Shown one piece after another: positions 1-64,000 of a stretch of 64,000 nucleotides of DNA. Positions within the stretch are counted from its first letter, which is position 1, and each line of letters starts with the position of its first letter. Location of the stretch: positions 913-64,912 of the forward strand of contig JAHIOW010000066.1 of assembly GCA_018895075.1 (NCBI GenBank), given 5' to 3'. The translations under genes and the position numbers were made by a program. This DNA comes from Candidatus Omnitrophota bacterium. GTDB taxonomy: Bacteria > Omnitrophota > Gorgyraeia > Gygaellales > Profunditerraquicolaceae. The notes beneath the pieces are model-generated. The model ran no database searches and was not told where the DNA came from. It saw only the letters and a program-made list of their open reading frames with translations.

Positions 1-469
1 TTGATTTTTCTAGATACGTCGCTAATCTGTCTAGAACCTCATCGAGCATGCCTGAGGTCTCGCCTGCCCTCACTATATTTATAAAAAGTTCGGAGAAGGC
101 ATTAGGGTGTCTGGCCAGGGCATCGCAGAAACTCATTCCTGCCTCGATATCCTGGCGCAACATTATAACTATACCTTTTAAATTTTTATTCTCAATCTGC
201 TCTCCTAATATCCCTAACGACTGGACCAAAGGGATACCCGCGTCAATCATCGTGGCTAATTGGCGCGAGAAGATAACCAGGTCATCATCTTTTATTTTTT
301 TTGCCTTGGTTTTCGTTTTTAAATCTTTCTCTTTTACTGGCTCAACGGAAATAACCACCAATTCTTTATTATGCAGGGCATTGGCGACCTCAACATCTGA
401 GGCGCCGTCTAACATACCAACTACTGTAAGTCCATCCTTATCTTTGGCGGTATAGCGATAAGTACTCAT
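1..469 (-). CDS. pilC: Type IV pilus assembly protein PilC / GspF-family platform protein (N-terminal part; gene continues beyond window start)
   Basis: Manual translation from the ATG at 469..467 gives MSTYRYTAKDKDGLTVVGMLDGASDVEVANALHNKELVV...DDLVIFSRQLATMIDAGIPLVQSLGILGEQIEN...AGETSGMLDEVLDRLATYLEKS with no stop before position 1. The ORF table misses it because there is no in-window stop. The sequence is a typical first T2SS-F domain. Confidence 0.7.
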   Translation of the reverse strand, partial: MSTYRYTAKDKDGLTVVGMLDGASDVEVANALHNKELVVISVEPVKEKDLKTKTKAKKIKDDDLVIFSRQLATMIDAGIPLVQSLGILGEQIENKNLKGIVIMLRQDIEAGMSFCDALARHPNAFSELFINIVRAGETSGMLDEVLDRLATYLEKS

Positions 470-472
470 TCT

Positions 473-1549
473 TTATATTGGTAATTTATCCGCAATCTTT
501 AAGAAAGCATCAACCACTTTTGGGTCAAACTGTTTACCGCTATTTTTTTTAATCTCTGCGATCGCCTCTTCTTTCGGAAGCGGGGTTTTTCTATAAGCAC
601 GCGCTGAGCGCATGGCATCATAGGCATCTGCCAGATTTATTATACGCGCACCCAGAAGAATCTCCTCTCCTCGCAGCCCTTTTGGATAACCCCCACCATC
701 ATAGTGTTCATGGTGTTGTCTCACTAACTCTACCACCGCACCTAAAAAAGTCAGTGGTTCTAAAATCTGTGCAGCAGTTTGGGGGTGAAGTTTTACCTGC
801 TTCCATTCTTCTTCAGTCAGGCTAGAGGGTTTGGAAAGGATACTGTCTTGAATCCCGATTTTACCTAAGTCGTGCAATTCGCAGGCCTCTCTAATCAGCT
901 CAGTCTCATTGGCAGAAAGGCCCAACTCTTGAGCAATGAGCACAGCGCATTTGGCCACGTTTTCAGAATGACTATGGGTGTAATGATCCCGGGCATCTAT
1001 GGCCTGGGCCAATGCCTTAATTGTACGCATATAAGTTGAGCGCAGGTCCTCATAAAGCCGTACGAGATTTTTTGTTGACTCCTCTATTCTTTTGGCCAAT
1101 AGAGTATTCTGCTTTTGTAAATTAACTGACTGCTCTTGAAAACCCTGCATTAATTTACGATGCGCAGCCGTCAAGGAATGCAACTCTACGCCTTTTTTAA
1201 TAAGAAAAAATAACTTTTCTAAGTTAACGGGCTTGACAATAAAATCATAAATTCCCAGTTTGGATATTTCTCTTAATAGGCCGGGGTTGTCATTTTCGAA
1301 AAACGCAATGACCACGCAATCCGGGTCTATCTTTTTTAAGGCCTTGAGGAATCCTGGAGTATCCAACTCCGGTTTACCAAATTTGGCAATAACCACATCA
1401 AAACTATTCTGGCTAAAATCTCCTAAGGCTGCTTGTATATCAGACGCGCAAGAAACCGAGCAATTGCCCTTAATCATTAATTCTTCCATAAAATACCTGG
1501 ATGCTGTATCGTCGTTATCAAACAATAAAATCCTGGGGTTTTCTCTCAT
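473..1549 (-). CDS. Response regulator with N-terminal receiver domain and C-terminal HD-GYP phosphodiesterase domain (RpfG-like c-di-GMP hydrolase)
   Basis: N-terminal REC-like segment (ILLFDNDD...FDVVIAKF). HD motif HDLGKIGI and HHEHYDGGGYP (HD-GYP signature). Confidence 0.8.
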   Translation of the reverse strand: MRENPRILLFDNDDTASRYFMEELMIKGNCSVSCASDIQAALGDFSQNSFDVVIAKFGKPELDTPGFLKALKKIDPDCVVIAFFENDNPGLLREISKLGIYDFIVKPVNLEKLFFLIKKGVELHSLTAAHRKLMQGFQEQSVNLQKQNTLLAKRIEESTKNLVRLYEDLRSTYMRTIKALAQAIDARDHYTHSHSENVAKCAVLIAQELGLSANETELIREACELHDLGKIGIQDSILSKPSSLTEEEWKQVKLHPQTAAQILEPLTFLGAVVELVRQHHEHYDGGGYPKGLRGEEILLGARIINLADAYDAMRSARAYRKTPLPKEEAIAEIKKNSGKQFDPKVVDAFLKIADKLPI

Positions 1550-1552
1550 AGG

Positions 1553-3271
1553 TTATTCCTCTGTAGTTACTCTGATCGCTTCATCCAGGGTGATGAGTCC
1601 TTCTTTTACTTTTAAAAACGCATTTTCTCTTAATGTCTTCATGCCGCAATCTCCAATAGCATATTGTTTTATCTCATCAATCGATTTTCTTTTTATAATC
1701 ATCTCCCGGATATTATTATCAATCATAACCGTCTCCAGGATAGCTATTCTACCATAAAACTTCGTATTATTGCAATATTTACAGCCTCTGGCAGTATAAA
1801 AAGTTGCTTTTTCTTTAAAGCCGATTTTCTTCAAGAAGTCCTCGGGTATATCTACAGACTCTCTGCATTTAGTACAAATCTTCCGACAGAGTCTCTGGGC
1901 GCAAAGCATAATAAGACTGGATGCAACCAAGAATGGTTCAACCCCCATATCAATAAGACGGGTGATACTGGAAATGGCATCATTGGTATGCAGCGTAGAG
2001 AAAACTAGTTGGCCGGTCAATGATGCCTTTATGGCGATATCCGCGGTCTCGGCATCCCTTATCTCGCCAATCATAATTACATCAGGACTCTGTCTTAATA
2101 GGGCACGCAGCCCTGAAGCAAAATCAATGCCGATCTCAGGCTTTACCTGGATCTGGGTAATCTCTTCAATCTGATATTCTACAGGGTCCTCAATAGTAAT
2201 GATATTTTTATCTGGAGTATTTAACTGGTTTAATATCGAATATAAAGTTGTGGATTTACCTGAACCTGTAGGCCCGGTAACTAAAATCATACCAAAGGGC
2301 TTGGCTATCGCTGCCTTAAATATATCTGTAGGTTGCCCGGAAAAACCCAATTTATCTAAACCCATAGATAAATTGGATTTGTCAAGTATGCGCAGGACAA
2401 ACTTCTGGCCAAACGTCGTGGGCAGGCCTGAGACACGGAAGTCTATCTCTTTACCCTCAAATTTTACCTTAAATCTTCCATCCTGTGCGATACGGTTTTC
2501 AGTAATGTCCAGGTCCGAGATAATCTTAATCCGGGCAAGAATCGCATTCTGGTTTGTCTTAGGAATTTGGAATATATCATGCAGTGAACCATCAATACGA
2601 TATCTTATCCTTAAGGCATCCTGCTCTGGTTCAATATGGATATCAGAGGCCCTCTTCTTTAAGGCCTGAGTTAACATAAGATCCACTAATTTTACAATGG
2701 GTGCCTTCTCGCTCTCTTCTTTGATGGCACTGGTAAGCTCAATCTCTTGCTCCTTAAGTAATTCTATATCTTCTTCTTTCTCTAAATCTGTTTGCCCCGA
2801 AGAAGCCTCTTCTAAAATCTGCTGCATATTTTCAGATTCCCCGTGATATTGTACCTGTATAGCTTGAGATATTTCCTTTTCGGGGCTTAAAACAGTATCA
2901 ATATTACAGCCGGTAAGGAGCCTTAAGTCATCCAAGGCAAAGATATTTAAAGGGTCAGACATAGCCACAGTCATGGTATTACCTATTTGAGACAATGGAA
3001 TAATATTATATTGCCTGGCCATGCGTTCAGGGACGAGTTTAATAATCTCAGTGTCAAACTTATATCTTGCAAGATGCAAGGTAGGCATATAAAGCTGCTC
3101 TGACAAAAGAGAAAGTAAGCCCTCTTCAGAAATAAACCCCTCCTTCACCAATATACTTCTTAAAGGTATCTGCTTTTGTTTCTGTATCTCCAATGCCTTC
3201 TCTAATTGTTCTTGGCTAAGATGTTTACTTTTGACTAATATCTCGACTATATTCTTTTTTAGTGTCTGCAT
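1553..3271 (-). CDS. pilB: Type IV pilus / type II secretion assembly ATPase PilB/GspE family, paralog 1, with N-terminal MshEN (T2SSE_N) domain
   Basis: Walker A VTGPTGSGKSTT, Asp/His boxes, C-terminal tetracysteine CRKICTKC...GCKYC. N-terminal T2SSE_N domain includes RSILVKEGFISEEGLLSLLSEQ. Confidence 0.85.
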   Translation of the reverse strand: MQTLKKNIVEILVKSKHLSQEQLEKALEIQKQKQIPLRSILVKEGFISEEGLLSLLSEQLYMPTLHLARYKFDTEIIKLVPERMARQYNIIPLSQIGNTMTVAMSDPLNIFALDDLRLLTGCNIDTVLSPEKEISQAIQVQYHGESENMQQILEEASSGQTDLEKEEDIELLKEQEIELTSAIKEESEKAPIVKLVDLMLTQALKKRASDIHIEPEQDALRIRYRIDGSLHDIFQIPKTNQNAILARIKIISDLDITENRIAQDGRFKVKFEGKEIDFRVSGLPTTFGQKFVLRILDKSNLSMGLDKLGFSGQPTDIFKAAIAKPFGMILVTGPTGSGKSTTLYSILNQLNTPDKNIITIEDPVEYQIEEITQIQVKPEIGIDFASGLRALLRQSPDVIMIGEIRDAETADIAIKASLTGQLVFSTLHTNDAISSITRLIDMGVEPFLVASSLIMLCAQRLCRKICTKCRESVDIPEDFLKKIGFKEKATFYTARGCKYCNNTKFYGRIAILETVMIDNNIREMIIKRKSIDEIKQYAIGDCGMKTLRENAFLKVKEGLITLDEAIRVTTEE

Positions 3272-3277
3272 CGCGTA

Positions 3278-4993
3278 TTATTCATCAGGTGCGGTTACCC
3301 GCAAGACCTCTTCCAGCGCGGTTATGCCCTTTAATGCCATCTCTAACCCCTGTTCTCTGAGCGTCTTCATCCCTTCCTGGCGTGCCTGTTGTTTTATTAA
3401 ATGTTCTTGGGGCTGGCTTAATATCAACTCCCGGATCTTAAGCGTTACCAGGAGAATCTCGGCAATAGGTATCCTTCCGCTATAACCGGTATTAAAACAG
3501 CGCGGGCAACCCTTGCCTTTAAAAAATTTAGGATTCTTACTCGTATCGACGGCCAATTTTAAAGTATCCATGATCTCTTTTTTTATAGGGTGTGGTTCCT
3601 TACAATGAGTGCAGACCTTACGCAGGAGTCTCTGAGTAAGCACACAGACCAAAGATGAATTAATTAAATAGGGTTCAACCCCCATATTAACCAGGCGTAC
3701 AATTGCCCCGCTGGATGTGGTAGTATGTAAAGTAGAAAGAACAAGGTGGCCGGTAAGGGCGCTCTTAATGGCAATATCTACAGTCTCATAGTCGCGTATT
3801 TCACCAATCATAATCACATTAGGATCTTGCCTTAATATGGAGCGCAGGGCAGAGGCAAAAGTCAGGCCTATTTTGGGCCGGGAGGTAACCTGATTTATCC
3901 CTTCCAGCTGATATTCTACAGGGTCCTCAACTGTAACAATATTCTTAGAGGGCGAATCTACAAATTTTAAAATTGAATATAGTGTCGTAGTCTTACCGGA
4001 GCCTGTTGGCCCGCAGACAAGTATCATACCATGCGGAAGCTTGGCTGCTTTTTTCAATTTAGAGATTCCCTCTTCAGCAAAACCTAATTTGTCTATGTCC
4101 AGGAGCGCGCAAGATTTATCCAATATGCGGATAGCTACTTTCTCGCCTAAGCTGGAAGGAAGAATGGATACGCGAAAGTCTACTTCTTTTCCTGACATCC
4201 TGGCCTTAAAGCGGCCATCCTGAGATAATCTGTGCTCGGCAATATTTAAATCTGACATTACCTTGATACGAGAAACAATAGGCGGATGCATATTTTTAGG
4301 AGGCGCTTGTTGCTCTTGCAGAACACCATCGATACGAAAGCGCACTCTCAACTTTTTGTTCAATGGCTCAATAAGTATATCTGAAGACTTCTTATTAATC
4401 CCTTCTTCCAGTATCATATTGGTAATCTTAATTACCGGCGCCTGGCGGCTAATCCGGTTCAGTTCTTGGTCATCAGGCAATACCTGTTGTTCTTCCTTTA
4501 TAAGTTCTATGGAAGAGGAAGCCATCTCTTTAATCAAACCGTCGATGACGCCCGTGGTAGCATCAGGATAGTAGGCCTCTATGGTCTGTAATATATTTTG
4601 GCTGGAGGAGATAATCGGATTTATCTTATAACCCGTAAGGGCCTCTACATGGTCAATGGCAAATATATTCAGAGGGTCTGCCATAGCCATGGCAATAGTA
4701 TCGCCCATCTTGGATATAGGAACTATTTGATAATGGCGGGCAATGTTAACGGGAATAATCTTTATTACCTCCTGGTCTATCTTAAATCGTTTTAAATCAA
4801 TCAAGGGGAAATTCAATGTTTCGCTTAATAATAAAATAAGCTCGTTTTCTTTAATAAAATTTAAATCTACAAGGATATCGGAAAGCCTCCCCCCTTTTTT
4901 CTTCTGCGCCTCTAAGGCCTGATCAAGCTGTTCCTGCGTTATAAGCTTATTATTAATGAGTATTTCGGTCAGGTGCTCTTTTAAGGAAACCAT
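3278..4993 (-). CDS. PilB/GspE family secretion ATPase, paralog 2 (tandem duplicate), with N-terminal MshEN domain
   Basis: Walker A VCGPTGSGKTTT, C-terminal CTHC...GCPRC. N-terminal RLSDILVDLNFIKENELILLLSETL matches the MshEN c-di-GMP-binding motif pattern. Confidence 0.85.
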   Translation of the reverse strand: MVSLKEHLTEILINNKLITQEQLDQALEAQKKKGGRLSDILVDLNFIKENELILLLSETLNFPLIDLKRFKIDQEVIKIIPVNIARHYQIVPISKMGDTIAMAMADPLNIFAIDHVEALTGYKINPIISSSQNILQTIEAYYPDATTGVIDGLIKEMASSSIELIKEEQQVLPDDQELNRISRQAPVIKITNMILEEGINKKSSDILIEPLNKKLRVRFRIDGVLQEQQAPPKNMHPPIVSRIKVMSDLNIAEHRLSQDGRFKARMSGKEVDFRVSILPSSLGEKVAIRILDKSCALLDIDKLGFAEEGISKLKKAAKLPHGMILVCGPTGSGKTTTLYSILKFVDSPSKNIVTVEDPVEYQLEGINQVTSRPKIGLTFASALRSILRQDPNVIMIGEIRDYETVDIAIKSALTGHLVLSTLHTTTSSGAIVRLVNMGVEPYLINSSLVCVLTQRLLRKVCTHCKEPHPIKKEIMDTLKLAVDTSKNPKFFKGKGCPRCFNTGYSGRIPIAEILLVTLKIRELILSQPQEHLIKQQARQEGMKTLREQGLEMALKGITALEEVLRVTAPDE

Positions 4994-4999
4994 TTCTTT

Positions 5000-5449
5000 T
5001 TATTCCTTATCTTTATAATATCTCTCTATAGCCCCTTTGATATCCGAAGACGTAGAAACAAAGATCTGAACCTTGCAATTAGAAACTAATTCCACGTCCT
5101 CGATTGCCTGTTCATTAAGAGGATTGGACATAGCAATACTGAGATTGTCTTGAATCCTATCTATGGGTACAAGCAGATATTGCCGCGCAACCCTTCCGGG
5201 AATAATATTAATAATTTCATCATCAATCTCATAGTTAGACAATGGTAAATATGGAAAACCGTATTGCATGGTTAAGGCCTTGGCAATATCCTCTTCTTTT
5301 ACGAATCCCAAATCTACCAGTATCTCACCGATAAGACCGTCTTTTTCTTCTTGTAGCTTTAAGGCCTTATCCAGTTGTTGCTGGCTAATCATTCCATCAT
5401 CAATGAGTAACTGGCCTAATTGTTTTTTTCTTATCCTTTTAATTGGCAT
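5000..5449 (-). CDS. Standalone MshEN / T2SSE_N-domain protein (putative c-di-GMP receptor), probable start at Met 5449
   Basis: About 150 aa containing only the GspE N-terminal domain. It has the motif LIGEILVDLGFVKEEDIAKALTMQ (RLGxxLLxxGLLxxxxLxxxLxxQ-like). Starting at the internal Met (MPIKRIRKK) removes the overlap with the upstream gene's stop at 5451. Confidence 0.65.
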   Translation of the reverse strand: MPIKRIRKKQLGQLLIDDGMISQQQLDKALKLQEEKDGLIGEILVDLGFVKEEDIAKALTMQYGFPYLPLSNYEIDDEIINIIPGRVARQYLLVPIDRIQDNLSIAMSNPLNEQAIEDVELVSNCKVQIFVSTSSDIKGAIERYYKDKE

Positions 5450-5450
5450 C

Positions 5451-6866
5451 TTAAATGACAATGCGATTCTTGCCTTCTTTTTTGGCAAGACTAAGCAATT
5501 CCTTTGCCTTACTGATCAATTCTTCGGCCTCTATGCCATCAAGGGGGTTCTCGCTTACGCCTCCGCTAGCGGTAAGTTTCCTGTCTGCCTCTTGCTCTGA
5601 GCTAAAGGCATACTCTATCTTCTTCCTTATATCATTAGCTATCTTTTGCGCTTTACGTTTATTTTTCTCAGGCAAAACAACAGCAAATTCATCGTCAGCT
5701 ATTCTGGCCACGCGGTCAATCTCAGTAACAGAGTCTCTAATCGAATAGGCAATCTTCTTTAAGGCGTTCTCAGCTTGTAATGAACCGAACTTATTGCGAA
5801 ATCCTCCAAAATTGTCAATACCAAGGAGGATAAATGCGCAAGGCCGCTGAGAGACAATCGCCCTTTTTATCTCTTCTTGTAAACGATTGCGGATAAATAC
5901 CTCATTGTATAAACCTGTAAGTCCGTCTTTTATCTCTAATTTTTCCAGGCGATGCAGCAATCTGTCGTTTTCCTCGGCAATAGCCAGCTGTTTGGCTAAA
6001 ATATCCAGCAATTCTATATCAGCTTTCTTATATGAAAAGAGCTCCCGGCTATTTCCAATACCCAGTATTCCTATTATTTTTCTTCTTAAAAATATCGGTA
6101 AGGCCAGGGTATTCTTTAGGTTAAATTTTTTACGGAAATCTGCGTTTAGGTTTTCGGGTAGCATATTTTCATTATCTAATATGACTGGCCCGCTAGTCTG
6201 AAGGAATTTATTAAATATGCTCTCTTTGCGTTCTATCTTAATTTTTAATACCCGCTCTGAATTTATGCCATCAGCTGCTTTCATATAAAAAGCCTCATTC
6301 CCTTCCTCTATATAAAGAAGATAGGATAGATCGGAATCAGCCAGAAATTTTGATTTTTCCAGAATAAGTTGAAGTATATCTTCTAACTTGGCATCTTGAG
6401 AGATTAAAGAACTTATCTGTAATAATCCGGAAAGCGTAAGGACGTGTCTCTGTATCTTGAGATTTATCTCATTGGTCCTCTCGTTATAACTCTTCAATTC
6501 ATTCATGTTACTGCGAATACCCTGGGTAAGTTTATTTAACGAATCCGCTAATTCACTCACTTCATCCGCGGGAGTTATTTCTAATTTGCGGTTTATATCC
6601 CCGGCGGCAATTAATTTGGCCTCATTACTCACAGAAAGGATACGGTCAAACACTTCCTTTATCAGGAGAAAACCAATTATACTGATAAATATACTTATCA
6701 GAATGGAGAGGACTATGTCTAACTGAAAACCCAGATATGGCAATATATAATTTGCAACAAGGTATATGCATACCAATAAAGGCAGTATAGACATCAGATA
6801 AAAGGATACCTTTAATTTATACTTAAGCCCTTGAGCAGCTAAAGAAATATTTTTATCCTTAGGCAT
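5451..6866 (-). CDS. Membrane HAMP-GAF-GGDEF domain protein with degenerate active site (RIADDEF instead of RxGGDEF); probably catalytically inactive, possibly a c-di-GMP sensor/effector
   Basis: Two N-terminal TM helices, HAMP-like linker, GAF-like region, then GGDEF-fold GLTGLYNEV...LLGIDNFGGFRNKFGS...RIADDEFAVVLPE. Confidence 0.75.
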   Translation of the reverse strand: MPKDKNISLAAQGLKYKLKVSFYLMSILPLLVCIYLVANYILPYLGFQLDIVLSILISIFISIIGFLLIKEVFDRILSVSNEAKLIAAGDINRKLEITPADEVSELADSLNKLTQGIRSNMNELKSYNERTNEINLKIQRHVLTLSGLLQISSLISQDAKLEDILQLILEKSKFLADSDLSYLLYIEEGNEAFYMKAADGINSERVLKIKIERKESIFNKFLQTSGPVILDNENMLPENLNADFRKKFNLKNTLALPIFLRRKIIGILGIGNSRELFSYKKADIELLDILAKQLAIAEENDRLLHRLEKLEIKDGLTGLYNEVFIRNRLQEEIKRAIVSQRPCAFILLGIDNFGGFRNKFGSLQAENALKKIAYSIRDSVTEIDRVARIADDEFAVVLPEKNKRKAQKIANDIRKKIEYAFSSEQEADRKLTASGGVSENPLDGIEAEELISKAKELLSLAKKEGKNRIVI

Positions 6867-6915
6867 CTTCTCCTCCTTTATTCTTTTAAGTTAACGTTAT
6901 ATTATACTTCTTATT

Positions 6916-8670
6916 TTATTCTAAGGCAATAGCCAGGTTGGCTTCTCTAATAAGCTCCTCTTTACTTATGCCCATATCTAAAAAGTCCCACGGTAAAACT
7001 TCATCCTTGGACTTTTCTCTTAAATAAAAATTAGGGTTTATACCTGATTCCTTAAAGGCATCAAGCCACTTATCCAGCATAAAATAATTATCCCAGGCAT
7101 CAAATTTTGCGCCTTTACTAAATGCCCTAAGGATAACCTCGCTCAATCTTCTATCTCCCCGGGATAATACCCCTTCCAAAAAACCCATATCAGGATTATG
7201 CAGGCTCAATTTTAGTTTATTATTTCTTATTTTTCTTTTAAGATAACCCTGTTTATATCTTACACTCTCCAAGTCTTGCATCTTAAGCCACTGAAACGGC
7301 GTATGCGGCTTGGGGATTAATGTATTTATGCTGATATTAACCTGTGCGGGCCTCTGGTTGATTTTTTTTCTTAATTCTGATACCTGGTTAGCAAAACCTA
7401 TAATCGCATCCAGGTCTTTCTCTTCTTCTGTGGGCAGGCCAATCATAAAATAGAGTTTTATGCGTTCCCAGCCGCAAAGATATGCCTGTTCTATTGCCCT
7501 GAAGAAATCCTCAAGATTAAAATCTTTGGCCAGAATCCTGCGTAGCCTTTCAGTAGCAGCCTCAGGCGCAAATGTAAAACCTGTCTTTTTAATCGTAGCA
7601 ATTAACGCAGATAGATTTCCTACTGTAGTCTTTGGTTTTATAGAAGGTAAAGATATGCTGATGCCTTTTTCTTTAAATAAACCCACTAATTGCCTTAAGA
7701 GTTCTTCCACATCTCTATAGTCGCTTACTGATAGCCCGCCTAAGGATATCTCTTCGTAACCTGTACGTTTATATACATCCGCGGCCATGTTTATTATATT
7801 TTTTACACCCCTTTGCCTGAAAGGGAAATACTGGAGTCTGGACTGACAGAAGCGGCATCTATTGGGACAACCGCGCATAACCTCTATGCTGATGCGGTCG
7901 TGAACTATCTGAATATAAGGTATCACCCAGTCTAAAGGAAAATATGCGCTGTCTAAATCTTTTACGAAGCGCTTCTTAATTTTGGTGGGGATACCTTTGA
8001 CCTTGGGCCTTAACTCTTCTATTTTTCCTTCATTGTTATATATCGCCTCGTATAATGATGGCGCATATAATCCCTGGACACCGGAAAACATAATTAGTAA
8101 ATCTTGCTTATCTATCTTGCCTGCCTTAAATTGTTTCTTAGACTTTCGATAGATATCAACTATTTCTATAATTGCATCCTCTGCTTCTCCAATAACAAAG
8201 AGGTCAAAGAACTCATGCAGGGGTTCAGGATTCAATACGCAAGGTCCGCCACCGATAACTAAAGGATGGCTTGAGTCGCGCAGGGAAGATTTTAAAGGGA
8301 TCCCGCCTAAATCCAGGATATTTAATACATTAGTGCAGCCTAATTCATAGCCCAGAGAAAATCCAATTATGTCAAACTCCTTAAGCCTCTTTTTAGACTC
8401 CAGAGAAAAGATTTCTATATGCCTGTTGCGCAAGAATCTTTCCAAATCTAAATCTGGAGAAAAAAACCTCTCACAACAGGCATCTTGGATATTATTCAAT
8501 ATGCCATAAAGGATCCTCAGGCCTAAATTGTTCATGCCTATTTCATATAGGTCAGGAAAACACAAGGCAAATTTTATCTGCTCGGGGTTAAAATCCTTCT
8601 TTACCGCATTCCATTCTCCGCCGATATAACGGCCCGGCTTTTTTACCTGTAATAGGATATCGTCTAACAT
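6916..8670 (-). CDS. Radical SAM family protein with N-terminal B12-binding-like domain (TIGR03960-like, uncharacterized)
   Basis: N-terminus MLDDILLQVKKPGRYIGGEWN is typical of that family. CX3CX2C cluster motif GCPNRCRFC. Confidence 0.6.
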   Translation of the reverse strand: MLDDILLQVKKPGRYIGGEWNAVKKDFNPEQIKFALCFPDLYEIGMNNLGLRILYGILNNIQDACCERFFSPDLDLERFLRNRHIEIFSLESKKRLKEFDIIGFSLGYELGCTNVLNILDLGGIPLKSSLRDSSHPLVIGGGPCVLNPEPLHEFFDLFVIGEAEDAIIEIVDIYRKSKKQFKAGKIDKQDLLIMFSGVQGLYAPSLYEAIYNNEGKIEELRPKVKGIPTKIKKRFVKDLDSAYFPLDWVIPYIQIVHDRISIEVMRGCPNRCRFCQSRLQYFPFRQRGVKNIINMAADVYKRTGYEEISLGGLSVSDYRDVEELLRQLVGLFKEKGISISLPSIKPKTTVGNLSALIATIKKTGFTFAPEAATERLRRILAKDFNLEDFFRAIEQAYLCGWERIKLYFMIGLPTEEEKDLDAIIGFANQVSELRKKINQRPAQVNISINTLIPKPHTPFQWLKMQDLESVRYKQGYLKRKIRNNKLKLSLHNPDMGFLEGVLSRGDRRLSEVILRAFSKGAKFDAWDNYFMLDKWLDAFKESGINPNFYLREKSKDEVLPWDFLDMGISKEELIREANLAIALE

Positions 8671-8685
8671 AATACAAATACCGAG

Positions 8686-8760
8686 ATTAAATTACCAATT
8701 ACCAATTGGAGATTGGTCATTGGTAATTTATTTGACATTGGGAATTGGCAATTGGTCATT
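8686..8760. promoter_or_regulatory. Array of CCAATT/ATTGG direct and inverted repeats with a TTGACA hexamer, upstream of the radical SAM gene (candidate operator/promoter region)
   Basis: aattaccaattaccaattggagattggtcattggtaatttatttgacattgggaattggcaattggtcatt. The core CCAATTGG is palindromic and the ATTGGTCATT unit occurs twice. Confidence 0.3.
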
Positions 8761-8766
8761 AAGGTT

Positions 8767-9870
8767 TTAAAATACTGTTCTTGTTCTGTTGATATTCGCC
8801 AATATCCCCAAAGATATAAAAGTTACAAATAGGCATGAACCGCCATAACTGGCCAAAGGCAAAGGCAGGCCTACAACCGGGGCAAGCCCAAAGGTCATGG
8901 CGATATTGATAAAGACCTGAATAACCAACATCAAAGAGATCCCCCAGGCCAATAGTCTACCAAAGTAATCCTGCGTACGCAGGGCAATCTGAATACCTTG
9001 CCTAATTAAAAGATAATATAAAAATAATACTATGATACTCCCTGCCAGGCCCCACTCTTCGGCAAGCGTAGCAAATATAAAGTCAGTATGCGATTCGGGT
9101 AAGAAATGCAGCTGGCTCTGTGTCCCACAAAGCCACCCCTTGCCAAAGATTCCGCCTGAGCCAATGGCAATCTTAGATTGAATTATAGTATAGCCTGCGC
9201 CCAGGGGGTCTATATTAGGATTTAAAAATACTAAGATTCTCTCCTGCTGATAGTCTCTTAAGAAATGCCAGAATACAGGCCCGGAGAATAAGGCAACCAG
9301 CAAAAATATCAGTATGTATCTTAACCTTACCCCCGCAAGATAAAGCATGGCTATAAATATAAAAGATATCAAGACCGCGCTTCCTAAATCTGGCTGTTGT
9401 ATAATCAACCCCATAGGGACAGCTACAAATATAAATGGAAAAAGTAGACCGCGCAATATTCCAAATCTGCTTGCCCTTAGGGAAATATCATCAACTGATT
9501 TCGAACTAAAATATCTTGAGAGAAATATTACAATAATTAATTTTGCCAACTCTGACGGCTGAACATTAAACCAGATAACTCTCAGCCAGCGCTGGGCGCC
9601 TAGACGACTAATCCCCAATACAAATACCAATAATAACAATAATATCATCAAGGCATAGAGGATATATGTAATATCCCAAAGGCGACGATAATTCAAATTA
9701 GACATAATCAGAAAAAAAACCAAGCCTAAGATAACCCATAATATCTGACGTTGATAAATTAGTTCCCAGAATTTACCTTCTTTCTGGTAGGTGCAACTAT
9801 AGATAGAAAGAATGCCGATGGAGGCGATTAAGAGAGCAATTAATAGTATTATAAACTTAGGATTTCGCAT
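8767..9870 (-). CDS. rodA: Rod shape-determining protein RodA (SEDS family peptidoglycan glycosyltransferase)
   Basis: Ten-TM SEDS protein ending GLPLPLASYGGSCLFVTFISLGILANI, immediately downstream of mrdA. Confidence 0.85.
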   Translation of the reverse strand: MRNPKFIILLIALLIASIGILSIYSCTYQKEGKFWELIYQRQILWVILGLVFFLIMSNLNYRRLWDITYILYALMILLLLLVFVLGISRLGAQRWLRVIWFNVQPSELAKLIIVIFLSRYFSSKSVDDISLRASRFGILRGLLFPFIFVAVPMGLIIQQPDLGSAVLISFIFIAMLYLAGVRLRYILIFLLVALFSGPVFWHFLRDYQQERILVFLNPNIDPLGAGYTIIQSKIAIGSGGIFGKGWLCGTQSQLHFLPESHTDFIFATLAEEWGLAGSIIVLFLYYLLIRQGIQIALRTQDYFGRLLAWGISLMLVIQVFINIAMTFGLAPVVGLPLPLASYGGSCLFVTFISLGILANINRTRTVF

Positions 9871-9882
9871 CTTTTGACTTTG

Positions 9883-11595
9883 TTACAGAACCCCCTCCTT
9901 GATCATCGCCTCTATTATTTCTCTGGCTAATACGCAGGAGGCAAATCCTGAGCCGCCGTGTTCTAACAATACACAGATAACAAATTTCGGATTTTCAAAA
10001 GGAAAGAATCCCGCAAACCAGCCATGGGATTTCTGGCCAGGCGCGACCTGGGCAGTTCCGGTCTTACCGGCAACGGAAACAGACAGATTAGATAATACAT
10101 TACCCGTACCATTAGGGTCTGCTATAACATTTTTTAAGGCCCCCCTTATGTAATCGATGGTGCTTTCTTTAATAGGTACACGCGTAATCTTCCTCTGGCT
10201 AGTAATACGCTGACCCTCTATAGCCTTAACGATATAAGGAGTGATAAGGATCCCTTTGTTGGCAAATACCGCCATCATGCGGCTAATCTGCAGAGGAGTA
10301 ACTAACAGTTCTCCCTGGCCTATAGAAAGATTTGCAGTATCGCCATCAAACCAATTCTGGAATTTATAGATTCTTTTTAATAGGGGGCTGGGCACAAAAC
10401 CGCCTGCCTCATATGGCAACTCCACTCCGGTAGGCTTTGATAAACCAAACTTAAGGGCATAATTGTGTATTAGTTGGGCACCGAGAAGAAGACCGGTCCT
10501 GTAGAAAAAAATATTGCAAGAATGCGTAATAGCATTATATAAGTTCTGTTGATTATGCCTATCCCAGCAAGAGAATTCCTGCCTTCCGATATGCATAGTG
10601 CCGGGGCAAGAAAATGTAGTTTCCGGGTTAATCTTGCCTGTCTCCAGGGCTGCGGTTGCCAATATTAATTTAAAGACCGAACCTGCAGGATAAAGGCCGC
10701 TGATGGCACGATTTATTAATGGCGCGTGGGGATTATTAAAAAGATTGGTAATTGAGGCCTCGCTCTTTTCCATAAATATAGAAGGGGCAAAATTTGGGTT
10801 GTTGGCCAGGGCTAAAATCTCGCCTGTATAGGGCTCCATGAGAATGACACTGCCTTTTTTATCTCGGAGTTTATCTTCGGCTATCTTTTGTATCTTTAAA
10901 TCCAAGGTCAGCTGAATATCTTTTCCGCTCTGCGGCGGCCTAAAACCTAACAGACGCACAATCCTGCCGCGATGGTCTACCTCTACCGACGACCCGCCTT
11001 CTTCCTGGCGTAAATAATAATCGTATTTTTCTTCCACTCCCCCAAAACCTACTATATCCTTGGCCTTATAGCCGTAATCTGCTAATTTTCTCAGGCGCCA
11101 GTGGTCAATCTCATTTAGATAACCGAGTACATGGCAGGCAAGCCTTTTATAAGGATATACCCTTTGGGGGTGAGGTTGTATAATTATATTGGCAAGGCCT
11201 GGTTTTAACTCTTCTAAGGCAAAAACCTTCTTTAGGTCAATATTCTTTGCCACTGTAACAGGTAGAAACGGTACAGTAAAGCCGCTGTTAAATGCCTCTT
11301 TTAAATCCTGGGGACTCCTACCTAGAACGCCAGATATTTTTGTCAGTGACTTCTCTAGGCCCTTCTCTTCCTGAGGCAAAATCATGACATCATAGGAAAG
11401 ATAATTATCTACAATAATATTTCCCTGGCGGTCAAGGATCCTGCCCCGCGTACCTGGTTGTGGTAGAAGCCGGATACAATTTTTATTACTTAATTCTCTG
11501 TATCTGTTGCCCTGTATAACCTGCAGATTAAAAAGGCCAAAGGCTAAAAATAAAAAAACAAATATTACTGCGGAATTAACAATCTTTGTTCTCAT
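9883..11595 (-). CDS. mrdA: Penicillin-binding protein 2 (elongasome transpeptidase)
   Basis: SxxK motif SVFK, SCN, KTGTA. Sits between mreD and rodA. Confidence 0.85.
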   Translation of the reverse strand: MRTKIVNSAVIFVFLFLAFGLFNLQVIQGNRYRELSNKNCIRLLPQPGTRGRILDRQGNIIVDNYLSYDVMILPQEEKGLEKSLTKISGVLGRSPQDLKEAFNSGFTVPFLPVTVAKNIDLKKVFALEELKPGLANIIIQPHPQRVYPYKRLACHVLGYLNEIDHWRLRKLADYGYKAKDIVGFGGVEEKYDYYLRQEEGGSSVEVDHRGRIVRLLGFRPPQSGKDIQLTLDLKIQKIAEDKLRDKKGSVILMEPYTGEILALANNPNFAPSIFMEKSEASITNLFNNPHAPLINRAISGLYPAGSVFKLILATAALETGKINPETTFSCPGTMHIGRQEFSCWDRHNQQNLYNAITHSCNIFFYRTGLLLGAQLIHNYALKFGLSKPTGVELPYEAGGFVPSPLLKRIYKFQNWFDGDTANLSIGQGELLVTPLQISRMMAVFANKGILITPYIVKAIEGQRITSQRKITRVPIKESTIDYIRGALKNVIADPNGTGNVLSNLSVSVAGKTGTAQVAPGQKSHGWFAGFFPFENPKFVICVLLEHGGSGFASCVLAREIIEAMIKEGVL

Positions 11596-11599
11596 TATC

Positions 11600-12121
11600 T
11601 TATTCCCAGTTCCAGGCCCCTTGAGGCAGCCATCTGGGGAAAGTTCGGAAAATCTTAAATACTAAAGGCGCAATAATGGCGGTATATAAAGATTCAAGAA
11701 ATGCAATACGCAGGGAAATACCCAAGGGGATAAAGAATCCACCTGAAAAAACCAATATTAATCCGGTGATTATATTGTGGGAGGCCGTAATAATAAATAT
11801 AACTGCCATAAGAATAAAGTTATTATCTATGGATATCCTTTTGGACAATTTCATAATTAGAAAACTCCATAATGGCAATAGCAGCGTATTTATGCCGAAT
11901 GTATTTATGCTAAAGGCATCTTTTAACACGCCGGCAAAGATGACAAAAAATATAACCCCCTTCAACTCGAAAAACAGACTCAAGATAACTACGACGATTA
12001 AAAAAAGGTCTGGTTTTACGCCAAATATCTTAAAATAATCTAAGACTGCAACCTCAAGCAACCCTAGAACGACAATAATAAATAAAAAAAACCACTTCCT
12101 CATTGGATTCCTTTCAATCAA
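11600..12121 (-). CDS. mreD: Rod shape-determining protein MreD
   Basis: Small polytopic membrane protein downstream of mreC in the mreBCD context. Confidence 0.6.
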   Translation of the reverse strand: MIERNPMRKWFFLFIIVVLGLLEVAVLDYFKIFGVKPDLFLIVVVILSLFFELKGVIFFVIFAGVLKDAFSINTFGINTLLLPLWSFLIMKLSKRISIDNNFILMAVIFIITASHNIITGLILVFSGGFFIPLGISLRIAFLESLYTAIIAPLVFKIFRTFPRWLPQGAWNWE

Positions 12122-12161
12122 CTAATGCCTATTGCTCTTAAGGCGTATGTCGCGGGGGATA

Positions 12162-12935
12162 CTATGGTATAATTATCAATACCTCTTCAATGCTAGATAG
12201 ATTAACCGCAGGTTTTATTATGGCGTAACGGGTCAAACCAGAAAGTTCTTCACCTACCTCTATTACTTCACCAATAAGCAGGCCTTTAGGATATGCATCG
12301 GTTAAACCCGAAGTTATAATTACATCGGAAATCTTAATATCAGCTCCTTTAGGTAAATATTTCATAATTAAAGAGTTTCCTAAAGTGCCGGATACAAGTC
12401 CTTCTTGACGGCTGCCTACGACTATGCAGGAAACCCCTAGATTCGGGTCATTAATGAGCATTATCTTGCTTGTAGATTCCGTGGTCTCAATAACCCGGCC
12501 TAGAAACCCCAAATAAGTCATGGCAGCCATCTCTTGCTTTATGCCATTATATCTGCCCTTATCGATAATAACTACTGAAGACCAGTTGTCCGGAGAACGG
12601 CCAATAACCCTGGCAGCAATTACCTTGTAAGGCGTTTTTTGTTTAAGGGAAAGGATGTCATTCAATCGCCTATTTTCAAGATAAATCTCATCTAGAGTAT
12701 TGATTTTGTTTCTTAATAAATCTACTTCTCTTTTCAATCCTTCATTTTGCATGAGATTACGATGATAAAAAATAATACCGCCAATCTCACGCCTGATTAA
12801 TGTTAATAAACTAAGGGGATATTTGAAGGTGCTTAATATCGTAGTTCTTAAGGCAGGATTTAAACTGGAAAGCAATGTAAGCAGAAATATAGAAACGGCT
12901 AAATAGATTAAGCTTTTCTTTTTAAACTTCAACAC
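12162..12935 (-). CDS. mreC: Rod shape-determining protein MreC
   Basis: N-terminal TM, coiled-coil, C-terminal beta domains. Positioned between mreB and mreD. Confidence 0.75.
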   Translation of the reverse strand: MLKFKKKSLIYLAVSIFLLTLLSSLNPALRTTILSTFKYPLSLLTLIRREIGGIIFYHRNLMQNEGLKREVDLLRNKINTLDEIYLENRRLNDILSLKQKTPYKVIAARVIGRSPDNWSSVVIIDKGRYNGIKQEMAAMTYLGFLGRVIETTESTSKIMLINDPNLGVSCIVVGSRQEGLVSGTLGNSLIMKYLPKGADIKISDVIITSGLTDAYPKGLLIGEVIEVGEELSGLTRYAIIKPAVNLSSIEEVLIIIP

Positions 12936-12951
12936 ATCTTATTTTCAAAAC

Positions 12952-14025
12952 CTAAGAGTGCATTTCAGATTTTATGGGGACAGTAACCTTTTTTAGATAA
13001 CGTATCTCATCCAGGACTATGCCTGTACCGCAGACTACGGCAGTTAAAGGGTCGTCGGCAATGTGCACGGGTAATCCTGTCTCTTCAGATACCAGCTTAT
13101 CCATGCCTCTTAATAGCGCCCCGCCGCCTGCGATAACAATACCATGTTCTATTAAATCCGAAGATAATTCGGGCGGGGTCCTTTCTAGAGATACCTTGGT
13201 TATCTCTAATATAGCGCGCAAAGGTTCCTGTAGCGCCTCTCTTATCTCTTCCGAAGTTATTGTTATTGCCTTAGGCAGACCGGCAACCAAATCCCTTCCC
13301 TTTACCTCCAGCGTCATCTCTTCCTCTTGGGGATAGGCAGAGCCAATTTTTATCTTTATCTCCTCGGCAGTGCGCTCGCCAATCATCAAATTATATGTCT
13401 TCTTTAAATATTCAATAATGGCATCGTCCATCTCGTCTCCGCCAATGCGTATGGACTTAGAAAAAACAATGCCTGCCAGTGAGATAACGGCAATCTCGGT
13501 CGTGCCTCCGCCGATATCTATCACCATATTGCCTATGGGTTCTTGTATAGGAAGGCCCACGCCGATTGCCGCGGCAATCGGTTCCTCGATTAAAAATACC
13601 TCTCTGGCGCCCGCGCGCTCTGCAGAATCCTTAACTGCGCGCTTCTCCACTTCTGTAATCCCTGAAGGTATGGCTATAACTATCCGGGGCCTGACTAGAA
13701 CGTGACGATGATGTACCTTCTTTATAAAATATCTTAACATCGCCTCAGTTATTTCAAAATCAGCAATAACCCCGCCTTTCATTGGCCTAATAGCCACGAT
13801 ATTGCCGGGCGTGCGGCCAAGCATACGTTTGGCCTCTTCTCCTACGGCAAGGACCCGGGATGTACCTCGCTCAATAGCCACCACTGAGGGCTCACAGAGA
13901 ACAACGCCTTCGCCTTTTACATAAACCAGGGTCGTAGCCGTACCTAAATCAATACCCATATCATTGGAAAATAAACCCAGTAAATAATTAAACAATTTTT
14001 TGGCTATTTCTTTAAATTCTCTCAT
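12952..14025 (-). CDS. mreB: Rod shape-determining actin homolog MreB
   Basis: [16 protein letters not shown]..., [13 protein letters not shown], actin-fold phosphate motifs. Shine-Dalgarno aggagag sits upstream. Confidence 0.9.
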
Positions 14026-14102
14026 CTTCTCTCCTTCAAGGTCTAATACCGAGAATTCTACCAGAGATTAAACCCTATGTCAAATAAAAAGTTAGCAAAA
14101 AT

Positions 14103-15461
14103 CTATCTAGGAGGGTATATCATTAAGGCCTCTAATTGACTCAAGAAGTCAGGGAATGATTTATTAATACAGGATACATCATCTATAAGGGTCTTACCTT
14201 CTGCGGCCAGGCCGGCTACAACCATACTCATTGCTGTGCGGTGGTCGCCAAAACTCTGGAGGCGGCAGCCCTTAAGTTTCTTGACGCCCTCAATGACTAC
14301 CTTCTCTGAATTGCCGTCTTTAAGAACTTTAACGATAGCGCCCATCTTCTTTAGATTCTCAGACATTGATCTTATGCGGTCTGTTTCTTTTACGCGTAGC
14401 TCACCTACGCCTTCAAATATAGTCTTAGCCTTTGCCTGAGAAGCCGCTACCATCAAAATTGGCAATTCATCTATTAAAGATGGTACTTCATTTTTTCTAA
14501 TTACTGTACCTTTTAATGAACTGCTTCTAACTATCAAATCTCCCATAGGTTCAATGCTCGATGCTCGATGTTCGGTACTCGATACTCGAATCTTTGCTCC
14601 CATCCTTTTCAGAACCTTAATTATTCCTGTGCGGGAAGGATTTAAACCTAGATTTTTTATCAAGATTTTTGCCTTTGGCAGTATGGTTGCTAAAACTATA
14701 AAAAAACTCGCCGAAGATACATCACCGGGTATATAAATTCTTTTGGGAGAAGCCAATTCTTTGTTTCCTTTTATAACTATTGTATTTTCAACAAGCTTTA
14801 TATCTGCTTTAAATAACTTTAACATACGTTCTGTGTGATCGCGTGTCTTTATCTGCTCAATCACCTTCGTATTTCCTTTTACATAAAGACCTGCCAGCAA
14901 TATTGCTGACTTTACCTGCGCAGAGGCAACAGGCATCCTGTAAGTGATAGGCTTAAGATTACCTCCGCTGATTGTAACCGGTGGATAATCTTCTGCTTTT
15001 AGCCCTTGATTTTTATGTCTTGCCTTTATTTCAACGCCCATTGAGATTAACGGTATGGTTACACGGCGCATTGGTCTTTGGAGAAGGGATCTGCCTGTTA
15101 TCAGTTTGACCCTAAAGGCTCTTCCTGCCAAGACACCTAAAATAAGTCGCAATGTGGTAGCAGAATCACCCACAAAAACAGGACTTTTGGGTTTCTTTAG
15201 CCCATAAAGTCCTTTTCCAAATACTGTAATTGCAGGACACCTTGCTGCCTGGGTCTTGAATTTTTGTGTTATCCTGATGCCTAATTTCCTAAAGGCCTTT
15301 ACTGTATAAATACAGTCTTTATTGGCAGGGAAATTCCTAATTACTGTCTTACCTTTACTGATTGCACTTAGGATTATCGAACGGTGGGCTATAGATTTGT
15401 CACCTAAAAGGGTAATTTCCCCTTCCAGGCGCAAGGCTGGCTCAACCCGAAGAGACTTCAT
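14103..15461 (-). CDS. aroA: 3-phosphoshikimate 1-carboxyvinyltransferase (EPSP synthase, class II-like)
   Basis: LRLEGEITLLGDKSIAHRSIILSAI (class II PGDKSISHR-like), 452 aa, EPT-family fold. Confidence 0.8.
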   Translation of the reverse strand: MKSLRVEPALRLEGEITLLGDKSIAHRSIILSAISKGKTVIRNFPANKDCIYTVKAFRKLGIRITQKFKTQAARCPAITVFGKGLYGLKKPKSPVFVGDSATTLRLILGVLAGRAFRVKLITGRSLLQRPMRRVTIPLISMGVEIKARHKNQGLKAEDYPPVTISGGNLKPITYRMPVASAQVKSAILLAGLYVKGNTKVIEQIKTRDHTERMLKLFKADIKLVENTIVIKGNKELASPKRIYIPGDVSSASFFIVLATILPKAKILIKNLGLNPSRTGIIKVLKRMGAKIRVSSTEHRASSIEPMGDLIVRSSSLKGTVIRKNEVPSLIDELPILMVAASQAKAKTIFEGVGELRVKETDRIRSMSENLKKMGAIVKVLKDGNSEKVVIEGVKKLKGCRLQSFGDHRTAMSMVVAGLAAEGKTLIDDVSCINKSFPDFLSQLEALMIYPPR

Positions 15462-16267
15462 TTAGTCTTTTGTATGACCTTATCGCCTTCGCTGACTTTA
15501 TTTTTTACCTCTGCAGACTCCAATCCCGCTGCAGACATAGAATCGTGAATCTTCTCTACTGTAACATCACATACGTATTTATCATCATGATAAACAGAAA
15601 ATATGTGACCCACCTTCACTCCCTCTCTGCTACCTAAATTTATCACCACAAAATTATAATCTTTATTTATAACCACTATTATACCTTCCAGGACTGAAGG
15701 CGCTTTCTCTTCTCTCTGTATATCAACTGATGCCTCTTCAAGAATATCACCCTCAGGGCCCACCACAATCTTACCCAGTTGGACATCGCGCTGGCCCCTA
15801 GAACGTTTTTCTAAAACCTCCATTTTTTTCACTAAATCTGCTTTTTTGGATTCCAGCTCATTAACCTTAACCTGCATCTTTTCCATATCTTTCTGTGTCT
15901 GATTAAGTTCCTTTTCTAAATTTGACTTTACCTCTTTCTGTTGCTCTAAATCTACCTTTAATTGTTCTATCTGGGTCAATGCTTCTTGTTTTAAATTTTT
16001 CTCCTGCTCTAAATCGCCGGTTAGCATATTTAACTGTTCTTGGGTTTCCTGTAATTTAAGTTCCAATGTAGAAATTATATTTTTGGCCTCTGCCAGCTTT
16101 GTTTCGGCTATCCTTTGCTTTATCTTTGTATCACCCAATTCCTCTTGGAGGGTTGTATTCTTTAGCCGTTCCTTTTGTAAAAGACAGAAGACTCCGCCTG
16201 CCAAAGATAAAGAAACCACTATTAATATAATTAATGTTACTATAGGGATACTTTTCTTATCCGCCAT
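15458..16267 (-). CDS. Membrane-anchored coiled-coil protein with C-terminal beta-rich (OB/NfeD-like?) domain; function unknown
   Basis: N-terminal TM (IVTLIILIVVSLSLAGGVF), about 140 aa of heptad-rich E/K/L/Q coiled coil, then a C-terminal region GIIVVINKDYNFVVINLGSREGVKVGHIFSVY. Confidence 0.5.
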   Translation of the reverse strand: MADKKSIPIVTLIILIVVSLSLAGGVFCLLQKERLKNTTLQEELGDTKIKQRIAETKLAEAKNIISTLELKLQETQEQLNMLTGDLEQEKNLKQEALTQIEQLKVDLEQQKEVKSNLEKELNQTQKDMEKMQVKVNELESKKADLVKKMEVLEKRSRGQRDVQLGKIVVGPEGDILEEASVDIQREEKAPSVLEGIIVVINKDYNFVVINLGSREGVKVGHIFSVYHDDKYVCDVTVEKIHDSMSAAGLESAEVKNKVSEGDKVIQKTK

Positions 16268-16372
16268 TCTTGCCTCCTTCTGGAATTCTATTCAGACTTC
16301 GGCTTAAAAGTTATAATGTTTTAAGTATAGCATCTGATATGAAAAAATCAAGTCCTATTTTTAATGAGCAGA

Positions 16373-16452
16373 TAATTTATGGAGCTCGTAAGAGCGACAT
16401 AAATTATAGCGAAGCGTCTGCGAATTAACCCCGCACCATAGTGGTGCGTGGT
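16373..16452. repeat. Member of the mosaic multi-hairpin repeat family (AATGAGCAG-stem / GNRA mini-hairpin / GAATTAAC-GC hairpin)
   Basis: aatgagcagataatttatgg-agctcgtaagagcga-cataaattat...tctgcgaattaaccccgcaccatagtggtgcgtggtaagtc. The stem GCAGATAATTTATG/CATAAATTAT..TCTGC covaries with other copies. Confidence 0.6.
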
Positions 16453-16463
16453 AAGTCATACTC

Positions 16464-17390
16464 TTACTTATTTAAAGATTTACTAAACTCTATCGGCAGA
16501 GCGCAAGAGAAATCTAGGAATTTTCCTGTACGCGGATGTGTAAAACCAATATATTTGGCGTGCAGTGCCAATCGGCTAAATTCATTATTTTTACCGTATT
16601 TATTATCACCCAAAATAGGATGCCCTATAAAATCAAGATGTACCCTCAGCTGATGGGTCCTGCCGGTAAAAGGCTCCAGCTCCAGAAAACTGGAGTCCTT
16701 TGCACGCCTTAAAGTCCGATAATATGTCTTAGCGTATCTTGTTTTCCTGCCAAAACCTACGGACATATTTTTTCTCTTATAAGGATGCCTGCCGATAGGT
16801 AGTTCAATTATATGCTCATCAAATTCCACGCTGCCTTTTACCAGGGCGACGTATTTTCGCTTCACGCTATGCTGGGAAAACTGTTGCCTAAGATGATGAT
16901 AAGCGACATTGTTCTTGGCAATAACCAAAAGCCCCGAAGTCTCCTTATCTAATCTATGCACGATACCAGGCCTATTGGGATTAACATCAGATAGATTCTT
17001 AAAGTGGTATAAAAGGGCGTTTACTAGTGTATGTTCGTAATTTCCTGGCGCAGGATGGACTACCAATCCCGAAGGTTTATTTATTACGGCTAAATCCTGG
17101 TCTTCATAAATAATATCCAAAGGGATATTTTCTGCCCTGATCTCATTTGTCTTTTTATCCTCAATCTGGATTCTAACTTCATCATCTGCCTTTACCTTAT
17201 AATGCGCTCGAGGCAAGGCAACGTTTTTTAAGACCACCTTGCCCTCTTTAAGTAACCTTTGTATAAATGTCCGGGAAAATCCAAGATTTTTATGTTTAGA
17301 AAATTCTAAGAGAAACAAATCTAAACGCATACCGGCGTCTTGCGGCGATATATTTAATTTATATTCTTGCATTTTCAATGAGTCCCGCAT
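16464..17390 (-). CDS. rluD: 23S rRNA pseudouridine synthase, RluA/RluD family, with S4 domain
   Basis: HRLDKETSGLLVIAKN catalytic Asp motif. N-terminal S4-like domain. Confidence 0.85.
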   Translation of the reverse strand: MRDSLKMQEYKLNISPQDAGMRLDLFLLEFSKHKNLGFSRTFIQRLLKEGKVVLKNVALPRAHYKVKADDEVRIQIEDKKTNEIRAENIPLDIIYEDQDLAVINKPSGLVVHPAPGNYEHTLVNALLYHFKNLSDVNPNRPGIVHRLDKETSGLLVIAKNNVAYHHLRQQFSQHSVKRKYVALVKGSVEFDEHIIELPIGRHPYKRKNMSVGFGRKTRYAKTYYRTLRRAKDSSFLELEPFTGRTHQLRVHLDFIGHPILGDNKYGKNNEFSRLALHAKYIGFTHPRTGKFLDFSCALPIEFSKSLNK

Positions 17391-18133
17391 TTGGCGGGAC
17401 GAATTGAGAAAAGTTTTATGCTGCTTAAGACAAATATTACCAGGCTTATAATCTGAAACAAGGTTAACTCTAGAAAAATAACCTCATTATCCGCACGTAA
17501 GAATTCAATAAAGAATCGAACTATCGAATAAAGCAGTAGATAAAGAAAGAAAATCTGGCCTTGGCGGTGAGGCCTGTCTTGTAAAAATCTTAAGAGCAGG
17601 AAAATGAAAATCAGCAGCAAAGAAGAATATAGTTGCGTCGGTATAAGAACTAACCTATGGACCGGGAAATAAAGGCCAAATCTGGATATCTTGCCAAAAC
17701 AACAACCGTTTAGCAAACAACCGATCCTGCCTATCGCCTGTCCCAATGCCACAAAGGGCACCACTAAATCAAGAATTTTATATAAGAGCGGATTCCTTTT
17801 CTTTAAATAGGCAACGCCAAAAATGATGCCCGCAAATAGCCCTCCGAACCAGGAAAGGCCTCCGTATTGTAGCATAATTATCTCAAGGGGATTTTTTATA
17901 TAATAACCCAGATTTTCGATTATATAAAAAATACGTGCTCCTATAATGCCGGCAACAAAAACCAGGAATGCAAAATTAAAGATTATACTGGTATCGATAC
18001 TTTGTTTTCTTGCCTCTGCCATCGCCAATACCACGCTTAGGCCAAAGGCAATACTAAGCATAAGGCCATAAGAGTAGACGGTAAAAGGACCTATCTTGCA
18101 GATTATGGGATACATTTTCAACTCAAAATTCAA
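17375..18133 (-). CDS. lgt: Prolipoprotein diacylglyceryl transferase
   Basis: Lgt signature GARIFYI...GGLSWFGGLFAGI. Seven-TM protein. Confidence 0.85.
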   Translation of the reverse strand: MNFELKMYPIICKIGPFTVYSYGLMLSIAFGLSVVLAMAEARKQSIDTSIIFNFAFLVFVAGIIGARIFYIIENLGYYIKNPLEIIMLQYGGLSWFGGLFAGIIFGVAYLKKRNPLLYKILDLVVPFVALGQAIGRIGCLLNGCCFGKISRFGLYFPVHRLVLIPTQLYSSLLLIFIFLLLRFLQDRPHRQGQIFFLYLLLYSIVRFFIEFLRADNEVIFLELTLFQIISLVIFVLSSIKLFSIRPAKCGTH

Positions 18134-18185
18134 AACGTAAAAGTCAAAACCACAACTAAAAATTAAAAACTTTTTACTTTTGACT
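18121..18185. repeat. AT-rich imperfect inverted repeat with a 7-nt A-tract period (terminator-like hairpin between lspA and lgt)
   Basis: aaaattcaaaacgtaaaagtcaaaacc...ttacttttgacttttaacttt. AAAAGTCAAAA pairs with TTTTGACTTTT. Related to the element at 21782..21887. Confidence 0.4.
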
Positions 18186-18617
18186 TTTAACTTTCAATAT
18201 AGACCATCCCAGCAATATTGCCCCAATTGTAATAGCGCTATCGGCAATATTAAACACAGGCCAGATGCGAAAATCCAAAAAATCTACGACATACCCTAAA
18301 AATAGGCGGTCAATAAGATTTCCCAATGCGCCTGCTAATATAAGGCTTAAGGAAACGTTATAAATAGAAAATTTTTTATATCTGGATTTATTAAGCTTAA
18401 AAACGGCCAACGCTACAGCAAATAAAGAAATAAAGATGAACAGGGGAATCTGATCTTTGAGGATTCCGAAGGCTGCGCCGCGATTATGGACGAGCGTCAA
18501 ATGAAATATCCCCTTTAGTATAGGCAGAGATTTGTTTAATATTAATTTTTTAGTGGCGAGAAATTTAGAAAGCTGGTCTAAAAAAAGGACGAGCAATATA
18601 AAGATAGGTGGCATCAA
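18174..18617 (-). CDS. lspA: Lipoprotein signal peptidase II
   Basis: NRGAAFGIL and FNIADSAITIGAILL motifs. Confidence 0.85.
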   Translation of the reverse strand: MMPPIFILLVLFLDQLSKFLATKKLILNKSLPILKGIFHLTLVHNRGAAFGILKDQIPLFIFISLFAVALAVFKLNKSRYKKFSIYNVSLSLILAGALGNLIDRLFLGYVVDFLDFRIWPVFNIADSAITIGAILLGWSILKVKSQK

Positions 18618-18624
18618 GGAATTC

Positions 18625-19008
18625 TTATCGCTTCTCTTTCTTCTCCTGGCACTTGAGGCAAAACCGGGCGTAGGGCACAGCCTTTAATCTGGTTTTTGAG
18701 ATGATTAACTTACATTCTTCGCATATACCGAATGTGCCTTCTTCTATTTTTTTCAAGGCATCGTCTAACTCATATAACGATTTTTGCCCGTTAGAGGCCA
18801 GGCCCAATGAAAACTCTCTATCGTATGTATCTGTGGCCACATCAGCCATATGATATGAATATCCGGAGATATCGCCAGCAGCGTCTTTTTGAGACTTTTT
18901 CAACGTATCTTCGGATATGTGCCTTATTTCTTCAAGTATTTCGTCTTTTCTTTTTAAGATCAATTTTTTGAAATACTCTAAATCTTTCTTATTCAATTTC
19001 CTTTTCAA
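18625..19008 (-). CDS. DksA/TraR-family C4 zinc-finger protein
   Basis: C-terminal CEECKLIIS...FCLKC (CxxC-x17-CxxC) after a coiled-coil region. Confidence 0.7.
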   Translation of the reverse strand: MKRKLNKKDLEYFKKLILKRKDEILEEIRHISEDTLKKSQKDAAGDISGYSYHMADVATDTYDREFSLGLASNGQKSLYELDDALKKIEEGTFGICEECKLIISKTRLKAVPYARFCLKCQEKKEKR

Positions 19009-19009
19009 T

Positions 19010-21781
19010 TTATTTTCCTCCTATTGCTGATAAACATCTTGCGCAAATAAAACTGTGACTTTTATCTTTACCTACAGATAGGCAATAGTTCCAGCAACGT
19101 TGACATTTAAGCCCCGAGGCCTTTAAGGCCTCTATTGCAATATCAGGATACTTACTGCTTATAACCAGGGCCGAATCTAAATCTTCCTTTCTTATCACCT
19201 CTACCTGAGATACCTTAAATATCTCAGGTAGGTCGGCTTTAAAGCTTTCTAAGTGTTTATACCTGATTTCATCTTTTGTCAATATATTTATTCTGGCATC
19301 AAAGGAACTGCCGATCTCTGTCTGGCTGCGTTTTGCTTCCAATATCTTGGCTATATCGGGAATTAAATCTATAATTGTTGAAAAATATTCATCTTCTTTA
19401 AAAGTCCGGGAAACCGGCCACTCTAAAAGATGGACGCTGGAATTAATGCCTTTCTTACCGGGCATATGCTGCCATATCTCTTCTGCGGTAAATACCAGCA
19501 TGGGTGCGATCATCCTGACCAAAATACTTAATATCTCATAGATAGTCGTCTGCGCAGCCCTTCTCTGGGAAGAACCAGAGGCATAAGTATAAAGCCGTCC
19601 TTTAACCATATCCAGATAATACATTGATAATTTCTCATTACAGAAATCATAAATAAGTTTATAGGCTTTATAAAACTGAAAGGATTCGTATGTACCCTCG
19701 GCAGCCAACAATACTACACTGGCTGTTCTTAACGCCCATTTATCTATATCTTTGAGGTTTTCATAATTTATTTTATGTATCTGAGGATCAAAATCATATA
19801 AATTACTGAGCATAAATCTGGCTGTATTTCTTATCTTGCGATAGGCCTCGGAAAGCCTGGATAAAATTTCAGGCGAAATCCTGATGTCGTCGTTATAATC
19901 GCTTGAGGCCACCCAGAGCCTTAAGATATCAGCACCGGAATTTTTAATGATATCAAAAGGTAAAATTACATTTCCCAACGATTTAGACATCTTCCTACCT
20001 TGGCCATCAACTACAAAACCATGGGTGAGCACACTTTTAAAAGGGGCTTCTCCATCGATACATAGCGAAGGTATTAGTGAAGATTGAAACCATCCCCGAT
20101 GCTGGTCAGAACCTTCAAGATACAAGGCAGAAGGAAATTCTAAATCCTTTCTTTTCTTTAAGACTGCCTGATTGCTTACCCCGGAATCAAACCAGACATC
20201 CAGAATATCCGAGCCTTTGGAAAATCTATCTCCTTGGCAATGCGGGCATTTCAGGCCTTTTGGTAAGAAATCCTGGATATCTCTTTTAAACCAGCAATCC
20301 GAACCTTCTTCTCTGACTATCTGGGCAACTTTTTTTATTACTGAGCAATCAAGAAATTCCTCTTTGCATCTATCGCAAGATAAAGCCGGTATCGGAACAC
20401 CCCAATACCTCTGGCGTGAAAGGCACCAATCAGGCCTTAGTCTGACCATAGTTGAAATCCTCTCTCGACCGGCTTCAGGAATCCATTGCACATCTTTGTT
20501 TATTACACTAAGGAGCTTCTTTCTTAAGCTTCTATGCTCAAGCCTTAAAAACCACTGTTTTGTTGCCCTAAATATTATCGCACTTTTACAACGCCAGCAA
20601 TGTGGATAAGAATGCCGGACTTTATCTGTAAAAAGCAAGGCCCCTAAATCTTGAAGTCTTTTAATGATAGCCTCATTTGCATCATATACATTTAACCCTT
20701 TGAGATCCCCTGCGGTAGAATCAAAATTACCTTTAGCATCTACCGGCATTATAATCTCTAATTTATACTTTAAGCCGGTTATATAATCCTCATTCCCATG
20801 GCCAGGCGCAGTATGCACCAGGCCTGTGCCTTCATCCCTCAAGACATACTCTGCCAAAACCACCTGACCTTTCCTGGATATAAAGGGATGGTTGTAGCTC
20901 AGGCCCTCTAAATCTTTACCTTTGATTTCTTTTATCAGCTCATAACTATCTATCCCTGCTTGTTCTAACGCCTTCGGCAATAAATCCTTGGCTAAGATGA
21001 GATTGCCCTCCTCCGTCTTTATATAAGAATAAATAAAATCAGGATGTACGGCTACAGCCACATTGGCAACCAGTGTCCAGGGCGTAGTTGTCCATATTAC
21101 CAGATAAGTTTCTTGCCTGTAATTTTCACTTTCATCTAATTGAAATTTAACATATATTGAGGGTGAAATATGGTCTTGATATTCAACCTCTGCCTCTGCC
21201 AGGGCAGTCTCGCATTTAAAACACCAATTAACCGGTTTTAATCCGCGATAGATATAACCTTTCTTAACTAATTCATTAAACGAACTTAATATGGTCTCTT
21301 CATAATCAGGGCTTAAGGTCAAATAAGGATGCTGCCAATCGCCAAATACGCCTAAACGTATGAATTGTTCTTTCTGTATGGAAACATATTTAAGGGCATA
21401 ATCACAGGCCTTTTTTCTAAACTCTACCTGGCTGATTTGATATTTATTAATCTTAAGTTCCTTAAATAACTGGTGTTCCACCGGCAGGCCGTGACAATCC
21501 CAGCCTGGCACGTATGCAGAATCGTATCCGCGCATAGTCTTGTATCTGATAATGATGTCTTTGAGGGTCTTATTCAGGGTATGCCCGATATGTATGTCTC
21601 CGTTTGCATAAGGCGGGCCGTCATGAAGGATATACTTTTTCTTACCCTTTGATTTTTCCCGGATAAGGCGGTAGATACCATTATCCTGCCAATCCTTAAG
21701 AAAAAGGGGCTCCCTTTTAGGCAGGTCTGCCTTCATGGGGAATTTGGTCTGAGGAAGATTGAGAGTATTCTTATAGTCCAT
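19010..21781 (-). CDS. ileS: Isoleucine--tRNA ligase
   Basis: HIGH motif PYANGDIHIGH, KMSKS motif KMSKSLGN, C-terminal zinc-binding cysteines, 923 aa. Confidence 0.95.
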   Translation of the reverse strand: MDYKNTLNLPQTKFPMKADLPKREPLFLKDWQDNGIYRLIREKSKGKKKYILHDGPPYANGDIHIGHTLNKTLKDIIIRYKTMRGYDSAYVPGWDCHGLPVEHQLFKELKINKYQISQVEFRKKACDYALKYVSIQKEQFIRLGVFGDWQHPYLTLSPDYEETILSSFNELVKKGYIYRGLKPVNWCFKCETALAEAEVEYQDHISPSIYVKFQLDESENYRQETYLVIWTTTPWTLVANVAVAVHPDFIYSYIKTEEGNLILAKDLLPKALEQAGIDSYELIKEIKGKDLEGLSYNHPFISRKGQVVLAEYVLRDEGTGLVHTAPGHGNEDYITGLKYKLEIIMPVDAKGNFDSTAGDLKGLNVYDANEAIIKRLQDLGALLFTDKVRHSYPHCWRCKSAIIFRATKQWFLRLEHRSLRKKLLSVINKDVQWIPEAGRERISTMVRLRPDWCLSRQRYWGVPIPALSCDRCKEEFLDCSVIKKVAQIVREEGSDCWFKRDIQDFLPKGLKCPHCQGDRFSKGSDILDVWFDSGVSNQAVLKKRKDLEFPSALYLEGSDQHRGWFQSSLIPSLCIDGEAPFKSVLTHGFVVDGQGRKMSKSLGNVILPFDIIKNSGADILRLWVASSDYNDDIRISPEILSRLSEAYRKIRNTARFMLSNLYDFDPQIHKINYENLKDIDKWALRTASVVLLAAEGTYESFQFYKAYKLIYDFCNEKLSMYYLDMVKGRLYTYASGSSQRRAAQTTIYEILSILVRMIAPMLVFTAEEIWQHMPGKKGINSSVHLLEWPVSRTFKEDEYFSTIIDLIPDIAKILEAKRSQTEIGSSFDARINILTKDEIRYKHLESFKADLPEIFKVSQVEVIRKEDLDSALVISSKYPDIAIEALKASGLKCQRCWNYCLSVGKDKSHSFICARCLSAIGGK

Positions 21782-21887
21782 CTTTCTAACTCAAAAGTCA
21801 AAACGCAAAAGGTAAAACCACAATTCAAAACTTAAAACTTTTTACTTTTAACTTTTGGTTTTTACTTTTTACTTTTGACTTTTTACT
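21782..21887. repeat. AT-rich spacer built from ~7-nt periodic repeats (TTTTTAC/TTTTGAC/AAAAGTC) forming nested inverted repeats; probable terminator for mtnP and promoter region for ileS
   Basis: aaaagtcaaaacgcaaaaggtaaaaccaca...tttttacttttaacttttggtttttactttttacttttgactttttac. Confidence 0.4.
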
Positions 21888-22748
21888 TTACCTGATATAT
21901 TTTCCGATGATAATCTTTAAATCCTTCTTTATCTTAGCGGGTATAATTTTCTTATCAGTAATGATTGCATGTTTAAGGGTATCGCCACAAGCGCAATTTC
22001 TCTGAGCGGTGAGATTTTTTATCACTGTGGATAGTATCTTCTTGGCATTCTCAACATTCTTGAGTAAATTCTGAATTACCATATCAACGGTCACGCTTTC
22101 ATGTTGCGGATGCCAACAGTCATAGTCGGTTACACAGGCCAGGGTTGAATAACAGATCTCTGCCTCTCTGGCTAACTTAGCTTCAGGCATATTGGTCATG
22201 CCGATAATATCCATACCCCAGCTGCGATAAAGATTTGACTCCGCCAGAGTTGAAAATGCCGGTCCCTCCATATTTATGTAAGTGCCTTTGTTATGTATGG
22301 TTAATTTAAGACTCCTGCCCCCTTCGTATATTATCCTGCTCAGTTCTAAGCATACGGGATTGGCGAAGATGATATGAGCCACTATTCCCTGATCAAAAAA
22401 GGACATCTTTCTTGCCTGATTAGTCCGGTCAACAAACTGGTCTACCACCACAAAATCCAGAGGCTTAATCTCTTCTTTAAGGCTCCCGCAGGCAGTAACC
22501 GAAATAATCCTTTCTACTCCCAGTTTTTTCATCCCGTAGATATTAGCCCGGTAGTTTATTTCACTGGGAGAAATGCGATGCCCTACTCCATGGCGCGGCA
22601 GGAACACTACTTCCTTGCCTTCCAGATTACCAACGATATACTTATCCGAAGGATCCCCAAATGGTGTCTGCACAGCTACTTCTTTTATATCTTTAGTACC
22701 CTCGATCTTATATAGACCGCTGCCTCCGATTATTCCGATACGCCCCAT
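21888..22748 (-). CDS. mtnP: S-methyl-5'-thioadenosine phosphorylase / purine nucleoside phosphorylase family
   Basis: MGRIGIIGGSGLY...FLPRHGVGH typical MTAP N-terminus. Confidence 0.75.
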   Translation of the reverse strand: MGRIGIIGGSGLYKIEGTKDIKEVAVQTPFGDPSDKYIVGNLEGKEVVFLPRHGVGHRISPSEINYRANIYGMKKLGVERIISVTACGSLKEEIKPLDFVVVDQFVDRTNQARKMSFFDQGIVAHIIFANPVCLELSRIIYEGGRSLKLTIHNKGTYINMEGPAFSTLAESNLYRSWGMDIIGMTNMPEAKLAREAEICYSTLACVTDYDCWHPQHESVTVDMVIQNLLKNVENAKKILSTVIKNLTAQRNCACGDTLKHAIITDKKIIPAKIKKDLKIIIGKYIR

Positions 22749-22752
22749 TTAT

Positions 22753-23583
22753 TTACTCCTTTTTAGATAATTCCTCTGCGCGCTTCTTCGCTGCCTTTAC
22801 AGCCTCAATCAAAGATCCAGTTGCATGCAAGGCATCTAAACCAGCCAATGTAGTACCCCCTTTAGATGTAATTTGTTTTTTTAGTTCAAGTGGCGGTATT
22901 TTAGTTTCTGCCAATAATAGCTGACAGGCATTGCCTGTGCCTGATGCTATAAATACCGCCTCTTCATGCTTAAGGCCAGATTCCTCTGCAGCTCTTGTCA
23001 GAGAAATAATAAATTCTCTTGTGAATTCTTCAGGATTTTTATTGCCAGCCAGAATTGATTCAATACTATCGAAATAAAAGCCTGGGCCGCTCCCTGATAC
23101 GGCAGTGACAGCAGCCATTTTTTCTTCTTCTATCCTTAAAGTCTTTCCCATATAATCAAATAATTCCTCTGCAAAATCAAAATCTTTCTCTGTGGCAAAT
23201 TTACCTTTTGACAAACAAGAAATCCCATGGCCAACCTTTATCCCCATATTTGGCATAACCCTGACAACCCTAACATCTCCTAGCGTCCTCTCAATATATC
23301 TTGTACTTATCCCGGCGGCTATAGAGACTATCAACTTATCCTTTATTAGGTATTTCTTAATTTCCTCTAGAACATCATCAAAATCCTGTGGTTTTACAGC
23401 TAATATCACTGCATCAACCTTATTTACCAAATCCACCAAATTATTGGCAACATTTATCTCTGAAAGACTCTTAGTTTTAGTTCTGTCTTTATCAAAAACC
23501 CAAAGCCGATGTTTTGATTTAATTCCTTCGCTAATGACAGAACCCATATTTCCAAAACCTATTATACCTATGGTTTTTTTCAT
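22753..23583 (-). CDS. proC: Pyrroline-5-carboxylate reductase
   Basis: MKKTIGIIGFGNMGSVISEGI Rossmann N-terminus. P5CR C-terminal dimerization domain. Confidence 0.85.
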   Translation of the reverse strand: MKKTIGIIGFGNMGSVISEGIKSKHRLWVFDKDRTKTKSLSEINVANNLVDLVNKVDAVILAVKPQDFDDVLEEIKKYLIKDKLIVSIAAGISTRYIERTLGDVRVVRVMPNMGIKVGHGISCLSKGKFATEKDFDFAEELFDYMGKTLRIEEEKMAAVTAVSGSGPGFYFDSIESILAGNKNPEEFTREFIISLTRAAEESGLKHEEAVFIASGTGNACQLLLAETKIPPLELKKQITSKGGTTLAGLDALHATGSLIEAVKAAKKRAEELSKKE

Positions 23584-24249
23584 CTAACTCTCGAATATTG
23601 CCCGGCCTAATCTTACCATATTAGAGCCTTCCTCTATTGCTACCCCAAAATCATCCGTCATGCCCATTGATAAAAGTTGTAAGTTGTAAGTTGTAAGTTG
23701 TAAATTATTAATTTTATCTCTTAGTTTCCGCAATAACCGGAAATAAGGCCTGGCTTTTTGAGGGTCATCTACAATTGGAGCAATAGTCATCAGGCCTTTG
23801 ACGTTTACGTTTTTAAATTCAACTATCTTTTTTATAACCTCAACTGCCTCTTCGGGTTTTAAGCCGGATTTGTTGGATTCAGCAGAAGTATTAACCTGGA
23901 GTAAGATGTCTTGAGTCTTATCTATCCGCGCTGCCTGTTTATCTATCTCAGAGGCCAAACGCAGGCTGTCTACGGACTGGATTAAATCAAAAATTCTTAC
24001 CACTTCTTTTACCTTATTAGTCTGTAAGTGGCCGACCATATGCCACTTTATAGTTTGGAGTTTTGAGTTATGAGTTATGAGTTCGTTATATTTAACGACT
24101 GCTTCCTGGACTCTGTTTTCTCCAATATCAGTTATGCCGGCTGCTATGGCTTCTTTTATTTGTTCCGGCGTCCTGGCCTTGCTTACAGCGACAATAGTTA
24201 CTGAATTAGGAATGTGCCCCCTTACCTTAAGGACATTGTCTCTGATCAT
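23584..24249 (-). CDS. yggS: YggS-family pyridoxal phosphate homeostasis protein
   Basis: PLP-binding Lys region AVSKARTPEQI, C-terminal SMGMTDDF...VRLGRAIF. Contains in-frame heptamer tandem repeats (gttgtaa x4 and gagttat x3). Confidence 0.8.
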   Translation of the reverse strand: MIRDNVLKVRGHIPNSVTIVAVSKARTPEQIKEAIAAGITDIGENRVQEAVVKYNELITHNSKLQTIKWHMVGHLQTNKVKEVVRIFDLIQSVDSLRLASEIDKQAARIDKTQDILLQVNTSAESNKSGLKPEEAVEVIKKIVEFKNVNVKGLMTIAPIVDDPQKARPYFRLLRKLRDKINNLQLTTYNLQLLSMGMTDDFGVAIEEGSNMVRLGRAIFES

Positions 24250-24316
24250 TTATCAATATTAATCCCAATAAGTTCTGAATTAAAACATATTATACCTCAT
24301 AAAACTACCGGGTCAA

Positions 24317-25570
24317 TTAAAAGTATTCCTGATAGACCTCTTTGACTCTATTAATTATGTTAAGGAAAGGATTACGGGCAGGCCCCCTGGCATAAGGAAA
24401 TTGAGTTTGGCCATTATACAGCAACTGAGAGATTATGCCTAAGGGGATAAGATAGGTTAGATATCTTCCTGAGGTAAGAGCATCGTTTTTATTTACTAAA
24501 GAGGCCATACTGGGATGGGTAATGCGCGCTATTTTGACTGAGACCCCTAAGGTATCCTCTAATCCCTCAAGGAATCCTTCTAACAATACACTCCTTCCTG
24601 ATATTACAAAATTATTCACCTCATCACAAGGAATCTTTTTTTGTATTCTATCCTTTATAGTTTCATAGATTAATTTTGCCTTAGAGGTTATTATCTCTGA
24701 GACCAGGCTTTGTTTTATCGGTTTATATATATTATTCTTTTTTATCAAGATTTCCTGATCCTCCTTTGTCTGGCTGGAATCTGCCACTATCGCATATGAC
24801 CTCTTGATATCTTCGGCTAACTCCAAAGGTATTCTTAATGCCTCGGATAGCCCTTCTGTTAAATCATTGCCGCCGATGGATAAAACTTCAATATCGCGCA
24901 GTAGTCCCTCTTTAAATACTAGCAATTCGGTTATGTCGCTGCCTATATCACAAAGTATATTTATACCCTGCTTAAGTTCTTTGCCGAAAACGACCCCACT
25001 CGTTGCTATCCCAGAAAAAAAGAGTTCTTTCATTTCATAGCCCGCCTGATTTACTACGCGCAGGAGGCTCTGTAAAGAAGCTGTCTTGGCGCAGACCAAA
25101 TATAAGTCTACTTCCAACCTATGGCTGTATAGCCCAAGAGGGTTTAAAATGTTGCTTTTTGAGTCTATATTATAACTAAAAGGTATCTGGTGGATTATTT
25201 CTTCTTCGAGGCTCAAGCCCAATATCCGCGCCTGCTCATTTACCTTACGTATGTCGCTGCCTGTTATAATTCTACTTGCCCTCTCAGCAAGCGGTATAAC
25301 GGCATGGCTGTTTTTAGTAATTATCTGGCCTCCAGAAAGATTCAGATTCAGGGATTTGATATTTATACCGGATTTAACTTTTAAATTTTTTAAGGTGCGG
25401 GCCAGACAATCGCTTAACTCTATAGAATCTATAATTATACCTTTTTGCATACCCTTGACAGGCAAGCTCTCAAAGAAGATATCGGCGATACAGCCTCTTT
25501 TAATCTGAGCAACCGCGGAGGCGATTTTACTTGAGCCAATATCTAATGCGCAAATATAATTAGCGAACAT
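24317..25570 (-). CDS. ftsA: Cell division protein FtsA
   Basis: Actin-like ALDIGSSKIASAV N-terminus, about 417 aa, last gene of the dcw cluster. Confidence 0.9.
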   Translation of the reverse strand: MFANYICALDIGSSKIASAVAQIKRGCIADIFFESLPVKGMQKGIIIDSIELSDCLARTLKNLKVKSGINIKSLNLNLSGGQIITKNSHAVIPLAERASRIITGSDIRKVNEQARILGLSLEEEIIHQIPFSYNIDSKSNILNPLGLYSHRLEVDLYLVCAKTASLQSLLRVVNQAGYEMKELFFSGIATSGVVFGKELKQGINILCDIGSDITELLVFKEGLLRDIEVLSIGGNDLTEGLSEALRIPLELAEDIKRSYAIVADSSQTKEDQEILIKKNNIYKPIKQSLVSEIITSKAKLIYETIKDRIQKKIPCDEVNNFVISGRSVLLEGFLEGLEDTLGVSVKIARITHPSMASLVNKNDALTSGRYLTYLIPLGIISQLLYNGQTQFPYARGPARNPFLNIINRVKEVYQEYF

Positions 25571-26333
25571 CTTTAAATTTTATCACCGCTTCTTTAAATC
25601 TCAGGTCAATATATTTTATATTACCGAGGCCGTTCTTTATCCGGGCCTCCCCCAGTAATGTGTTTAAAATATTAATCTTATTTTTAAGTTCACCCTCTCC
25701 AATCTTTACTACTAAACCTTCCAGCAAAGAAAAGGATGCACTACCAGGATCTCTGACATCCACTGTTCTTAATTTATAATCTTGCATCCTCTTATTATTA
25801 TTTATTGTTTTTATTATATTTAAAGCTAGCGTCAACTCTTTGATGTCATATTTCCGGGCTACTTTAGGGCCAAAGATCTTTGTCTCTAATCCTAAAATAA
25901 TAGGTAGAACATCTGTCTCTAATTCAGGCGGCGGGTCAAAGAGGATCTGGTCTTGGTCCACGCAGAAATATCGATATAGCTTTACCAAGGCCAGGGGCTT
26001 GCGTTTTATAAAGTCTATAAATAACCGATTGGGTAAAACCCTGATTAATCTAATCTTCTTGTACGTCGGGTAGAGTTTTAATATATATCTTGATTCCCTG
26101 TTTAAATCAATATCGAAAATATTCTGGCCTTTAAGGTAAGAAAATTCATCCGGCTGGCCTTGGCTGGCTATAATGCCTTTTATCTTAAAATAATCTAATT
26201 TCTTTAATGCCTTCCCCAAATACCCAATGATCAAACAGCCGCTGACAACAACAACGATGAAGATTATTGGCTTAACCGGAAAGTTGCGTAACTTTATCCG
26301 GGGAAGACGTAATTTTATCTTTGGCTTTTTCAT
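25560..26333 (-). CDS. ftsQ: Cell division protein FtsQ/DivIB (POTRA domain)
   Basis: N-terminal TM, then a POTRA-like region. Conserved position between ddl and ftsA. Confidence 0.7.
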   Translation of the reverse strand: MKKPKIKLRLPRIKLRNFPVKPIIFIVVVVSGCLIIGYLGKALKKLDYFKIKGIIASQGQPDEFSYLKGQNIFDIDLNRESRYILKLYPTYKKIRLIRVLPNRLFIDFIKRKPLALVKLYRYFCVDQDQILFDPPPELETDVLPIILGLETKIFGPKVARKYDIKELTLALNIIKTINNNKRMQDYKLRTVDVRDPGSASFSLLEGLVVKIGEGELKNKINILNTLLGEARIKNGLGNIKYIDLRFKEAVIKFKDVR

Positions 26334-27285
26334 ATGCTAATCTGATTAAGTTAAGGCACAACTGGTCAAATTCGATACCGGCTACCTTGGCTGCCTTAGG
26401 CAGAAGACTGGTAGTTGTAAGGCCAGGTATAGAATTAAGCTCTAAAACATAAGGGATATCCTCTGTACTTAAAATCATATCCGCCCTGGAGAAACCAGAA
26501 CAACCCAAAAGGTTATGCGCTGACATAGCTATAGATTGGATGCTTTTGGCAATCCCTTCTTCTAACTGTGCCGGTGCTATATATTCTGTAACTCCCGGCT
26601 GATATTTAGCCTCGTAATCAAAAAATTTTCTCTTAGGGACTATCTCTATTACGGGTAATGCCCTATCATCCAATATGCCTACTGTCACCTCTCTGCCCTG
26701 AATATGCTCCTCAATAATTATCCTTTCATCAAAAGTGAATGCTAAGCCGATGGCCTTGTGTAATTCTTTCTCTGCCTCCACTATGCTCATGCCAATACTG
26801 GAGCCATGCGCGGCAGGTTTTACCACTAAAGGTAAAATAAGATTGTCCGTAATGTAACCGGGGAGGCTATTGTTATAAAAAGACTTCTCTAATACCTCAT
26901 ACCTGGGTACTATCAATCCAGCCCCTTGAAATACCTTACGTGAGGCAATCTTATCCATAGCCAAACTGCTTGCCAGGCGGTCTGAGCCGGTATAAGAAAT
27001 ATTCAAATTATCCAGCATCTCCTGGATTTGCCCGTCTTCACCAAAACGGCCATGCAGGGCTATGAATGCACAATCTATCTTATGTGCTCTTATTAATTCA
27101 ATATTTTCTTCTATATTATCTGTCTTTATATCAATAGCTACTACCTCAGGCATCATTTGTTTCAAGGCTTCATAGACAGCCTTTCCGGATGCCAGTGAAA
27201 TAATCCTTTCTGTAGAAGGCCCCCCCATCAAAACAGCAATCCTGCCAAATTGAGCAGCTAGAGGGTCAATCTTTGTTATTGCCAT
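26272..27285 (-). CDS. ddl: D-alanine--D-alanine ligase
   Basis: ATP-grasp fold, VLMGGPSTEREISL-like N-terminus (VLMGGPSTERIISL), 337 aa. Confidence 0.9.
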   Translation of the reverse strand: MAITKIDPLAAQFGRIAVLMGGPSTERIISLASGKAVYEALKQMMPEVVAIDIKTDNIEENIELIRAHKIDCAFIALHGRFGEDGQIQEMLDNLNISYTGSDRLASSLAMDKIASRKVFQGAGLIVPRYEVLEKSFYNNSLPGYITDNLILPLVVKPAAHGSSIGMSIVEAEKELHKAIGLAFTFDERIIIEEHIQGREVTVGILDDRALPVIEIVPKRKFFDYEAKYQPGVTEYIAPAQLEEGIAKSIQSIAMSAHNLLGCSGFSRADMILSTEDIPYVLELNSIPGLTTTSLLPKAAKVAGIEFDQLCLNLIRLAYEKAKDKITSSPDKVTQLSG

Positions 27286-28172
27286 ATCTTTATTTCCGGT
27301 TCTAAGGTTATATTAAATTTGGCCTTTACTCTTTTCTTTATCAAGCCCATTAACCTCAGGATATCTTTGGCGCTTGCATTCTTAAAATTTAATATAAAAT
27401 TTGCATGCCTTAAAGAGATAGATGCGCCCCCAATCCTTGTTCCTTTTAAGCCGCAGAGGTCTATCAATCTACCTGCTGATCTGCCTCTTGGGTTCTTAAA
27501 GGCGCAGCCAGCAGAGGGCAAAGATAAATCTTGAGTGAGCCGACGGTAATTAAGGTATCTATCCGTTTTGTCCTTTATCTGTTGTTTATTCTTTTTAAAC
27601 AGTTTCAAGCGCGCATGTAAAATTATATACTTTGATAAACCAGAACGCCGATAACCAAATTCTATATTTTTTTTATTTAAAATCTTGATTTTCCCCTGGC
27701 CATCCAGCACTGTAACGTCCTTTATGAGGTCTGCAATCCTGGCCTCAGGTATACCCGCATTCATTACCAATGCCCCGCCTATAGTGCCGGGGATACCCCC
27801 TAAGAACTCGCTACCTGATAAGCCATGTCTTTGCGCTTGTAGAACAACCTGCTTAAGCATTGCTGCGCTACCTGCCTGAAGATAATCGCCATTGAAAAAT
27901 AACCTCTTAAAACAAGGTGCATTCAGGCATATAACCGCATGATCCAAACCCTTATCAGAGGCTAAAATATTACTCCCTGCGCCGATTATTAAAAAAGGCA
28001 CCTTATGTCTTTTTAATAAGTTGAACGCTGATTTTAAACCCTCAATGTCTCTGGGCTCAATAAAGAATTTAGCTCTACCGCCAACCTTAAATGTCGTATG
28101 CTTCTTTAGCGGCTCATTTAACCTGATCTTGCCTCTTAAGTCTTTCCACCAACTCATCAGAAGTTCTCCCAA
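27276..28172 (-). CDS. murB: UDP-N-acetylenolpyruvoylglucosamine reductase
   Basis: FAD-binding FKVGGRAKFF...IIGAGSNIL. MurB C-terminal domain. Confidence 0.85.
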   Translation of the reverse strand: MGELLMSWWKDLRGKIRLNEPLKKHTTFKVGGRAKFFIEPRDIEGLKSAFNLLKRHKVPFLIIGAGSNILASDKGLDHAVICLNAPCFKRLFFNGDYLQAGSAAMLKQVVLQAQRHGLSGSEFLGGIPGTIGGALVMNAGIPEARIADLIKDVTVLDGQGKIKILNKKNIEFGYRRSGLSKYIILHARLKLFKKNKQQIKDKTDRYLNYRRLTQDLSLPSAGCAFKNPRGRSAGRLIDLCGLKGTRIGGASISLRHANFILNFKNASAKDILRLMGLIKKRVKAKFNITLEPEIKIWQ

Positions 28173-29490
28173 TATCGCCTGCCCCTAATGTAATTACCAG
28201 GTCCTGCGGTTTTATAATCTCTAAAATGTGTCCCGTTATTTCTTCTTTAGGCAAAAATCGTAACTTTTTATTTGGGTTATACTCTTTTATCTTATCGCAC
28301 ATAGAGCTGCCACTGATTCCTTCCAAGGGCAACTCAGAAGCCGCATAGATATCGGTCACAACCAGGTAATCGGCTAAATCAAAACTCTTTGCGAATTCAT
28401 CTAGAAGCAGCTTTGTGCGCGTAAAACGGTGCGGCTGAAATACAACAATTATCCTCTTAACTTTTAAATTTTTTACTGCCTCAAGGGCCGCCCTTATCTC
28501 TGTGGGGTGGTGGGCATAGTCGTCGATAACCAGGTATCTTTCGTCCCTAAACTTAATCTCCAGGCGCCTGGCAACACCCTTATAGCCTGAAAGTACCTTC
28601 TTAATCATCCCTAATTTTATATCCAGCTTGAGCCCTAAGGCGATTACTGAAAGGGCATTAGAAATATTATGCTCACCGCCCAGCGCCAGATGAAATCTAT
28701 CCACAAGTTTATCTTTATAAAAACAATCGAATTCAGAACTCAGGCCATTCATTTTTATATTCCGCGGGTATACATCGGCATTTTTTTTAAGGCCAAATGA
28801 CAGATAACTCTTTTTATAATCCTTTAATATATTCTTTATATTGATATCATCATTGCAACAAAAGGCACAGCCATCTTCTTGCGTCTTATTTAAGAATTCC
28901 TTAAAGGCATTGACCACATTTTTAAAGTCACTGTAGTAATCAATATGTTCGTAGTCTATATTGGTAATGATAGAGTATTTAGGCTGGTAACATAAAAAAG
29001 AACCGTCGGATTCGTCTGCCTCGGCCACAAAAAATTTACCATTCCCCAAAGAGGCATTGGTATCTATATTTCTTAAAATACCGCCTATGGCTACAGTAGG
29101 GGAAAAACCCGACTCTAATAATAAACAGGATACTAAAGAAGTGGTTGTAGTCTTACCGTGGCTGCCAGAGACCGTAACCACAACCTTGCCTTCCATCAGT
29201 TTAGCCAGGGCCTCTGCCCTTTTCATCAAAAGAATACCTAATCTTTTTGCCCGGGTAATCTCTGGGTTATCCGTCTTAATGGCAGAGGAATAAATAATTA
29301 AATTAGCGCCTGCAATATTTTTAGGGTTGTGTCCGATAAAAATTTGGGCTCCTAACCTCTTGAGTTCATCCGTCGTCTTACTTTCTTTTAAGTCTGAACC
29401 GCTTATCTTTATGCCGCGACGCAGAAAAAGTTGTGCAATCCCGCTCATCCCGATACCGCCTATACCAATCAAGTGATAGTGCCTATTCAT
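28114..29490 (-). CDS. murC: UDP-N-acetylmuramate--L-alanine ligase
   Basis: HLIGIGGIGMSGIAQL N-terminus, Mur ligase P-loop GSHGKTTTTS. Confidence 0.9.
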   Translation of the reverse strand: MNRHYHLIGIGGIGMSGIAQLFLRRGIKISGSDLKESKTTDELKRLGAQIFIGHNPKNIAGANLIIYSSAIKTDNPEITRAKRLGILLMKRAEALAKLMEGKVVVTVSGSHGKTTTTSLVSCLLLESGFSPTVAIGGILRNIDTNASLGNGKFFVAEADESDGSFLCYQPKYSIITNIDYEHIDYYSDFKNVVNAFKEFLNKTQEDGCAFCCNDDINIKNILKDYKKSYLSFGLKKNADVYPRNIKMNGLSSEFDCFYKDKLVDRFHLALGGEHNISNALSVIALGLKLDIKLGMIKKVLSGYKGVARRLEIKFRDERYLVIDDYAHHPTEIRAALEAVKNLKVKRIIVVFQPHRFTRTKLLLDEFAKSFDLADYLVVTDIYAASELPLEGISGSSMCDKIKEYNPNKKLRFLPKEEITGHILEIIKPQDLVITLGAGDIGRTSDELVERLKRQDQVK

Positions 29491-30575
29491 GTCGCTAAAG
29501 ACAACGCCTCCTCTACCAGTAAAATATTAGCATTGAGTCTTGAAATACCATCATAACTCAAACGCATTACTCCCAGCCTCTGGTGATCATTTATAAGTTC
29601 ATCTATAGTCTGTCTTAATATACCGCTGTGCAATTTATGGTCTTCAATTCTAATAGCACAACCTTTACTTTCTAATACCTGGGCGTTGCTGGATTGATGC
29701 CTCCGGGCATAAGGATAAGGCACGATTATTGCGGGAAGTTTGAAATACATAATCTCGGCAATTGTAGTTGCACCGGCCCTAGATAATACCAAATCACAGG
29801 CACTATAGGCATAGTGCATAGACTCTAAAAAACTGAATAATTTGGCATTAACATTTAAAGTTTGATAGCTACGTTTTAATAAATCGTAATCCCGGCTCCC
29901 GGTAAGATGGATAATCTGTATTTTTTCAATATCGGATATTGTAGATATTGCTTTTAAGAAAGCGGTATTAATATTGTGGCTACCCTGGCTGCCCCCCATT
30001 ACCAAGATGGTAAATTTATAATCGCTAAATCCAAAAAATTCCAAGGCCTTATTTCTATCGCACCTTTTTAATTGTTTACGTATAGGATTACCTGTCAGGG
30101 CTATTTTTTGCTGGTGCCCCTTAAAATAATCCCTGGTCTGGGGGAAAGAAATAGCAATCTTATTGGTAATTTTCCCCAAGAACCTGTTAGCCCTGCCCGG
30201 GATGACATTCTGCTCGTGTATTAAATTCTTTATACCAAAGACCCGGGCGAGTGAAACCATAGGTATAGATGCCAGGCTGCCAAATGCCACCACAATGGCG
30301 GGTTTAAAACTTAAGATTATAACTAGGCTTTGGAAAAACCCCTTAATAAATCCTAATATAGCCATAATATTTTTAAAATCAAGACTTAATTTAATAGGAG
30401 AAATTGAAATATAGTTAACTTGATAGCCAAGATTTTCTAACGGAACTGTTATATTTCTTTCCGGTAGAACCAAAAGCGCTCTGATATTCTTGTCTCTGGC
30501 CTTCAATGTCTCTAAAAATTCCAAGGCAGGAAATATATGTCCGCCGCTTGCACCGGTAATAACTAAAACTCTCAC
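29487..30575 (-). CDS. murG: UDP-N-acetylglucosamine--N-acetylmuramyl-(pentapeptide) pyrophosphoryl-undecaprenol GlcNAc transferase
   Basis: GT28 fold, GGTGGHIFPA-like N-terminus (GASGGHIFPA). Confidence 0.85.
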   Translation of the reverse strand: MRVLVITGASGGHIFPALEFLETLKARDKNIRALLVLPERNITVPLENLGYQVNYISISPIKLSLDFKNIMAILGFIKGFFQSLVIILSFKPAIVVAFGSLASIPMVSLARVFGIKNLIHEQNVIPGRANRFLGKITNKIAISFPQTRDYFKGHQQKIALTGNPIRKQLKRCDRNKALEFFGFSDYKFTILVMGGSQGSHNINTAFLKAISTISDIEKIQIIHLTGSRDYDLLKRSYQTLNVNAKLFSFLESMHYAYSACDLVLSRAGATTIAEIMYFKLPAIIVPYPYARRHQSSNAQVLESKGCAIRIEDHKLHSGILRQTIDELINDHQRLGVMRLSYDGISRLNANILLVEEALSLAT

Positions 30576-30608
30576 TTTAGCCTTTCTCTAATCTCAAAAA
30601 GGGGGGGA

Positions 30609-31703
30609 TCATGTATAATCTCCTGAGCGGGCGATATTCATAAGTAGCCCCACGCTAAACATATCAAAGATAAAAGAAGAGCCACCATAACTAATAAAAG
30701 GAAGCGGCAGGCCCTTTGTAGGCAATATGCCACAGGAGACTCCAATATTTATTATTACCTTAAGGGAAATCATTAAAACTAACCCCAGGCTTAAAAAATA
30801 ACCAAACTTATCCGCTGCATTCTTTATTACCTTAAACCCCTGCTGTATAAAAATTAAAAATAATATAATTATACCTATTGTGCCTATAAGGCCCAGTTCT
30901 TCTCCGATTATAGAAAAAATAAAATCGGTGTGTGCGGCAGGCAGATAAAATAATTTCTGCTTGGATTGCCCTAAACCTATCCCGAATATCCCCCCTGAGC
31001 CCAAGGCAATCTGCGACTGGATTATCTGAAAACCACTGCCTTTAGGGTCCAGCCAGGGGTTTAGGAAAGCCGCGATGCGCATCCTCCTATATGGAACGCT
31101 AAATATCAATATATATAGTACTGGCAGGCTGGCTAAAACCACAGATAAAAGATAAGATAATCTTATACCCGCTACAAAAAGCATAATAAACACCACCATT
31201 CCTAATGCCACGGCAGTCCCCAAGTCCGGCTGCATCAGGATTAATACTATGCTCATGCCTAAAACAAGTATCGGCGGCAAGAATCCCCTCAAGAAATCTT
31301 TTATTACATTGCCTCTGCGGCTAATAAAATCTGCTATATAAATGACTATAACTATGTTGGCTAGTTCTGAAGGCTGGAAACTAATAAATTTAAATCTAAA
31401 CCATCTCTGGGCCCCGAAAACTTCCCTGCCTATCCCCGGAATTAAAACTAAAACTAATAAAAAAAGTGAAAATATTAACAGGGATTTTGACCATTTTCTT
31501 AATTTTCTATAATCAATACTCATAGCTAAAAATGCAAGGGATATTCCGATAAGAAGAAAACTAATATGTCTTTTTAAGAAAAAGAAACTGTCATTATATC
31601 TCTCTGTGGCATATATGCTAGAAGCGCTATAAATCATTACTATGCCGATAGATATCAAAATAACTGTGGTTATAAATAGATTTACTCTACTATTATGTCC
31701 CAT
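30609..31703 (-). CDS. ftsW: Cell division SEDS protein FtsW
   Basis: SEDS motifs, C-terminal GLPLPFISYGGSS, dcw position between murD and murG. Confidence 0.85.
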   Translation of the reverse strand: MGHNSRVNLFITTVILISIGIVMIYSASSIYATERYNDSFFFLKRHISFLLIGISLAFLAMSIDYRKLRKWSKSLLIFSLFLLVLVLIPGIGREVFGAQRWFRFKFISFQPSELANIVIVIYIADFISRRGNVIKDFLRGFLPPILVLGMSIVLILMQPDLGTAVALGMVVFIMLFVAGIRLSYLLSVVLASLPVLYILIFSVPYRRMRIAAFLNPWLDPKGSGFQIIQSQIALGSGGIFGIGLGQSKQKLFYLPAAHTDFIFSIIGEELGLIGTIGIIILFLIFIQQGFKVIKNAADKFGYFLSLGLVLMISLKVIINIGVSCGILPTKGLPLPFISYGGSSFIFDMFSVGLLMNIARSGDYT

Positions 31704-32973
31704 GATGACTTTGGTTTTTAACTAAATCATAAACTGCCTTCTTAAAAACCATGCCCCTCTCCTCAAAATTAGAAAACATATCAAAACTTGAACACATCGG
31801 AGAAAGTAATATACAATCACCAGATGCGGCTTTATAAAAGGCCGCCTTTACTGCCTCTTTTAAAGTAGGTACTTCATCAATAGGTATAAAACCTCCAAGC
31901 GTATCTTTCATTTTCTCCCTGGCCTCACCCAAAATAATCATCGCTTTGACATTCCTGCGTATTAAATCCAAGATAATGCTATAATCACTACCTTTATCTC
32001 TACCGCCGGCAATTAAGATAACGGGCTTGCGGATATTTTTTAAGGCCCATATCGTGGAATCTACATTGGTGCTCTTGGAGTCATTGATAAACTCTATGTT
32101 GCCTGACTCCGCTACATGCTCTAAGCGATGCTCAACGCCCTTAAATTTGCTAAATACCTCCAAACATAATTCTTTTTCTATACCTAATATTGAACCCATG
32201 GTTAAAACTGCTGCCTGATTAGGATTTAGGCTCTGCGTCCCGGAAAAATATACAACATTGACTTTAGCCCCTTGGGCTAAATCCCTGAGCACAGGATCCT
32301 GGCTATTCAAAACTAAATAATCAGATTCGTCCTGATTCATAAATATGCGTTTTTTTGCTTTTAAATATTCTTGCATATCTTTATATCTATCCAGATGATT
32401 AAGGCCGAAATTTAGCATAACGGAGATATCGGGTTTAAACATCTCTATTGTCTCTAGTTGAAAGGAGCTTACCTCTAAAGAGACAAAATCAGATATCCCC
32501 ATTTTATCCAATTCGCCACAAAAAGAATTACCAATATTACCACAGACAAATACCTTTTTCTTTTGCGCCTCCAGTATCTTACCTATCAACGTAGTCACGG
32601 TGGTCTTGCCATTGGTACCAGTCACGGCAATTATTGTAGCCGGACACAGAATCCAACCCACCTCTATCTCGCTGATAATAGGAATCTTAAAGCCTTTAGC
32701 CCAAATCATGGGTAATGCCTCATCCGTTACCCCTGGTGAAACCACGATTAGATCCCTGCCTCTTATGAATTCCTGCGAATGTCTGCCTAGTTCAATCTTT
32801 GTATTTTTCGATTTTAATTCCAGGGCCTGCAAACGGACTAAATTATTATCTTGGGCTTCTGTCACGCTTACCTGGGCACCTAAGTCAGAAAGCACCTTAG
32901 CGCAGCTCACGCCACTGCGCCCCAATCCCACTACGGTAACTTTCTTATCCTTAAAATAATCCGTATTTCTCAT
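31693..32973 (-). CDS. murD: UDP-N-acetylmuramoylalanine--D-glutamate ligase
   Basis: VVGLGRSGVS Rossmann N-terminus, GTNGKTT P-loop. Confidence 0.9.
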   Translation of the reverse strand: MRNTDYFKDKKVTVVGLGRSGVSCAKVLSDLGAQVSVTEAQDNNLVRLQALELKSKNTKIELGRHSQEFIRGRDLIVVSPGVTDEALPMIWAKGFKIPIISEIEVGWILCPATIIAVTGTNGKTTVTTLIGKILEAQKKKVFVCGNIGNSFCGELDKMGISDFVSLEVSSFQLETIEMFKPDISVMLNFGLNHLDRYKDMQEYLKAKKRIFMNQDESDYLVLNSQDPVLRDLAQGAKVNVVYFSGTQSLNPNQAAVLTMGSILGIEKELCLEVFSKFKGVEHRLEHVAESGNIEFINDSKSTNVDSTIWALKNIRKPVILIAGGRDKGSDYSIILDLIRRNVKAMIILGEAREKMKDTLGGFIPIDEVPTLKEAVKAAFYKAASGDCILLSPMCSSFDMFSNFEERGMVFKKAVYDLVKNQSHHGT

Positions 32974-33006
32974 CTAACAAGTAATACTTATAACTTATGT
33001 CCTCGC

Positions 33007-34095
33007 CTATCTTATCTTTAAAGTAACTATTGTCAGGAGTGCCAGGAGGCTGGCGATAATCCAAAACCTTACGATCACCTTATTTTCTGGCCAGCCGAGA
33101 AACTGAAGATGATGATGCAGGGGCGCAATCTTGAATATGCGTTTCTTACTCAGGCGAAAAGAGGCTACCTGTAAGATTACAGATAGGGCTTCGAGAACAA
33201 ATACCCCGCCCATGATTACTAAAAGTAACTCTTTTTTTATCAACAGTGCGATTGTCCCCAAGGCCCCGCCTAAAGCTAAAGAACCCACATCTCCCATAAA
33301 AATAGAGGCCGGATAGCAATTAAACCACAAAAAACCCAAACCCGCGCCTAAAATACTAGTACAAAATATAGTCAACTCGCCGCTATCTGGGATATAAGGT
33401 ATTAATAGGTAACGGGAAAGGTTCATATTCCCTGATACATAACTTAAAACACTAAGAGTAAAAGCTACCATAATAACATTACCTATGGCCAAACCATCTA
33501 ACCCATCGGTAAGATTTACAGCGTTAGAAGTGCCGGTTATCACCAAAATTACAAATAGTATGTAAAAAATACCCAATTCTAAAGAAATATTTTTTAAAAG
33601 CGGTATATCTAGACTTGTACTATTTTCAGGGCTTAAGAAAAGGATAACTCCTAAAATTGAGGCTAAGACAATCTGGCTAGTAAACTTGGCAGTAGCAGTG
33701 AGGCCTTTAGAGCATTTTCTGACATGTTTTAGATAATCATCAATGAATCCGGTTATGCCTAACCAGATAGTGGTGGCTGAGGCAATTATTATATACTTAT
33801 TAAAGATATCTGCCCAGAGCAATACCGAGAATAACACTGCCAACAATATGAATATACCGCCCATTGTGGGCGTATTCTGTTTGTCGCTATGTAATGCATA
33901 TAATTGCTTACTGTCTTCCTTCCTTATGTTCTCGGTTATTTTTAATCTGGTGAGCCATTTTATTACTAGCGGACCAAAGATAATACTGAGCAAAAATGAG
34001 GTCAATGCCGCCATAGCGGCACGAAAGGTAATATAGCGAAAGACATTAAAGACAAAGATTATATTATGTAAGGGATAAAATAAATAATATAACAT
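33007..34095 (-). CDS. mraY: Phospho-N-acetylmuramoyl-pentapeptide transferase
   Basis: Polytopic membrane protein with the PTMGG motif (KQNTPTMGG) and DD motifs (IDDYLK). Confidence 0.9.
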   Translation of the reverse strand: MLYYLFYPLHNIIFVFNVFRYITFRAAMAALTSFLLSIIFGPLVIKWLTRLKITENIRKEDSKQLYALHSDKQNTPTMGGIFILLAVLFSVLLWADIFNKYIIIASATTIWLGITGFIDDYLKHVRKCSKGLTATAKFTSQIVLASILGVILFLSPENSTSLDIPLLKNISLELGIFYILFVILVITGTSNAVNLTDGLDGLAIGNVIMVAFTLSVLSYVSGNMNLSRYLLIPYIPDSGELTIFCTSILGAGLGFLWFNCYPASIFMGDVGSLALGGALGTIALLIKKELLLVIMGGVFVLEALSVILQVASFRLSKKRIFKIAPLHHHLQFLGWPENKVIVRFWIIASLLALLTIVTLKIR

Positions 34096-34096
34096 A

Positions 34097-35461
34097 TCAG
34101 CCCCTAAAGACCTCTTCCATCCTCATCAAGCGGGAACCTTTAACCAGAACTATATCGTCTTCTTCTGGAACTATCTTATTAAATAAAATATTAGCCGCCT
34201 CTTGAACAGAATCACAGATAAATATATTCTTAACATCCAGGCCGCAAGACTGCGCTGTCTGGGCAGCCATTTTAGACAATTTGCCTACGGTTATAAGGGC
34301 GTCGCAGACGCCGGCGGCTCGACGGCCCGCTTGGCAATGGAACAATTTTTTGTAATTTCCCAATTCCAACATATCGCCCATCACCAAGATTTTTTTACCT
34401 TTTGTCCTGAAATTATTCAGCGTATTTAAAGCCTGCCCTAAAGAAACGGGGTTAGAATTATATGTATCGTCTATAAATCTTACCTTGTTTAATTTTATAA
34501 CCTTAAGCCTGCCTTGCGGAAAGTTAAAAGTAACCAGCCTAGATTTAATATCTTTATATTCAATGCCAAATATACGTGCCACAGCTACAGCAGCCAAGGC
34601 ATTATAAATATTATAATACCCTAATGTCTTTAATGTAAACCTATATTTTAGACCTGCCAAAAATTCTATTTTCGTATTAAAGATTTTGATATCTGTGGCG
34701 GAAAAATCACACTTATGCTTAATAGCGAATCCGAAAATAATTGGTTTTTTTATTTTTCTTGCTGTTTGTTTTCTTAGTGGCCCGCTATCGGCGTTTAATA
34801 TAGCAATATATGGTTTTTTTAGATTTTCTATTAACCTGTATTTTTCTCTAAATACTCCCTCTAAATTATGGAAATATTCAAGATGGACAGGCCCGATATT
34901 AGTAATTATGCCTATATTGGGCTGACATATTGCGCCCAGATAATCAATCTCGCCAAAGTGGTTTGTCCCTAACTCCAAAACAGCAATATCATGTTCGGGC
35001 CTAAGATTAAGTAAAGCCAAAGGTAGGCCTATATGGTTATTCTTTGTGCCTTCGTTCTTCAGGACATTAAATTTTTTAGACAATATCCAGGCAATCATCT
35101 CTTTGGTAGTAGTTTTGCCGTTGCTGCCAGAAATAGCGATAACAGGAATATTGAATTTACGGCGCTGGTATCCAGCGATATCACCTAATGCCTTTATTGT
35201 ATCTTGCGCCTCTATGAAAGTTACATTTTTCTGCTTCTGTAATGCCCCCTGCTGGCAAGAGGCTATGATACATGCCGCCCTTTTCTTAATCGCCTCGGCA
35301 ATAAAACCGTGTCCATCGAGATTAACTCCTTTTATAGCAATAAAGGCTTCTTGAGGTTTGATTGTTCTGGAGTCTATAGAGATACCCCTGGCAATAATAT
35401 CTCCTCTACCCTGGATTAACTTACCTCCAGTAGCTTCTAATAGTTCATCGACTTTAAACAT
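34097..35461 (-). CDS. murF: UDP-N-acetylmuramoyl-tripeptide--D-alanyl-D-alanine ligase
   Basis: Mur ligase P-loop GSNGKTTTKE, 454 aa. Confidence 0.85.
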   Translation of the reverse strand: MFKVDELLEATGGKLIQGRGDIIARGISIDSRTIKPQEAFIAIKGVNLDGHGFIAEAIKKRAACIIASCQQGALQKQKNVTFIEAQDTIKALGDIAGYQRRKFNIPVIAISGSNGKTTTKEMIAWILSKKFNVLKNEGTKNNHIGLPLALLNLRPEHDIAVLELGTNHFGEIDYLGAICQPNIGIITNIGPVHLEYFHNLEGVFREKYRLIENLKKPYIAILNADSGPLRKQTARKIKKPIIFGFAIKHKCDFSATDIKIFNTKIEFLAGLKYRFTLKTLGYYNIYNALAAVAVARIFGIEYKDIKSRLVTFNFPQGRLKVIKLNKVRFIDDTYNSNPVSLGQALNTLNNFRTKGKKILVMGDMLELGNYKKLFHCQAGRRAAGVCDALITVGKLSKMAAQTAQSCGLDVKNIFICDSVQEAANILFNKIVPEEDDIVLVKGSRLMRMEEVFRG

Positions 35462-36903
35462 TTTTCTATTACCCTGCGGTCTGCAAAGGGAATTACCCTA
35501 TCTTTCAATATCTGGTAATCCTCATGGCCTTTACCCGCTACTAATATAATATCACCCGATTTAGCCAAAGATAACGATTTTCTTATCGCCTCTTCTCGCT
35601 CGAGCATGACACAGAAGTTTTCTTTCTTTATCCCTTTCTTAATATCTTCTATTATCGCTTCAGGGTCTTCTGAGCGCGGGTTATCAGTAGTAATAATAGC
35701 GTAATCAGCCAATTCAGATACTACATAACCCATCTTGGGCCTTTTTGTCTTATCACGTTGGCCGCCACAGCCAAAAACAACAATAATCCTGCCAGAAGCC
35801 AATTGCCTTAAAGTACTGATGACATTCTTCAGCGCATCTTCGGTATGGGCATAATCTAGGAAAATCAAAAAATCTAAAGGCGCATCTACCCTCTCCAGCC
35901 TCCCCGGGACATAAGAAAATTTCTCAATCGCAGATTTTATTGTAGGCAGTTCTAACCCTTCTCTTAAAGCCCAGGAAACTGCCGCTAATATATTATATAC
36001 ATTATGCCTTCCGATCAAACTGGTTCTAAAATTTGTCTGGCCTTTAATAGTGGTCAATAAAAATTCCGTATGCCAGATATCAAACTTTATCTCTCCTGCC
36101 ATGACATCCGCCTGATTTTCTACTCCATATGTAATTACCTCTGCAGGGGTTAATCCTTTAAGTATCCTGCCATATTCATCATCGTTATTAATAATAACAA
36201 AAGAATTTAAACCAATATTTTTAAAAAGCTTGAGCTTCGCCTGAAAATAGTTTTCTAATGTTTTATGATAATCTAGATGTTCTGGAGTTAAATTGGTAAA
36301 GATAGCCGAGTAAAAATTTATTCCCTCAGTCCTATGTTGGTCGAGGGCGTGCGATGAAACTTCCATGATTGCATAATCAAGGCCCCCCTTCAACATTTCA
36401 GATAAGATACAGTGGAGCTCTAAAGGACCGGGAGTAGTGTTTTTTGCGGATAAAACTTTATCTTTGAAGCGATAATTAATTGTGCCTATAACTGCGGGAT
36501 TAAAATTCGCTTCTTTTAATATTGCCTCGATTAAATAAGTTACTGTGGTCTTGCCATTAGTCCCGGTAATACCTACAACCTTTATTTTTGAAGAAGGGTT
36601 CCCATAAAATTCTGCTGCTAATCTCGCTAATGCCCTGCGCGTATCTTCAACTTTTATTAAATTTATCTTATCTTGATACCTGATACCTGATACCTGATAC
36701 TGAATTAATACTGCCTCTGCTCCGCGAGCTATTGCCTCTTCAATAAAATTATGCCCATCTTCATCAATACCTCTTATAGCCACGAAGATAAAATTCTCAC
36801 CCACCAACTTAGAATCGCAACTTATACCCCTAACCTCAAAATCCTTCAGATTAGAATCCGTATGGTAACTATCTAGAGATTTGATTAATTGTATTAGTCT
36901 CAT
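35437..36903 (-). CDS. murE: UDP-N-acetylmuramoyl-L-alanyl-D-glutamate--2,6-diaminopimelate (or L-Lys) ligase
   Basis: GTNGKTTVTY P-loop, DNPRSEDP C-terminal motif. Contains an in-frame gatacct x4 repeat. Confidence 0.9.
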   Translation of the reverse strand: MRLIQLIKSLDSYHTDSNLKDFEVRGISCDSKLVGENFIFVAIRGIDEDGHNFIEEAIARGAEAVLIQYQVSGIRYQDKINLIKVEDTRRALARLAAEFYGNPSSKIKVVGITGTNGKTTVTYLIEAILKEANFNPAVIGTINYRFKDKVLSAKNTTPGPLELHCILSEMLKGGLDYAIMEVSSHALDQHRTEGINFYSAIFTNLTPEHLDYHKTLENYFQAKLKLFKNIGLNSFVIINNDDEYGRILKGLTPAEVITYGVENQADVMAGEIKFDIWHTEFLLTTIKGQTNFRTSLIGRHNVYNILAAVSWALREGLELPTIKSAIEKFSYVPGRLERVDAPLDFLIFLDYAHTEDALKNVISTLRQLASGRIIVVFGCGGQRDKTKRPKMGYVVSELADYAIITTDNPRSEDPEAIIEDIKKGIKKENFCVMLEREEAIRKSLSLAKSGDIILVAGKGHEDYQILKDRVIPFADRRVIEKCLKSMNY

Positions 36904-38605
36904 TGAGTGCTGTAGCGTAGTTTGCTGAAGACTCTATCTTAAGATACCGAAGAACATCATTAACTACATTCTTAAACACAGGCGCAGCTACAACTCCACC
37001 AAAATAATAGGGATGGGGTTCATCAACCACAACAACAATAGCAATAACCGGGTCTTCTACCGGAGCAAATCCGATAAAAGAGGCAATAAATTTATTATGA
37101 GAATAAGTGCCGTTGGGTTCTAATTTCTGCGAGGTTCCGGTCTTACCTGCTACTCTAAAATCAGATACCTTGGCTAATTTGCCTGTACCATTCTCTATTA
37201 CACCAGCAAGTATCGCCTTCATCCTGGAGGCAGTGTCTACGGATACAACTTTACGGATCAAAGTCGGCGGAAACCTTTTAATTGTTTCACCGTATTTATC
37301 TCGGATTTCGCTGACGAGGAAAGGCTTCATCAGTTGACCGCCATTAGCAATAGCAGATATGGCACTCACTAATTGTAATGCGCTCACGCCTATCTCTTGG
37401 CCAATGGGTATTGCTCCGATAGATAGCTTGGACCACAGCCGCGGTTCCTTGATCATACCGGAAATTTCACCCGGGAGGTCAATTCCTAACTTTGAACCAA
37501 AACCAAAGAGTCTTATATATCGATAAAGAATATCCGGCCCTAAAATCTGTGCCACTTTGGTTGTACCGATATTACTTGATTGCTCAATAACCTCTCTAAA
37601 AGTAAGCCAACCGTGCGGCCGGTGGTCATGTAGGGTATGAGTAGCTATCCGGTAAGCCCCATTTTCACAGAAGATTTTATCTTCCTCTGTTACCTTTGCC
37701 TCTTCCAATGCCGCGGAGGCAGTAACAATCTTTAATACTGAGCCCGGCTCAAATAGATCACAGACTGAACGGTTACGTAATCCCTCCCGGTTGGTATCAA
37801 CATATTCATTAAGATCAAAGTTGGGTCGATTTGCCAAAGCAAGGATTGCTCCGGAATGCGGGTCTATAACTATTATGCTGGCGCCTTTAGCGTTATATTT
37901 TTTGACTGCCTTATCCAGTTCTCTTTCCGCAATATACTGAATTATCTCATCCATAGTCAGAACTAAATCATAACCTTCCTTAGGCAAAACCATCTTTTCG
38001 TATAGGCCTAGCCTTCTCTGGCGCGCATCCCTTAAAAACAAGGCAAAGCCGCTTTCTCCCTTAAGATATCTATCATAATATAATTCGATACCCTCTAATC
38101 CTTTATTATCTAAACCTGCGAGGCCGATTATATGGCTGGCAAGATAACCGTTAGGATAACAACGCTTACTTTCTTTAATAAAATAAAGGCCTTTTATATC
38201 TAATTTCTTAATTGCCTCGGCTCTCTGTGGAGTTATCTTCCTTGCCAGCCAGATAAAACCTTTCTTACGGTATAATCTATCTTTTAAATAGCCGTAGTCT
38301 ATATTTAGTATTGGCGCAAGCTTGCTTATAATCGCCTCTTTATCTTTATCGGGTATTTCGTAAGGTACGGCATAGAGCGATTCCACTGATATATTCACTG
38401 CCTGCGGCTTAAGATTGGAATCATATATAGTACCACGGCGGGGTTCTAACTCTACATATAGATTATGCTGTTTCTTGGCAATCCCTATAAGGTAAGTTGA
38501 ACGGAAGAATTTGATAAAAAAAAGGCGGGCTATGCAGAATATTAAAAAGACAAGGAAGAATAAAAATACCGCTTTGACTCTGCGGTGATAATTGACTATA
38601 TACAC
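36869..38605 (-). CDS. ftsI: Penicillin-binding protein 3 (divisome transpeptidase FtsI)
   Basis: N-terminal TM, PBP dimerization domain, SxxK (SVLK), SSN, KTGT. Confidence 0.85.
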   Translation of the reverse strand: MYIVNYHRRVKAVFLFFLVFLIFCIARLFFIKFFRSTYLIGIAKKQHNLYVELEPRRGTIYDSNLKPQAVNISVESLYAVPYEIPDKDKEAIISKLAPILNIDYGYLKDRLYRKKGFIWLARKITPQRAEAIKKLDIKGLYFIKESKRCYPNGYLASHIIGLAGLDNKGLEGIELYYDRYLKGESGFALFLRDARQRRLGLYEKMVLPKEGYDLVLTMDEIIQYIAERELDKAVKKYNAKGASIIVIDPHSGAILALANRPNFDLNEYVDTNREGLRNRSVCDLFEPGSVLKIVTASAALEEAKVTEEDKIFCENGAYRIATHTLHDHRPHGWLTFREVIEQSSNIGTTKVAQILGPDILYRYIRLFGFGSKLGIDLPGEISGMIKEPRLWSKLSIGAIPIGQEIGVSALQLVSAISAIANGGQLMKPFLVSEIRDKYGETIKRFPPTLIRKVVSVDTASRMKAILAGVIENGTGKLAKVSDFRVAGKTGTSQKLEPNGTYSHNKFIASFIGFAPVEDPVIAIVVVVDEPHPYYFGGVVAAPVFKNVVNDVLRYLKIESSANYATALNETNTINQISR

Positions 38606-38680
38606 GAATTAAGTAAATTTAACGGTTGGTGATTGGTAGTTCGACTTTGCTGACTATTAACCCTGTCCCTGTACCCTGCC

Positions 38681-39097
38681 CTAGTCTTCCAAATAGAAGT
38701 ATTCTGAGCTTATCGAAGGAGGCAGTGTCGAAGGGCTGATTGTCTTTGCCTCGGCTTGTCTTTTAATATCAAAGAGGCGGGATATTATATTTTCTTTCTG
38801 GGATAGTTGCCCATTTACTCTTAAGGCCTCTTTAGGCTGTCTCAATCTTACTAAATGATAAGCATAAGGCATCTGGAAATCACTATATTCAGAAACTTTA
38901 CCGGCAATGCGGATTAACGAGGCGTCTCTCTCTGTATTGTATCTTAAGAGGGCATTGTTATCAAGTAAATCTTGGAATACATTCAACTTTTTCTGGCCCA
39001 GATAGGCAAGGCGAAAGATCTCTGTCTGTTGCCAGACAAAAGCCAGAGAAAATAGGGTAATAAAGGTAATGATTGTTAGAAATTTAAATAATTTCAT
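38681..39097 (-). CDS. ftsL: Cell division protein FtsL-like (small bitopic membrane protein)
   Basis: Single TM plus short periplasmic region, at the conserved position between rsmH and ftsI. Confidence 0.5.
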   Translation of the reverse strand: MKLFKFLTIITFITLFSLAFVWQQTEIFRLAYLGQKKLNVFQDLLDNNALLRYNTERDASLIRIAGKVSEYSDFQMPYAYHLVRLRQPKEALRVNGQLSQKENIISRLFDIKRQAEAKTISPSTLPPSISSEYFYLED

Positions 39098-39991
39098 TTA
39101 GATCCTCTCTGCAACCCTAAACTTTGCGCTACGGCTTGAAGAATTCTCTTTTATCTCATTCCTTGTTGGCGTCAGAGGTTTAGATGTTATTATATCCAAT
39201 TCCTTCTTAGAGCTAAGCGCGCGGAAACCTAATTTTACTATACGGTCCTCTAAAGAATGAAAAGAGATAACGCATATCCTGCCCGACTTATTAAGCAACT
39301 TAACCGCCTTTGTTATCGCTACCTCTAAAGCCTCTAATTCTCTATTCACCGCAATACGGATTGCCTGAAAAGTCCTGGTCGCAGGATGTATGCGATAATG
39401 TCTATACCTATAAGGTGTCGCCCTAACTACAATATTACTTAACTGTAAGGTGGTAGCAATGGGGTGCCTTTGCCTCTCTTCTACTAAAAGACGGGCAATA
39501 CGGTTATGCCACCTCTCTTGTCCGAAGGTCCAAAGTAAATTAGAAATCTCCTCCTGCGTGAGATTATTTATTAAGTCGTAGGCAGATATATAACTATTAT
39601 TATCTAAACGCATATCCAGGGGCCCCTCATATTGAAAACTAAAACCGCGACGCGGGTTTTCTAACTGAAAAGAAGAAAGACCCAGATCAAATAATATGCC
39701 GTCTATATTTTTAATATTTAATCTTTCTAAGATTTTATCGACATCAGTAAAATTGCCGTGTACAAATTCACAGGCATCGGCAAAATCGCGTAATCTTTCA
39801 GAGGCTACGGCTAAAGACTCTTGATCCCGGTCGATACCGATAAGTTTGCCTGCCGGCATAATATGCTCTAGTATTGCACGGCTATGTCCGCCTGTGCCTA
39901 TCGTGGCATCGACTATAATCTTGCCTGGAGTTAAATTTAAATGTTCTATAACCTCGTTTAACATTACCGGAGTATGAAGTTTATTTTCCAC
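39098..39991 (-). CDS. rsmH: 16S rRNA (cytosine1402-N4)-methyltransferase
   Basis: HTPVMLNEV...VDATIGTGGHS SAM-binding N-terminus. Confidence 0.9.
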   Translation of the reverse strand: MENKLHTPVMLNEVIEHLNLTPGKIIVDATIGTGGHSRAILEHIMPAGKLIGIDRDQESLAVASERLRDFADACEFVHGNFTDVDKILERLNIKNIDGILFDLGLSSFQLENPRRGFSFQYEGPLDMRLDNNSYISAYDLINNLTQEEISNLLWTFGQERWHNRIARLLVEERQRHPIATTLQLSNIVVRATPYRYRHYRIHPATRTFQAIRIAVNRELEALEVAITKAVKLLNKSGRICVISFHSLEDRIVKLGFRALSSKKELDIITSKPLTPTRNEIKENSSSRSAKFRVAERI

Positions 39992-40008
39992 TTTAAAAAT
40001 CTACTCTT

Positions 40009-40449
40009 CTATACATTTTCCATCAACTTCTCAGCTATATCCTCAAAGGACGCCTGCCAGTTTCCATAAAAGTCCCGCCACTTTTCCTTTGCCCAGATTT
40101 CAATTCGGTTAGAGACGCCTACGATAACCACATCTCTTTTTATCTGGGCAAAATCCTTAAGATACAGCGGAATTAAAATGCGCCCTTGTCTATCGGGTAA
40201 GACTTCTACCGCACCCGAAAAATATAAGCGATTAAATGTGCGCGCCTGCTGTTTAGTAAAAGAAATAGCTTTAAACTTCGCTTCCTGTGTCCGCCACTCC
40301 TCTTCCGCAAACATAAAAAGACATTTATCCAACCCCCGGGTAACAAAAAATCTTTCTATAAAACTAGATTTGGCAACCTCGCGAAATCTGGCAGGTAAGA
40401 TAAGACGACCTTTGCGGTCTATGGAGTGCAGATACTCCCCGTAGAACAT
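40009..40449 (-). CDS. mraZ: Transcriptional regulator MraZ
   Basis: Duplicated MraZ domains with DxxxR motifs (SIDRKGRLILP, LPDRQGRILIP). Confidence 0.9.
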   Translation of the reverse strand: MFYGEYLHSIDRKGRLILPARFREVAKSSFIERFFVTRGLDKCLFMFAEEEWRTQEAKFKAISFTKQQARTFNRLYFSGAVEVLPDRQGRILIPLYLKDFAQIKRDVVIVGVSNRIEIWAKEKWRDFYGNWQASFEDIAEKLMENV

Positions 40450-40462
40450 ATTTGCCTTCCTT

Positions 40463-40526
40463 CCACTTTACGCCACTTTTAACCACTTTGTATCAAAAGT
40501 ATAGATAAGAATTGCTGCTTTGTCAA
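40463..40526 (-). promoter_or_regulatory. dcw-cluster promoter (TTGACA-17-TATACT) followed by three AAAGTGG direct repeats at 10-nt spacing (MraZ operator boxes)
   Basis: Minus strand reads TTGACAaagcagcaattcttatcTATACTtttgatacaAAGTGGttaaAAGTGGcgtaAAGTGGaaggaaggcaaatATG. Hexamers map to 40521..40526 and 40498..40503, the repeats to 40463..40488. Confidence 0.55.
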
Positions 40527-40643
40527 GGTAAAAATTTACCTAATTTGATGGGATACAACTAGTTGGGGATATGGCCTACTATAGGCTCTACATATTGTGG
40601 CAATGCAGAGAAATTCTGGTGGAGGATTTTTTCTAAAATATGA

Positions 40644-41570
40644 TTAATTAGGAGGGATTACCTTTTTGGCAAGAGCAACGTCTTTTTTTATCTGTTCTGC
40701 TAAGTCCTGGTGGCAGGCGAATCTTTTTTCACCTCTTATCCTTTTTATAAACTCAATCTCTAAATTTTTGCCGTAGATACTTTTCTTAAAATTAAATATA
40801 TGCACTTCAATACATTTAGTTTTCTGCTTAACAGGGAAAGAATGATTCTTAAAGGCTGACTTTCTGCCAATGTAGCAGACACCGTTTAATTTCTTATTAT
40901 TAAATATAACCTTCACCGTATACACACCTGAAGGTGGCAGTATTTCATGGTGGGGATTTATATTAGCAGTAGGAAACCCTAGCCCTCTACCCAGAGAAAC
41001 CCCCTTGATCACACTGCCCATGACAGCCACCGGGTGACAAAGCAGTCTCTGCGCAGACGCCAGGTCTCCTCTGCTAATCAATCTACGTACGTAGGTACTA
41101 CTTATGGGCTTATGGTTTATCTTGATTACATCAAATACCTTTAATTTAAAATTGTAGATCCTAGATAACCTATCTAAAGTCTTAAAATTACCCTTTGTTG
41201 CCTTTCCAAATCTAAAGTTCTTGCCCACGCATATATAATGGGCACCGATCTTTCTCATCAAAATATCTTTTATAAAATCTCCCGCTAGAATCCTAGAGAA
41301 TTCCTTATTAAATTTCATAACTATACACACCTCTATGCCGAGTTGGCTGATTAGTTTCAAACGGTGTTCTAAAGAATACAAGCTGCCTTCTTTCTGGGGA
41401 TGGGGCCAGAATGTAACTACTATGCTCTTGCCTTTTATACGGCGTGAAAGCCTTACTACATACTTCAATATCTGCCTATGGGCACGGTGCATCCCGTCGA
41501 ATATACCTAAGGCAACAACCGGCTTTCTATATCTCCTAATCCCCCTAAACCCAAATATTATTTTCATCAA
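40644..41570 (-). CDS. ribF: Bifunctional riboflavin kinase / FMN adenylyltransferase
   Basis: ALGIFDGMHRAH FAD-synthetase motif. C-terminal riboflavin kinase domain. Confidence 0.9.
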   Translation of the reverse strand: MMKIIFGFRGIRRYRKPVVALGIFDGMHRAHRQILKYVVRLSRRIKGKSIVVTFWPHPQKEGSLYSLEHRLKLISQLGIEVCIVMKFNKEFSRILAGDFIKDILMRKIGAHYICVGKNFRFGKATKGNFKTLDRLSRIYNFKLKVFDVIKINHKPISSTYVRRLISRGDLASAQRLLCHPVAVMGSVIKGVSLGRGLGFPTANINPHHEILPPSGVYTVKVIFNNKKLNGVCYIGRKSAFKNHSFPVKQKTKCIEVHIFNFKKSIYGKNLEIEFIKRIRGEKRFACHQDLAEQIKKDVALAKKVIPPN

Positions 41571-41589
41571 TCATACCCCTTAGCGTGTC

Positions 41590-41880
41590 TGTCCCTGCCT
41601 GCCGGCAGGCAGGGGGTTCCTCGGACGCCCTGCTCGAAATCAAGCCAAGCCAACCCCGCTAAGAAAACTTTGTCTAATTACTATGATGTCTTTGATTTTA
41701 GGGTTCTTGCTGGAGCGCGCATTAGGATTTTTTCGGCAAAGGTGCGCAAGGCTTTACGATGAGCGAAGGTCGTGCGTGTCGAAAGGCGCCTCCGAAAGCG
41801 AAGAGTAAACCGTAGCGCACGGCGAAAAAATCCAGCGCGCGCAAGACAAAACCCTGAAATCAACGTCTCATTGAACGAGA
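41590..41880. ncRNA. Candidate GC-rich structured ncRNA (long imperfect hairpin about 190 nt; 6S-like architecture); strand unresolved
   Basis: GC content is far above local background. Arms of about 35 nt (41701..41742 and 41821..41854) are near-perfect reverse complements (GGGUUUUGUCUUGCGCGCGCUGGAUUUUUUCGCC vs GGCGAAAAAAUCC..GCGCGC..GCAAGAACCC), and the stem continues inward (GUGCGC/GCGCAC). Only Arg-rich, artefact-like ORFs occur here. Confidence 0.3.
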
Positions 41881-41892
41881 AAATCGCCAGGT

Positions 41893-42906
41893 TCATTTTA
41901 GGCTTTCCCGGATTTTGGCTAAGACCCTTTTTCTTACCTCGTCTATCTTGCCTTCAATAGTGCAACCGCTGGCAGTCTTATGTCCCCCGCCGCCAAAGAA
42001 TTGGGCAATTTTATTGACATCAACCTTGCCTTGGGACCTAAAATTTACCCTTACCTCATTTTTTTGGTCTAAATTCTCTTTAAATAAAACTGCTACTTCT
42101 ACATCCTTTATGGCGCGGGCAAAACTTAATATATATTCGCTTAAATCAAAAGATATTTTTTTATTTTTAATTAAACTCTGTTTTACTTCAAACCATGCGA
42201 CCTTTCCGTTAAAGTCTCTTCTTACAGTACTTTGTATTTTATTCAATAACCGCATATCCTCAAAAGCTATATTCTCATATACATTTTTATAAACCCCCAC
42301 TACATCTAAATTAAACTTCAGGAGTTCTGATGCTATCTTATGCGTTAAACTACTCGTATTAGAATGACGGAATGAACCGGTATCGGTAAGTATGCCCGCA
42401 TATAAAAGCATGGCTATGTCTTTATTCAAGGTAACGCCTAAGCCTTTATAAAGTTTATAAATCATCTGACAGCAGGATGAAGAATCTGGCTCTATCCAGT
42501 TTATATTGCCAAACCTTTCATTACTTATATGATGGTCAATATTAAGGATGGGCTTATCTTTAGTATTTAACTTAGAAACCTCACCGCATCTTCCCAGGTT
42601 CGAACAGTCTAGAGTTACGAAACAATCAAATTCTATATCTTTTAGGTTCTTCTTTGCGCCCTTGGCGGATTCGCCTTCGGCGAAAAATTTCCGATTAAGC
42701 TTTTCTATATTGTTTATCCCGGGTAAGAAATAATATTCGGTAGGGGTATTATCTTGATTTACAATAGTAGCCTGTTTACCTATTGCCTTAAGAAGCCTAT
42801 AGAAAGACAGCTCGGAGCCTAGGGCATCTGCCTCTAAATTTGTATGGCTGGTAATGAGAAAATTATTATTGCCTCTTATACAGGCTATTGCCTTTTTTAG
42901 ACTCAT
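41893..42906 (-). CDS. nrnA: DHH/DHHA1-family bifunctional oligoribonuclease / pAp phosphatase
   Basis: DHH-family motifs (SHTNLEADALGS, NIDHHISN) and the C-terminal DHHA1 GGGH motif (FGGGGHKTASG). Confidence 0.75.
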   Translation of the reverse strand: MSLKKAIACIRGNNNFLITSHTNLEADALGSELSFYRLLKAIGKQATIVNQDNTPTEYYFLPGINNIEKLNRKFFAEGESAKGAKKNLKDIEFDCFVTLDCSNLGRCGEVSKLNTKDKPILNIDHHISNERFGNINWIEPDSSSCCQMIYKLYKGLGVTLNKDIAMLLYAGILTDTGSFRHSNTSSLTHKIASELLKFNLDVVGVYKNVYENIAFEDMRLLNKIQSTVRRDFNGKVAWFEVKQSLIKNKKISFDLSEYILSFARAIKDVEVAVLFKENLDQKNEVRVNFRSQGKVDVNKIAQFFGGGGHKTASGCTIEGKIDEVRKRVLAKIRESLK

Positions 42907-43243
42907 TGGATTTTTTTATCTCATCCAGTATTTCTTGTATCTTAACGCTGTGTTCACTAGACCTATCCTCTTTAAAGATTAGCTCCGGTGCAAATCTTAA
43001 TCTGATTCTCTGAGCAATTAATCTGCGAATAAATCCCAATGCTGAATCCAGAGCCTGGCGCGTTTTTTGATAATCCTGGTTCTGACCTAAGACGCTGAAA
43101 AATACCTTAGCCAATCTTAAATCCGGAGTCAATTCAACCTTGGTAACCGTAATAAATCCTAAACGGGGATCTTTTAATTCGCCATGTATTATACTGCTGA
43201 TTTCTTTTTTTATTGCCTTATTGATTTTTTCCTGCCTTGACAT
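42866..43243 (-). CDS. rbfA: Ribosome-binding factor A
   Basis: KH-like RbfA fold, ...ELKDPRLGFITVTKVELTPDLRLAKVFFSV. Confidence 0.85.
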   Translation of the reverse strand: MSRQEKINKAIKKEISSIIHGELKDPRLGFITVTKVELTPDLRLAKVFFSVLGQNQDYQKTRQALDSALGFIRRLIAQRIRLRFAPELIFKEDRSSEHSVKIQEILDEIKKSNESKKGNSLYKRQ

Positions 43244-43273
43244 TTAAATTCTCTCTTTCTAAAATATATTGCT

Positions 43274-43294
43274 CCCTGCCTGCCGGCAGGCAGG
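43274..43294. repeat. GC-rich perfect palindrome CCCTGCCTGCCGGCAGGCAGG (copy 2 of 3), a terminator-like hairpin after cca
   Basis: Identical palindrome at 41594..41613 and a variant at 46822..46842. The genome around it is AT-rich. Confidence 0.6.
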
Positions 43295-43300
43295 CATAAC

Positions 43301-44572
43301 TTATGTCCTCACTAACTTTTTGATCAATGCTAATTCTTCTTGTTTTGTTCTAATCCTACCATTGAGTTTTGCATTTAAAACCTCAGAGAAGATTTTCTGG
43401 TAATATGGACCGGGGGCAATACCCAATCCGGACAGATCATCTCCCGATATATACGGGCGCATGCCATTATAAATTTCAAAAAAATCCTTAATACGCCTTT
43501 GGATATTGCGGTTTTCAGACTTTGCTTTAATCAAAATGATTATCTCATAACTTAGAGGCTCAAGCAAACTAAAAATTATGGAGGGATTAACCTTAGCTCG
43601 ACTTAACCGGTGAATAAGTTTACTTCCAATTTTTTTATGGGCTAATATTCGTTTCTCTTCTCCTTTACGAAAGACGAATCTCTTACAGATTGCTTGAACA
43701 TGATTTATAGCCAGATTTTCTATCAAACCCATAAAATAAATAAGCCATGTATCCAGCGGCCTGCGCTGCGGATACTCTTGTCTAAACCATTTAATCTGCT
43801 TTTCAATCGCACGTAATAACTTATAAGTCCTCTTTGAAACAGAAAGTTCCAAAGCTATAAAATTGAACCCCAGCAACTGATGGATACGCCTTATCTGCTT
43901 TATAGGGCGTTCTTCTTTTAATATTAAAATTAACTCATCGCGTAGTCTTTGGGGTTGTACGCTCTCTAAAATTTTTAGTTTAACCGCTTTTTTTAAAAAG
44001 CCAAGCGTATCGGAATCAATTCTGAAATTATATCTTTTTTCAAACCGGATTGCCCTTAATATACGCGTAGGGTCATCAATGAAACTTAAATCATGTAATA
44101 TGCGTATCCTCTTATTGCGCAGGTCACCTTTGCCGCCAAAGGAATCTATAAACCTACCAAAGTCTCTTGGGGTTATACTTATAGCCATAGCGTTTATGGT
44201 AAAGTCACGTCTGGATAGGTCATCTTTTAGCCTGCCCTTGGCAACCTCTGGCAGACAGGCAGGTTGCGGATAAAATTCTTTTCTGGCGCTGGCAATATCA
44301 ATTTTTAAGTTAGATTTTATGACTATAGTGGCAGTTCCAAATCTTCTATGGCGGATAAGCTTTACCCCTAAGCTAGCAGCAAAATGTTCTGCGAATCTTA
44401 TGCCATCGCCTTCCACAACGATATCTAAATCTAAGTTCTTGGCGCCTAAGATTAAATCGCGTACGAATCCACCTACTAAATAGGCAGGCATCTTATTTTT
44501 AGCAGCAATATCACTGGCTAGATGTATCAAATCCTGAATTTCCTTAGGTAATTTCTCTAAATATTTTTTCAT
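43301..44572 (-). CDS. cca: CCA tRNA nucleotidyltransferase / poly(A) polymerase family with HD domain
   Basis: Pol-beta-like head LVGGFVRDLILGAKNLDLDIVVEG. C-terminal HD-like region. Confidence 0.8.
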   Translation of the reverse strand: MKKYLEKLPKEIQDLIHLASDIAAKNKMPAYLVGGFVRDLILGAKNLDLDIVVEGDGIRFAEHFAASLGVKLIRHRRFGTATIVIKSNLKIDIASARKEFYPQPACLPEVAKGRLKDDLSRRDFTINAMAISITPRDFGRFIDSFGGKGDLRNKRIRILHDLSFIDDPTRILRAIRFEKRYNFRIDSDTLGFLKKAVKLKILESVQPQRLRDELILILKEERPIKQIRRIHQLLGFNFIALELSVSKRTYKLLRAIEKQIKWFRQEYPQRRPLDTWLIYFMGLIENLAINHVQAICKRFVFRKGEEKRILAHKKIGSKLIHRLSRAKVNPSIIFSLLEPLSYEIIILIKAKSENRNIQRRIKDFFEIYNGMRPYISGDDLSGLGIAPGPYYQKIFSEVLNAKLNGRIRTKQEELALIKKLVRT

Positions 44573-44647
44573 CTTATTTAAGCTTTAAGCCGTAAGCTAT
44601 TAAGCTCTTTAAGCTTAAAACTTAAAACTTACAACTTACAGCTACCT

Positions 44648-45535
44648 CTATGGCCGGGGGTGAAACGTCCGGTGTATTGTCTTAAGCCTATCCTTATTTA
44701 TATGAGTATAAATCTGAGTAGTGGAAATATTAGCGTGCCCAAGCATCTCCTGAACAGAACGTAGGTCTGCTCCCCCTTCCAATAGATGCGTGGCAAAAGA
44801 ATGCCTTAAGGTATGTGGTTTTATTGGTTTCTTAATCCTCGCCTGCCTGGCATATCTTTTTATAATCTTCCATAAAGACTGCCGAGATATTCTTTTTCCA
44901 AAGCGATTTAAAAATAAGAACTCGGATTCTTTTTTCTTTAATAACTGCGGCCGGCTAATCTCTAAATATCGCCTGATGCTGCCTATTGCCTTCTTGCCTA
45001 CGGGAATAACCCGCTCTTTATTGCCCTTGCCGATGCAACGCAAAAACCCTATATTCAAATTGACATTATCCAGTTTTAGATTTACTGCTTCTGATACGCG
45101 CATCCCTGTGGCATAAAACGCCTCGAGAATAGCCTTATCTCTGATACCTTGAGTATCCCTGATATTTGGTTGATTGAGTAATGCCTTTACCTCATTTAAG
45201 GAAAGTGTATCGGGAATCTTTTTCCATAATTTAGGTGAATCTATTAAACTGCTGGGATTATCCTTCAAGAGCCTTTCTCTTACTAAAAACCTATAAAACA
45301 CTTTGACTGCGGCCAATTGACGGGAAATTGAGTTTGTGGATAGGCCTTTATCTTTTTGATAGAGCATAAAATTGGTTATATCATTTCTAGTTGTCTTAGA
45401 TAATGCGTCTTTATTACGGCCGATAAGAAAGCCTATATAGGTACTAAGGTCTCTGCCATAAGCAACAATGGTATTGCCAGCCAGGCCGCGCTCTACAGAT
45501 AAATAATTAAGAAAGGTATCAACCAATTCTCTCAT
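44648..45535 (-). CDS. xerD: Tyrosine site-specific recombinase XerC/XerD
   Basis: R..H..R..Y catalytic residues. C-terminus LRHSFATHLLEGGADLRSVQEMLGHANISTTQIYTH. Confidence 0.85.
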   Translation of the reverse strand: MRELVDTFLNYLSVERGLAGNTIVAYGRDLSTYIGFLIGRNKDALSKTTRNDITNFMLYQKDKGLSTNSISRQLAAVKVFYRFLVRERLLKDNPSSLIDSPKLWKKIPDTLSLNEVKALLNQPNIRDTQGIRDKAILEAFYATGMRVSEAVNLKLDNVNLNIGFLRCIGKGNKERVIPVGKKAIGSIRRYLEISRPQLLKKKESEFLFLNRFGKRISRQSLWKIIKRYARQARIKKPIKPHTLRHSFATHLLEGGADLRSVQEMLGHANISTTQIYTHINKDRLKTIHRTFHPRP

Positions 45536-45536
45536 T

Positions 45537-46157
45537 TCAAATAAAAAAGGTATTGCTTTTCTTCTCCCCTCCTATAGTAGAAGATGGGCCATGGCCAGGG
45601 TAAATTACGGTATCATCAGGTAACTTAAGTAATTTATTTTTTATGGATTTTATAAGCAGCTTCTCATCTGCACCGGGAAAGTCGGTCCTGCCGATACCTT
45701 GGCAGAAGAGCGTATCGCCGGTAAATAAAACCTTACTGCAAGGCTTGCGCATTAATAGGCAGATTCCTCCTGGCGTATGGCCAGGCGTATGAATAACCTC
45801 TAATTGTATACCGTCTAATTCGATATTCTCTTTATCCTCTAGTGTTCTAATTTTAGAATTCAGGCTATAGGGCAACATAAGAAGATGGGACAGATTAAGT
45901 TCAGGATTTCTTGATAACGCTAAGTCTTTACTGTGAATATAAACAGGTATGTCAAATTTACCATCAGCGCCAATGTGGTCAATATGGGCATGGGTATTAA
46001 TAATAAATGCGGGCTTTAATTTATATTTGCCTAAGGCATACCTTATCTTATTCTCTTCATCGCCCGGGTCAATAATTACTGCCTCGGAGTCGGCACGAAC
46101 CGCCAGTATATAACAGTTAACCTGCATTGGCCCTACGCAGACCGTCTCTAGTATCAT
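45537..46157 (-). CDS. MBL-fold metallo-hydrolase (glyoxalase II-like)
   Basis: THAHIDHIG metal-binding motif and HTPGHTPG. Confidence 0.8.
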   Translation of the reverse strand: MILETVCVGPMQVNCYILAVRADSEAVIIDPGDEENKIRYALGKYKLKPAFIINTHAHIDHIGADGKFDIPVYIHSKDLALSRNPELNLSHLLMLPYSLNSKIRTLEDKENIELDGIQLEVIHTPGHTPGGICLLMRKPCSKVLFTGDTLFCQGIGRTDFPGADEKLLIKSIKNKLLKLPDDTVIYPGHGPSSTIGGEKKSNTFFI

Positions 46158-46312
46158 ATTAAATGAGCAGACGACTTATGGAACGCAAGTGAACATAAGT
46201 CGTAGGCGAAGCCGTCTGCGAATTTAACCCCTCACCCAGAAAACCATAGCTTTCTTTGCTGCTGGCTGGGTGAGGGGTAAGTTCGGACTGATAAATTATG
46301 TCGCTTATATCT
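46158..46312. repeat. Member of the mosaic multi-hairpin repeat family (AATGAGCAG stem / GCAA tetraloop / GAATTTAAC / CCCCTCACCCAG..CTGGGTGAGGGG hairpin / TAAGTTCGGAC)
   Basis: attaaatgagcagacgacttatggaacgcaagtgaacataagtcgtaggcgaagccgtctgcgaatttaacccctcacccagaaaaccatagctttctttgctgctggctgggtgaggggtaagttcggac. Confidence 0.65.
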
Positions 46313-48855
<2,543 letters not shown>

Positions 48856-48863
48856 TTATCTAC

Positions 48864-49136
48864 TCAGAAATCTATCCCAAACCCTTTAAACTCACCCTTG
48901 GCTTCCTGCCACTCTACATCCACATCGTGAATATATCGGGAAAAATATTGATTTAGGCTCTTTAAAAAATCTTTTAAGGCCTCCTCCTGGCCTTCAGCTA
49001 ATACCTCAACCCTGCCATCGCTAAGATTCTTGACCCAACCAGCAATGCCTAAATCATTGGCTATATTCTCTGCGGTAAACCTAAACCCTACTCCCTGAAC
49101 CCTACCGCTATAATATACGTGCATCTGTTTTTTCAT
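48864..49136 (-). CDS. acyP: Acylphosphatase
   Basis: 90 aa with VQGVGFR and GWVKN motifs. Confidence 0.8.
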   Translation of the reverse strand: MKKQMHVYYSGRVQGVGFRFTAENIANDLGIAGWVKNLSDGRVEVLAEGQEEALKDFLKSLNQYFSRYIHDVDVEWQEAKGEFKGFGIDF

Positions 49137-49359
49137 TAGATCAAGTCGCAGTTATTAAACGCAGTGCGAACCTATTTTGAAAAATTGACTACTGAAATCT
49201 AATCTATGTTACCGCGCGCGGAGCGCGCTCCCACATCTCCCGCGCAGTGCTTCAGAGCCAATGGGCAAAATTTTGGGCGGGGGCAATGAAAACCGGTCTA
49301 TTTAAACCTTAGAAAGAACAGGAAAAATTTGCTTTGAATATGTCGCAAAAATGCTACTT

Positions 49360-50292
49360 TTACGACCTCCTCCTTATTAGGTCCGCCTCTCTGCGAAGAT
49401 TGTAGTAAAATCCTCCAAATGCACTCTTTGAACTGAGTCGAAGTCCCAATTTTTCTAATTGGCATTCCACATTAGGCCCAGCTAATGAAACGTCTATCCG
49501 CTTGGTGGGATCCATCTCCAACTCAAAAATACCTTCCCCAAGGTCGCGCCTATACTTAAAATCACCGGCTACGACCGTAGTACGAGTGATGGAAGCTTGT
49601 CCCTCAGTAGACCCCTCTTTAATCCTTTCAACTCTCCCGAACACAATCCCCAGGGGAGCAAGAAGAGATGCCTCATCTACAGAACCTTTGCTCCAGTGTT
49701 CTTCAATCCATTTAGCAATGTCCTTAACCAAAGCCTCCTTCTTGCTCTGCAAAAAAACAAGAAGTGTTTGACGCTCATTGAAGGTTTTAAACACATTGTA
49801 GGCCTCTTTGGAGTCTAATGTTCCATTTGCGAGATACTTGAGATAATCGAGAAACATCAAGCGGGTGGGAGAAATCTCTGTATCCATCACTAAAGCGTTC
49901 ACTACATCTTCACCCTTGGAGAAGTCAACACCATAGAGACGCAACCTTTGTCCATTTGTTACAAGCGCCCACGGAACACTAAGATTGCGAGCATAGCTTA
50001 GTGCTTGCCGGGCTGCAACCTCATCCAAATCTCCTGCTTTTGCTTCGACAACACAAATTGGAGTATCTCCAGACATTAGCGCATAATCAACCTTTTTTGT
50101 TTCGGATCCCATGGTCACTGGAAATTCATGGCGAACAAAATTGGGGTCGGTAGGATCCCAAAGCAAAGCAGTTAATAATGGTTCAATAAGGTATTTCTTT
50201 ACTTCAACCTCTGTCCATTTTTGGAACTGCTCTCTAAACGAGTTGACACGTTCGGCGTACTTTATAAGGTTATCGTTTATTTCTTCGCTCAT
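49360..50292 (-). CDS. PD-(D/E)xK nuclease-superfamily protein (HsdR_N / restriction-endonuclease-like N-terminal domain) with uncharacterized C-terminal domain; higher GC than surroundings
   Basis: VDYALMSGDTPICVVEAKAGDLD contains the D...E-x-K catalytic arrangement typical of the HSDR_N/Mrr fold. By eye the gene is more GC-rich than its flanks. Confidence 0.5.
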   Translation of the reverse strand: MSEEINDNLIKYAERVNSFREQFQKWTEVEVKKYLIEPLLTALLWDPTDPNFVRHEFPVTMGSETKKVDYALMSGDTPICVVEAKAGDLDEVAARQALSYARNLSVPWALVTNGQRLRLYGVDFSKGEDVVNALVMDTEISPTRLMFLDYLKYLANGTLDSKEAYNVFKTFNERQTLLVFLQSKKEALVKDIAKWIEEHWSKGSVDEASLLAPLGIVFGRVERIKEGSTEGQASITRTTVVAGDFKYRRDLGEGIFELEMDPTKRIDVSLAGPNVECQLEKLGLRLSSKSAFGGFYYNLRREADLIRRRS

Positions 50293-50398
50293 TCTGTCTC
50301 CTTGTATTTATTTGAGTGGCCAAACATATACTGGTTTTTCAACCTTAACTTCTCTGCTATCTGCTTGTTGTTGGCATCCTAAAATATGAGCACCTAAT

Positions 50399-50722
50399 TT
50401 ATTTTTTTAGGGTAGGACTGTCTTTTAATCTCCCACCCTGCCAGCCGGTATTTGAAACCTTTACAAAATCATGCAATTTACACTTTGAACAATACAGTTC
50501 AAAAGCAACGGTGAAATCTCTCTTGACCTTAGGGCGATCCTCTTTCGCATATTCAGCCGGCCCTTCATTTACAATACCAAAATCTAAAATCTGCAAGACG
50601 TGAGCGTTTCCACATTTAGAACAGAAGAAATAGAAGTAATCTGTGTCTGTTGTGCCGGTAAGTCTTCCATTACTTATATTCTCTGATCCATGAAAAGGTT
50701 TTCCATTATTGAATTTTTTCAT
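50399..50722 (-). CDS. Small zinc-ribbon protein (two CSKC motifs), hypothetical
   Basis: FFCSKCGNAH ... LYCSKCKLHDF. 107 aa, no known family recognised. Confidence 0.4.
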   Translation of the reverse strand: MKKFNNGKPFHGSENISNGRLTGTTDTDYFYFFCSKCGNAHVLQILDFGIVNEGPAEYAKEDRPKVKRDFTVAFELYCSKCKLHDFVKVSNTGWQGGRLKDSPTLKK

Positions 50723-50780
50723 TTTCCCTCTTAACTTTCCTACTTTCCTTCAAAATGCCACAGAGTTTATCGTCCAATCA

Positions 50781-51146
50781 TTATTTATTCTGCATTTTTA
50801 TATCATATTCTCTTCTGTCTGTGGGCATAGCCGAACCAAAATCCCCCGCTCTGCCGTATTGAACTACTTTTCCATTCTCTAATGTTACCCAAAAATACTC
50901 TCTATCCCCCCAAGTCGAATCCCAAGTAGGATATAGAACATATTCTAAAATTTCTTTATTGGATTGCCCTTTGGAGGAAACGGGAGTTCCCATTATTTTT
51001 ATTACTTCTACCTTAGTCATACCTAAACTTATAAGGTTACTTCTTTTTGTGGTAGCACACCCACACAACCCCATAAGAGAAAGCGTTAATATACAACAAA
51101 GACAAGTCATTACTATTTTGGATATCTTACCCATAACACACCTCAC
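50781..51146 (-). CDS. Lipoprotein with SmpA/OmlA (BamE-like) domain
   Basis: Signal peptide plus lipobox (SLMGLCGC). GMTKVEVIKIMGTPVSS resembles the BamE-fold consensus. Confidence 0.5.
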   Translation of the reverse strand: MRCVMGKISKIVMTCLCCILTLSLMGLCGCATTKRSNLISLGMTKVEVIKIMGTPVSSKGQSNKEILEYVLYPTWDSTWGDREYFWVTLENGKVVQYGRAGDFGSAMPTDRREYDIKMQNK

Positions 51147-51169
51147 TTTTTCTTGCTCTTTATCTCTCC

Positions 51170-51319
51170 TTACCTTTCCACCAGCATCTCTGCCGCCTCT
51201 TCTAGATCTTCCGGAAACACGTCAACATAATACCTCAATGTCGTCGCCACATCTGAATACTCTAAATATTTACTTTTACGAAGCAAAAATTTGGGTGAGT
51301 GCCGTAAGGCACGAACCTT
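51170..51319 (-). pseudogene. Tyrosine recombinase (phage integrase) C-terminal fragment, remnant copy 1
   Basis: Start-less minus-strand frame KVRALRHSPKFLLRKSKYLEYSDVATTLRYYVDVFPEDLEEAAEMLVER*. It matches the integrase C-terminal box (compare the XerD copy in this window, LGHANISTTQIYTHI) including the catalytic Tyr position. Upstream it is truncated by a stop. Confidence 0.55.
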
Positions 51320-51329
51320 TTATGCTGTG

Positions 51330-51806
51330 TTAACCGACGCTCTTTATAAATTCAACCACTCCCCAAATTACCATGAGTGATAACACAAATAAAATAGTAG
51401 CATAAAGAACATAAAACCCCCAGCCCCATAAACGGGTACATAATGTGACCGGGTTTTCAGAGAACCATTCATCGGGAAATACTCTTTTGTTATCAACTAA
51501 CCATTTGTCTAATTCTAACTTCTTTTGAATCTTAACCTGAATATTTCTTGCCGTAAGATAGTTTAAATGACATTTCCCACAGTAATAAATTGTCCAAAGA
51601 TATAATGAAGTTACTACAACCGCCAAAACAATTTTGACCCATAAAAAAGGTATTTCTATTTTGTTTAACAAAAATAATCCGATAAAACCGAAATAAAAGG
51701 CTGATGTAAAAGTAAGTATCCTTATTGGCCAATCTCTATATCTGTTAATCTCTTCGATTAAAGGCGGGTGTATAAGCTTGAGTTTCTCTATATCATTCTC
51801 ATTCAT
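51330..51806 (-). CDS. Hypothetical membrane protein (3-4 TM helices)
   Basis: Hydrophobic segments FTSAFYFGFIGLFLL, IVLAVVVTSLYLWTIYY, FYVLYATILFVLSLMVIWGVV. Flanked by two copies of the integrase-remnant repeat. Confidence 0.45.
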   Translation of the reverse strand: MNENDIEKLKLIHPPLIEEINRYRDWPIRILTFTSAFYFGFIGLFLLNKIEIPFLWVKIVLAVVVTSLYLWTIYYCGKCHLNYLTARNIQVKIQKKLELDKWLVDNKRVFPDEWFSENPVTLCTRLWGWGFYVLYATILFVLSLMVIWGVVEFIKSVG

Positions 51807-51899
51807 TTTATGGATCTCCCTTAAGAATGTCGGCTAACTTCAAATAACCGAACTACTTCGTCTATGCTCCCAAATTGGCATATTTTGCGAAGTATTTTG

Positions 51900-51990
51900 T
51901 CACTTCTGTGCCAGCATCTCTGTTGTCTCTTCTAGATCTTCCGGAAACACATACACATAACGCCTTAACTAATCACGCATCTGAATGTTT
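51900..51990 (-). pseudogene. Tyrosine recombinase C-terminal fragment, remnant copy 2 (frameshifted)
   Basis: LRRYVYVFPEDLEETTEMLAQK*. About 50 nt are near-identical to 51186..51236, and the upstream part is frameshifted relative to copy 1. Confidence 0.45.
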
Positions 51991-52030
51991 TAGATCTTGA
52001 GAATGACCTACCTTAAATTCTTTTGCGATG

Positions 52031-52375
52031 TTATGTAACATCCTTTAGAATTTGTTCCACCTCTGCTTTTAGCGTCGGAATATCTTTTCTTGTCGTAGAC
52101 CAAACTGCATTGATATCTACTCCAAAGTAATCATGAATAAGCTTATCTCGCATTCCTGCTATGTCTTTCCAGGGGATATTGGGGTATTTGTTTCGTATGG
52201 TAGAGGAAATCCTTTTAGCTGCTTCTCCAATGATTTCGGTCTGCCGAATGACCCCGTCTTGAAGAAGCATGGTCTTGGTAAAAGTCTCCTCATTAACCCC
52301 GGAAAGATATCCTTCAATTCTAGCAATCGCATCTAAAATATGCTTTAGGTATATTGTATCATCCCGCTCTTTCAT
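52031..52375 (-). CDS. hepT: HepT-like (DUF86, HEPN) toxin of a HepT/MNT toxin-antitoxin pair
   Basis: R-x4-H-x-Y motif RDKLIHDY. 114 aa, 17-nt overlap with the upstream MNT gene. Confidence 0.8.
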
Positions 52376-52655
52376 AAACTACCTCCATCTCATTTTTAAT
52401 CCTGTCTTTTAAATACGGGCTGATAGAGGCTTCGGTTAATAAATCTGCCTTTCTGCCCAAAACCTCTGAAAGCACTCTTTCAATCCTTACAATATCGAGC
52501 AAACTCTTAGGCTTAGAAAAACGAGCTAAAAGATCAATATCGCTCTCTTCTGTAAAGTCACCTGTTACAAAAGAGCCAAATATTGCCAAGAATACAATGT
52601 CATTATTTTTGCATATTTCGAGTAACTTCTTTTTATTATTAATAGCACCTCTCAT
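52359..52655 (-). CDS. mntA: Minimal nucleotidyltransferase (MNT) antitoxin
   Basis: [17 protein letters not shown] nucleotidyltransferase motif (GS...D.D). 98 aa. Confidence 0.8.
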
Positions 52656-52716
52656 AATCTCCTCTTTTTATCTGATGTTGCTCTCTTTCTCTTCTAAAAA
52701 TCCACCAAGTCAAATC

Positions 52717-52794
52717 TGGTCGGGGAGGTGGGACTTGAACCCACGACCTTTTGGTCCCGAACCAAACGCGCTACCAAACTGCGCTACTCCCCGA
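52717..52794 (-). tRNA. tRNA-Pro (anticodon CGG)
   Basis: Minus-strand sequence TCGGGGAGTAGCGCAGTTTGGTAGCGCGTTTGGTTCGGGACCAAAAGGTCGTGGGTTCAAGTCCCACCTCCCCGACCA. It has a 7-bp acceptor stem, D and T arms, GTTCAAGTCC T-loop, anticodon loop TTCGGGA, encoded CCA, and close similarity to bacterial tRNA-Pro. Confidence 0.85.
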
Positions 52795-52859
52795 ATAATC
52801 ACTTAAATCTTAAATAACTCAAGTATTTTAGATAAGTATAACAGAAATCAGAAAGGTAA

Positions 52860-53107
52860 GCAATAATAATGCTTATTTCGCGGCGAAGTTAACATAAGTG
52901 AGTGCACAATTTATGGAACGACAGTGTCCGCCGAAGGACGGATCAGCCTTCGACTGAAACATAAATTGTCTGCACGAACTTACCCCTCACTCAGAAAACC
53001 ATAGATTTCTTTGCTGCTGGCTGAGTGAGGGGTTAAATTCAGACATACAACTTACGTCATTTCATTCCGTAAGTTGTGTCTTCATTTAACACAAGTTATC
53101 GGAGGTA
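52860..53107. repeat. Mosaic multi-hairpin repeat element, long copy A (between tRNA-Pro and ribE)
   Basis: cataagtgagtgcacaatttatgg...tccgccgaaggacgga...cataaattgtctgcacgaacttac-CCCCTCACTCAG..CTGAGTGAGGGG-ttaaattcagacatacaacttacgtcatttcattccgtaagttgtgtcttcatttaaca. Confidence 0.7.
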
Positions 53108-53677
53108 TTAACTCTTTTGCTTAAGGAGGTCGAATTCGATATTGACCTTATCTGATGGTCCCTTAAACCCAAGGGTAGTGTTTTTAAGGGTGTGCGGAAT
53201 TATATATATACTGAAGGTATTGGATTTTTTCTCTGCAATAGTAAGACTTATCCCATCAACCGCAATAGAGCCCCGGGGTAAAATATACCCTATAAATTTT
53301 GGGGGGAAGGCAATCTCAAAACAAAAATTATTATTAATATAACTTTTCTTACGGATAATCCCTATACAATCAACATGCCCGCTAACAAAATGTCCAGAAA
53401 GCCTGTCCCCTATTCTTAAAGCGCGCTCTAAATTTACCTTATCTCTAATTCTTAATGGCCCTAAATCTGTAATCTCAAGGGTCTTGGGCATAACTTCAAA
53501 ACTTAAGGTATCTTTTTCCTTTTTTATGACCGTAAGGCAGGTACCATTTACAGAAATACTATCGCCGACCCCGGTATCCTCCAGTGTCTTTTCTGCCTTG
53601 ATTTCCAAGAGCGTGACTGCACCCCGCCTAGATATCCTTCTGATTTGGCCTAATTCTTCAACAATCCCACTAAACAT
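53108..53677 (-). CDS. ribE: Riboflavin synthase (alpha subunit)
   Basis: MFSGIVEELGQI... N-terminus (the ORF table starts 4 codons earlier at 53689; Met 53677 fits the family). Duplicated lumazine-binding repeats. Confidence 0.85.
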   Translation of the reverse strand: MFSGIVEELGQIRRISRRGAVTLLEIKAEKTLEDTGVGDSISVNGTCLTVIKKEKDTLSFEVMPKTLEITDLGPLRIRDKVNLERALRIGDRLSGHFVSGHVDCIGIIRKKSYINNNFCFEIAFPPKFIGYILPRGSIAVDGISLTIAEKKSNTFSIYIIPHTLKNTTLGFKGPSDKVNIEFDLLKQKS

Positions 53678-53689
53678 AAGTAAGTGCAC

Positions 53690-53863
53690 AATTTATGGAG
53701 CGAAAGCGTCCGCCGAAGGCGGATCAGCCTGCGGCTGAAACATAACTTATTTGGCCGAACTTACCCCGCACCAATTTGTGATTAATGACGTATCCATTAC
53801 AAATTAGTGCGGGGTTAAATTCAGACATACAACTTACTTCATTTCATTCCGTAAGTTGTGTCT
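53690..53863. repeat. Mosaic multi-hairpin repeat element, long copy B (between ribE and ribD)
   Basis: Collinear with copy A over cataagtaagtgcacaatttatgg...tccgccgaaggcgga...gaacttac and ttaaattcagacatacaacttac(t)tcatttcattccgtaagttgtgtcttcatttaaca. The central hairpin is replaced by CCCCGCACCAATTTGT..ACAAATTAGTGCGGGG. Confidence 0.7.
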
Positions 53864-54961
53864 TCATTTAACATATCCTTCTACTAAGAAATCTCCGCCT
53901 AGGCGTGTTAATTTAACATCTTTTAATTTAACTGCCTTCTCTATCCGCGCTATACCCTTACCCATTACTGAACTAATCGCTTCTTTACCGCCAATAATCT
54001 TGGGGCTTATAAAAAATAACACCTTATCCACAAGGCCCTCATCAAATAAAGAACCGATTAAAGTCCCTCCGCCTTCAACCAGAATATTGCTGATTCCCAT
54101 GCGCGCTAGTTTCTTCATCATATCCTTTAAATTTATCTGTCCTTCTTTCTCTTTCGCTTCTAAAATCCTGGCCTGAGCAGCTAACAATCCCCTATTCTCT
54201 GTTTCCTGGCCGACCTCCTCCGTTAAGGTAACAATGATGACGGAACTATTTTTTGAAAATATTTTTGCCTCCTGCGGAGTGCTCAACTGGCTGTCCACGA
54301 TAATCTTCTGCGGCTGTCGTCTTGAAAACCATGCCTCCAGAGCCGGATTATCCCTTAAAATAGTATTTACACCCACTATTATGGCATCATAATTTTGACG
54401 CAAGCGGTGGGCATAAGTACGCGCCTTATCTGAAGTTATCCATTTAGAATCAGCGGTCTTAGTGGCAATCTTACCGTCTAAAGATTGGGCTACTTTGACT
54501 GTAACAAAGGGCACCCTTTGAGTAATATATTTTATAAAGACCTCGTTCTGCGCCTTTAATTTGTCTTCTAAGAAGCCCACCTTCACTTTGATCCCGTGTT
54601 GCCTAAGCATATTGATTGCGCCTCCATTAGTTAGAGGATTAGGATCAATCATGCCTATTATAACTTCTCTTATTCCACTCCTTACAATTTTATCCACGCA
54701 AGGCGGGGTCTTGCCGAAATGTACACAGGGCTCCAGCGTCACATACAAAGTAGCGCCTTTTGCAAGTCTTCCTGCATCATCTAAAGCAATTGCCTCTGCA
54801 TGAGCAAGGCCTGCCTTATGATGATAGCCTCGGCCTACAACGCGGCCATTCTTTACTATCATGGCGCCTACCAGAGGATTAGGATAAGTCTGACCTTTTG
54901 CTTTTTCAGCCAGCCTCATTGCCAGGTTCATAAAGTAGACGTGGTCTTTTTTATATTTCAT
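53864..54961 (-). CDS. ribD: Bifunctional diaminohydroxyphosphoribosylaminopyrimidine deaminase / 5-amino-6-(5-phosphoribosylamino)uracil reductase
   Basis: Deaminase motifs HAEAIAL and PCVHFGKTPPC. C-terminal reductase domain. Start is probably Met 54961 (MKYKKDHVYFMNLA), giving a 4-nt overlap with the upstream gene rather than the 55054 start in the ORF table. Confidence 0.85.
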   Translation of the reverse strand: MKYKKDHVYFMNLAMRLAEKAKGQTYPNPLVGAMIVKNGRVVGRGYHHKAGLAHAEAIALDDAGRLAKGATLYVTLEPCVHFGKTPPCVDKIVRSGIREVIIGMIDPNPLTNGGAINMLRQHGIKVKVGFLEDKLKAQNEVFIKYITQRVPFVTVKVAQSLDGKIATKTADSKWITSDKARTYAHRLRQNYDAIIVGVNTILRDNPALEAWFSRRQPQKIIVDSQLSTPQEAKIFSKNSSVIIVTLTEEVGQETENRGLLAAQARILEAKEKEGQINLKDMMKKLARMGISNILVEGGGTLIGSLFDEGLVDKVLFFISPKIIGGKEAISSVMGKGIARIEKAVKLKDVKLTRLGGDFLVEGYVK

Positions 54962-55779
54962 AACTCTTTTCTTGCTTCCTTTAGTCTTTCTACCAGTACA
55001 TAGGGTATCTTTATGGATCCTATCTTGACTGCTGGTTTTGCCAGGCCATGACAATCAGAGCCACCGGTAACTAATAAATTAAATTTTTTGGCTAAATCAA
55101 GATAAAAATTCACCATTGACTGGGTATGCTCAGGATAATATACTTCTAAACCCATAAGCCCATAATCAATAAACCGGGATATTAACTCATCTCTGTTAAC
55201 AGTATAGGGATGTGCCAAGACTGGTATACCGCCTGCGTCCCTGATTAATTTTATGGCCTCCTGGGTTGATAATTTAAAATCCAGGACACAGGCAGGGCAT
55301 TTATCACCGATATATTTTCTAAAAGCCTCTGCGGTAGAGCTTATCTGGCCAACTTTTACCATTGCCTGGGCAATATGCAGCCTACTTACTATACCGCCTC
55401 TGGCCATCGCAAATACAGCTTTGGGTTCTAATTCTATATTCATACCTTTTAGTTTATCTATTATTTTATAGGCGCGTTCAATGCGGTTTTTCTTCAAAGA
55501 ATCTAATTCTCCCATCAGCCTCTTATTTTTGTAATCAATTAAATAACCTAGAATGTGTATCTCTTTGCCGTCGTACTCGCTACTAAGTTCTATACCGGCT
55601 AAGACCTCTATGTTTTTTGATTTGGCTGCCTTAAAAGTAGCCTCAACTCCATCAACTGTATCATGATCAACAAGGCCAATTGCAGATAGGTCTCTCTTGG
55701 AGGCCTCTAAGATAAGTTCCTGGGGCGTATATGTACCATCAGAGAAAAGAGTATGCAGGTGCAGATCAGCAAATCTCAT
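54958..55779 (-). CDS. PHP-domain phosphoesterase (TrpH/YciV-like)
   Basis: MRFADLHLHTLFSDGT...GLVDHDTVDG polymerase-and-histidinol-phosphatase motifs. Confidence 0.7.
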   Translation of the reverse strand: MRFADLHLHTLFSDGTYTPQELILEASKRDLSAIGLVDHDTVDGVEATFKAAKSKNIEVLAGIELSSEYDGKEIHILGYLIDYKNKRLMGELDSLKKNRIERAYKIIDKLKGMNIELEPKAVFAMARGGIVSRLHIAQAMVKVGQISSTAEAFRKYIGDKCPACVLDFKLSTQEAIKLIRDAGGIPVLAHPYTVNRDELISRFIDYGLMGLEVYYPEHTQSMVNFYLDLAKKFNLLVTGGSDCHGLAKPAVKIGSIKIPYVLVERLKEARKEL

Positions 55780-56209
55780 CGGTTTTTCTTTCTAATTTTA
55801 CTTTATCCAGAATGCCATTGACGAATTTGGATGCCTCCAGGCTAGAGTATTTTTTGGCAAGCTCCACTGCCTCATTTATAGAGACTTTGAGAGGGATATC
55901 GTGACAAAACATAAGTTCAAAACTCCCCAGGCGTAATATATTCTTATCTACAACTGCGATACGCGACAGTTGCCAGTTAGTAGCATATTGACTGATCTTT
56001 ATATCAATTTTTTCTAAATTGCCTCTAACTCCTTTGACAAGTTGAGAAGTGAAATTCTTCACCTCCTCTTCTATATTCTCTTTAGCCTGCGCCTGCCAGA
56101 AATTACTCAAAGAAACTTCATAGCTGTCCTGGGAGATATCCATCTGGTAAAGAATCTGTAAGGCAAATTCACGCGCCTTTGTACGTTTACGCATATTTAA
56201 TGAGCGCAT
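55766..56209 (-). CDS. nusB: Transcription antitermination factor NusB
   Basis: KAREFALQILYQMDI N-terminus, all-helical NusB fold, in rib context. Confidence 0.85.
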   Translation of the reverse strand: MRSLNMRKRTKAREFALQILYQMDISQDSYEVSLSNFWQAQAKENIEEEVKNFTSQLVKGVRGNLEKIDIKISQYATNWQLSRIAVVDKNILRLGSFELMFCHDIPLKVSINEAVELAKKYSSLEASKFVNGILDKVKLERKTDEIC

Positions 56210-56276
56210 AACTTACGGAATGAAATGACGTAAGTTATATGCGCGAATTTAATCCGCCGAAGGCGGATATCCATAT
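56210..56276. repeat. Short mosaic repeat element (GCGCATAACTTACG-GAATGAAATGA-CGTAAGTTAT hairpin plus GAATTTAA-TCCGCCGAAGGCGGA)
   Basis: The loop GAATGAAATGA is the reverse complement of the loop TCATTTCATTC in copies A and B. The stems covary (GCGCATAACTTACG vs GACATACAACTTACG). Confidence 0.6.
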
Positions 56277-56750
56277 TTACTTAATCTGGGTTAATAGATT
56301 TACCATCTCAATAGCGCTTAATGCAGCATCCCGGCCTTTATTGCCTTCTTTTGTCCCTGAGCGTTCAATTGCCTGTTCAATAGTATCGACAGTAATAATC
56401 CCAAAGATTACTGGTAGGCCTGTGTCCTGGCTAACTCTGGCTACGCCTTTGGCTGCCTCTTGGGCAATATACTCAAAATGAGGGGTTGAACCACGGATAA
56501 TAGTACCTAAGCAAATCAAGGCATCAAAGGATTTAGACTTAGCAATTTTCTGGGCAACAGTGACAATCTCAAATGCACCGGGAACCCAGGTAACTACCAA
56601 GTCCTCTTCTTGCGCCGCGTGCCTCTTCAATGTATCCAGGCACCCAGAAACTAATTCCTTAGTGATAAAATCATTGAAGCGCGAAGCAATAATAGCGAAT
56701 TTTTTACCCTTGGCAATGAAATTTCCTTCTATTACTTTAACCATATACAT
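56277..56750 (-). CDS. ribH: 6,7-dimethyl-8-ribityllumazine synthase
   Basis: [11 protein letters not shown]..., 157 aa, lumazine synthase fold. Confidence 0.9.
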
Positions 56751-56929
56751 CTACCTCCTTTCTTAAATGAGCACATAACCCCGAAACTTCGGGGTTATGT
56801 GTGCGAATTTAACCCGATAGCAACGAGAAAATTTAGAATAAATTTTCGAAGTGTTTTGCTATCGGGATAGTTCGGACACATAACTTATGTCGTCCCGAGA
56901 TTTTGAGACTCCATAAGTTATGTCCTCAC
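56751..56929. repeat. Mosaic repeat element (CATAACCCCGAAACTTCGGGGTTATG hairpin; GAATTTAAC-CCGATAGCAA..TTGCTATCGGG-ATAGTTCGGAC; CATAACTTATG..CATAAGTTATGTCCTCAC)
   Basis: Same GAATTTAAC...TTCGGAC frame as other copies but a different central hairpin. Ends with the 18-nt motif CATAAGTTATGTCCTCAC abutting the ribBA stop codon. Confidence 0.6.
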
Positions 56930-58150
56930 TTATATTTTTAAATAGTGGCCTAATTTTTCTTTTTTAGTCTTAAGGTACCGGTAATTTAAGGGATTAGGTT
57001 TGATCTCTAAAGGAATACGTTCAACGACGTTGAGGCCATAACCTTTTAATCCTACGATCTTGCGTGGATTATTAGTAAGAAGCCTGATATTCTTAATCCC
57101 TAAATCCACCAAAATCTGCGCCCCTATCCCGTAATCCCGCAAGTCCGGCTTGTGCCCTAAGGCCTCATTTGCCTGGATCGTATCTAATCCTTTATCTTGT
57201 AAACCATAGGCGCGGATTTTATCGATCAGCCCAATACCGCGGCCTTCCTGGCTCATATAAAGAATGGCTCCTTTCTTCTCTCTTGCGATAATCTCCATAG
57301 CCTTCTTCAGTTGCCTCCCGCAATCACAACGTAAAGAACCAAATACATCACCGGTAAGGCATTCAGAATGTACACGCACCAACACTGCCGGATCGCCTAA
57401 TTCGCCCATTGTCAGGGCAATATGAAAATGGTTATTGGTTAGGTCTCGATATAAAATTAATTTGAATGTTCCGAATTCTGTGGGAATAACTGTTTCAGAA
57501 ATCCTCTCAATCAATTTTTCAATCTGCCTTCGGTATTGAATAATGTCAGCGATAGAACAAATCTTTAGATTATGCTGCTGGGCAAAACCAAGTAGCTGTT
57601 TAAGCCTTGCCATTGTGCCATCGTCATTCATAATCTCGCATATTACGCCCGCAGGATAAAGTCCACACAAGCGCATCAGGTCTACTGTTGCCTCGGTATG
57701 ACCTGCCCTGACCAAAACACCGCCTTTCTGTGCTTTTAAAGGAAAGATATGGCCTGGACGAATAAGGTCATCGGGTTTGCTCTGAGTATCAATGAGCGCC
57801 TCTATGGTCCTGGCGCGATCATAGGCAGAAATACCTGTAGTGATTCCTCTGGCAGCGTCTACTGATACTATCCAGGCAGTAGAGAAAGGGTCTTTTATAT
57901 TTGGTGTTCTTTTATCTCTGACCATTGCCTGTAAAGACAACTCATTTAATCTTTGTTCTTCCATCGGCACACAAATGAGCCCTCTGCCACTCTTAGCCAT
58001 AAAATTTATATCTTCCGGCCTAACAAAGGAAGCGGCCATTACCAGGTCACCTTCGTTCTCGCGGTCCTGGTCATCCGCCACAATAACCATTCGGCCTGAT
58101 TTCAAATCCTCTAGTATCTCTGGAATAGAATTAAACATAAGTGAGTGCAC
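56930..58150 (-). CDS. ribBA: Bifunctional 3,4-dihydroxy-2-butanone-4-phosphate synthase / GTP cyclohydrolase II
   Basis: DHBP synthase motif DRENEGDLVMAA. GTP cyclohydrolase II zinc cysteines (ECLTGD...CDCG). Confidence 0.9.
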   Translation of the reverse strand: MHSLMFNSIPEILEDLKSGRMVIVADDQDRENEGDLVMAASFVRPEDINFMAKSGRGLICVPMEEQRLNELSLQAMVRDKRTPNIKDPFSTAWIVSVDAARGITTGISAYDRARTIEALIDTQSKPDDLIRPGHIFPLKAQKGGVLVRAGHTEATVDLMRLCGLYPAGVICEIMNDDGTMARLKQLLGFAQQHNLKICSIADIIQYRRQIEKLIERISETVIPTEFGTFKLILYRDLTNNHFHIALTMGELGDPAVLVRVHSECLTGDVFGSLRCDCGRQLKKAMEIIAREKKGAILYMSQEGRGIGLIDKIRAYGLQDKGLDTIQANEALGHKPDLRDYGIGAQILVDLGIKNIRLLTNNPRKIVGLKGYGLNVVERIPLEIKPNPLNYRYLKTKKEKLGHYLKI

Positions 58151-58190
58151 AATTTACAGAACGCAAGTGAATGTAAATTGTCTGCTCATT

Positions 58191-58215
58191 AAAAAAACCC
58201 GAAGAAATCTTCGGG
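58191..58215 (-). terminator. Rho-independent terminator (attenuator of the FMN riboswitch leader)
   Basis: Minus-strand RNA reads GACCCGAAGAUUUCUUCGGGUUUUUUUAAU, a 7-bp GC-rich stem plus a U7 tract, between the riboswitch and the ribBA start. Confidence 0.65.
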
Positions 58216-58264
58216 TCAGTGATATTTCGCCATACTGCCTGGCGAGCCCGCCACGTTTTGTGGC

Positions 58265-58460
58265 GGAAATCTTCTCCCATCTAGACTTTGCATCCAATCC
58301 TATTTGTTGGATTGGTGTCCGCTTATGCGGAACTATCGGCTCTGGAATTGACCAGATCTACCCCACACCCAGAAACCCATAGCCTTATTTTTGCTGGCTG
58401 GGTGTGGGGCTCGCGGGCTAAACCGCCGGTCAGGACTTTCACCTTACCCCGAAGATTAAC
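58265..58460 (-). promoter_or_regulatory. FMN riboswitch (RFN element) in the ribBA leader, carrying a ~70-nt insertion in its variable P3 region
   Basis: Minus strand reads CUUCGGGGUAAGGUGAAAGUCCUGACCGGCGGUUUAGCCCGCGAGCC...CCGCAUAAGCGG...GGAUUGGAUGCAAAGUCUAGAUGGGAGAAGA. It matches the conserved FMN aptamer blocks (GGGCAGGGUGAAAUUCCCGACCGGCGGUAGUAAAGC... and GCCGACAGUGAAAGUCUGGAUGGGAGAAGGA). Confidence 0.8.
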
Positions 58461-58468
58461 TTTATACT

Positions 58469-58496
58469 ATTATAACAAAAAAACTTAGCTTGTCAA
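58469..58496 (-). promoter_or_regulatory. Sigma-70-type promoter of the rib operon (TTGACA-16-TATAAT)
   Basis: Minus strand TTGACAagctaagtttttttgtTATAATagtataaa. -35 maps to 58491..58496 and -10 to 58469..58474, immediately upstream of the riboswitch. Confidence 0.55.
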
Positions 58497-58529
58497 TGAT
58501 TTAAAAAACAATATAATATAAGTGAGACC

Positions 58530-58658
58530 ACAACTTAGCGAACACAAGTGAAGCTAAGTTGTAGGGTCGAAGTTATCCGCCTTCGGCGGATTAAATTCGC
58601 ACAAATAACTTACCTCGCTTTATTTAATAGAAAGCTCCGTAAGTTATGTGCTCATTTA
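58530..58658. repeat. Mosaic repeat element in inverted orientation (TCCGCCTTCGGCGGA-TTAAATTCGCAC; CATAACTTACC; CCGTAAGTTATGTGCTCATT)
   Basis: Reverse complement of modules seen at 52920, 53724, 56248 (TCCGCCGAAGGCGGA/GAATTTAA) and of AATGAGCA...CATAACTTACGG. The element abuts the cinA start codon. Confidence 0.55.
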
Positions 58659-59132
58659 ATGGAACACATATTAAATCAAATACATAGCCTGCTCATAAAA
58701 AATAAAAAAAAGATTGCTATAGCAGAATCCTGCACAGGCGGCCTCCTTTCTAATCTTCTGACCCGGATTCCAGGAAGCTCCCATTACTTTATTTTAGGAA
58801 TAGTTGCTTATAGTAATAAAGCAAAGGGAACTATTTTAAAAATCCCCGCTCCGCTGATCAATAAAAGAGGCGCGGTCTCAAAAGAAGTAGCCAAAAAGAT
58901 GGCTAAGGCAATCAGAAAGTTGGCTCAAAGCCACATCGGCATAGCTATAACTGGCATAGCTGGTCCAGGCGGCGGGACTCCCCAGAAACCAAAAGGCACA
59001 ATATTTATCGCTATAGATAGTAAGACAAAAAAAATCTCTGAAAGATTTATTTTTAAGGGTAATAGGCTTGCGGTGAGAAAAATAGCAGCATTAAAAGCCT
59101 TAAGGCTATTAAAGCGTGTACTTAAAAAATGA
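58659..59132 (+). CDS. CinA C-terminal domain protein (PncC-family nicotinamide-nucleotide amidohydrolase)
   Basis: IAIAESCTGGLLSNLLTRIPGSS motif. Start chosen at MEHILNQ (58659) rather than 58548, which would read through repeat sequence. Confidence 0.75.
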   Translation: MEHILNQIHSLLIKNKKKIAIAESCTGGLLSNLLTRIPGSSHYFILGIVAYSNKAKGTILKIPAPLINKRGAVSKEVAKKMAKAIRKLAQSHIGIAITGIAGPGGGTPQKPKGTIFIAIDSKTKKISERFIFKGNRLAVRKIAALKALRLLKRVLKK

Positions 59133-59701
59133 GGGTATTTATTGCTATTGAATTATCTGAAAGAACCCAAGGTTTTTTAAACCGGCTTCAAGAACAGTTA
59201 AAAAACTCACAGGCAGAGGTTACTTGGGTCAAACCGCAAAATATTCATCTCACCTTACAATTTTTAGGTGAAATTGATGATAAAAAAGTATCTCAAGTTA
59301 TAGGGCTTCTGGATAATGTGGCTGCCGACAAGAATGCTTTTTATATCCGTTTATCCGGTATAGGCGCTTTTCCAAAGATAAGTTTTCCCCGCATTATCTG
59401 GGTAGGAATCGATAAGGGAGATATAGAAACTAAACAAATAGCTAAGGATTTAGAAGAAGACGCAGCTAAGATAGGTATCTTTAAAGAAAATAAACCGTTT
59501 TCTTCTCATATCACCATTGGGCGGGTACGGTCGGCTTTAAACCGTAATGCCTTAGTGAAGAACTTAGATAATCTAGTAAATAATTTTCTAAAAGACGCAC
59601 CGGAATCACCTGTTAACAAAATCACCCTCTTTAAAAGTACCCTCACCCCCAAAGGCCCTATCTATGAAGTCATAAAAGAAGCATACCTTAAGACAAACTG
59701 A
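59129..59701 (+). CDS. thpR: RNA 2',3'-cyclic phosphodiesterase (2H family, LigT/ThpR)
   Basis: Two H-x-T-x motifs, HLTLQFLGE and HITIGRV. 190 aa. Confidence 0.8.
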   Translation: MRVFIAIELSERTQGFLNRLQEQLKNSQAEVTWVKPQNIHLTLQFLGEIDDKKVSQVIGLLDNVAADKNAFYIRLSGIGAFPKISFPRIIWVGIDKGDIETKQIAKDLEEDAAKIGIFKENKPFSSHITIGRVRSALNRNALVKNLDNLVNNFLKDAPESPVNKITLFKSTLTPKGPIYEVIKEAYLKTN

Positions 59702-60129
59702 AGGATAATATTGGTATATAATCCTGCTATGATATCATCGCCCATTATTCCCATGCTGCCCCTTATACCTTGAATCTTGTTTGCCGGATATGGCTTTAGC
59801 GCATCTAATATACGGAATAAACAGAAAGCAAGAATTACTACTTTTATGCCATAAGGTATAAATATAAGGCTTAAAAACATACCTGAGACCTCATCTATTA
59901 CAATGCATTTTGCATCTTTTTTGTTGAATATTCTCTCTGCCTGGCCAGCTACCAGAAATCCTATAACCATCAACGCTAAAGTAGATAGTATATATATAAA
60001 AATACTGCCTTTAACCAAGTAAAATAATAACACGCCCACTATACTGGCAGCCGTACCAGGTATCAAAGGTAGATAACCCACATAGAAAAATGTACTTAAG
60101 GTCTTGATGATAGGATTACGGATATTCAT
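59662..60129 (-). CDS. pgpA: Phosphatidylglycerophosphatase A
   Basis: GTAASIVGVLLFYL... and MGIMGDDIIAGLY, PgpA family. Confidence 0.8.
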   Translation of the reverse strand: MNIRNPIIKTLSTFFYVGYLPLIPGTAASIVGVLLFYLVKGSIFIYILSTLALMVIGFLVAGQAERIFNKKDAKCIVIDEVSGMFLSLIFIPYGIKVVILAFCLFRILDALKPYPANKIQGIRGSMGIMGDDIIAGLYTNIILQFVLRYASFMTS

Positions 60130-60141
60130 TGGGCTTTTAGA

Positions 60142-60720
60142 TTAAAACTTAGTAATTATCTTACGGTTTTCCCAAAGATAGGAGAGGCCTGAGTAAAGGG
60201 TAATTGCGACGGTAAGCAACATAAGCAAATATATGCCCTGACGGAATAACTTTTCTCCGGCAGGGTTCCAGGTAAAGAATGTTAACATCACTTCTTTTGA
60301 AACAATAAATCCCAATATCGAGAATATAACTACCATCTGAGATAGGGTCTTGTGTTTTCCTATCTTGCTTGCCGATAATACCTTGCCTTTATTAAGGGCA
60401 AACAATCTTAAAGAAGTGATTAATATTTCACGCGATATAATGATTACAAACATCCAGGCCTCAATTAATTGCATCTGCACAAAAGCTGCAAATGCCGCCA
60501 ATACCAAAATTTTATCTGCAATGGGATCCATAAGTTTTCCAAAATCAGTAACCATGTTTTTCTTATGTGCAATCCTGCCATCAAAAAAATCTGATAGGGC
60601 CGCGAATAAAAAAATCAAAAGGCTTGTAACCTTAGCCCAAAGCCCATGGCAGAATAAAAAGAACATAAACACAAAGGTAAGAATAATCCTCAGGATAGTT
60701 AACCGGTTAGCAATGTTCAT
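60142..60720 (-). CDS. pgsA: CDP-diacylglycerol--glycerol-3-phosphate 3-phosphatidyltransferase
   Basis: CDP-alcohol phosphatidyltransferase motif DFFDGRIAHKKNMVTDFGKLMDPIADK. Confidence 0.85.
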   Translation of the reverse strand: MNIANRLTILRIILTFVFMFFLFCHGLWAKVTSLLIFLFAALSDFFDGRIAHKKNMVTDFGKLMDPIADKILVLAAFAAFVQMQLIEAWMFVIIISREILITSLRLFALNKGKVLSASKIGKHKTLSQMVVIFSILGFIVSKEVMLTFFTWNPAGEKLFRQGIYLLMLLTVAITLYSGLSYLWENRKIITKF

Positions 60721-61969
60721 TTAAGTAGACCTCCCCTACTAAATCGTATTCTAGGCTATCAGTAATCTTTACTTTTACAAAGTCACCCGGCCTTAATTCT
60801 TTTTTAGAATGCACATAAACCAGGCCATCAACTTCAGGGGCATCGTATTGGCTACGGCCTAAATAAAAACCTTCTTGCCGCTCGTCTATTAAGACATCGA
60901 TGACCCTGCCTAATAATTTTTTATTGAAATCTTGGGAAATTTTCTGCTGTTCTAGCATTAGGGTATTGAAACGCTCTGTCTTGATTTTGTGCATAATCTG
61001 CTTTCCAAAATTATAGGCAGGTGTGCCTTCTTCACGAGAATAGATAAAGGCGCCCAGCCTCTGGAACTTCACATCTTTGATAAATTCAAGTAATTCTCTG
61101 AATTCCCTATCTGTCTCGGAAGGGAATCCCAATATAAACGAAGTCCTGATTGCCAGATGAGGAATCTTTTTTTTAATCTTTTCAATGAGCATCAAGATAT
61201 CTTTCTTCCTCGTATGGCGGTGCATTAATCTCAATATACGGTCATTTATGTGCTGAAGAGGTAAATCAATATATTTGCAAATCTGAGGACAATCTTTAAT
61301 CAATTCTAACAATTCATCACTGAGACGGTTAGGATATAAATAAAGGAGCCTGATCCAGCCGATATTTTTGACTCTCTTAATTATATTGTTTAGAAGTTTA
61401 GGTAACATTTCGGTCTTATATAAATCCATACCGTATCCGGTAATATCTTGGCCCACGATATTTACTTCCGCAACTTTATCTCTATCAAACCCCTCTATTC
61501 TATCGAGTATGGAATCCATATCAAGACTAACAAATCCTGGCTTTATCTTAGGTATAATACAGTAACTACAATTATTTATGCAGCCTTCAGCAATCTTTAA
61601 GTATGTATAATGTTTAGGAGTTATAGAAAACCTCCTGGAGTCGTGATTCAAGGAAACCGTCCCTACGAAGACATCGACTTCGGGTAACGCCTTTGCCAGT
61701 TTGTCTTTATAACGCTGGGTGAGACACCCATAGGCAATTATCTTTTTAAGTTTGCCCCTCCTCTTTAAATCAATTAAATCTAATATGGCATCGATAGATT
61801 CTGCCTTTGCATCTTCTATAAAGGCACAGGTATTTACGATAGCGATATCCGCCTTATTCATATCTACAATACGATACCCTTTAAAAGCTAACCTGCCTAA
61901 AATACCTTCGGAATCAACTATATTCCTGGGGCAACCTAGACTCAATATTCCAATCTTGCATTTTCCCAT
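60707..61969 (-). CDS. rimO: Ribosomal protein S12 methylthiotransferase (radical SAM MTTase, RimO-like)
   Basis: MTTase N-domain KIGILSLGCPRNIVDSE, radical SAM CINNCSYCIIP, C-terminal TRAM domain. Confidence 0.8.
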   Translation of the reverse strand: MGKCKIGILSLGCPRNIVDSEGILGRLAFKGYRIVDMNKADIAIVNTCAFIEDAKAESIDAILDLIDLKRRGKLKKIIAYGCLTQRYKDKLAKALPEVDVFVGTVSLNHDSRRFSITPKHYTYLKIAEGCINNCSYCIIPKIKPGFVSLDMDSILDRIEGFDRDKVAEVNIVGQDITGYGMDLYKTEMLPKLLNNIIKRVKNIGWIRLLYLYPNRLSDELLELIKDCPQICKYIDLPLQHINDRILRLMHRHTRKKDILMLIEKIKKKIPHLAIRTSFILGFPSETDREFRELLEFIKDVKFQRLGAFIYSREEGTPAYNFGKQIMHKIKTERFNTLMLEQQKISQDFNKKLLGRVIDVLIDERQEGFYLGRSQYDAPEVDGLVYVHSKKELRPGDFVKVKITDSLEYDLVGEVYLNEHC

Positions 61970-62694
61970 TATCGCCCAATACTTATACCTTCCTTAGTAA
62001 TCAAGATGTTCTTAAGGACCTGACCCCTTCTGCCTAAATTGGAGATAAGTTTACCATTTACTTCTAGATCCACTACCCCGGCATTGCCTAAAGAAAGTTC
62101 TATCTTGCTTTCTGCCTCCCAATTCTCAAATCTACCCTTCTTTAAGACGCTTTGAAAGACAACCTTACCATCAGTCTTTAATTGTATCCAGCAATCTTCT
62201 TTAGCGCGTATGAGCAATCTAATAGCTGTAGGAATAGGCGTCTGGGGCAATTTGACTGACTGATCCGCCAATCCCGCCTTTTTAGATACTGGCCTGGACT
62301 TAGAAGAGATGTTTTTTCCCAAATTAAATAAGCCAATACTGGATATAAGTATTAAAACAACTACAAAAACTATCTTTTTTATATATATTAAGTTCGGGGG
62401 TGTTATTTTTAAAAGATTTGCCTTAAATAATGATGTAGATTCTTTTCTCTGGTATACAGGCCGCATACCTTGAGTTTCCCTGTAATCTGATATATAATCT
62501 CGGGGGTCTACGCCTAAGAATTTACAGTAAATTTTTAAGAATCCTTTTATATATATCGGGTTTAAGTTTAGGAAACTGTCTTCTTCTATGGCCTTCAAAA
62601 TATCTAAATGGATCCTTGTCTTTTTATGGACTTCTTCAAGAGGAATCCCTTTTTCTAAGCGTAATTTTTTAAGCCTTACTCCGGCTGATTCCAT
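61969..62694 (-). CDS. rodZ: RodZ-like cytoskeleton protein (N-terminal XRE-type HTH, TM, C-terminal DUF4115)
   Basis: HTH LRLEKGIPLEEVHKKTRIHLDILKAIE. Single TM. C-terminal domain CWIQLKTDGKVVFQ... Confidence 0.7.
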   Translation of the reverse strand: MESAGVRLKKLRLEKGIPLEEVHKKTRIHLDILKAIEEDSFLNLNPIYIKGFLKIYCKFLGVDPRDYISDYRETQGMRPVYQRKESTSLFKANLLKITPPNLIYIKKIVFVVVLILISSIGLFNLGKNISSKSRPVSKKAGLADQSVKLPQTPIPTAIRLLIRAKEDCWIQLKTDGKVVFQSVLKKGRFENWEAESKIELSLGNAGVVDLEVNGKLISNLGRRGQVLKNILITKEGISIGR

Positions 62695-62707
62695 ATGTCC
62701 AGCGAGC

Positions 62708-64000
62708 CTACCCTCCGCTCTCTTTTTGCATTATCTCTTGCTCAAGCCAGGCCTCTCTATCGACCAATATCTTGCGAGGCTTGCTCCCCTCAAAGGGCCC
62801 GATAAGGGTTTCCTGCTCCATCGTATCAATAATCCGGGCAGCGCGTGTATAACCGAGGCGTAAGCGCCTCTGGAGTATTGATACCGAGGCCTGATTGCTT
62901 TCCATAATAATCCTTACTGCTTCGTCATAGAGTTCATCTTTTTCTCCCTGCGCCAAAGCAGACTTAGATTGTTCTTTTAGGATTTCCTCATCATAGGATG
63001 GCTCTGCCTGAGACTTAATAAAATCTACTACCCTGGAGATTTCTTTATCGGTAACCAGTGAGCCTTGGGCCCGGATTAATTTTGACTCTCCCGGAAGCAA
63101 AAATAGCAAATCGCCTTTTCCTAAAAGTTTATCTGCGCCGTTGCTATCTAATACTGTACGTGAATCTACCTTAGAGGCAACCTTAAAAGATATGCGTGCA
63201 GGAAAATTCGCCTTGATCACTCCCGTGACCACATTTACTGAAGGCCTCTGGGTAGCTAAGATCAGATGAATGCCCACTGCGCGCGAGAGTTGCGCCAGGC
63301 GGGTGATAGCGTTTTCAATCTGGTCTCGGGCAACCACCATCAGGTCAGCGAGCTCATCAATAATCACTATAATATAGGGAATCTTTTCTTGTTTCCCGTT
63401 ATAGATCTCAATATTCCTTGTTCCTGCTTTTGCGAAAAGCCGATAACGCTCTTCCATCTCATTTACCACCCAATTAAGGGCAAGCGATGCCTTCTTGGCA
63501 TCTGTAACTACCGGGCACAAAAGATGCGGCAGCCCATTAAAGGGTGCTAACTCTACCATCTTAGGGTCAACCATTAAAAGTTTCAATTCATGAGGCGCCA
63601 ATCTAAAAAGCATAGATAAAATTAAGGAGTTAACGCATACAGTCTTGCCAGAACCGGTAGTTCCGGCAATTAACAGATGCGGCATATCGCCTAAATCTGT
63701 CACCACTGATTGACCGGCAATATCCTTGCCTATGGCCAGGCTCAATCCTGATTTTGCTTCCTGGAATTCTCTGGATGTAAGTATTTCCTTTAAATAAACA
63801 AAACTGCTTTGCGTATTGGGAACCTCTACACCCACCCTGCCCTTTCCCGGTATAGGAGCGACAATCCTCACCGACTGGGCTTTCATGGTCAGGGCAATAT
63901 CATCACTTAGGGCGACAATACGATTTAATTTCACTCCCGGCGCAGGCTCAAGTTCATAACGGGTAATTACCGGTCCGCGCTCTATATCCGTAACTTTAAC
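62708..64000 (-). CDS. ftsK: DNA translocase FtsK (C-terminal motor and gamma domains; gene continues beyond window end)
   Basis: Walker A GTTGSGKTVCVN. C-terminal winged-helix gamma domain ILQRRLRLGYTRAARIID. The reading frame stays open upstream of Met 63934 to position 64000 (...VKVTDIERGPVITRYELEPAPGVKLNRIVAL). Confidence 0.85.
   Translation of the reverse strand, partial: VKVTDIERGPVITRYELEPAPGVKLNRIVALSDDIALTMKAQSVRIVAPIPGKGRVGVEVPNTQSSFVYLKEILTSREFQEAKSGLSLAIGKDIAGQSVVTDLGDMPHLLIAGTTGSGKTVCVNSLILSMLFRLAPHELKLLMVDPKMVELAPFNGLPHLLCPVVTDAKKASLALNWVVNEMEERYRLFAKAGTRNIEIYNGKQEKIPYIIVIIDELADLMVVARDQIENAITRLAQLSRAVGIHLILATQRPSVNVVTGVIKANFPARISFKVASKVDSRTVLDSNGADKLLGKGDLLFLLPGESKLIRAQGSLVTDKEISRVVDFIKSQAEPSYDEEILKEQSKSALAQGEKDELYDEAVRIIMESNQASVSILQRRLRLGYTRAARIIDTMEQETLIGPFEGSKPRKILVDREAWLEQEIMQKESGG

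What the first reader, a model, noticed from the sequence alone, without database searches (positions are those of the whole stretch)
41571..41892. 320-nt GC-rich, highly structured non-coding element occupying the slot where truB is normally found (rbfA-nrnA-[?]-ribF)
In most bacteria rbfA, truB and ribF are contiguous. Here nrnA and then a 322-nt gap lie between rbfA and ribF, with no truB. The gap is conspicuously GC-rich in an AT-rich genome and yields only Arg-rich artefact ORFs on both strands. It contains two ~35-nt arms that are near-perfect inverted repeats enclosing ~80 nt whose ends pair again (GUGCGC/GCGCAC). The result is an extended hairpin of more than 40 bp with internal loops, reminiscent of 6S RNA or another long-hairpin sRNA. 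One end carries the CCTGCCTGCCGGCAGGCAGG palindrome, which recurs at 43274 and 46822. I cannot place it in a known family (no RNase P, tmRNA or SRP signature blocks).
Basis: partly seen in the sequence, partly recalled or inferred. Interest (0 to 1): 0.55.

Follow-up and report, generated by a model that had tools for sequence, protein, structure and literature searches.

The report
Dispersed palindromic repeat, not an sRNA gene
The GC-rich hairpin between nrnA and ribF is real, but it is one copy of an undescribed hairpin-forming DNA repeat scattered through Omnitrophota genomes (up to 19 copies per genome), not a single-copy 6S-like RNA gene standing in for truB.

Summary
Window 41571-41892 is a non-coding gap between nrnA and ribF, with about 52% GC in a 40% GC window. 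It contains a 184-nt rod-like hairpin (41686-41869, gene strand) that folds better than shuffles, and Rfam has no match.

The interpretation does not hold. The hairpin core (TTCGCCGTGCGCNNNGGTTTAC) occurs 109 times in 43 species-representative genomes, almost all Candidatus Omnitrophota, with 19 and 16 copies in two MAGs. Of the 109 copies, 28 lie within 200 nt of a contig end (4 expected). Copies are intergenic and occur in both orientations.

Orthologous sites are filled, empty or decayed in different species. Relatives have nrnA directly abutting ribF, so truB is absent clade-wide and independently of the element.

The arms co-vary strongly but almost only Watson-Crick to Watson-Crick (G-U 42 versus A-C 33 cells). 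This points to a DNA-level palindrome rather than a strand-specific RNA.

I found no target-site duplication, no conserved terminal repeats and no neighbouring transposase.

Best reading: a non-autonomous, MITE/REPIN-like palindromic element of a new family, old and vertically retained at this locus. The 3' third of the gap is a short copy of a second repeat module.

The parts
41686..41869 (-). 'H' element: 184-nt rod-like hairpin, one copy of a dispersed palindromic repeat family
   Evidence: A covariance model built from 15 family members scores it at 148.9 bits, E = 2.4e-32, and it is the only copy in the 64 kb window. Inverted repeats are; fold z = -3.4 (RNA) and -4.5 (DNA).
41805..41826 (-). 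5' core TTCGCCGTGCGCTACGGTTTAC (5' strands of helices P4 GUGCGC and P5 GGUUUAC)
   Evidence: This is the pattern used for the collection scans: 109 copies in 43 genomes and 120 or more metagenome loci. It is identical in the orthologous copy of L003.
41731..41758 (-). 3' core CGTAAAGCCTTGCGCAC...TGCCGAAA (3' strands of P5 and P4, start of P3)
   Evidence: Invariant or nearly invariant columns in a 51-sequence MAFFT alignment, although not part of the search pattern. The P4/P5 pairs are 98-100% kept.
41759..41804 (-). Apical variable region (P6) with pyrimidine-rich internal loops
   Evidence: Variable in length and sequence between subfamilies. The pairs at its base co-vary (GC 30 / AU 12). 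It is a site of nested hairpin insertions in other copies.
41827..41869 (-). 5' outer arm (P1-P3), pairing with 41686-41730
   Evidence: In the family, the outer helices show every Watson-Crick pair type with 10-39 double-sided changes per pair. Cognate arms pair at -42.6 kcal/mol against -21.8 for non-cognate arms. The orthologue L003 has compensatory changes: GCGCGC/GCGCGC to GGCCGC/GCGGCC, and GGATTTTTT/AAAAAATCC to GAAAATTTT/AAAATTTTC.
41870..41896 (-). Conserved flank ATGAACCTGGCGATTTTCTCGTTCAAT overlapping the nrnA stop codon
   Evidence: Present after the nrnA stop in L006, which lacks the hairpin, and in L003. Its inverted copy (GCGAAAATCGCCAGGTTCAT) lies 3' of the hairpin in L003, L010 and L108 but is missing in the window.
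41575..41665 (-). Short copy of a second repeat module ('O'): CUUAGCG...CGCUAAG closing stem, GATTTCGAGCAGGGCG motif, apical loop-less palindrome
   Evidence: The motif GATT(T)CGAGCRGG occurs 15 times in the fetched DNA, usually about 55 nt upstream of type-B H copies. Longer O copies follow H in L003, L010, L089 and L090, and also occur without H. There is no Rfam match. The fold alone is not significant, z = -1.5.
41593..41614 (.). Loop-less palindrome CCCTGCCTGCC|GGCAGGCAGGG at the apex of the O-like module
   Evidence: In type-B copies, H sits exactly at the dyad centre of similar palindromes: CCCTGCCTC|GAGGCAGGG, CCCTGGC|GCCAGGG, CCTGCAGG|CCTGCAGG.
43273..43294 (.). Second copy of the palindrome, between the cca stop and the rbfA start
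46822..46842 (.). Third, imperfect copy of the palindrome, just after the ligA stop
41893..42906 (-). nrnA-like DHH/DHHA1 gene (upstream neighbour)
   Evidence: Pfam DHH 1.6e-18, DHHA1 6.6e-12. Homologues are named NrnA in Candidatus Omnitrophota.
40644..41570 (-). ribF (downstream neighbour)
   Evidence: Pfam FAD_syn 6.2e-38, Flavokinase 1.3e-35.

Best explanation
The gap is filled by repeat DNA, not by an RNA gene. Its main part (41686-41869) is one copy of 'H', a roughly 180-220-bp non-autonomous palindromic element found in many Candidatus Omnitrophota genomes.

H has a conserved, asymmetric inner core: helices GUGCGC/GCGCAC and GGUUUAC/GUAAA-CC, flanked by fixed bulges and internal loops. 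The core is surrounded by outer arms that differ between subfamilies and copies but stay complementary.

Inferred mechanism. The element is propagated at the DNA level, most likely as a folded single strand or cruciform whose core is recognised by an enzyme encoded elsewhere in the genome. It lands in very short intergenic spacers, often at the dyad of short palindromes or hairpin tips, without duplicating the target. It then persists for long periods at the same locus.

The window copy is an old, vertically inherited insertion. It is shared with a relative whose NrnA is 71% identical, and it is decayed or lost in others. It now sits in the rbfA-nrnA-ribF transcription unit and would fold into a long hairpin if transcribed. 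The ribF-proximal third of the gap is a short copy of a second repeat module (O).

Shown: multi-copy dispersal, structure with co-varying arms, presence/absence at orthologous sites, nesting, lack of adjacent mobility genes. Inferred: DNA-level mobility, trans-acting enzyme, target preference.
For: Copy number and dispersal
- 109 exact-core copies in 43 of the species-representative genomes, nearly all labelled Omnitrophota, with 19, 16, 7 and 7 copies in single MAGs.
- 28 of 109 copies lie within 200 nt of a true contig end, against 4.1 expected, the signature of a repeat that breaks assemblies.
- The covariance model finds further copies with 1-2 core substitutions.

Placement
- Copies are intergenic and in both orientations: upstream gene on the same strand 50, opposite 42.

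Structure
- On a MAFFT alignment, 93.8% of cells are paired against 35-54% when partners are slid; 18 of 44 pairs have double-sided changes; 0 of 500 shuffles reach this.
- On 103 model-aligned rows, 91.9% are paired against 26-61%.
- Cognate arms pair at -42.6 kcal/mol against -21.8 for non-cognate arms.

DNA level rather than RNA level
- In variable pairs there are 1144 Watson-Crick cells, 42 G-U/U-G and 33 A-C/C-A. Wobble pairs are rare and there is no strand asymmetry.

Insertion and loss
- L037 filled, L081 empty, L070 decayed; L049 filled, L068 empty.
- At the window's own locus: window, L005 and L003 filled; L008 empty; L006 and L007 remnants.

Nesting and target
- A variant H lies inside H in L097; extra hairpins sit at fixed points in L011, L026, L042, L065 and L079.
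- Type-B copies with near-identical interiors sit at the centre of different short palindromes.

No known family
- No Rfam family, no similarity to plasmids or phages, nothing in the literature searched.
Against: - No target-site duplication and no conserved terminal inverted repeats were found, so the classical MITE signature is missing.
- No autonomous partner was found. No transposase family recurs among the 290 nearest neighbour ORFs in 227 loci, and there are no Y1 transposases apart from one fragment beside H in L079.
- Many genomes carry only 1-2 copies of the window's subfamily (type A). These are retained at orthologous sites with compensatory changes and mostly co-oriented with the upstream gene: about 21 of 26, or 16 of 21 after collapsing one syntenic group, based on crude ORF calls. 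That also fits an exapted RNA-level role.
- Type A shows a slight, non-significant excess of G-U over A-C (16 versus 8).
- The apparent invariance of the 22-mer is partly a consequence of searching with it.
- MAGs are incomplete, so copy numbers are lower bounds and the source genome itself was not in the genome collection.
Confidence: 0.6

Rival explanations
1. Exapted cis-acting RNA structure. Whatever its origin, the type-A hairpin is kept because, transcribed inside operon mRNAs just after a stop codon, it works as a processing, stability or partial-termination signal. This would resemble REP/BIME, ERIC or Correia elements in other bacteria. Here it would uncouple ribF expression from rbfA-nrnA.
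For: - Type-A copies usually start 0-40 nt after the stop codon of a co-oriented upstream gene (window, L037, L049, L070/L081 group).
- They are retained at orthologous sites across species with compensatory arm changes.
- The covariance model scores the gene strand far above the other strand (148.9 against 25.1 bits), because the bulges are asymmetric.
- The O-like module's closing stem pairs with the ribF Shine-Dalgarno region in the predicted fold.
Against: - There is no wobble-pair enrichment or strand asymmetry in the co-varying helices.
- Types B and C occur in both orientations.
- The opposite strand folds more stably in 46 of 51 copies.
- No U-tract follows the hairpin.
- The Shine-Dalgarno pairing is not conserved in L003 or L007.
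- Relatives do without the element.
- No expression data are available.
Confidence: 0.2
2. Stand-alone trans-acting small RNA gene, for example a divergent 6S RNA.
For: The size is about 180 nt, the shape is rod-like with internal loops including a pyrimidine-rich central loop region, and sequence blocks are conserved.
Against: - There is no match to Rfam 6S models or to any other family at E <= 10.
- There are up to 19 copies per genome, with contig-breaking behaviour.
- The element is absent from the same locus in close relatives.
- It occurs in both orientations relative to genes.
- The helices are Watson-Crick only.
- There is no evident promoter or terminator, and the element abuts the nrnA stop codon.
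Confidence: 0.04
3. Degraded remnant of truB or another gene, or a small Arg-rich protein gene (71 codons, ATGA-coupled to nrnA).
For: An ORF 41681-41896(-) overlaps the nrnA stop by ATGA. truB commonly lies between rbfA and ribF in other phyla (general knowledge).
Against:
- Relatives have nrnA abutting ribF.
- The ORF is not conserved in L003.
- Equivalent ORFs in other copies are translations of the palindrome in either orientation.
- Variation follows base-pairing, not codons.
Confidence: 0.01

Closest known systems
REP / REPIN elements mobilised by RAYT (Y1 HUH) transposases
   Same: Multi-copy intergenic palindromes that fold into hairpins, with no adjacent transposase. They persist at orthologous loci across species, have no classical TIR or TSD, and are probably recognised as folded single strands by a single-copy enzyme acting in trans.
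   Different: H is 180-220 nt, against 20-40 nt for REP and about 100 nt for REPIN. It has a conserved asymmetric internal core rather than two identical REP arms. It lacks the 5' GTAG signature. The one RAYT-like gene seen (L074) is flanked by a different GTAGGG...CCCTAC REP family, not by H.
Bacterial MITEs (Correia/NEMIS, ERIC, RUP, BOX, SPRITE, QMITE, Chunjie)
   Same: Under 500 bp, non-coding, multi-copy and mostly intergenic, often in 3' UTRs. Predicted transcripts form long stable stem-loops, copy number varies between species, and elements insert into one another (review PMC10969869).
   Different: MITEs are defined by conserved terminal inverted repeats and target-site direct repeats, and usually by an IS with matching ends. 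In H the ends vary and the centre is conserved, no TSD was seen, no parent IS was found, and H is GC-rich in an AT-rich genome.
IS200/IS605-family derivatives (PATEs) and other single-strand transposons
   Same: No TIR, no TSD, dependence on imperfect hairpins with fixed bulges, and strand-specific architecture.
   Different: Those elements have two different subterminal hairpins (LE and RE) and a fixed tetra- or pentanucleotide target. H is one long palindrome, and no consistent flanking target motif or linked tnpA/tnpB was found: one TnpA fragment in 227 loci.
6S RNA and other long-hairpin sRNAs
   Same: About 180 nt, an irregular rod with internal loops.
   Different: H is multi-copy, dispersed, absent from orthologous loci in relatives, has no Rfam match and has Watson-Crick-only covariation.
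Folded single-strand recombination sites (integron attC; CTX-phage attP for XerCD)
   Same: Imperfect palindromes in which structure and extrahelical bases are conserved while stems vary. H lies next to Xer-type recombinase genes in 2-3 independent cases.
   Different: There are no R''/R' GTTRRRY boxes at the ends, no cassette arrays, and the conserved part is internal. The Xer adjacency is not statistically convincing (about 0.6 expected).

Membership tests
6S RNA (Rfam RF00013 and related models) | Match to the 6S covariance models | tested here: not met
   cmscan of the gap on both strands at E <= 10, and of the whole window at gathering thresholds, gave no 6S hit.
6S RNA (Rfam RF00013 and related models) | Single-copy housekeeping gene conserved at a locus | tested here: not met
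   Up to 19 copies per genome. The element is absent from the same locus in L008, and L006 and L007 keep only remnants.
MITE | Short (<500 bp), non-coding, multi-copy, mainly intergenic (PMC10969869) | tested here: met
   Length 180-250 bp; 109 copies in 43 genomes; almost never overlapped by ORFs of 100 aa or more.
MITE | Conserved terminal inverted repeats of about 4-30 bp shared by the family | tested here: not met
   The outermost arms differ between copies with near-identical interiors, and the conserved sequence is internal. A recurrent ATGAA(C/G)C.GG...TTCAT terminus is seen in only a few copies.
MITE | Target-site direct repeats flanking young copies | tested here: not met
   None at the filled/empty junctions, and none in a crude automated screen of type-B copies whose 3' boundary was set one base off. 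By eye, the flanks of type-B copies are inverted complements instead.
MITE | Autonomous IS with matching ends in the same genomes | tested here: inconclusive
   None was seen within 8 kb of 227 copies, but whole genomes could not be searched.
REP/REPIN-RAYT | RAYT (Y1_Tnp) gene flanked by the repeat | tested here: not met
   The RAYT-like gene in L074 is flanked by GTAGGG...CCCTAC REPs, a different family. H is 1.9 kb away.
REP/REPIN-RAYT | Short imperfect palindrome with a conserved 5' GTAG | tested here: not met
   H is about 180 nt and has no terminal GTAG.
IS200/IS605-type single-strand element (PATE) | No TIR, no TSD, imperfect hairpins | tested here: met
IS200/IS605-type single-strand element (PATE) | Fixed target tetra- or pentanucleotide 5' of the left end; linked tnpA/tnpB in some copies | tested here: inconclusive
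   No common flank motif was found. One truncated Y1_Tnp lies next to H in L079, among IS3 debris, and there are none in 120 metagenome loci.
Integron attC | R''/R' core sites (RYYYAAC / GTTRRRY) at the ends; tandem cassette arrays | tested here: not met
   There are no such terminal boxes. Copies are solitary: two loci carry two copies, 5-7 kb apart.
Any Rfam 15 family | Covariance-model match | tested here: not met
   Window and gap; four relatives' loci containing H and full-length O.

The most novel reading that the evidence does not exclude
H could be the cis element of an undescribed mobility or maintenance system specific to Omnitrophota: a rod-shaped nucleic-acid module with a fixed asymmetric core, recognised by a dedicated, still unidentified protein. 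It would insert at hairpin tips or palindrome dyads without a target duplication and would nest within itself and within a second module (O).

Alternatively, H could be a domesticated structured element bound by a conserved host factor. That would explain why its core stays nearly unchanged in genomes whose orthologous proteins are only 60-70% identical.
Probability: 0.2. Interest if true: 0.75.

Novelty: new variant of a known kind. Interest (0 to 1): 0.45.

Why it matters
For annotation, intergenic GC-rich hairpins in Omnitrophota should not be called sRNA genes or riboswitches without a copy-number check. This family also explains a share of contig breaks in Omnitrophota MAGs.

For biology, H is an undescribed repeat family in a poorly studied, uncultured phylum. 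It has an unusual build: the centre is conserved, the self-complementary arms are hypervariable, there is no TIR or TSD, and copies nest inside one another and at palindrome dyads.

Identifying the protein that recognises its core could reveal a new hairpin-directed transposition or recombination mechanism. The element could also serve as a lineage marker.

At this locus the element sits in the rbfA-nrnA-ribF operon and may affect ribF expression, but that is untested.

Tried and rejected
- Rfam at gathering and permissive thresholds on the window, the gap and four related loci: nothing relevant.
- blastn of the gap against plasmid and phage collections, and a core-pattern scan of viral contigs: no hits.
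- Literature searches on Omnitrophota with repeat, hairpin, ncRNA or MITE, and on the core sequence string: nothing.
- Small-protein reading of the 71-codon ORF: rejected because it is not conserved and appears only as a palindrome artefact.
- truB remnant: no tblastn signal.
- Self-cleaving ribozyme and K-turn readings: inspected by eye only. The order and identity of the conserved blocks do not fit hammerhead, hairpin-ribozyme or K-turn consensus, and Rfam models do not match.
- RAYT/REP link: a RAYT gene exists in one related genome but is flanked by a different REP.
- IS200 link: a single TnpA fragment beside one copy, judged coincidental.
- Xer link: 2-3 independent adjacencies, not significant.
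- Recurrent-neighbour search by all-against-all clustering and by Pfam scans of 290 neighbour ORFs: only housekeeping families.
- Sense versus antisense folding energies: the strand opposite to the gene strand folds better in 46 of 51 copies. This reflects the shared core and does not identify a functional strand.
- An automated TSD and flank-complementarity script gave unclear numbers because of boundary errors. The flank statements rest on reading the printed sequences.
Full report
**What is at the coordinates.**

The window comes from a Candidatus Omnitrophota MAG (GCA_022013135.1, contig JAKLQV010000013.1). All genes around the finding are on the minus strand. In order they are ligA, an unknown ORF, a metallo-beta-lactamase-fold gene, a Xer-type recombinase, a CCA-adding/poly(A) polymerase-family gene, rbfA (42866-43243), a DHH/DHHA1 nrnA-like gene (41893-42906), the gap 41571-41892, ribF (40644-41570), mraZ and rsmH.

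The gap is 51-53% GC in a 39.8% GC window. The 184 nt at 41686-41869 fold into a rod with z = -3.4 (RNA parameters) or -4.5 (DNA parameters) against dinucleotide shuffles. The palindrome CCTGCCTGCCGGCAGGCAGG recurs exactly at 43275 and with one indel at 46822. Rfam 15 has no match in the gap on either strand, even at E <= 10.

**The locus in relatives.**

I fetched contigs encoding NrnA homologues.

- A 98%-identical relative (L005) has the same hairpin with one substitution.
- L003 (NrnA 71% identical) has a homologous hairpin in the same place. Its core blocks are identical and its arms carry compensatory changes: GCGCGC/GCGCGC becomes GGCCGC/GCGGCC, and GGATTTTTT/AAAAAATCC becomes GAAAATTTT/AAAATTTTC.
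- L006 (73%) and L007 (67%) keep only fragments of the arms.
- In L008 (66%) the nrnA stop overlaps the ribF start with nothing in between.

All of these have rbfA-nrnA-ribF and none has truB there. The 'truB slot' idea is therefore not relevant to the hairpin.

**It is a dispersed repeat.**

I scanned one genome per species (GTDB representatives) for TTCGCCGTGCGCNNNGGTTTAC, the 5' core conserved between the window and L003. This returned 107 stretches holding 109 copies in 43 genomes. All but one carry Omnitrophota labels, generic 'bacterium' labels, or 'uncultured Planctomycetales' labels on Omnitrophota-like contigs. The exception, in a Kiritimatiellae coding region, looks like a chance match.

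- Two MAGs have 19 and 16 copies, two more have 7 each, and 25 genomes have one copy.
- 28 of 109 copies lie within 200 nt of a real contig end, against 4.1 expected from the contig lengths.
- One contig (L110) has inverted copies at both ends.
- Viral contigs, plasmids and phages gave nothing.

A covariance model (R1) built from 15 copies finds only one copy in the window, at 148.9 bits. The reverse strand scores 25.1 bits. In the fetched loci, R1 finds further copies with one or two substitutions in the 22-mer. The family is therefore wider than the search pattern, and the apparent invariance of the 22-mer is partly by construction. The other core blocks (CGTAAA.CCTTGCGCAC and TGCCGAAA) were not searched for and are still invariant or nearly so.

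**Anatomy.**

Reading the gene strand 5' to 3', the element has these parts:

- A variable outer stem P1.
- An internal loop, (G)UUC opposite U(N)CA.
- P2, 5-6 bp.
- A bulge, 0-1 nt opposite UAAU/AAAU.
- P3, ending UUUUCG/CGAAAA.
- A loop, CC opposite NNNUGC, which can hold an extra hairpin.
- P4, GUGCGC/GCGCAC.
- A loop, UAC opposite UU.
- P5, GGUUUAC/GUAAA(N)CC.
- A variable apical domain P6 with pyrimidine-rich loops.

Subfamilies differ completely in P1-P3 and P6. Type A is the window's subfamily. Type B is found in the JAPLMD, JAHJQM, MNVP and JBAZEP MAGs. Type C is found in the marine MAG JAHJHP. A divergent copy in L097 has P4 as CCGGC/GCCGG, which supports that helix.

**Covariation and what it implies.**

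- On the MAFFT alignment A2, 93.8% of cells are paired against 35-54% when partners are slid. 18 of 44 pairs have changes on both sides, and 0 of 500 shuffles reach any of the measures. The structure was derived from that same alignment.
- On 103 model-aligned rows (A3), 91.9% are paired against 26-61%, with 568 double-sided cells. This alignment is fitted to the structure.
- As an alignment-free check, each copy's 5' arm pairs with its own 3' arm at -42.6 kcal/mol on average, against -21.8 for arms of other copies. The cognate arm is the best of 51 in 28 cases.

The changes are almost all Watson-Crick to Watson-Crick. In the 22 variable pairs there are 1144 Watson-Crick cells, 42 G-U/U-G and 33 A-C/C-A. 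A structure selected only in an RNA of one strand should tolerate G-U and show G-U far above A-C on that strand. Equality, and rarity of both, is what a palindrome kept complementary at the DNA level would show. Type A alone gives 16 against 8, which is not significant. I take this as the main argument for a DNA-level element, with the caveat that recent copying also keeps arms perfect.

**Evidence for insertion, loss and nesting.**

- L037 has H between a stop codon and the next gene's Shine-Dalgarno sequence, where L081 has a 10-nt spacer. L070 has a decayed copy with an internal deletion.
- L049 has H where L068 has none.
- No direct repeats flank the filled sites.
- Within one MAG (JAPLMD01), type-B copies are near-identical inside, but the bases just outside the shared ends differ and are mutually complementary: ATGAAG/CTTCAT, CCCTGGC/GCCAGGG, CCCTGCCTC/GAGGCAGGG, CCTGCAGG/CCTGCAGG. 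Similar pairs occur in other MAGs, for example TGAGC/GCTCA (L058) and CCTCCGG/CCGGAGG (L015, L099). Either H lands at the dyad of short palindromes or hairpin tips, or insertion creates an inverted copy of one flank.
- At the window's own locus, L003 carries, 3' of H, an inverted copy of AAAATGAACCTGGCGATTTTC. That sequence includes the last codons and the stop of nrnA as they read in the window. This is easier to explain by inverted flank duplication than by a pre-existing palindrome. I could not decide between the two explanations.
- Copies also contain other hairpins at fixed points. One follows GGTTTAC in L011, with GTTTAC repeated. Others sit between GTAAAT and CCTTGCGCAC in L026, L042, L065 and L079. 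L097 holds a whole variant H inside the P6 of another H.

**No mobility gene nearby.**

All-against-all clustering of ORFs in the loci shows only housekeeping families and syntenic groups. Pfam scans of the 290 nearest neighbour ORFs in 227 loci list no transposase family among the recurrent ones, only three Xer-type integrase hits. phmmer with IS200, IS608 and RAYT sequences finds one truncated Y1 transposase beside H in L079, among IS3 debris. It also finds a RAYT-like gene in L074 that is flanked by a different REP family, GTAGGG...CCCTAC. H lies next to Xer genes in two or three independent cases, against about 0.6 expected, which is not convincing.

**Orientation and persistence.**

Over all copies, the upstream gene is on the same strand in 50 cases and on the opposite strand in 42. 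These are crude ORF calls. Type-A copies are mostly co-oriented with the upstream gene (about 21 of 26) and begin 0-40 nt after its stop codon. Several type-A loci are shared by different species: six loci downstream of an amidohydrolase gene, L010/L090, and the nrnA-ribF locus. This fits long vertical persistence, as described for REPINs (my knowledge). It leaves room for an exapted role in the mRNA, which is why I give that rival 0.2.

**The rest of the gap.**

Positions 41575-41665 are a short copy of another repeat module, which I call O. It has these features:

- A closing stem CUUAGCG/CGCUAAG.
- The motif GATTTCGAGCAGGGCG, found 15 times in the fetched DNA, usually about 55 nt upstream of type-B H.
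- The loop-less palindrome at its apex.

Full-length O copies end in GAGCGTCCCTGCG.GAAACAAGACAAGGCAGACGCTAAA just before a start codon. They follow H in L003, L010, L089 and L090, and also occur without H. They have no Rfam match. In type-B copies, H sits at the apex of O. The window's three palindromes look like unoccupied apices. That is an inference, not a test.

**Verdict.**

The structure is real and uncatalogued. It is a copy of a dispersed palindromic repeat, closest in behaviour to REPIN/MITE-type elements. It fails the defining MITE tests (terminal repeats, target duplication, parent IS) and the REP/RAYT tests. I file it as a new variant of a known kind, with interest 0.45. The mobilising mechanism and any RNA-level role remain open.

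Noticed in passing
window 43273-43294 and 46822-46842 (also 41593-41614): Loop-less GC-rich palindromes CCTGCCTGCCGGCAGGCAGG sit in very short spacers right after stop codons (cca/rbfA, ligA/next ORF). Similar palindromes flank type-B H copies at their dyad, and a related one is inserted inside H in L079. They may be a small REP-like family or the preferred target of H.
   Followed up: partly
window 41575-41665; L003:2930-3125; L010, L089, L090 downstream of H; L029, L069, L078, L081 without H: A second repeat module ('O') has GAGCG-rich blocks and a conserved 3' end, AACAAGACAAGGCAGACGCTAAA, just upstream of start codons of unrelated genes. It has no Rfam match.
   Followed up: partly
window 58265-58460 (-): An FMN riboswitch (Rfam RF00050, 80.2 bits) with two unusually long insertions (39 and 47 nt) in its peripheral stems.
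   Followed up: no
window 43244-43300 versus L003:989-1270, L007:2382-2663, L008:2319-2600: Relatives carry a DUF503 gene between the cca-family gene and rbfA. The window has none there, only a 57-nt spacer holding the palindrome.
   Followed up: no
L074:1990-2550: A RAYT-like Y1_Tnp gene is flanked by GTAGGG...CCCTAC REP palindromes, one of which lies inside the gene. There are six such REPs in 8 kb. This is a separate REP/RAYT system in an Omnitrophota genome.
   Followed up: partly
L079:1487-3112: A mobile-element junkyard: IS3-family integrase fragments, a truncated IS200-type TnpA with its terminal hairpin, then an H copy that itself contains a small palindrome insertion.
   Followed up: partly
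L019:2425-3421, L176, L230:161-1100, L168, L160:7543-8764: H copies lie within 100-350 nt of Xer-type tyrosine recombinase genes (two paralogues) in 2-3 independent cases. This is more than expected but not significant.
   Followed up: partly
L110:1-7626: A 7.6-kb contig ends in inverted H copies at both ends, so the assembly broke in the repeat on each side.
   Followed up: no
window 41893-42906 and homologues: NrnA homologues come in a 337-aa form (this clade) and a 322-324-aa form. The extra residues were not located, and they are not tied to the presence of H.
   Followed up: no
L003:2880-2925, L010, L108: An inverted copy of the sequence spanning the nrnA stop codon (AAAATGAACCTGGCGATTTTC) lies 3' of H in L003. 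The same CCAGGTTCAT end occurs at unrelated loci, suggesting either a larger composite element or inverted duplication of a flank.
   Followed up: partly

Follow-up and report, generated by a model that had tools for sequence, protein, structure and literature searches.

The locus lies between ribE and the acyP-ligA pair of an Omnitrophota chromosome, where a block of non-core genes directly follows a tRNA gene. It raises the question of whether this block is the residue of a tRNA-targeted island with a destroyed integrase, as in the original prediction, or was assembled in some other way. The window (the whole stretch of DNA analysed, 64,000 nt) carries six array ORFs, placed on the minus strand throughout by ORF calling, a tRNA-Pro(CGG) gene and two recombinase-tail fragments, all at the positions first claimed. 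From the tRNA towards acyP, the features are as follows.

52717–52793, minus strand: tRNA-Pro(CGG) gene (ARAGORN; Rfam tRNA, 70.7 bits)
52695–52716, minus strand: 22-nt flank after the tRNA, GATTTGACTTGGTGGATTTTTA, its first ~19 nt shared with locus L104
52359–52655, minus strand: MNT, predicted MntA-like nucleotidyltransferase antitoxin that opens cassette 1 (Pfam NTP_transf_2, 1.6e-17)
52031–52375, minus strand: HepT, predicted HEPN RNase toxin (Pfam HepT-like, 1.9e-29)
52018–52030, minus strand: probable H half-hairpin, CATCGCAAAAGAA, immediately following the stop codon of HepT (from its position in L104 and L113)
51902–51995, minus strand: R2, frameshifted relic of the 3′ end of the recombinase gene rec, at the junction of cassettes 1 and 2 (nhmmer E 2.4e-15, profile positions 30–125)
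51330–51806, minus strand: predicted 158-aa membrane protein, cassette 2 (ORF)
51274–51332, minus strand: E59, a conserved non-coding element of 59 nt that begins at the 158-aa gene's stop codon (88–97% copies elsewhere)
51170–51269, minus strand: R1, relic of the rec 3′ end, at the junction of cassettes 2 and 3 (nhmmer E 1.1e-28, profile positions 28–127)
50781–51146, minus strand: putative 121-aa lipoprotein (ORF; likely start ATG at 51134)
50399–50722, minus strand: 107-aa zinc-ribbon protein with two CxxC motifs (Pfam Cys_rich_KTR, 8.7e-6)
49360–50292, minus strand: predicted 310-aa stand-alone PD-(D/E)xK nuclease of HsdR_N type (Pfam HSDR_N_2, 7.7e-9, residues 53–126)
49342–49366, minus strand: H hairpin, GTCGTAAAAG-TAGCA-TTTTTGCGAC, distal array end (motif search and alignment)
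49137–49341, minus strand: 205-nt spacer before acyP with a G+C-rich hairpin (sequence and fold)

The tRNA is a native chromosomal gene, found between ribE and acyP in 12 relatives, and the array starts immediately 3′ of it. The order ribE, tRNA-Pro(CGG), acyP, ligA is kept in these 12 related Omnitrophota genomes (gap of 529–6933 nt), and in the window ribE and acyP-ligA stand directly outside the block. Since none of the six array genes is present in the 12 relatives, the block is an insertion, and its description as non-core held up in this synteny check.

We read the stretch 49342–52716 (~3.4 kb) as a chromosomal gene-cassette array of mobile-element origin, directly 3′ of tRNA-Pro(CGG), with a probability of roughly 60%; the reading builds on observed anatomy, homology, absence from relatives and recurrence of units in other contexts. 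Its order is tRNA-Pro, MNT-HepT, R2, 158-aa gene, R1, the lipoprotein, zinc-ribbon and nuclease genes, and H, with neither rec nor a plasmid backbone. At least three cargo units are seen (MNT-HepT; the 158-aa gene plus E59; the genes for the lipoprotein, the zinc-ribbon protein and the nuclease), and the last of these may comprise more than one. Three units (MNT-HepT-R, the 158-aa gene with E59, and the nuclease gene) recur elsewhere in other contexts at 89–95% nucleotide identity. Because the nuclease and the 158-aa protein have homologues that lack their window neighbours, the cargo consists of independent cassettes. A defence link is seen for MNT/HepT and the nuclease but not for the three small proteins, and the suggestion of a single defence or stress module is not supported.

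In cassette 1, the HepT/MNT pair predicted beside the tRNA was borne out by strong Pfam matches. MNT also matches PADLOC PDC-S09 (2e-21) and, under the cut-off, NCBIfam MntA (1.2e-13). As in type VII HepT/MntA systems, the MNT gene overlaps the downstream HEPN gene (here by 17 nt), and the GSx10DxD motif of MNT and the Rx4H motif of HepT (RDKLIH) are readable. The NCBIfam equivalog scores, 37 and 51 bits, fall short of the cut-off of 60, unlike those of canonical pairs, so the window pair is a divergent member; it probably acts as a type VII toxin-antitoxin pair in stabilisation or abortive defence. Amino acid identity is 95% (MNT) and 94% (HepT) in L104, and 89% for both in L113. The sequence directly after the HepT stop is a weak match when taken alone, but is probably half of an H hairpin (arm consensus GTCGCAAAAG), as L104 and L113 carry CGTCGCAAAAGAA at the matching position.

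R2 and R1 enclose cassette 2 as direct repeats with a spacing of 730 nt. The 158-aa gene of this cassette is unusually AT-rich (GC 0.329, z −2.7), and the protein has no family match in Pfam or PADLOC-type searches. In L133, an 87% homologue lies downstream of full-length rec and the gene with E59 matches at 89%; the right half of R is absent ahead of the gene there, which counts against the array model. Copies of E59 follow the 158-aa homologues of L133 and L134, and also nuclease homologues in four further loci (L126, L130–L132).

The third stretch begins with the 121-aa protein, in which a signal peptide and a lipobox-like LCGC are readable. It was called a BamE-like lipoprotein; the lipoprotein features stand, but the likeness to BamE is weak (5e-4, under the Pfam cut-off; OsmE 0.0025). 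The zinc-ribbon assignment of the 107-aa protein was upheld, at 25.9 bits against a cut-off of 25.5. So was the HsdR_N-like PD-(D/E)xK motif of the 310-aa protein, which is likely a restriction-like DNA nuclease: 73 homologues were found, and in 31 homologues D69, E83 and K85 never vary. The AF2 model (pLDDT 86.6) has an N-terminal domain matching the HsdR fragment 3h1t (E 2.6e-4) as well as BpuSI and Cas4, and no fold match for the C-terminal 170 aa. The protein resembles stand-alone HsdR_N proteins (COG2810, 'predicted type IV restriction endonuclease'), with an N-terminal PD-(D/E)xK domain as in type I HsdR and defence-island neighbourhoods, but it lacks a helicase or motor domain and has no methyltransferase partner in the window. 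The gene is higher in GC than its flanks, as predicted (0.441, where the core averages 0.394; z +1.9), but modestly and within the core range of 0.353–0.465; in codon usage it deviates more than any other gene of the window (z −2.4). In L125, a homologue (92%; 95% nucleotide identity) has an R relic on one side and a full H on the other. The window H overlaps the nuclease stop codon and lacks the conserved right part. H shares the strand of rec in 24 loci, where it follows the last R and comes directly after a cargo stop codon; the window H matches these in order and polarity. The 205-nt spacer beyond it gave no blastn match in any fetched locus.

R1 and R2 are the sole matches to a recombinase-3′-end profile across the entire window. 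The open frame of R1 (38–49 codons, without a credible start) ends in YLEYSDVATTLRYYVDVFPEDLEEAAEMLVER and a stop codon, while R2 is frameshifted by a 2-nt deletion. The two are 84% identical across 58 nt and share an exact 24-mer (chance expectation 0.00 matches), but R1 is 91% identical to a foreign copy in L081, and the remnants are thus not a local duplication, as had been supposed. Their identification as tyrosine-recombinase C-termini is confirmed by longer relatives, which carry PF00589 and the HxLRH...LGHS..TT..Y box. Two observations count against the array model: the left halves of R2 and of its L104 counterpart share only ~70% identity, against ~94% for the adjacent genes, and the profile search found no R between the lipoprotein, zinc-ribbon and nuclease genes.

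The full-length gene, rec, encodes a tyrosine recombinase of ~206 aa with the catalytic domain only (PF00589, 2e-33), and sits behind ParA-like and TrfA-like Rep genes on plasmid-like elements of groundwater Omnitrophota. The sequence GHSDVATTLRYYVDVFPEDLEEAAEMLAE[KR] is common to 40 short proteins. Matches were found in 42 metagenome loci (24 full-length rec genes and no fewer than 18 relics, every one on the strand of rec), a set with an ascertainment bias, having been retrieved with a 3′-end probe. At the rec loci, variable cargo on the rec strand begins at the rec stop codon, is divided by 5′-truncated copies of the rec tail (R) and is closed by H. R1 and R2 are the standard inter-cassette junction of such arrays, downstream of a 206-aa plasmid-borne recombinase, and not the debris of a destroyed island integrase. 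L090 and L102 are 90% identical until the rec stop and unrelated beyond it, and the same holds for L090 and L120, which places the border between backbone and cargo at that codon. All relics end at the stop codon (profile positions 121–127), whereas their 5′ ends span positions 1 to 76, with 8 of 18 at 33–43.

Two cassette comparisons suggest how such arrays might form. Cassette A (159 + 56 aa) is 95.9% identical across 734 nt between L091, where it is first after rec, and L103, where it stands behind another cassette. The identical stretch opens at R position 76 and ends near position 69 in the R that follows; the left border in L103 coincides with a hairpin insertion, and so would look alike under other models. 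Cassette B stands second in L091 and heads the array in L123. The unusual right half of its R moves with it and supplies the rec C-terminus in L123, and the left half is truncated at the same point in the two loci. From these we infer that rec may mobilise cassettes by way of a site within its own final codons. The enzyme would recombine two R sites, with a putative crossover near the codon boundary between YYVD and VFPEDL, and a circular cassette would carry a joined R. On insertion, a cassette would donate the last ~17 codons to its upstream neighbour, rec itself included, and would leave its own left half downstream, an integron-like logic with the site within the recombinase's own coding end. 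Neither a circular cassette nor an empty site in a near-identical background was seen. The window array would be stranded unless rec were supplied in trans.

The strongest competing explanation, less probable but to be taken seriously, is a classical decayed island: one or two integrative elements entered the tRNA-Pro 3′ end by their own integrases, each integrase gene was later mostly deleted, and the tails are pseudogene remnants rather than sites. It would account for a block directly at the tRNA 3′ end that is missing in relatives, and for relic 5′ ends that vary as by plain deletion. In the R region, rec shows a synonymous diversity of 0.20–0.28, not below the 0.19–0.43 seen elsewhere, so there is no independent sign of DNA-level constraint on R, which also suits remnants. 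A tRNA-targeted element is plausible in so far as MNT-HepT-R follows tRNA-Pro(GGG), at 93–95% nucleotide identity, in two other genomes (L104 and L113), but no direct repeat of the tRNA 3′ end, the predicted att core, was found in the window. The 22-nt flank is a candidate element-side junction. All 19 of its first ~19 nt are common to L104, there after the different tRNA-Pro(GGG); L004 has a partial match, and relatives without the insertion have none. Against decay alone, a search with the full-length protein, free of the probe bias, found extra copies at rec loci that are always 3′ fragments and never 5′ fragments. Relics lie at every cassette border in at least eight arrays, with cassettes recurring in different orders; the parent gene is a 206-aa plasmid-linked recombinase beside Rep and not an island integrase of ~400 aa; and R1 resembles foreign copies more than it does R2.

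It is unlikely that R, H and E59 are instead dispersed repeats, of MITE or REP type or products of plasmid-chromosome homologous recombination or gene conversion, with general recombination reshuffling the cargo. Small hairpin repeats do abound in these genomes, some inside R, another repeat family fills the rib intergenic regions, and the linkage of left- and right-half variants of R is only partial by inspection. However, the orientation of R relative to rec and H is constant, its end is the stop codon in every case, and no R occurs outside cargo arrays in the 64-kb window or in 80 ligA loci. An ancestral, variable core region without mobile origin is highly improbable: the ribE to acyP interval does vary in all relatives, with ordinary genes such as fab genes and sensor kinases, but none has the array genes, whose nearest homologues (87–95%) lie in unrelated contexts, and recombinase relics are present.

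The cassette array can be compared with integrons and CALINs (attC clusters without integrase). Shared features are short same-strand cassettes mostly without their own promoters, a repeated recombination-site-like sequence between them, differing cassette orders, toxin-antitoxin and defence cargo, a first cassette abutting the recombinase locus, and orphan arrays without a recombinase. The differences are that rec has 206 aa and the catalytic domain only, against ~320 aa and an extra domain in IntI, that its platform lies behind a TrfA-like Rep, and that the putative site is its own last ~30 codons, where integrons use attI upstream of the gene and folded attC. No canonical R''/L''-L'/R' attC was seen. 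tRNA islands with P4-type integrases are similar in their insertion exactly at the tRNA 3′ end, absence from relatives, mixed composition, toxin-antitoxin and restriction-like cargo and recombinase remnants. Unlike them, the window array has no flanking direct repeat of the tRNA end and no full integrase, and its remnants, derived from a small plasmid-type recombinase, are found between cargo genes, not beside the tRNA. Staphylococcal SCC composite islands arise by serial insertion at the 3′ end of rlmH (orfX), with modules bounded by a 3′-end repeat and the gene left intact; they rely on large serine recombinases (Ccr) and target a housekeeping gene. The arrays here would likewise grow by serial insertion at a gene's 3′ end, but their apparent target is the recombinase gene. 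Archaeal integrases of SSV type have attP inside the int gene, with a core of tRNA sequence, and integration splits and inactivates int. The site would likewise lie within coding sequence here, but at the extreme 3′ end, with the gene rebuilt each time. The pdif modules of Acinetobacter plasmids are small, often toxin-antitoxin pairs, occur in many contexts and are bounded by short tyrosine-recombinase sites, used by host XerC/XerD in alternating orientation. The small plasmid-borne modules are alike, whereas the sites here are direct repeats from a dedicated recombinase gene. The stubs shared at cassette borders in related groundwater bacteria hint at an integron-like gene-capture system.

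Every gene of the window from ligA to ribBA lies on the minus strand. Following that strand, the features around tRNA-Pro are:

53689..53108, minus strand, ribE
52793..52717, minus strand, tRNA-Pro(CGG)
52655..52359, minus strand, MNT (Pfam NTP_transf_2, 1.6e-17)
52375..52031, minus strand, HepT (Pfam HepT, 1.9e-29), followed by a non-coding stretch
51806..51330, minus strand, 158-aa ORF, between two non-coding stretches
51146..50781, minus strand, 121-aa ORF (Pfam BamE at only 5e-4, below the cut-off)
50722..50399, minus strand, 107-aa ORF (Pfam Cys_rich_KTR, 8.7e-6, barely above the cut-off)
50292..49360, minus strand, 310-aa ORF (Pfam HSDR_N_2, 7.7e-9)
223 nt, spacer between the 310-aa ORF and acyP
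49136..48864, minus strand, acyP, with ligA next

The ORFs of the original prediction and its two recombinase-tail fragments were all present, and Pfam largely matched the proposed families, the exception being the sub-threshold BamE assignment of the 121-aa lipoprotein. HepT carries the motif RDKLIH (Rx4H), MNT carries GSx10DxD, and their genes overlap by 17 nt, the arrangement of a type VII toxin-antitoxin system (HEPN Rx4-6H toxin with GSx10DxD MNT antitoxin). In HepT/MntA systems of this type the antitoxin AMPylates the toxin, which cleaves RNA. Both proteins score below the NCBIfam equivalog cut-off of 60 bits (HepT 37.3, MntA 50.9). By PADLOC, MNT matches the candidate PDC-S09, the 107-aa, 121-aa and 158-aa proteins match no defence model, and the 310-aa nuclease gives only weak partial matches (PDC-M54B, 1.2e-4; REase_I, 6e-4), none significant.

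A scan with LigA placed the organism as a Candidatus Omnitrophota MAG whose nearest species representatives show 72% LigA identity. The order ribBA-ribH-nusB-PHP-ribD-ribE ... tRNA-Pro(CGG) ... acyP-ligA is kept in 12 relatives, with a ribE-acyP interval of 529-6933 nt. None of the six genes between tRNA-Pro and acyP occurs at this locus in any of these 12 relatives, all of them distant (ligA identity ≤72%), in line with the predicted insertion rather than an ancestral core region. In several relatives the tRNA lies 6-24 nt from acyP, against 3.58 kb in the window. The inserted block starts at 52716, one base past tRNA-Pro, so it abuts the tRNA 3′ end, and about 20 nt directly after the tRNA are shared with the metagenomic locus L104 and lacking in relatives without an insertion.

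The tRNA-targeted island originally proposed stands as far as its position beside the tRNA and its absence from relatives are concerned, but the flanking att repeat is missing: the tRNA-Pro 3′ end, searched as a 25-mer and a 16-mer with up to three mismatches, matched only the tRNA itself in the window. The sole distal candidate for an att remnant, the CCCCCGCCCAAAATTTT stretch near 49270-49290, matches the tRNA-Pro end and flank by eye at 12 of 18 positions, which is not significant. The spacer before acyP (49200-49290) also holds a G+C-rich hairpin, GCGCGGGAG...CTCCGCGCGC. Two 3′ relics of a 206-aa recombinase in the window are at most candidate remnants of the element's integrase, any role of this enzyme at tRNA-Pro being hypothetical, and the block is like tRNA-targeted islands in position only. 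Composition is mixed. The raised G+C content that had been noted holds for the nuclease gene (GC 0.441, z +1.9), whose codon usage is also further from typical (z -2.4) than that of any other gene in the window; the 158-aa gene is low (GC 0.329, z -2.7). Counts from a promoter and terminator scan were no different from those of shuffled sequence, and a search of IMG/VR for a viral origin gave no match.

In most relatives (L001, L002, L004, L005, L012, L013, L073 and L074) acyP and ligA are separated by about 740-970 nt, enough for a single gene; the two genes are adjacent in the window, L003, L006, L008 and L017. Extra DNA lies upstream of the tRNA, not downstream, in L003, L008 and L012. Spare DNA thus occurs at varying places among relatives, marking the ribE-tRNA-Pro-acyP-ligA interval as a hot spot. 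The ribE-tRNA spacer of the window (52794-53107, 314 nt) is strongly structured (MFE -94 kcal/mol) and belongs to an intergenic repeat family, with copies at 53673-53873, 46159-46302, 56196-56255 and 58128-58169. These are 70-86% identical and lie between other rib/nusB genes and near a metallo-beta-lactamase-fold gene. The relatives L002, L005 and L073 also have copies, though weaker ones.

The two non-coding stretches of the block share an exact 24-mer, unexpected by chance. Their translations end, each at a stop codon, in ...YSDVATTLRYYVDVFPEDLEEAAEMLVER and, past a 2-nt deletion, ...HSDA/LRRYVYVFPEDLEETTEMLAQK. The fragment peptide alone (31-49 aa) gave nothing meaningful in Pfam, NCBIfam or PDB, and its homology is visible only through longer relatives. 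In a collection of 5.8 billion proteins it matched 40, all just 26-83 aa, with a near-invariant tail GHSDVATTLRYYVDVFPEDLEEAAEMLAE[KR] behind varied N-termini. Two of the 40 carry PF00589 and reach back to ...SPHALRHTVGTRLL...LGHSDV, the tyrosine-recombinase box II, and an 80-aa member used as query retrieved 15,946 recombinase relatives, one 205-aa full-length representative among them. The fragments are homologous to box II and the catalytic Tyr region of the PF00589 family, and the claim that they are true recombinase C-termini is upheld. A DNA profile of this 3′ end (R) finds exactly two copies in the window, R1 (51269..51170, E 1e-28) and R2 (51995..51902, E 2e-15). R1 shares 91% identity with a copy from a different genome and only 84% with R2, so the pair did not arise by local duplication, contrary to the earlier description of the remnants as duplicated. 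Further degenerate copies, suspected by eye directly behind the tRNA and in the gap that parts the zinc-ribbon gene from the nuclease gene, gave no profile match at E ≤10. The only full-length tyrosine recombinase in the window, a 295-aa ORF at 44648-45535 (minus strand), is Xer-like and distant (27% identity over 150 aa) from the recombinase described below, and is probably the chromosomal XerC/D-type enzyme.

A metagenome scan with the conserved R DNA as probe recovered 42 loci, holding 24 intact genes for a ~206-aa recombinase, rec, and at least 18 truncated copies. The rec protein is 205-206 aa long and matches PF00589 (2e-33) over residues 7-191, too much of its length for the usual N-terminal core-binding domain to fit. 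Its gene directly follows that of a TrfA-like replication initiator, and ahead of the initiator come a ParA-type ATPase and a small ORF. In pairs of related backbones, 88-90% identity holds as far as the rec stop codon, and past it the sequences are not related. The genes 3′ of rec, all on the rec strand, are short and diverse and encode toxin-antitoxin pairs, small membrane proteins, methyltransferases, an AAA_15/AAA_21 ATPase and a DUF262-like protein. They are parted by 5′-truncated copies of the rec 3′ end, all of which end at the stop codon, while their 5′ ends vary and cluster at profile positions 33-43. Additional copies inside the loci, found by a whole-protein search free of probe bias, are always 3′ fragments.

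Past the last R, on the rec strand and directly behind a cargo stop codon, 24 loci carry a conserved element, H, made up of a hairpin (GTCGCAAAAG-N5-CTTTTGCGAC), a conserved spacer of ~55 nt and a third arm copy. The three 10-13-nt arms of H, one inverted and two direct, lie within ~110-130 nt (L081-L124; e.g., L091, oriented coordinates 5090-5200), and H occurs essentially once per array. By analogy, this layout resembles arm-type binding sites or iterons. The only Rfam match at H in nine loci was a sub-threshold ctRNA_pGA1 on the hairpin; the idea that the right flank of H is a reversed tRNA 3′ end was dropped, since a search of nine loci with the Rfam tRNA model showed no partial tRNA at E ≤1.

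Short G+C-rich palindromes (GCCTGCCGGCAGGC type; GGCTTTGGC...GCCAAACC type) sit exactly between ...TATGTGGAT and GTGTTTCC, at R position 76, in non-coding R copies of L082, L103, L104, L106, L113, L117 and L123, and never in intact rec genes. Palindromes of this type also occur elsewhere in Omnitrophota intergenic DNA, such as just after tRNA-Pro in L074. The cargo right behind rec, part of which was compared with family libraries, includes likely defence genes: those for a 794-aa protein and its DUF262-like 411-aa partner, for an AAA_15/AAA_21 ATPase and for an N6_N4 methylase paired with a 385-aa protein, besides small ORFs of TIR-like appearance (L116/L118, 761-4407; L133, 1786-3741; L090, 6923-9223; L083, 646-1615).

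The window block has the polarity of the family, R2 coming before R1 and R1 before H. Its H hairpin (49366..49342) overlaps the stop codon of the nuclease gene, and unrelated sequence takes the place of the conserved right part of H. The MNT-HepT unit, together with a half-H arm and the R left half, recurs at 93-95% nucleotide identity in L104 and L113, in both directly after tRNA-Pro(GGG), and the sequence past the R stop codon differs among all three. The 158-aa gene and its 59-nt tail are 89% identical in L133, behind a full-length rec and an ATPase and before H. The nuclease gene has 95% nucleotide identity to its counterpart in L125, which shares the space from an R relic to a complete H with no other gene. 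No full-length rec occurs in the window, and the best reading of the block is a stranded rec-family array, minus rec and the plasmid backbone. The 59-nt tail (51274-51332), which has a GTGCC...GGCAC stem and no Rfam match, begins at the stop codons of cargo genes that are not related to one another, namely the 158-aa gene, nuclease homologues and a methylase (copies: L130, 8965-9017; L131, 1839-1897 and 3543-3563; L132, 1797-1855; L133, 4419-4462). It is 88-97% identical across loci whose adjacent nuclease homologues have only about 68% protein identity to that of the window.

The crossover point was mapped from two cassette pairs. Cassette A (159 + 56 aa) comes first past rec in L091, and in L103 a different cassette precedes it. 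Over 734 nt its two copies show 95.9% identity, which starts at R position 76 (GTGTTTCC, codon boundary YYVD|VFPEDL), spans the genes and stops near position 69 of the following R; the flanks are unrelated. Cassette B takes second place in L091 and first place in L123, where its atypical R right half, with an extended frame, has moved along and forms the C-terminus of rec; the R left half downstream of it has the same truncation point in both loci. From the two cassettes it follows that each junction is divided between its neighbours, the left half going with the unit upstream and the right half with the one downstream, the pattern expected of reciprocal site-specific exchange within R.

A tentative reading, given a probability of about 0.4, sees in R the working site of a gene-capture platform that is integron-like and undescribed. 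The minimal 206-aa rec, carried on Omnitrophota TrfA/ParA plasmids, would insert and excise cassettes within the last ~17-30 codons of its own gene, each incoming cassette supplying a replacement C-terminus, and the three-arm hairpin element H would close the array. Arrays such as the one beside tRNA-Pro would be chromosomal offshoots, still mobilisable in trans by plasmid-borne rec.

That the block is instead a classical decayed island, and no cassette array, is rather unlikely. A weak point of the cassette model is that the lipoprotein, zinc-ribbon and nuclease genes are, by the profile search of the window, not parted by R. Nor does synonymous diversity in rec lend the cassette model extra support: there is no detectable drop at R, in a test partly confounded by the probe. 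Since no recombination product was seen, the crossover comes from two cassette pairs, the 42 loci were gathered with a 3′-end probe and synonymous diversity gives no support, the decayed island stays a live alternative; if the capture mechanism is wrong, the region is a plain decayed island with ordinary cargo.

The nuclease has 73 full-length homologues (45-92% identity), and D69, E83 and K85 are invariant among those aligned. Its predicted model is confident (pLDDT 86.6), and the modelled N-terminal domain resembles the nuclease domains of HsdR, BpuSI and Cas4 (Foldseek: 3h1t, 3s1s, 4r5q), placing the D...(D/E)xK motif in a restriction-endonuclease-like fold, as in PD-(D/E)xK (HsdR_N) enzymes; Foldseek gave no match for the helical middle and C-terminal domain. 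Homologues occur in differing core contexts, next to HicAB, ParE/Phd, ThaI with an N6/N4 methylase, Vsr with Dcm, SLFN_AlbA_2 or DUF4062, neighbourhoods that fit a putative restriction-like defence role. The lipoprotein, zinc-ribbon and nuclease genes were considered as a conserved module, and this was rejected: the other two genes are absent at eight nuclease-homologue loci. Since the nuclease has no conserved partner and those two genes never accompany its homologues, the cargo is not the single module that had been suggested.

To our knowledge, the assembly of promoterless cassettes into arrays by a recombinase has been well described for integrons only. The array logic of the rec family is like that of integrons and CALINs, with same-strand arrays and cassettes shared between related loci in other orders, and the window units recur in L104, L113, L125 and L133; the enzyme and the nature and position of the site differ. 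IntI-type integrases carry an integron-specific extra domain, for which rec (205-206 aa, PF00589 at 7-191) is no fit, and none is found in the window. An attC site (R′′-L′′...L′-R′, 57-141 nt) follows each integron cassette. Compared with attC by eye, H has CAAC...GTTG ends yet forms a perfect hairpin of 25 nt; R forms none, and Rfam gave no match. SCC composite islands are alike in serial insertion at a gene 3′ end with repeats of that end, and SSV-type integrases in having the site inside the integrase gene. Literature searches gave nothing specific on Omnitrophota integrons or on cassette systems whose site lies in the gene of the recombinase.

If the recombinase-embedded site is real, this would be a distinct cassette-capture system and a second solution unrelated to integrons, and cassette capture would have evolved on at least two occasions. 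Its recombinase would be minimal, with its own coding end as the site, and carried on plasmids of a poorly known and largely uncultured phylum. For annotation, the short 'integrase' stubs of these genomes would be cassette borders and not dead prophages, and the arrays would give a handle on gene flow among groundwater Omnitrophota, toxin-antitoxin and restriction-type defence genes included.

Follow-up and report, generated by a model that had tools for sequence, protein, structure and literature searches.

REP, BIME and REPIN sequences, among the closest described counterparts of the repeats reported here, are palindromes that are extragenic yet transcribed and whose palindromy is kept by complementary changes. 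REP/RAYT systems have been described for Proteobacteria (Enterobacteria, Pseudomonas and Stenotrophomonas), and in E. coli the REP units are said, in work by Liang, Rudd and Deutscher from 2015, to lie often just past stop codons inside operons. Hallmarks of such systems are more than 100 extragenic copies per genome and a rayt (Y1 transposase) gene with an inverted unit on each side. MIRU elements, which Supply et al. reportedly located in 1997 in the operon spacers of mycobacteria, have ends that overlap the upstream stop and the downstream start codon; they are direct tandem repeats with small in-frame ORFs and are thought to allow translational coupling. According to PMC2817692, REP units are short imperfect palindromes that carry the head GT(A/G)G, and they fall into subtypes that alternate in orientation and are joined by specific linkers, as in the Y/Z units or REP doublets.

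A second group comprises Correia elements (CREE) and other MITEs such as RUP, ERIC and Nezha, which are 100-350 bp long, have terminal inverted repeats with TA at both termini, and lack a transposase ORF. According to PMC3184786, such elements are also present in some strains and absent from others, are transcribed together with neighbouring genes and fold stably as RNA; the same source describes the BOX elements of S. pneumoniae as a modular mosaic, assembled from a small number of box types, whose RNA folds stably, and the Neisseria REP2 repeat as providing the RBS and ATG used by downstream genes.

Architecture of the repeat and comparison with described families

Candidatus Omnitrophota are abundant, uncultured, small-celled bacteria. 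In the window, i.e. the whole 64-kb stretch of Omnitrophota DNA analyzed here, and in many related genomes we found a repeat built from a single hairpin unit of 55-110 nt with the consensus TAA[G/A]TGAG-NNC-AYAAnTTAYG-GA..loop..GA-CRTAAnTTRT-nnGNN-CGAA[C/T]TTA. The unit has a head (TAA[G/A]TGAG), a quasi-palindromic, AT-rich stem (AYAAnTTAYG / CRTAAnTTRT) and a tail (GAA[C/T]TTA), as well as two sites with tandem G-A/A-G mismatches; its loops are capped by GNRA or GAA, and tandem G-A pairs are present. Two subtypes co-vary at head and tail, alpha with G..C and beta with A..T, a coupling that holds in all but one of 110 units (66 G..C and 43 A..T). The standard composite, about 110-350 nt long, is made of an alpha unit, a freely swappable GC-rich hairpin and an inverted beta unit. 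Because beta is inverted relative to alpha, both outer ends bear a head, like terminal inverted repeats, and both read inwards as TAARTGAG-NNC-AYAAnTTAYGG. Each arm bears a palindromic 11-mer, CATAAnTTATG, four of which occur per composite; since each arm is itself quasi-palindromic, both arms read nearly alike on duplex DNA.

The preliminary description of this DNA had distinguished three modules. Two of them, an outer stem and a stem closing across a fixed loop, collapse into the one hairpin unit in its two subtypes and two orientations. The GC-rich hairpin of the third module is a separate central hairpin, and the GAATTTAAC...GTTAAATTC "clamp" described around it consists of the tail (GAAYTTA) at the 3' end of each of the two inverted units that flank it.

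Comparison with the described families revealed both likenesses and differences: (i) like REP and BIME sequences, the elements are extragenic, apparently transcribed palindromes maintained by complementary changes, with two subtypes, alternating orientation and specific linkers, and they form a composite mosaic of alternating units, 35 of the 37 two-headed composites being alpha plus inverted beta around a central hairpin (the other two are beta-beta, none is alpha-alpha). They differ from REP/BIME in the head (TAAGTGAG or TAAATGAG), in a unit that is 2-3 times longer, in AT-rich rather than GC-rich stems, in the swappable central hairpin, in ends that overlap stop or start codons, in that no rayt gene was found in the 0.95 Mb searched, and in their host, which belongs to a candidate phylum of the PVC group. 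(ii) As in MITEs, terminal inverted repeats surround a short transposase-less core (110-348 nt), TA occurs at both termini, and insertion polymorphism is seen between related genomes; in contrast to CREE and other MITEs, the elements have no known cognate IS, a target-site duplication inseparable from the termini, terminal repeats that are each a complete hairpin unit, a fixed polarity relative to flanking genes, no evident promoter or IHF site, and a spread over at least about 80 species-level genomes among the matches listed rather than one genus. (iii) With MIRU they share the intercistronic position and the stop/start overlap, but they are palindromic, closed by stops in all frames and free of a modulo-3 length constraint. 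(iv) BOX shares the modular mosaic and REP2 finds a parallel in two loci, L075 and L088, where the alpha 5' arm is able to serve as SD and ATG for real genes; both differ in module sequences and logic (tandem boxA-boxB(n)-boxC), in the lack of stop-codon overlap and in the lack of dimorphic inverted units.

Copies in the window

A unit covariance model found 13 copies in the 64-kb window (E 3e-4 to 4e-13), 12 of them between 46 and 58.7 kb. The head pattern TAARTGAGNNC occurs seven times against 1.19 expected, a number reached in none of 100 shuffles, and a self-BLAST of the window, together with the repeat families D3-D7, D16, D18, I1-I3, I7, I10 and I19, covers the sites noted at first. The elements and related features are as follows.

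16361-16466, minus strand: composite, 110 nt, sense, between the gene 16464-17390 (stop TAA 16464-16466) and the gene 15458-16267; degenerate alpha remnant (TAAGAGTATGACTTA), central hairpin 16429-16452, inverted beta 16361-16428 (plus strand; covariance model, 42.9 bits, E 4e-7)
32990-33014, minus strand: solo alpha 5'-arm remnant (TAGGCGAGGACATAAGTTAT), beginning at the TAG stop of the gene 33007-34095
43295-43321, minus strand: isolated remnant of an alpha 5' arm (TTAGTGAGGACATAAGTTATG) that overlaps the stop of the gene 43301-44572, followed by the mini-palindrome GCCTGCCTGCCGGCAGGCAGG
46160-46347, minus strand: canonical composite, 188 nt; alpha 46278-46347 (minus), central hairpin 46227-46278, beta 46160-46226 (plus); covariance-model matches of 58.6 and 43 bits
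52895-53092, plus strand: composite, 198 nt, in the spacer of ribE and tRNA-Pro and antisense relative to the rib genes; alpha 52895-52980 (plus), central hairpin 52982-53033, beta 53034-53092 (minus); 47.9 and 69 bits
53677-53872, plus strand: composite, 196 nt, between ribD and ribE, antisense; 30.3 and 60.9 bits
56197-56270, plus strand: single beta unit 56197-56251 with a small hairpin ATCCGCCGAAGGCGGAT, between ribH (stop 56277) and nusB; 67.1 bits, E 1e-12 (covariance model)
56764-56932, minus strand: canonical composite, 169 nt, between ribBA and ribH; alpha 56867-56932 (minus), central hairpin 56812-56866, beta 56764-56811 (plus); 60.6 and 43.6 bits
58138-58192, plus strand: minimal one-hairpin element with both outer heads (TAAGTGAG...CTCATTAA); 49.6 bits (covariance model)
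58360-58411, minus strand: extended P3 stem-loop of an FMN riboswitch, not a hairpin unit of the family
58519-58658, plus strand: composite, 140 nt, which forms the 5' leader of a plus-strand cinA-like gene (ATG 58660; CinA Pfam); alpha 58519-58575 (plus), central hairpin TCCGCCTTCGGCGGA, beta 58592-58658 (minus); 57.7 and 60.7 bits

The alpha strand of these elements is plus in four cases and minus in two, and three of the eight window elements are antisense to genes. The elements fill the spacers of the riboflavin operon; as first described, they separate ribBA, ribH, nusB, ribD, ribE and tRNA-Pro, while genes abut in other operons of the window. All nine sites reported at that stage hold related sequence; one of them, 58361-58409, is the riboswitch P3 rather than a free element. 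The FMN riboswitch (58265-58460, minus strand) shows a 39-nt insertion in P3 in the Rfam FMN alignment, and this extension resembles the central hairpins 46227-46278 and 52982-53033 (65% ungapped in family D4; about 85% with one gap in a hand alignment). That the extension is dispensable is shown by the relative L123, which has a compact P3.

The borders of the window elements coincide closely with gene ends. The alpha TAA of the ribBA-ribH composite (56930-56932) is the ribBA stop, and its beta end CTCATTTAA is followed by GAAAGGAGG and the ribH ATG. In the ribD-ribE composite, the beta head provides the last ribD codons and stop (GT|TAAATGA), and the alpha head gives the A of the ribE ATG (CACTTACTTA|TG), a start confirmed by a 189-aa database protein (P0001). 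The beta head of 56197-56270 points towards the nusB ATG (GCGCTCATTAAATATG), and the minimal element 58138-58192 is placed between the riboswitch terminator (58217-58196) and the ribBA ATG (CACTCACTTA|TG). The alpha TAA of 46160-46347 lies 31 nt 3' of the stop (46313-46315) of a 183-aa ORF (46313-46864), and its beta end CTCATTTAAT is directly 5' of the ATG of a Lactamase_B gene (45537-46157, Pfam). The element 58519-58658 begins 1 nt past the -10 box of a promoter-like site, TTGTCA-16-TATAAT (58490-58517, promoter scan), and the alpha loop of 52895-53092 carries a 31-nt mini-hairpin doublet (52927-52957).

Pairing and folding

In an alignment of 49 units from many genomes, 98.4% of the stem cells are paired, and 131 double changes occur at eight pairs; the compensatory changes quoted in the preliminary description are real and recur throughout this set. 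The covariation score is 0.356 compared to 0.124 for shuffled alignments, none of 500 shuffles reaches 0.356, and slid-alignment controls give 20-37% paired. G.U pairs are almost missing (4 in 931 stem cells). Composites fold with z-scores from -6.7 to -12, for example -70.8 kcal/mol (z -6.65) for 46160-46347 and -76 kcal/mol (z -12.0) for 56764-56932. Scores of the unit covariance model are strand-specific (69 vs 21 bits), which together with the scarcity of G.U fits DNA palindromes copied whole; the scarcity of G.U and the strand asymmetry of the units point to DNA more than to RNA. Some of the "covariation" reflects derivation of the units from distinct master copies and not independent compensatory change in place.

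We also considered pairing between units. A tRNA-like cloverleaf formed by the outer heads is given by RNAfold in one copy and not in two others, and any closure across units, as cloverleaf or closed four-way junction, would need systematic G.U and C.A pairs. Each unit instead closes on itself, by G-C in alpha and A-U in beta, with no exceptions in the 49 units. We rejected the cloverleaf because the covariation supports this self-closure.

Distribution among genomes

A scan for the head pattern gave at least 129 matches in at least 120 stretches from at least 83 assemblies. Two chance matches were noted among those listed, and nearly all others are labelled as Omnitrophota or PVC-group MAGs. 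With the covariance model, 100 loci gave 165 matches and 24 loci gave 37. The family is therefore dispersed, as had been proposed, and is not a local duplication; its covariation persists when copies from many genomes are aligned. It occurs in at least about 80 species-level genomes among the matches listed, with at least seven loci among these matches in the MAG UBA1562, and every copy is extragenic. Near-identical modules made of central hairpin and beta were found at non-orthologous loci of one genome, JAPLLS (L015, L083 and L099). Head and stem sequences are kept across relatives whose RibE is 66-78% identical to that of the window, and conservation over so many species-level genomes has lasted longer than usual for a purely selfish MITE.

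Placement at gene junctions and polarity

Of 62 alpha TAA triplets, 41 serve as the stop codon of an ORF with 70 codons or more, compared to 8 of 64 for beta (p = 5e-10) and a random-TAA baseline of 4%. At the other end, a start codon with a long ORF follows within 25 nt of the composite in 35 of 41 cases, and AGGAGG usually comes immediately behind the element; 0-15 nt separate the beta end from the SD or ATG downstream of it. In five genomes, element ends match tRNA 3' ends to the nucleotide, and elements downstream of tRNAs begin with beta, not alpha.

The fixed alpha-to-beta polarity would be due to a TAA target that is asymmetric or, alternatively, to selection acting on the mRNA. Orientation tracks the downstream gene in five of the eight cases with alpha on the C-rich strand, which hints at selection on the transcript. 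A replication-strand rule of the IS200/IS605 type, with the top strand on the lagging-strand template, is not supported: among 41 composites, a GC-skew proxy, which is confounded with gene strand, predicts orientation less well than the direction of the downstream gene.

Gain and loss between relatives and strains

Gain and loss of elements at orthologous gene junctions are seen when species are compared and also when strains are. In L125 the ribBA-ribH junction is empty (21 nt; TAA AATAAGAAAAGGAGG..ATG); the window and L123 hold different alpha/beta composites there. At the ribD-ribE junction, L003, L122, L123 and L125 have an empty spacer or overlapping genes, L127 has one unit, and the window has a composite; the genomes of L003 and L122 carry the family elsewhere. 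At strain level, the contig L131, with flanks 99.8% identical to the window, is without the composite 52895-53092, its vacant allele being not clean (TAAGTGAGCA is kept), and L132 is without the 31-nt mini-hairpin doublet. A filled site reads TAA[GTGAG..CTCAT(T)]TAA where an empty orthologue has a single TAA. Since the inverted termini themselves include TAA/TTA, a target-site duplication is inseparable from them.

Orthologous copies of the element upstream of ribBA (58138-58192) are present in L003, L125 and L127 and absent from L123, and double substitutions that keep the pairing (L125 vs L127; window vs L003) imply maintenance in place.

A clean empty allele downstream of ribE, sought in JGI metagenomes with the pattern GCGAAGTTAACA N{0,20} CACAAGTTATCGGAGG, gave no match. 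At the 46-kb and 16-kb elements no strain variants were found, contigs stopping inside the element or the protein having no record. An excess of SNPs in elements, a sign of gene conversion, is absent, since 1 of 19 strain SNPs falls in an element.

Search for known RNA classes, coding capacity and a mobilizing enzyme

In agreement with the preliminary description, which could not assign the family to a characterized RNA class, only FMN and tRNA pass the Rfam gathering thresholds in the window, and E-value scans of 52800-57000 and 58100-58700 returned only sub-threshold generic hairpin matches. Neither terminators nor promoters were found inside elements in 52600-58800. The only intergenic terminator-like site of that region is the riboswitch terminator, none follows an element, and the other five sites listed are within the riboswitch or coding sequence. 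Because no U-tract follows the stems, transcriptional read-through is expected.

Lengths of the 41 composites modulo 3 are distributed as 7/20/14, a stop-free frame exists in two of them against 3.2 expected, and stops close all three frames in the remaining 39. A relay mini-ORF or MIRU-like coupling is ruled out by these lengths, which are not multiples of three, and by the closed frames.

A tblastn search of the window and more than 120 loci (0.95 Mb) with approximate IS608 TnpA and E. coli RayT queries, a weak test, detected no RAYT/IS200 transposase below E = 0.19. In the loci examined we observed neither a partnerless head beside a transposase-like ORF nor an autonomous copy with the same ends. 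Resemblances to dif/Xer sites, loxP arms and boxA were noticed by eye; the spacing misfits Xer and Cre sites, and the likeness to boxA is tentative.

Origin and possible role of the elements

These data are probably best explained by an apparently undescribed non-coding palindromic repeat family of Candidatus Omnitrophota, similar to REP/BIME/REPIN sequences and MITEs, that spreads at the DNA level and is transcribed within operons. The preliminary description placed selection on either RNA or REP/BIME/MITE-like hairpin DNA, which holds up; the dimorphic units in inverted pairs resemble BIMEs and REPINs, and the terminal inverted repeats resemble those of MITEs. Spread would proceed at the DNA level into TA(A) sites, through a trans-acting enzyme or by recombination between copies, usually the TAA that serves as stop codon where two genes meet. 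After insertion, the site would have the form TAA[GTGAG...CTCAT(T)]TAA, the upstream gene retaining its stop and the downstream SD/ATG lying directly after the element. The heads close two reading frames (TAA, TGA) and are also able to complete an ATG (TTA|TG), so that insertion would be tolerated even into overlapping genes. Transcribed inside operons, an element would form three side-by-side hairpins, almost fully Watson-Crick paired. Lacking a U-tract and having stops in all frames (39 of 41 composites), the elements would behave as spacers, inert or with a mild modulating effect, and not as terminators or coding sequences.

The alternative of a host RNA device that punctuates operons, with mobility as a secondary property, is a real but minor possibility. 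The alpha hairpin would shield the 3' end of the upstream cistron, the beta hairpin would shield or insulate the 5' end of the downstream one, and processing, e.g. by RNase III, would take place at the central hairpin; the compact fold would keep the stop near the next start and close the untranslated stretch to Rho. Such a role would account for the strong, transcription-linked polarity, for ends that are nucleotide-exact at stop codons, SD/ATG and tRNA 3' ends, for the copies kept upstream of ribBA in four species with compensatory double changes, and for the breadth of conservation described above. The GNRA/GAA caps and tandem G-A pairs are typical of functional RNA too, the alpha 5' arm doubles as SD and ATG in L075 and L088, and the lack of a U-tract predicts read-through. 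Against it, the sites are dispensable: junctions are empty, single or full in relatives, and one composite is absent from a near-identical strain. Moreover, three of eight window elements are antisense, and the "good" strand, with G-A pairs and purine loops, is the mRNA strand for alpha only and antisense for beta. The G.U frequency (4/931) is unusual for RNA stems evolving in place, cross-unit four-way closure would need mispairs where each unit closes itself perfectly, and elements after tRNAs start with beta instead of alpha.

More speculatively, and in our estimate rather unlikely, the composite could be a portable, orientation-specific "cistron junction module" comprising a stop codon, a 3'-end hairpin, a processing hairpin and an RBS-presenting 5'-end hairpin; or else a TAA-specific, strand-reading enzyme could recognize the units as single-stranded DNA.

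We consider it very unlikely that the elements are sites at which a chromosomal protein (as gyrase, IHF and Pol I bind BIMEs) or a recombinase binds duplex or hairpin DNA, organizing nucleoid or replication. The near-identical reading of the quasi-palindromic arms on duplex DNA and the strictly Watson-Crick pairing would suit such sites, and BIMEs bind several proteins according to PMC2817692 and PMC3184786. Binding sites leave unexplained the exact stop/start placement, the alpha-to-beta polarity and the compensation in intrastrand pairing, including the variable NN positions outside the 11-mer; the copies are also clustered in some operons, as are 12 of the 13 window units, rather than spaced along the chromosome.

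Readings of the elements as local duplications, AT-rich palindromes due to chance, ordinary intrinsic terminators or small protein-coding genes, for which one could cite the commonness of spacer hairpins and a 56-aa ORF annotated by GenBank inside 46160-46347, are refuted by head-motif counts and covariance scores far above chance, by the presence in at least 83 assemblies, by the missing U-tract, and by frames closed by stops and lengths that are not multiples of three.

Implications

Nothing appears to have been published on the repeat content of Omnitrophota, and Rfam holds no model for this family. The repeat breaks short-read assemblies and gives rise to spurious gene calls, such as the 56-aa ORF, and to misplaced starts: the ORFs that the listing gives upstream of ribBA and of ribE start at GTG inside an element, and ribBA calls in L125 and L127 start inside one as well. 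For these reasons the covariance model should be of practical use in the annotation of Omnitrophota genomes.

The family is also a clear natural case of structured DNA inserted precisely where two cistrons meet, including where genes overlap or a riboswitch lies alongside, with the operon left unbroken. If the elements were indeed junction modules, operons of these bacteria would be punctuated, differentially stabilized or translated by a portable RNA device. Gain and loss at the level of strains make the family a new system for studying how REP/BIME-type elements spread and whether they are co-opted by their hosts.

Organization of the repeat elements

The hairpin repeats of the window belong to a widespread family of structured non-coding elements with dimorphic units, which are placed with nucleotide precision at gene boundaries and turn over between species and between strains. 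Comparison of all copies revealed one building block, TAA[G/A]TGAG - NNC - AYAAnTTAYG - GA - loop - GA - CRTAAnTTRT - (nn)GNN - C - GAA[C/T]TTA, with several characteristic features: (i) the five first bases pair with the five last, (ii) GNNC pairs with GNNC, (iii) the two arms of 10 nt form a stem, and (iv) tandem G-A mismatches (5'-GA-3' opposite 5'-GA-3') occur at two places. Short loops are mostly mini-stems with a GNRA or GAA cap, and long loops carry additional mini-hairpins. The subtypes alpha (G..C, 66 units) and beta (A..T, 43 units) are told apart by position 4 and its partner, with one exception among 110.

The standard element consists of an alpha unit, a central GC-rich hairpin and an inverted beta unit (41 examples, 110-348 nt). 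The internal polarity of these composites is fixed: where both heads (the 5' ends of units) were recognised, 35 of 37 composites are alpha-beta, two are beta-beta and none is alpha-alpha. The preliminary description had distinguished three modules; its capped outer stem and its loop-spanning stem proved to be one and the same hairpin unit, and its clamp around an interchangeable hairpin is made of the tails (3' ends) of two inverted units flanking a separate central hairpin. Central hairpins form recurrent types of their own and are freely exchanged; the one common to two window composites of opposite orientation is 94% identical and its absolute orientation is unchanged. The extended P3 of the FMN riboswitch is built from a similar hairpin. 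The mini-palindrome CCTGCCTGCCGGCAGGCAGG, found in window spacers 41590-41612 and 43272-43295 and, in other species, within unit loops or linkers (loci L026, L046 and L064), resembles a further small insertable hairpin.

Many copies lie in the rib operon (region 52.8-58.7 kb), whose genes were identified from the Pfam annotation of the GenBank contig that matches it.

Order of the rib operon
Minus strand, perfect sigma-70-like promoter
58265-58460, minus strand, FMN riboswitch
Minus strand, terminator following the riboswitch
56930-58137, minus strand, ribBA
56277-56750, minus strand, ribH
Minus strand, nusB
Minus strand, PHP-domain gene
Minus strand, ribD
53108-53677, minus strand, ribE
52717-52793, minus strand, tRNA-Pro(CGG)

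Every spacer listed in the preliminary description contains related sequence. The head TAARTGAGNNC occurs seven times in the window versus 1.19 expected, a count reached in 0 of 100 shuffles, and a covariance model of the unit recognises 13 units, arranged as five composites, two single units and one minimal one-hairpin element with both heads. Back-to-back promoter-like sites lie at 58469-58517: TTGACA-16-TATAAT (12/12, with TG) is directed at the riboswitch and rib operon, and TTGTCA-16-TATAAT at a cinA-like gene.

Distribution across genomes

A scan of Bacteria and Archaea, one genome per species, with a 22-nt degenerate head pattern yielded at least 120 stretches from at least 83 assemblies, counted by accession prefix. 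Among the matches listed, nearly all carry Candidatus Omnitrophota/Omnitrophica labels or come from Planctomycetia/Planctomycetales-labelled MAGs, in which complete elements of the same kind are present. Two listed matches, in a Heimdallarchaeota and a Nitrospira MAG, are bare 22-mers that lack a hairpin and probably match by chance; one 2-kb contig of a 'Methanobacteriota' bin, which bears a full element, is probably mis-binned. The covariance model found 165 units in 100 of the scanned loci and 37 in 24 additional loci; thus, the repeats form a dispersed family, as first proposed, that is neither local nor limited to one species. Several contigs assembled from short reads break off within elements, which fits multi-copy repeats. 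An Rfam search returned no matching family, in agreement with the first impression that no characterised RNA class fits, and full-text literature searches brought up no account of Omnitrophota repeats.

Structural conservation

The covarying stems noted at first sight were borne out in 49 short-loop units from many genomes. Standard pairs occupy 98.4% of 931 stem cells, and two-sided changes affect 8 of 19 pairs (131 cells). The covariation score is 0.356 versus 0.124 +/- 0.009 in shuffled alignments (0 of 500 as high), and pairing falls to 20-37% when the partner is slid by 1-3 columns. The most variable pairs, position 4 with its partner and both N of NNC with GNN, were under no constraint from the way the units were collected. 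Whole composites fold with z-scores of -6.7 to -12 against shuffles. Part of the covariation certainly reflects the different master copies from which units descend; even so, the orthologous copies upstream of ribBA show clean double substitutions with the remainder conserved (ATAATTTATG/CATAAATTAT in relative L125 versus ATAACTTATG/CATAAGTTAT in relative L127; ..TTTACA/TGTAAA.. in the window versus ..TTTATG/CATAAA.. in relative L003).

G.U pairs fill only 4 of the 931 cells. Since both the G-A mismatches and the purine-capped loops belong to the TAARTGAG strand, the covariance model gives one strand of a unit 69 bits and its complement 21. Both subtypes behave in this way, so that alpha and beta favour opposite strands within a composite, as in REP doublets. 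The rarity of G.U and the strand asymmetry speak for pairing kept at the DNA rather than the RNA level.

The FMN aptamer measures 122 nt in L123 (367-488), 196 nt in the window (58265-58460, minus strand), 217 nt in L127 (128-344) and 248 nt in L125 (439-686), the differences being extra hairpins in the loops of P2, P3 and the last hairpin. It would thus seem that loops of a functional riboswitch also receive hairpin modules, with the Rfam match surviving. Another type of intergenic hairpin is built of tandem-heptamer arms (e.g., AAAAGTC.../...GACTTTT, AATTACC.../...GGTAATT, AAGTTGT repeats); it occurs in the window at 8680-8765, 18115-18190, 21783-21890, 23674-23712 and 44599-44643, and in some rib spacers of L003 (1364-1445 and 1914-2007).

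Placement at gene junctions

In 41 of 62 cases, the TAA of the alpha head terminates an ORF of 70 codons or more, versus 8 of 64 for beta heads (Fisher p = 5e-10) and a baseline of 4% for random TAA in the same loci. Beta heads are oriented toward gene starts: the sense-strand end of the element, CTCATTTA or CTCATTAA, is followed immediately by AGGAGG..ATG or by ATG itself, and a long ORF starts within 25 nt past the beta end in 35 of 41 composites. Beta-type units of five genomes start with the first nucleotide past the 3' end of a tRNA (L002 2294/2295, L019 5585/5586, L107 5000/5001, L108 3461/3462, L117 5445/5446; Thr, Lys, Gly, Ser and Leu tRNAs with CCA not encoded).

Five window elements obey the sense rule and three are antisense. 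Heads supply codons in antisense elements too: ribD ends GT|TAAATGA from an antisense head, and the alpha head completes the ATGs of ribE and ribBA (CACTTA|TG), which lack a Shine-Dalgarno sequence. Composite 58519-58658 starts 1 nt past the -10 box of a promoter-like site and forms the entire 5' leader of the cinA-like gene. Within 52600-58800, no terminator-like site was found inside or directly after any element. Stops close all three frames in 39 of 41 composites and element lengths are not bound to multiples of three; thus, the elements are non-coding and probably transcribed through.

Lone 5' arms without a hairpin partner (TAAGTGAGGGCATAAATTATGG or TAAATGAGGACATAAGTTATGG; L075 ~6386-6500 and L088 ~4153-4260, plus strand) provide two genes with an SD-like GAGG and with their ATG; judged by eye only, these genes are radC-like (MELKKRIPINNWPKEDRPREKLL) and dnaA-like (MDAAATQIWSKILEKV). 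The repeats also cause annotation artefacts: GenBank calls a 56-aa ORF inside 46160-46347 (L133 1329-1499), and ORF and gene callers stretch ribE (ORF 53108-53689) and ribBA (ORF 56930-58150) to a GTG inside the alpha head (GTGCAC TCA CTT ATG). The mRNA-strand end of beta (UGCUCAUUAA or UGCUCAUUUAA; e.g., window 56764-56775, minus strand, and 58648-58658, plus strand) is 1-2 mismatches from the E. coli rrn boxA core, UGCUCUUUAA, a likeness that may be due to chance.

Gain and loss between species and strains

Syntenic rib operons of relatives, with RibE 66-78% identical to that of the window, differ in the occupancy of their junctions.

Junctions in the window and relatives
ribBA-ribH, L125: 21 nt, TAA AATAAGAAAAGGAGGAGAGAG ATG
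ribBA-ribH, window and L123: alpha/beta composites whose loops and central hairpins are unrelated; filled sites TAA[GTGAG...CTCAT(T)]TAA-(G)AAAGGAGG
ribBA-ribH, L127 and L003: unrelated hairpins
ribD-ribE, L122 and L123: genes overlapping (GGTTATGTTTAGC)
ribD-ribE, L003 and L125: genes 1 nt apart
ribD-ribE, L127: one inverted unit; window: composite
Upstream of ribBA: unit in window, L003, L125 and L127; absent in L123

The family is present at other loci of the L003 and L122 genomes, and therefore their empty junctions are real vacancies. Between strains, contig L131 (flanks 99.8% identical) is without ~172 nt of composite 52895-53092, with TAAGTGAGCA kept, and contig L132 is without a 31-nt mini-hairpin doublet in the alpha loop of this composite; the doublet is found again in a second unit of the window and in one other species (L061). 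In MAG JAPLLS, near-identical central-plus-beta modules lie upstream of three unrelated genes.

Directly adjoining tRNA-Pro(CGG) on its 3' side is a strain-variable island of 3.6 kb (49149-52718), which encodes an HSDR_N protein (49360-50292) besides small ORFs and a toxin-antitoxin-like pair of the NTP_transf_2/HepT kind (52031-52655). The island is missing from L131; in L125, an acylphosphatase gene comes straight after tRNA-Pro.

Relation to known families and possible origin

The Omnitrophota repeat resembles BIMEs and REPINs in its inverted dimorphic palindromic units, and MITEs in its inverted termini, TA ends and insertion polymorphism, in line with the REP/BIME/MITE-like option raised initially. 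Its head departs from the GT(A/G)G of REPs, no RAYT or cognate IS turned up in the DNA searched, and the spanning ORF of MIRUs is absent; therefore, although its general type is known, we assign it to no named family. A tblastn search of 0.95 Mb with IS608 TnpA and E. coli RayT queries found no enzyme for its spread (no hit below E = 0.19), and a target duplication cannot be told apart from the element termini. Hence, we favour a mobile element with some reserve.

The main alternative, which is less likely, is a host-functional RNA module punctuating transcripts. It would fit the polarity, exact borders, long conservation and in-place compensatory changes of the elements, but hardly the dispensability of every site, the existence of antisense copies, favoured strands that differ between alpha and beta, and the near absence of G.U pairs.

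As a mobile element, the repeat would spread as DNA, its target being TA(A) and most commonly a TAA stop codon. Insertion would duplicate or regenerate TAA, leaving the upstream gene its stop and the downstream gene its ribosome-binding site. Heads carry TAA and TGA stops in two frames and are able to complete an ATG, which would explain tolerated insertion even between overlapping genes. Polarity relative to genes could have two sources: an asymmetric target, TAA reading as such on the coding strand only (antisense copies abut TTA|TG, which is TAA on the opposite strand), and selection on the transcript. By a GC-skew proxy, gene direction accounts for the polarity mildly better than replication strand does, the two being confounded. 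The mobile-element and RNA-level readings are not mutually exclusive; REP and Correia elements (PMC2817692, PMC3184786) show that selfish repeats can have secondary effects at the RNA level.
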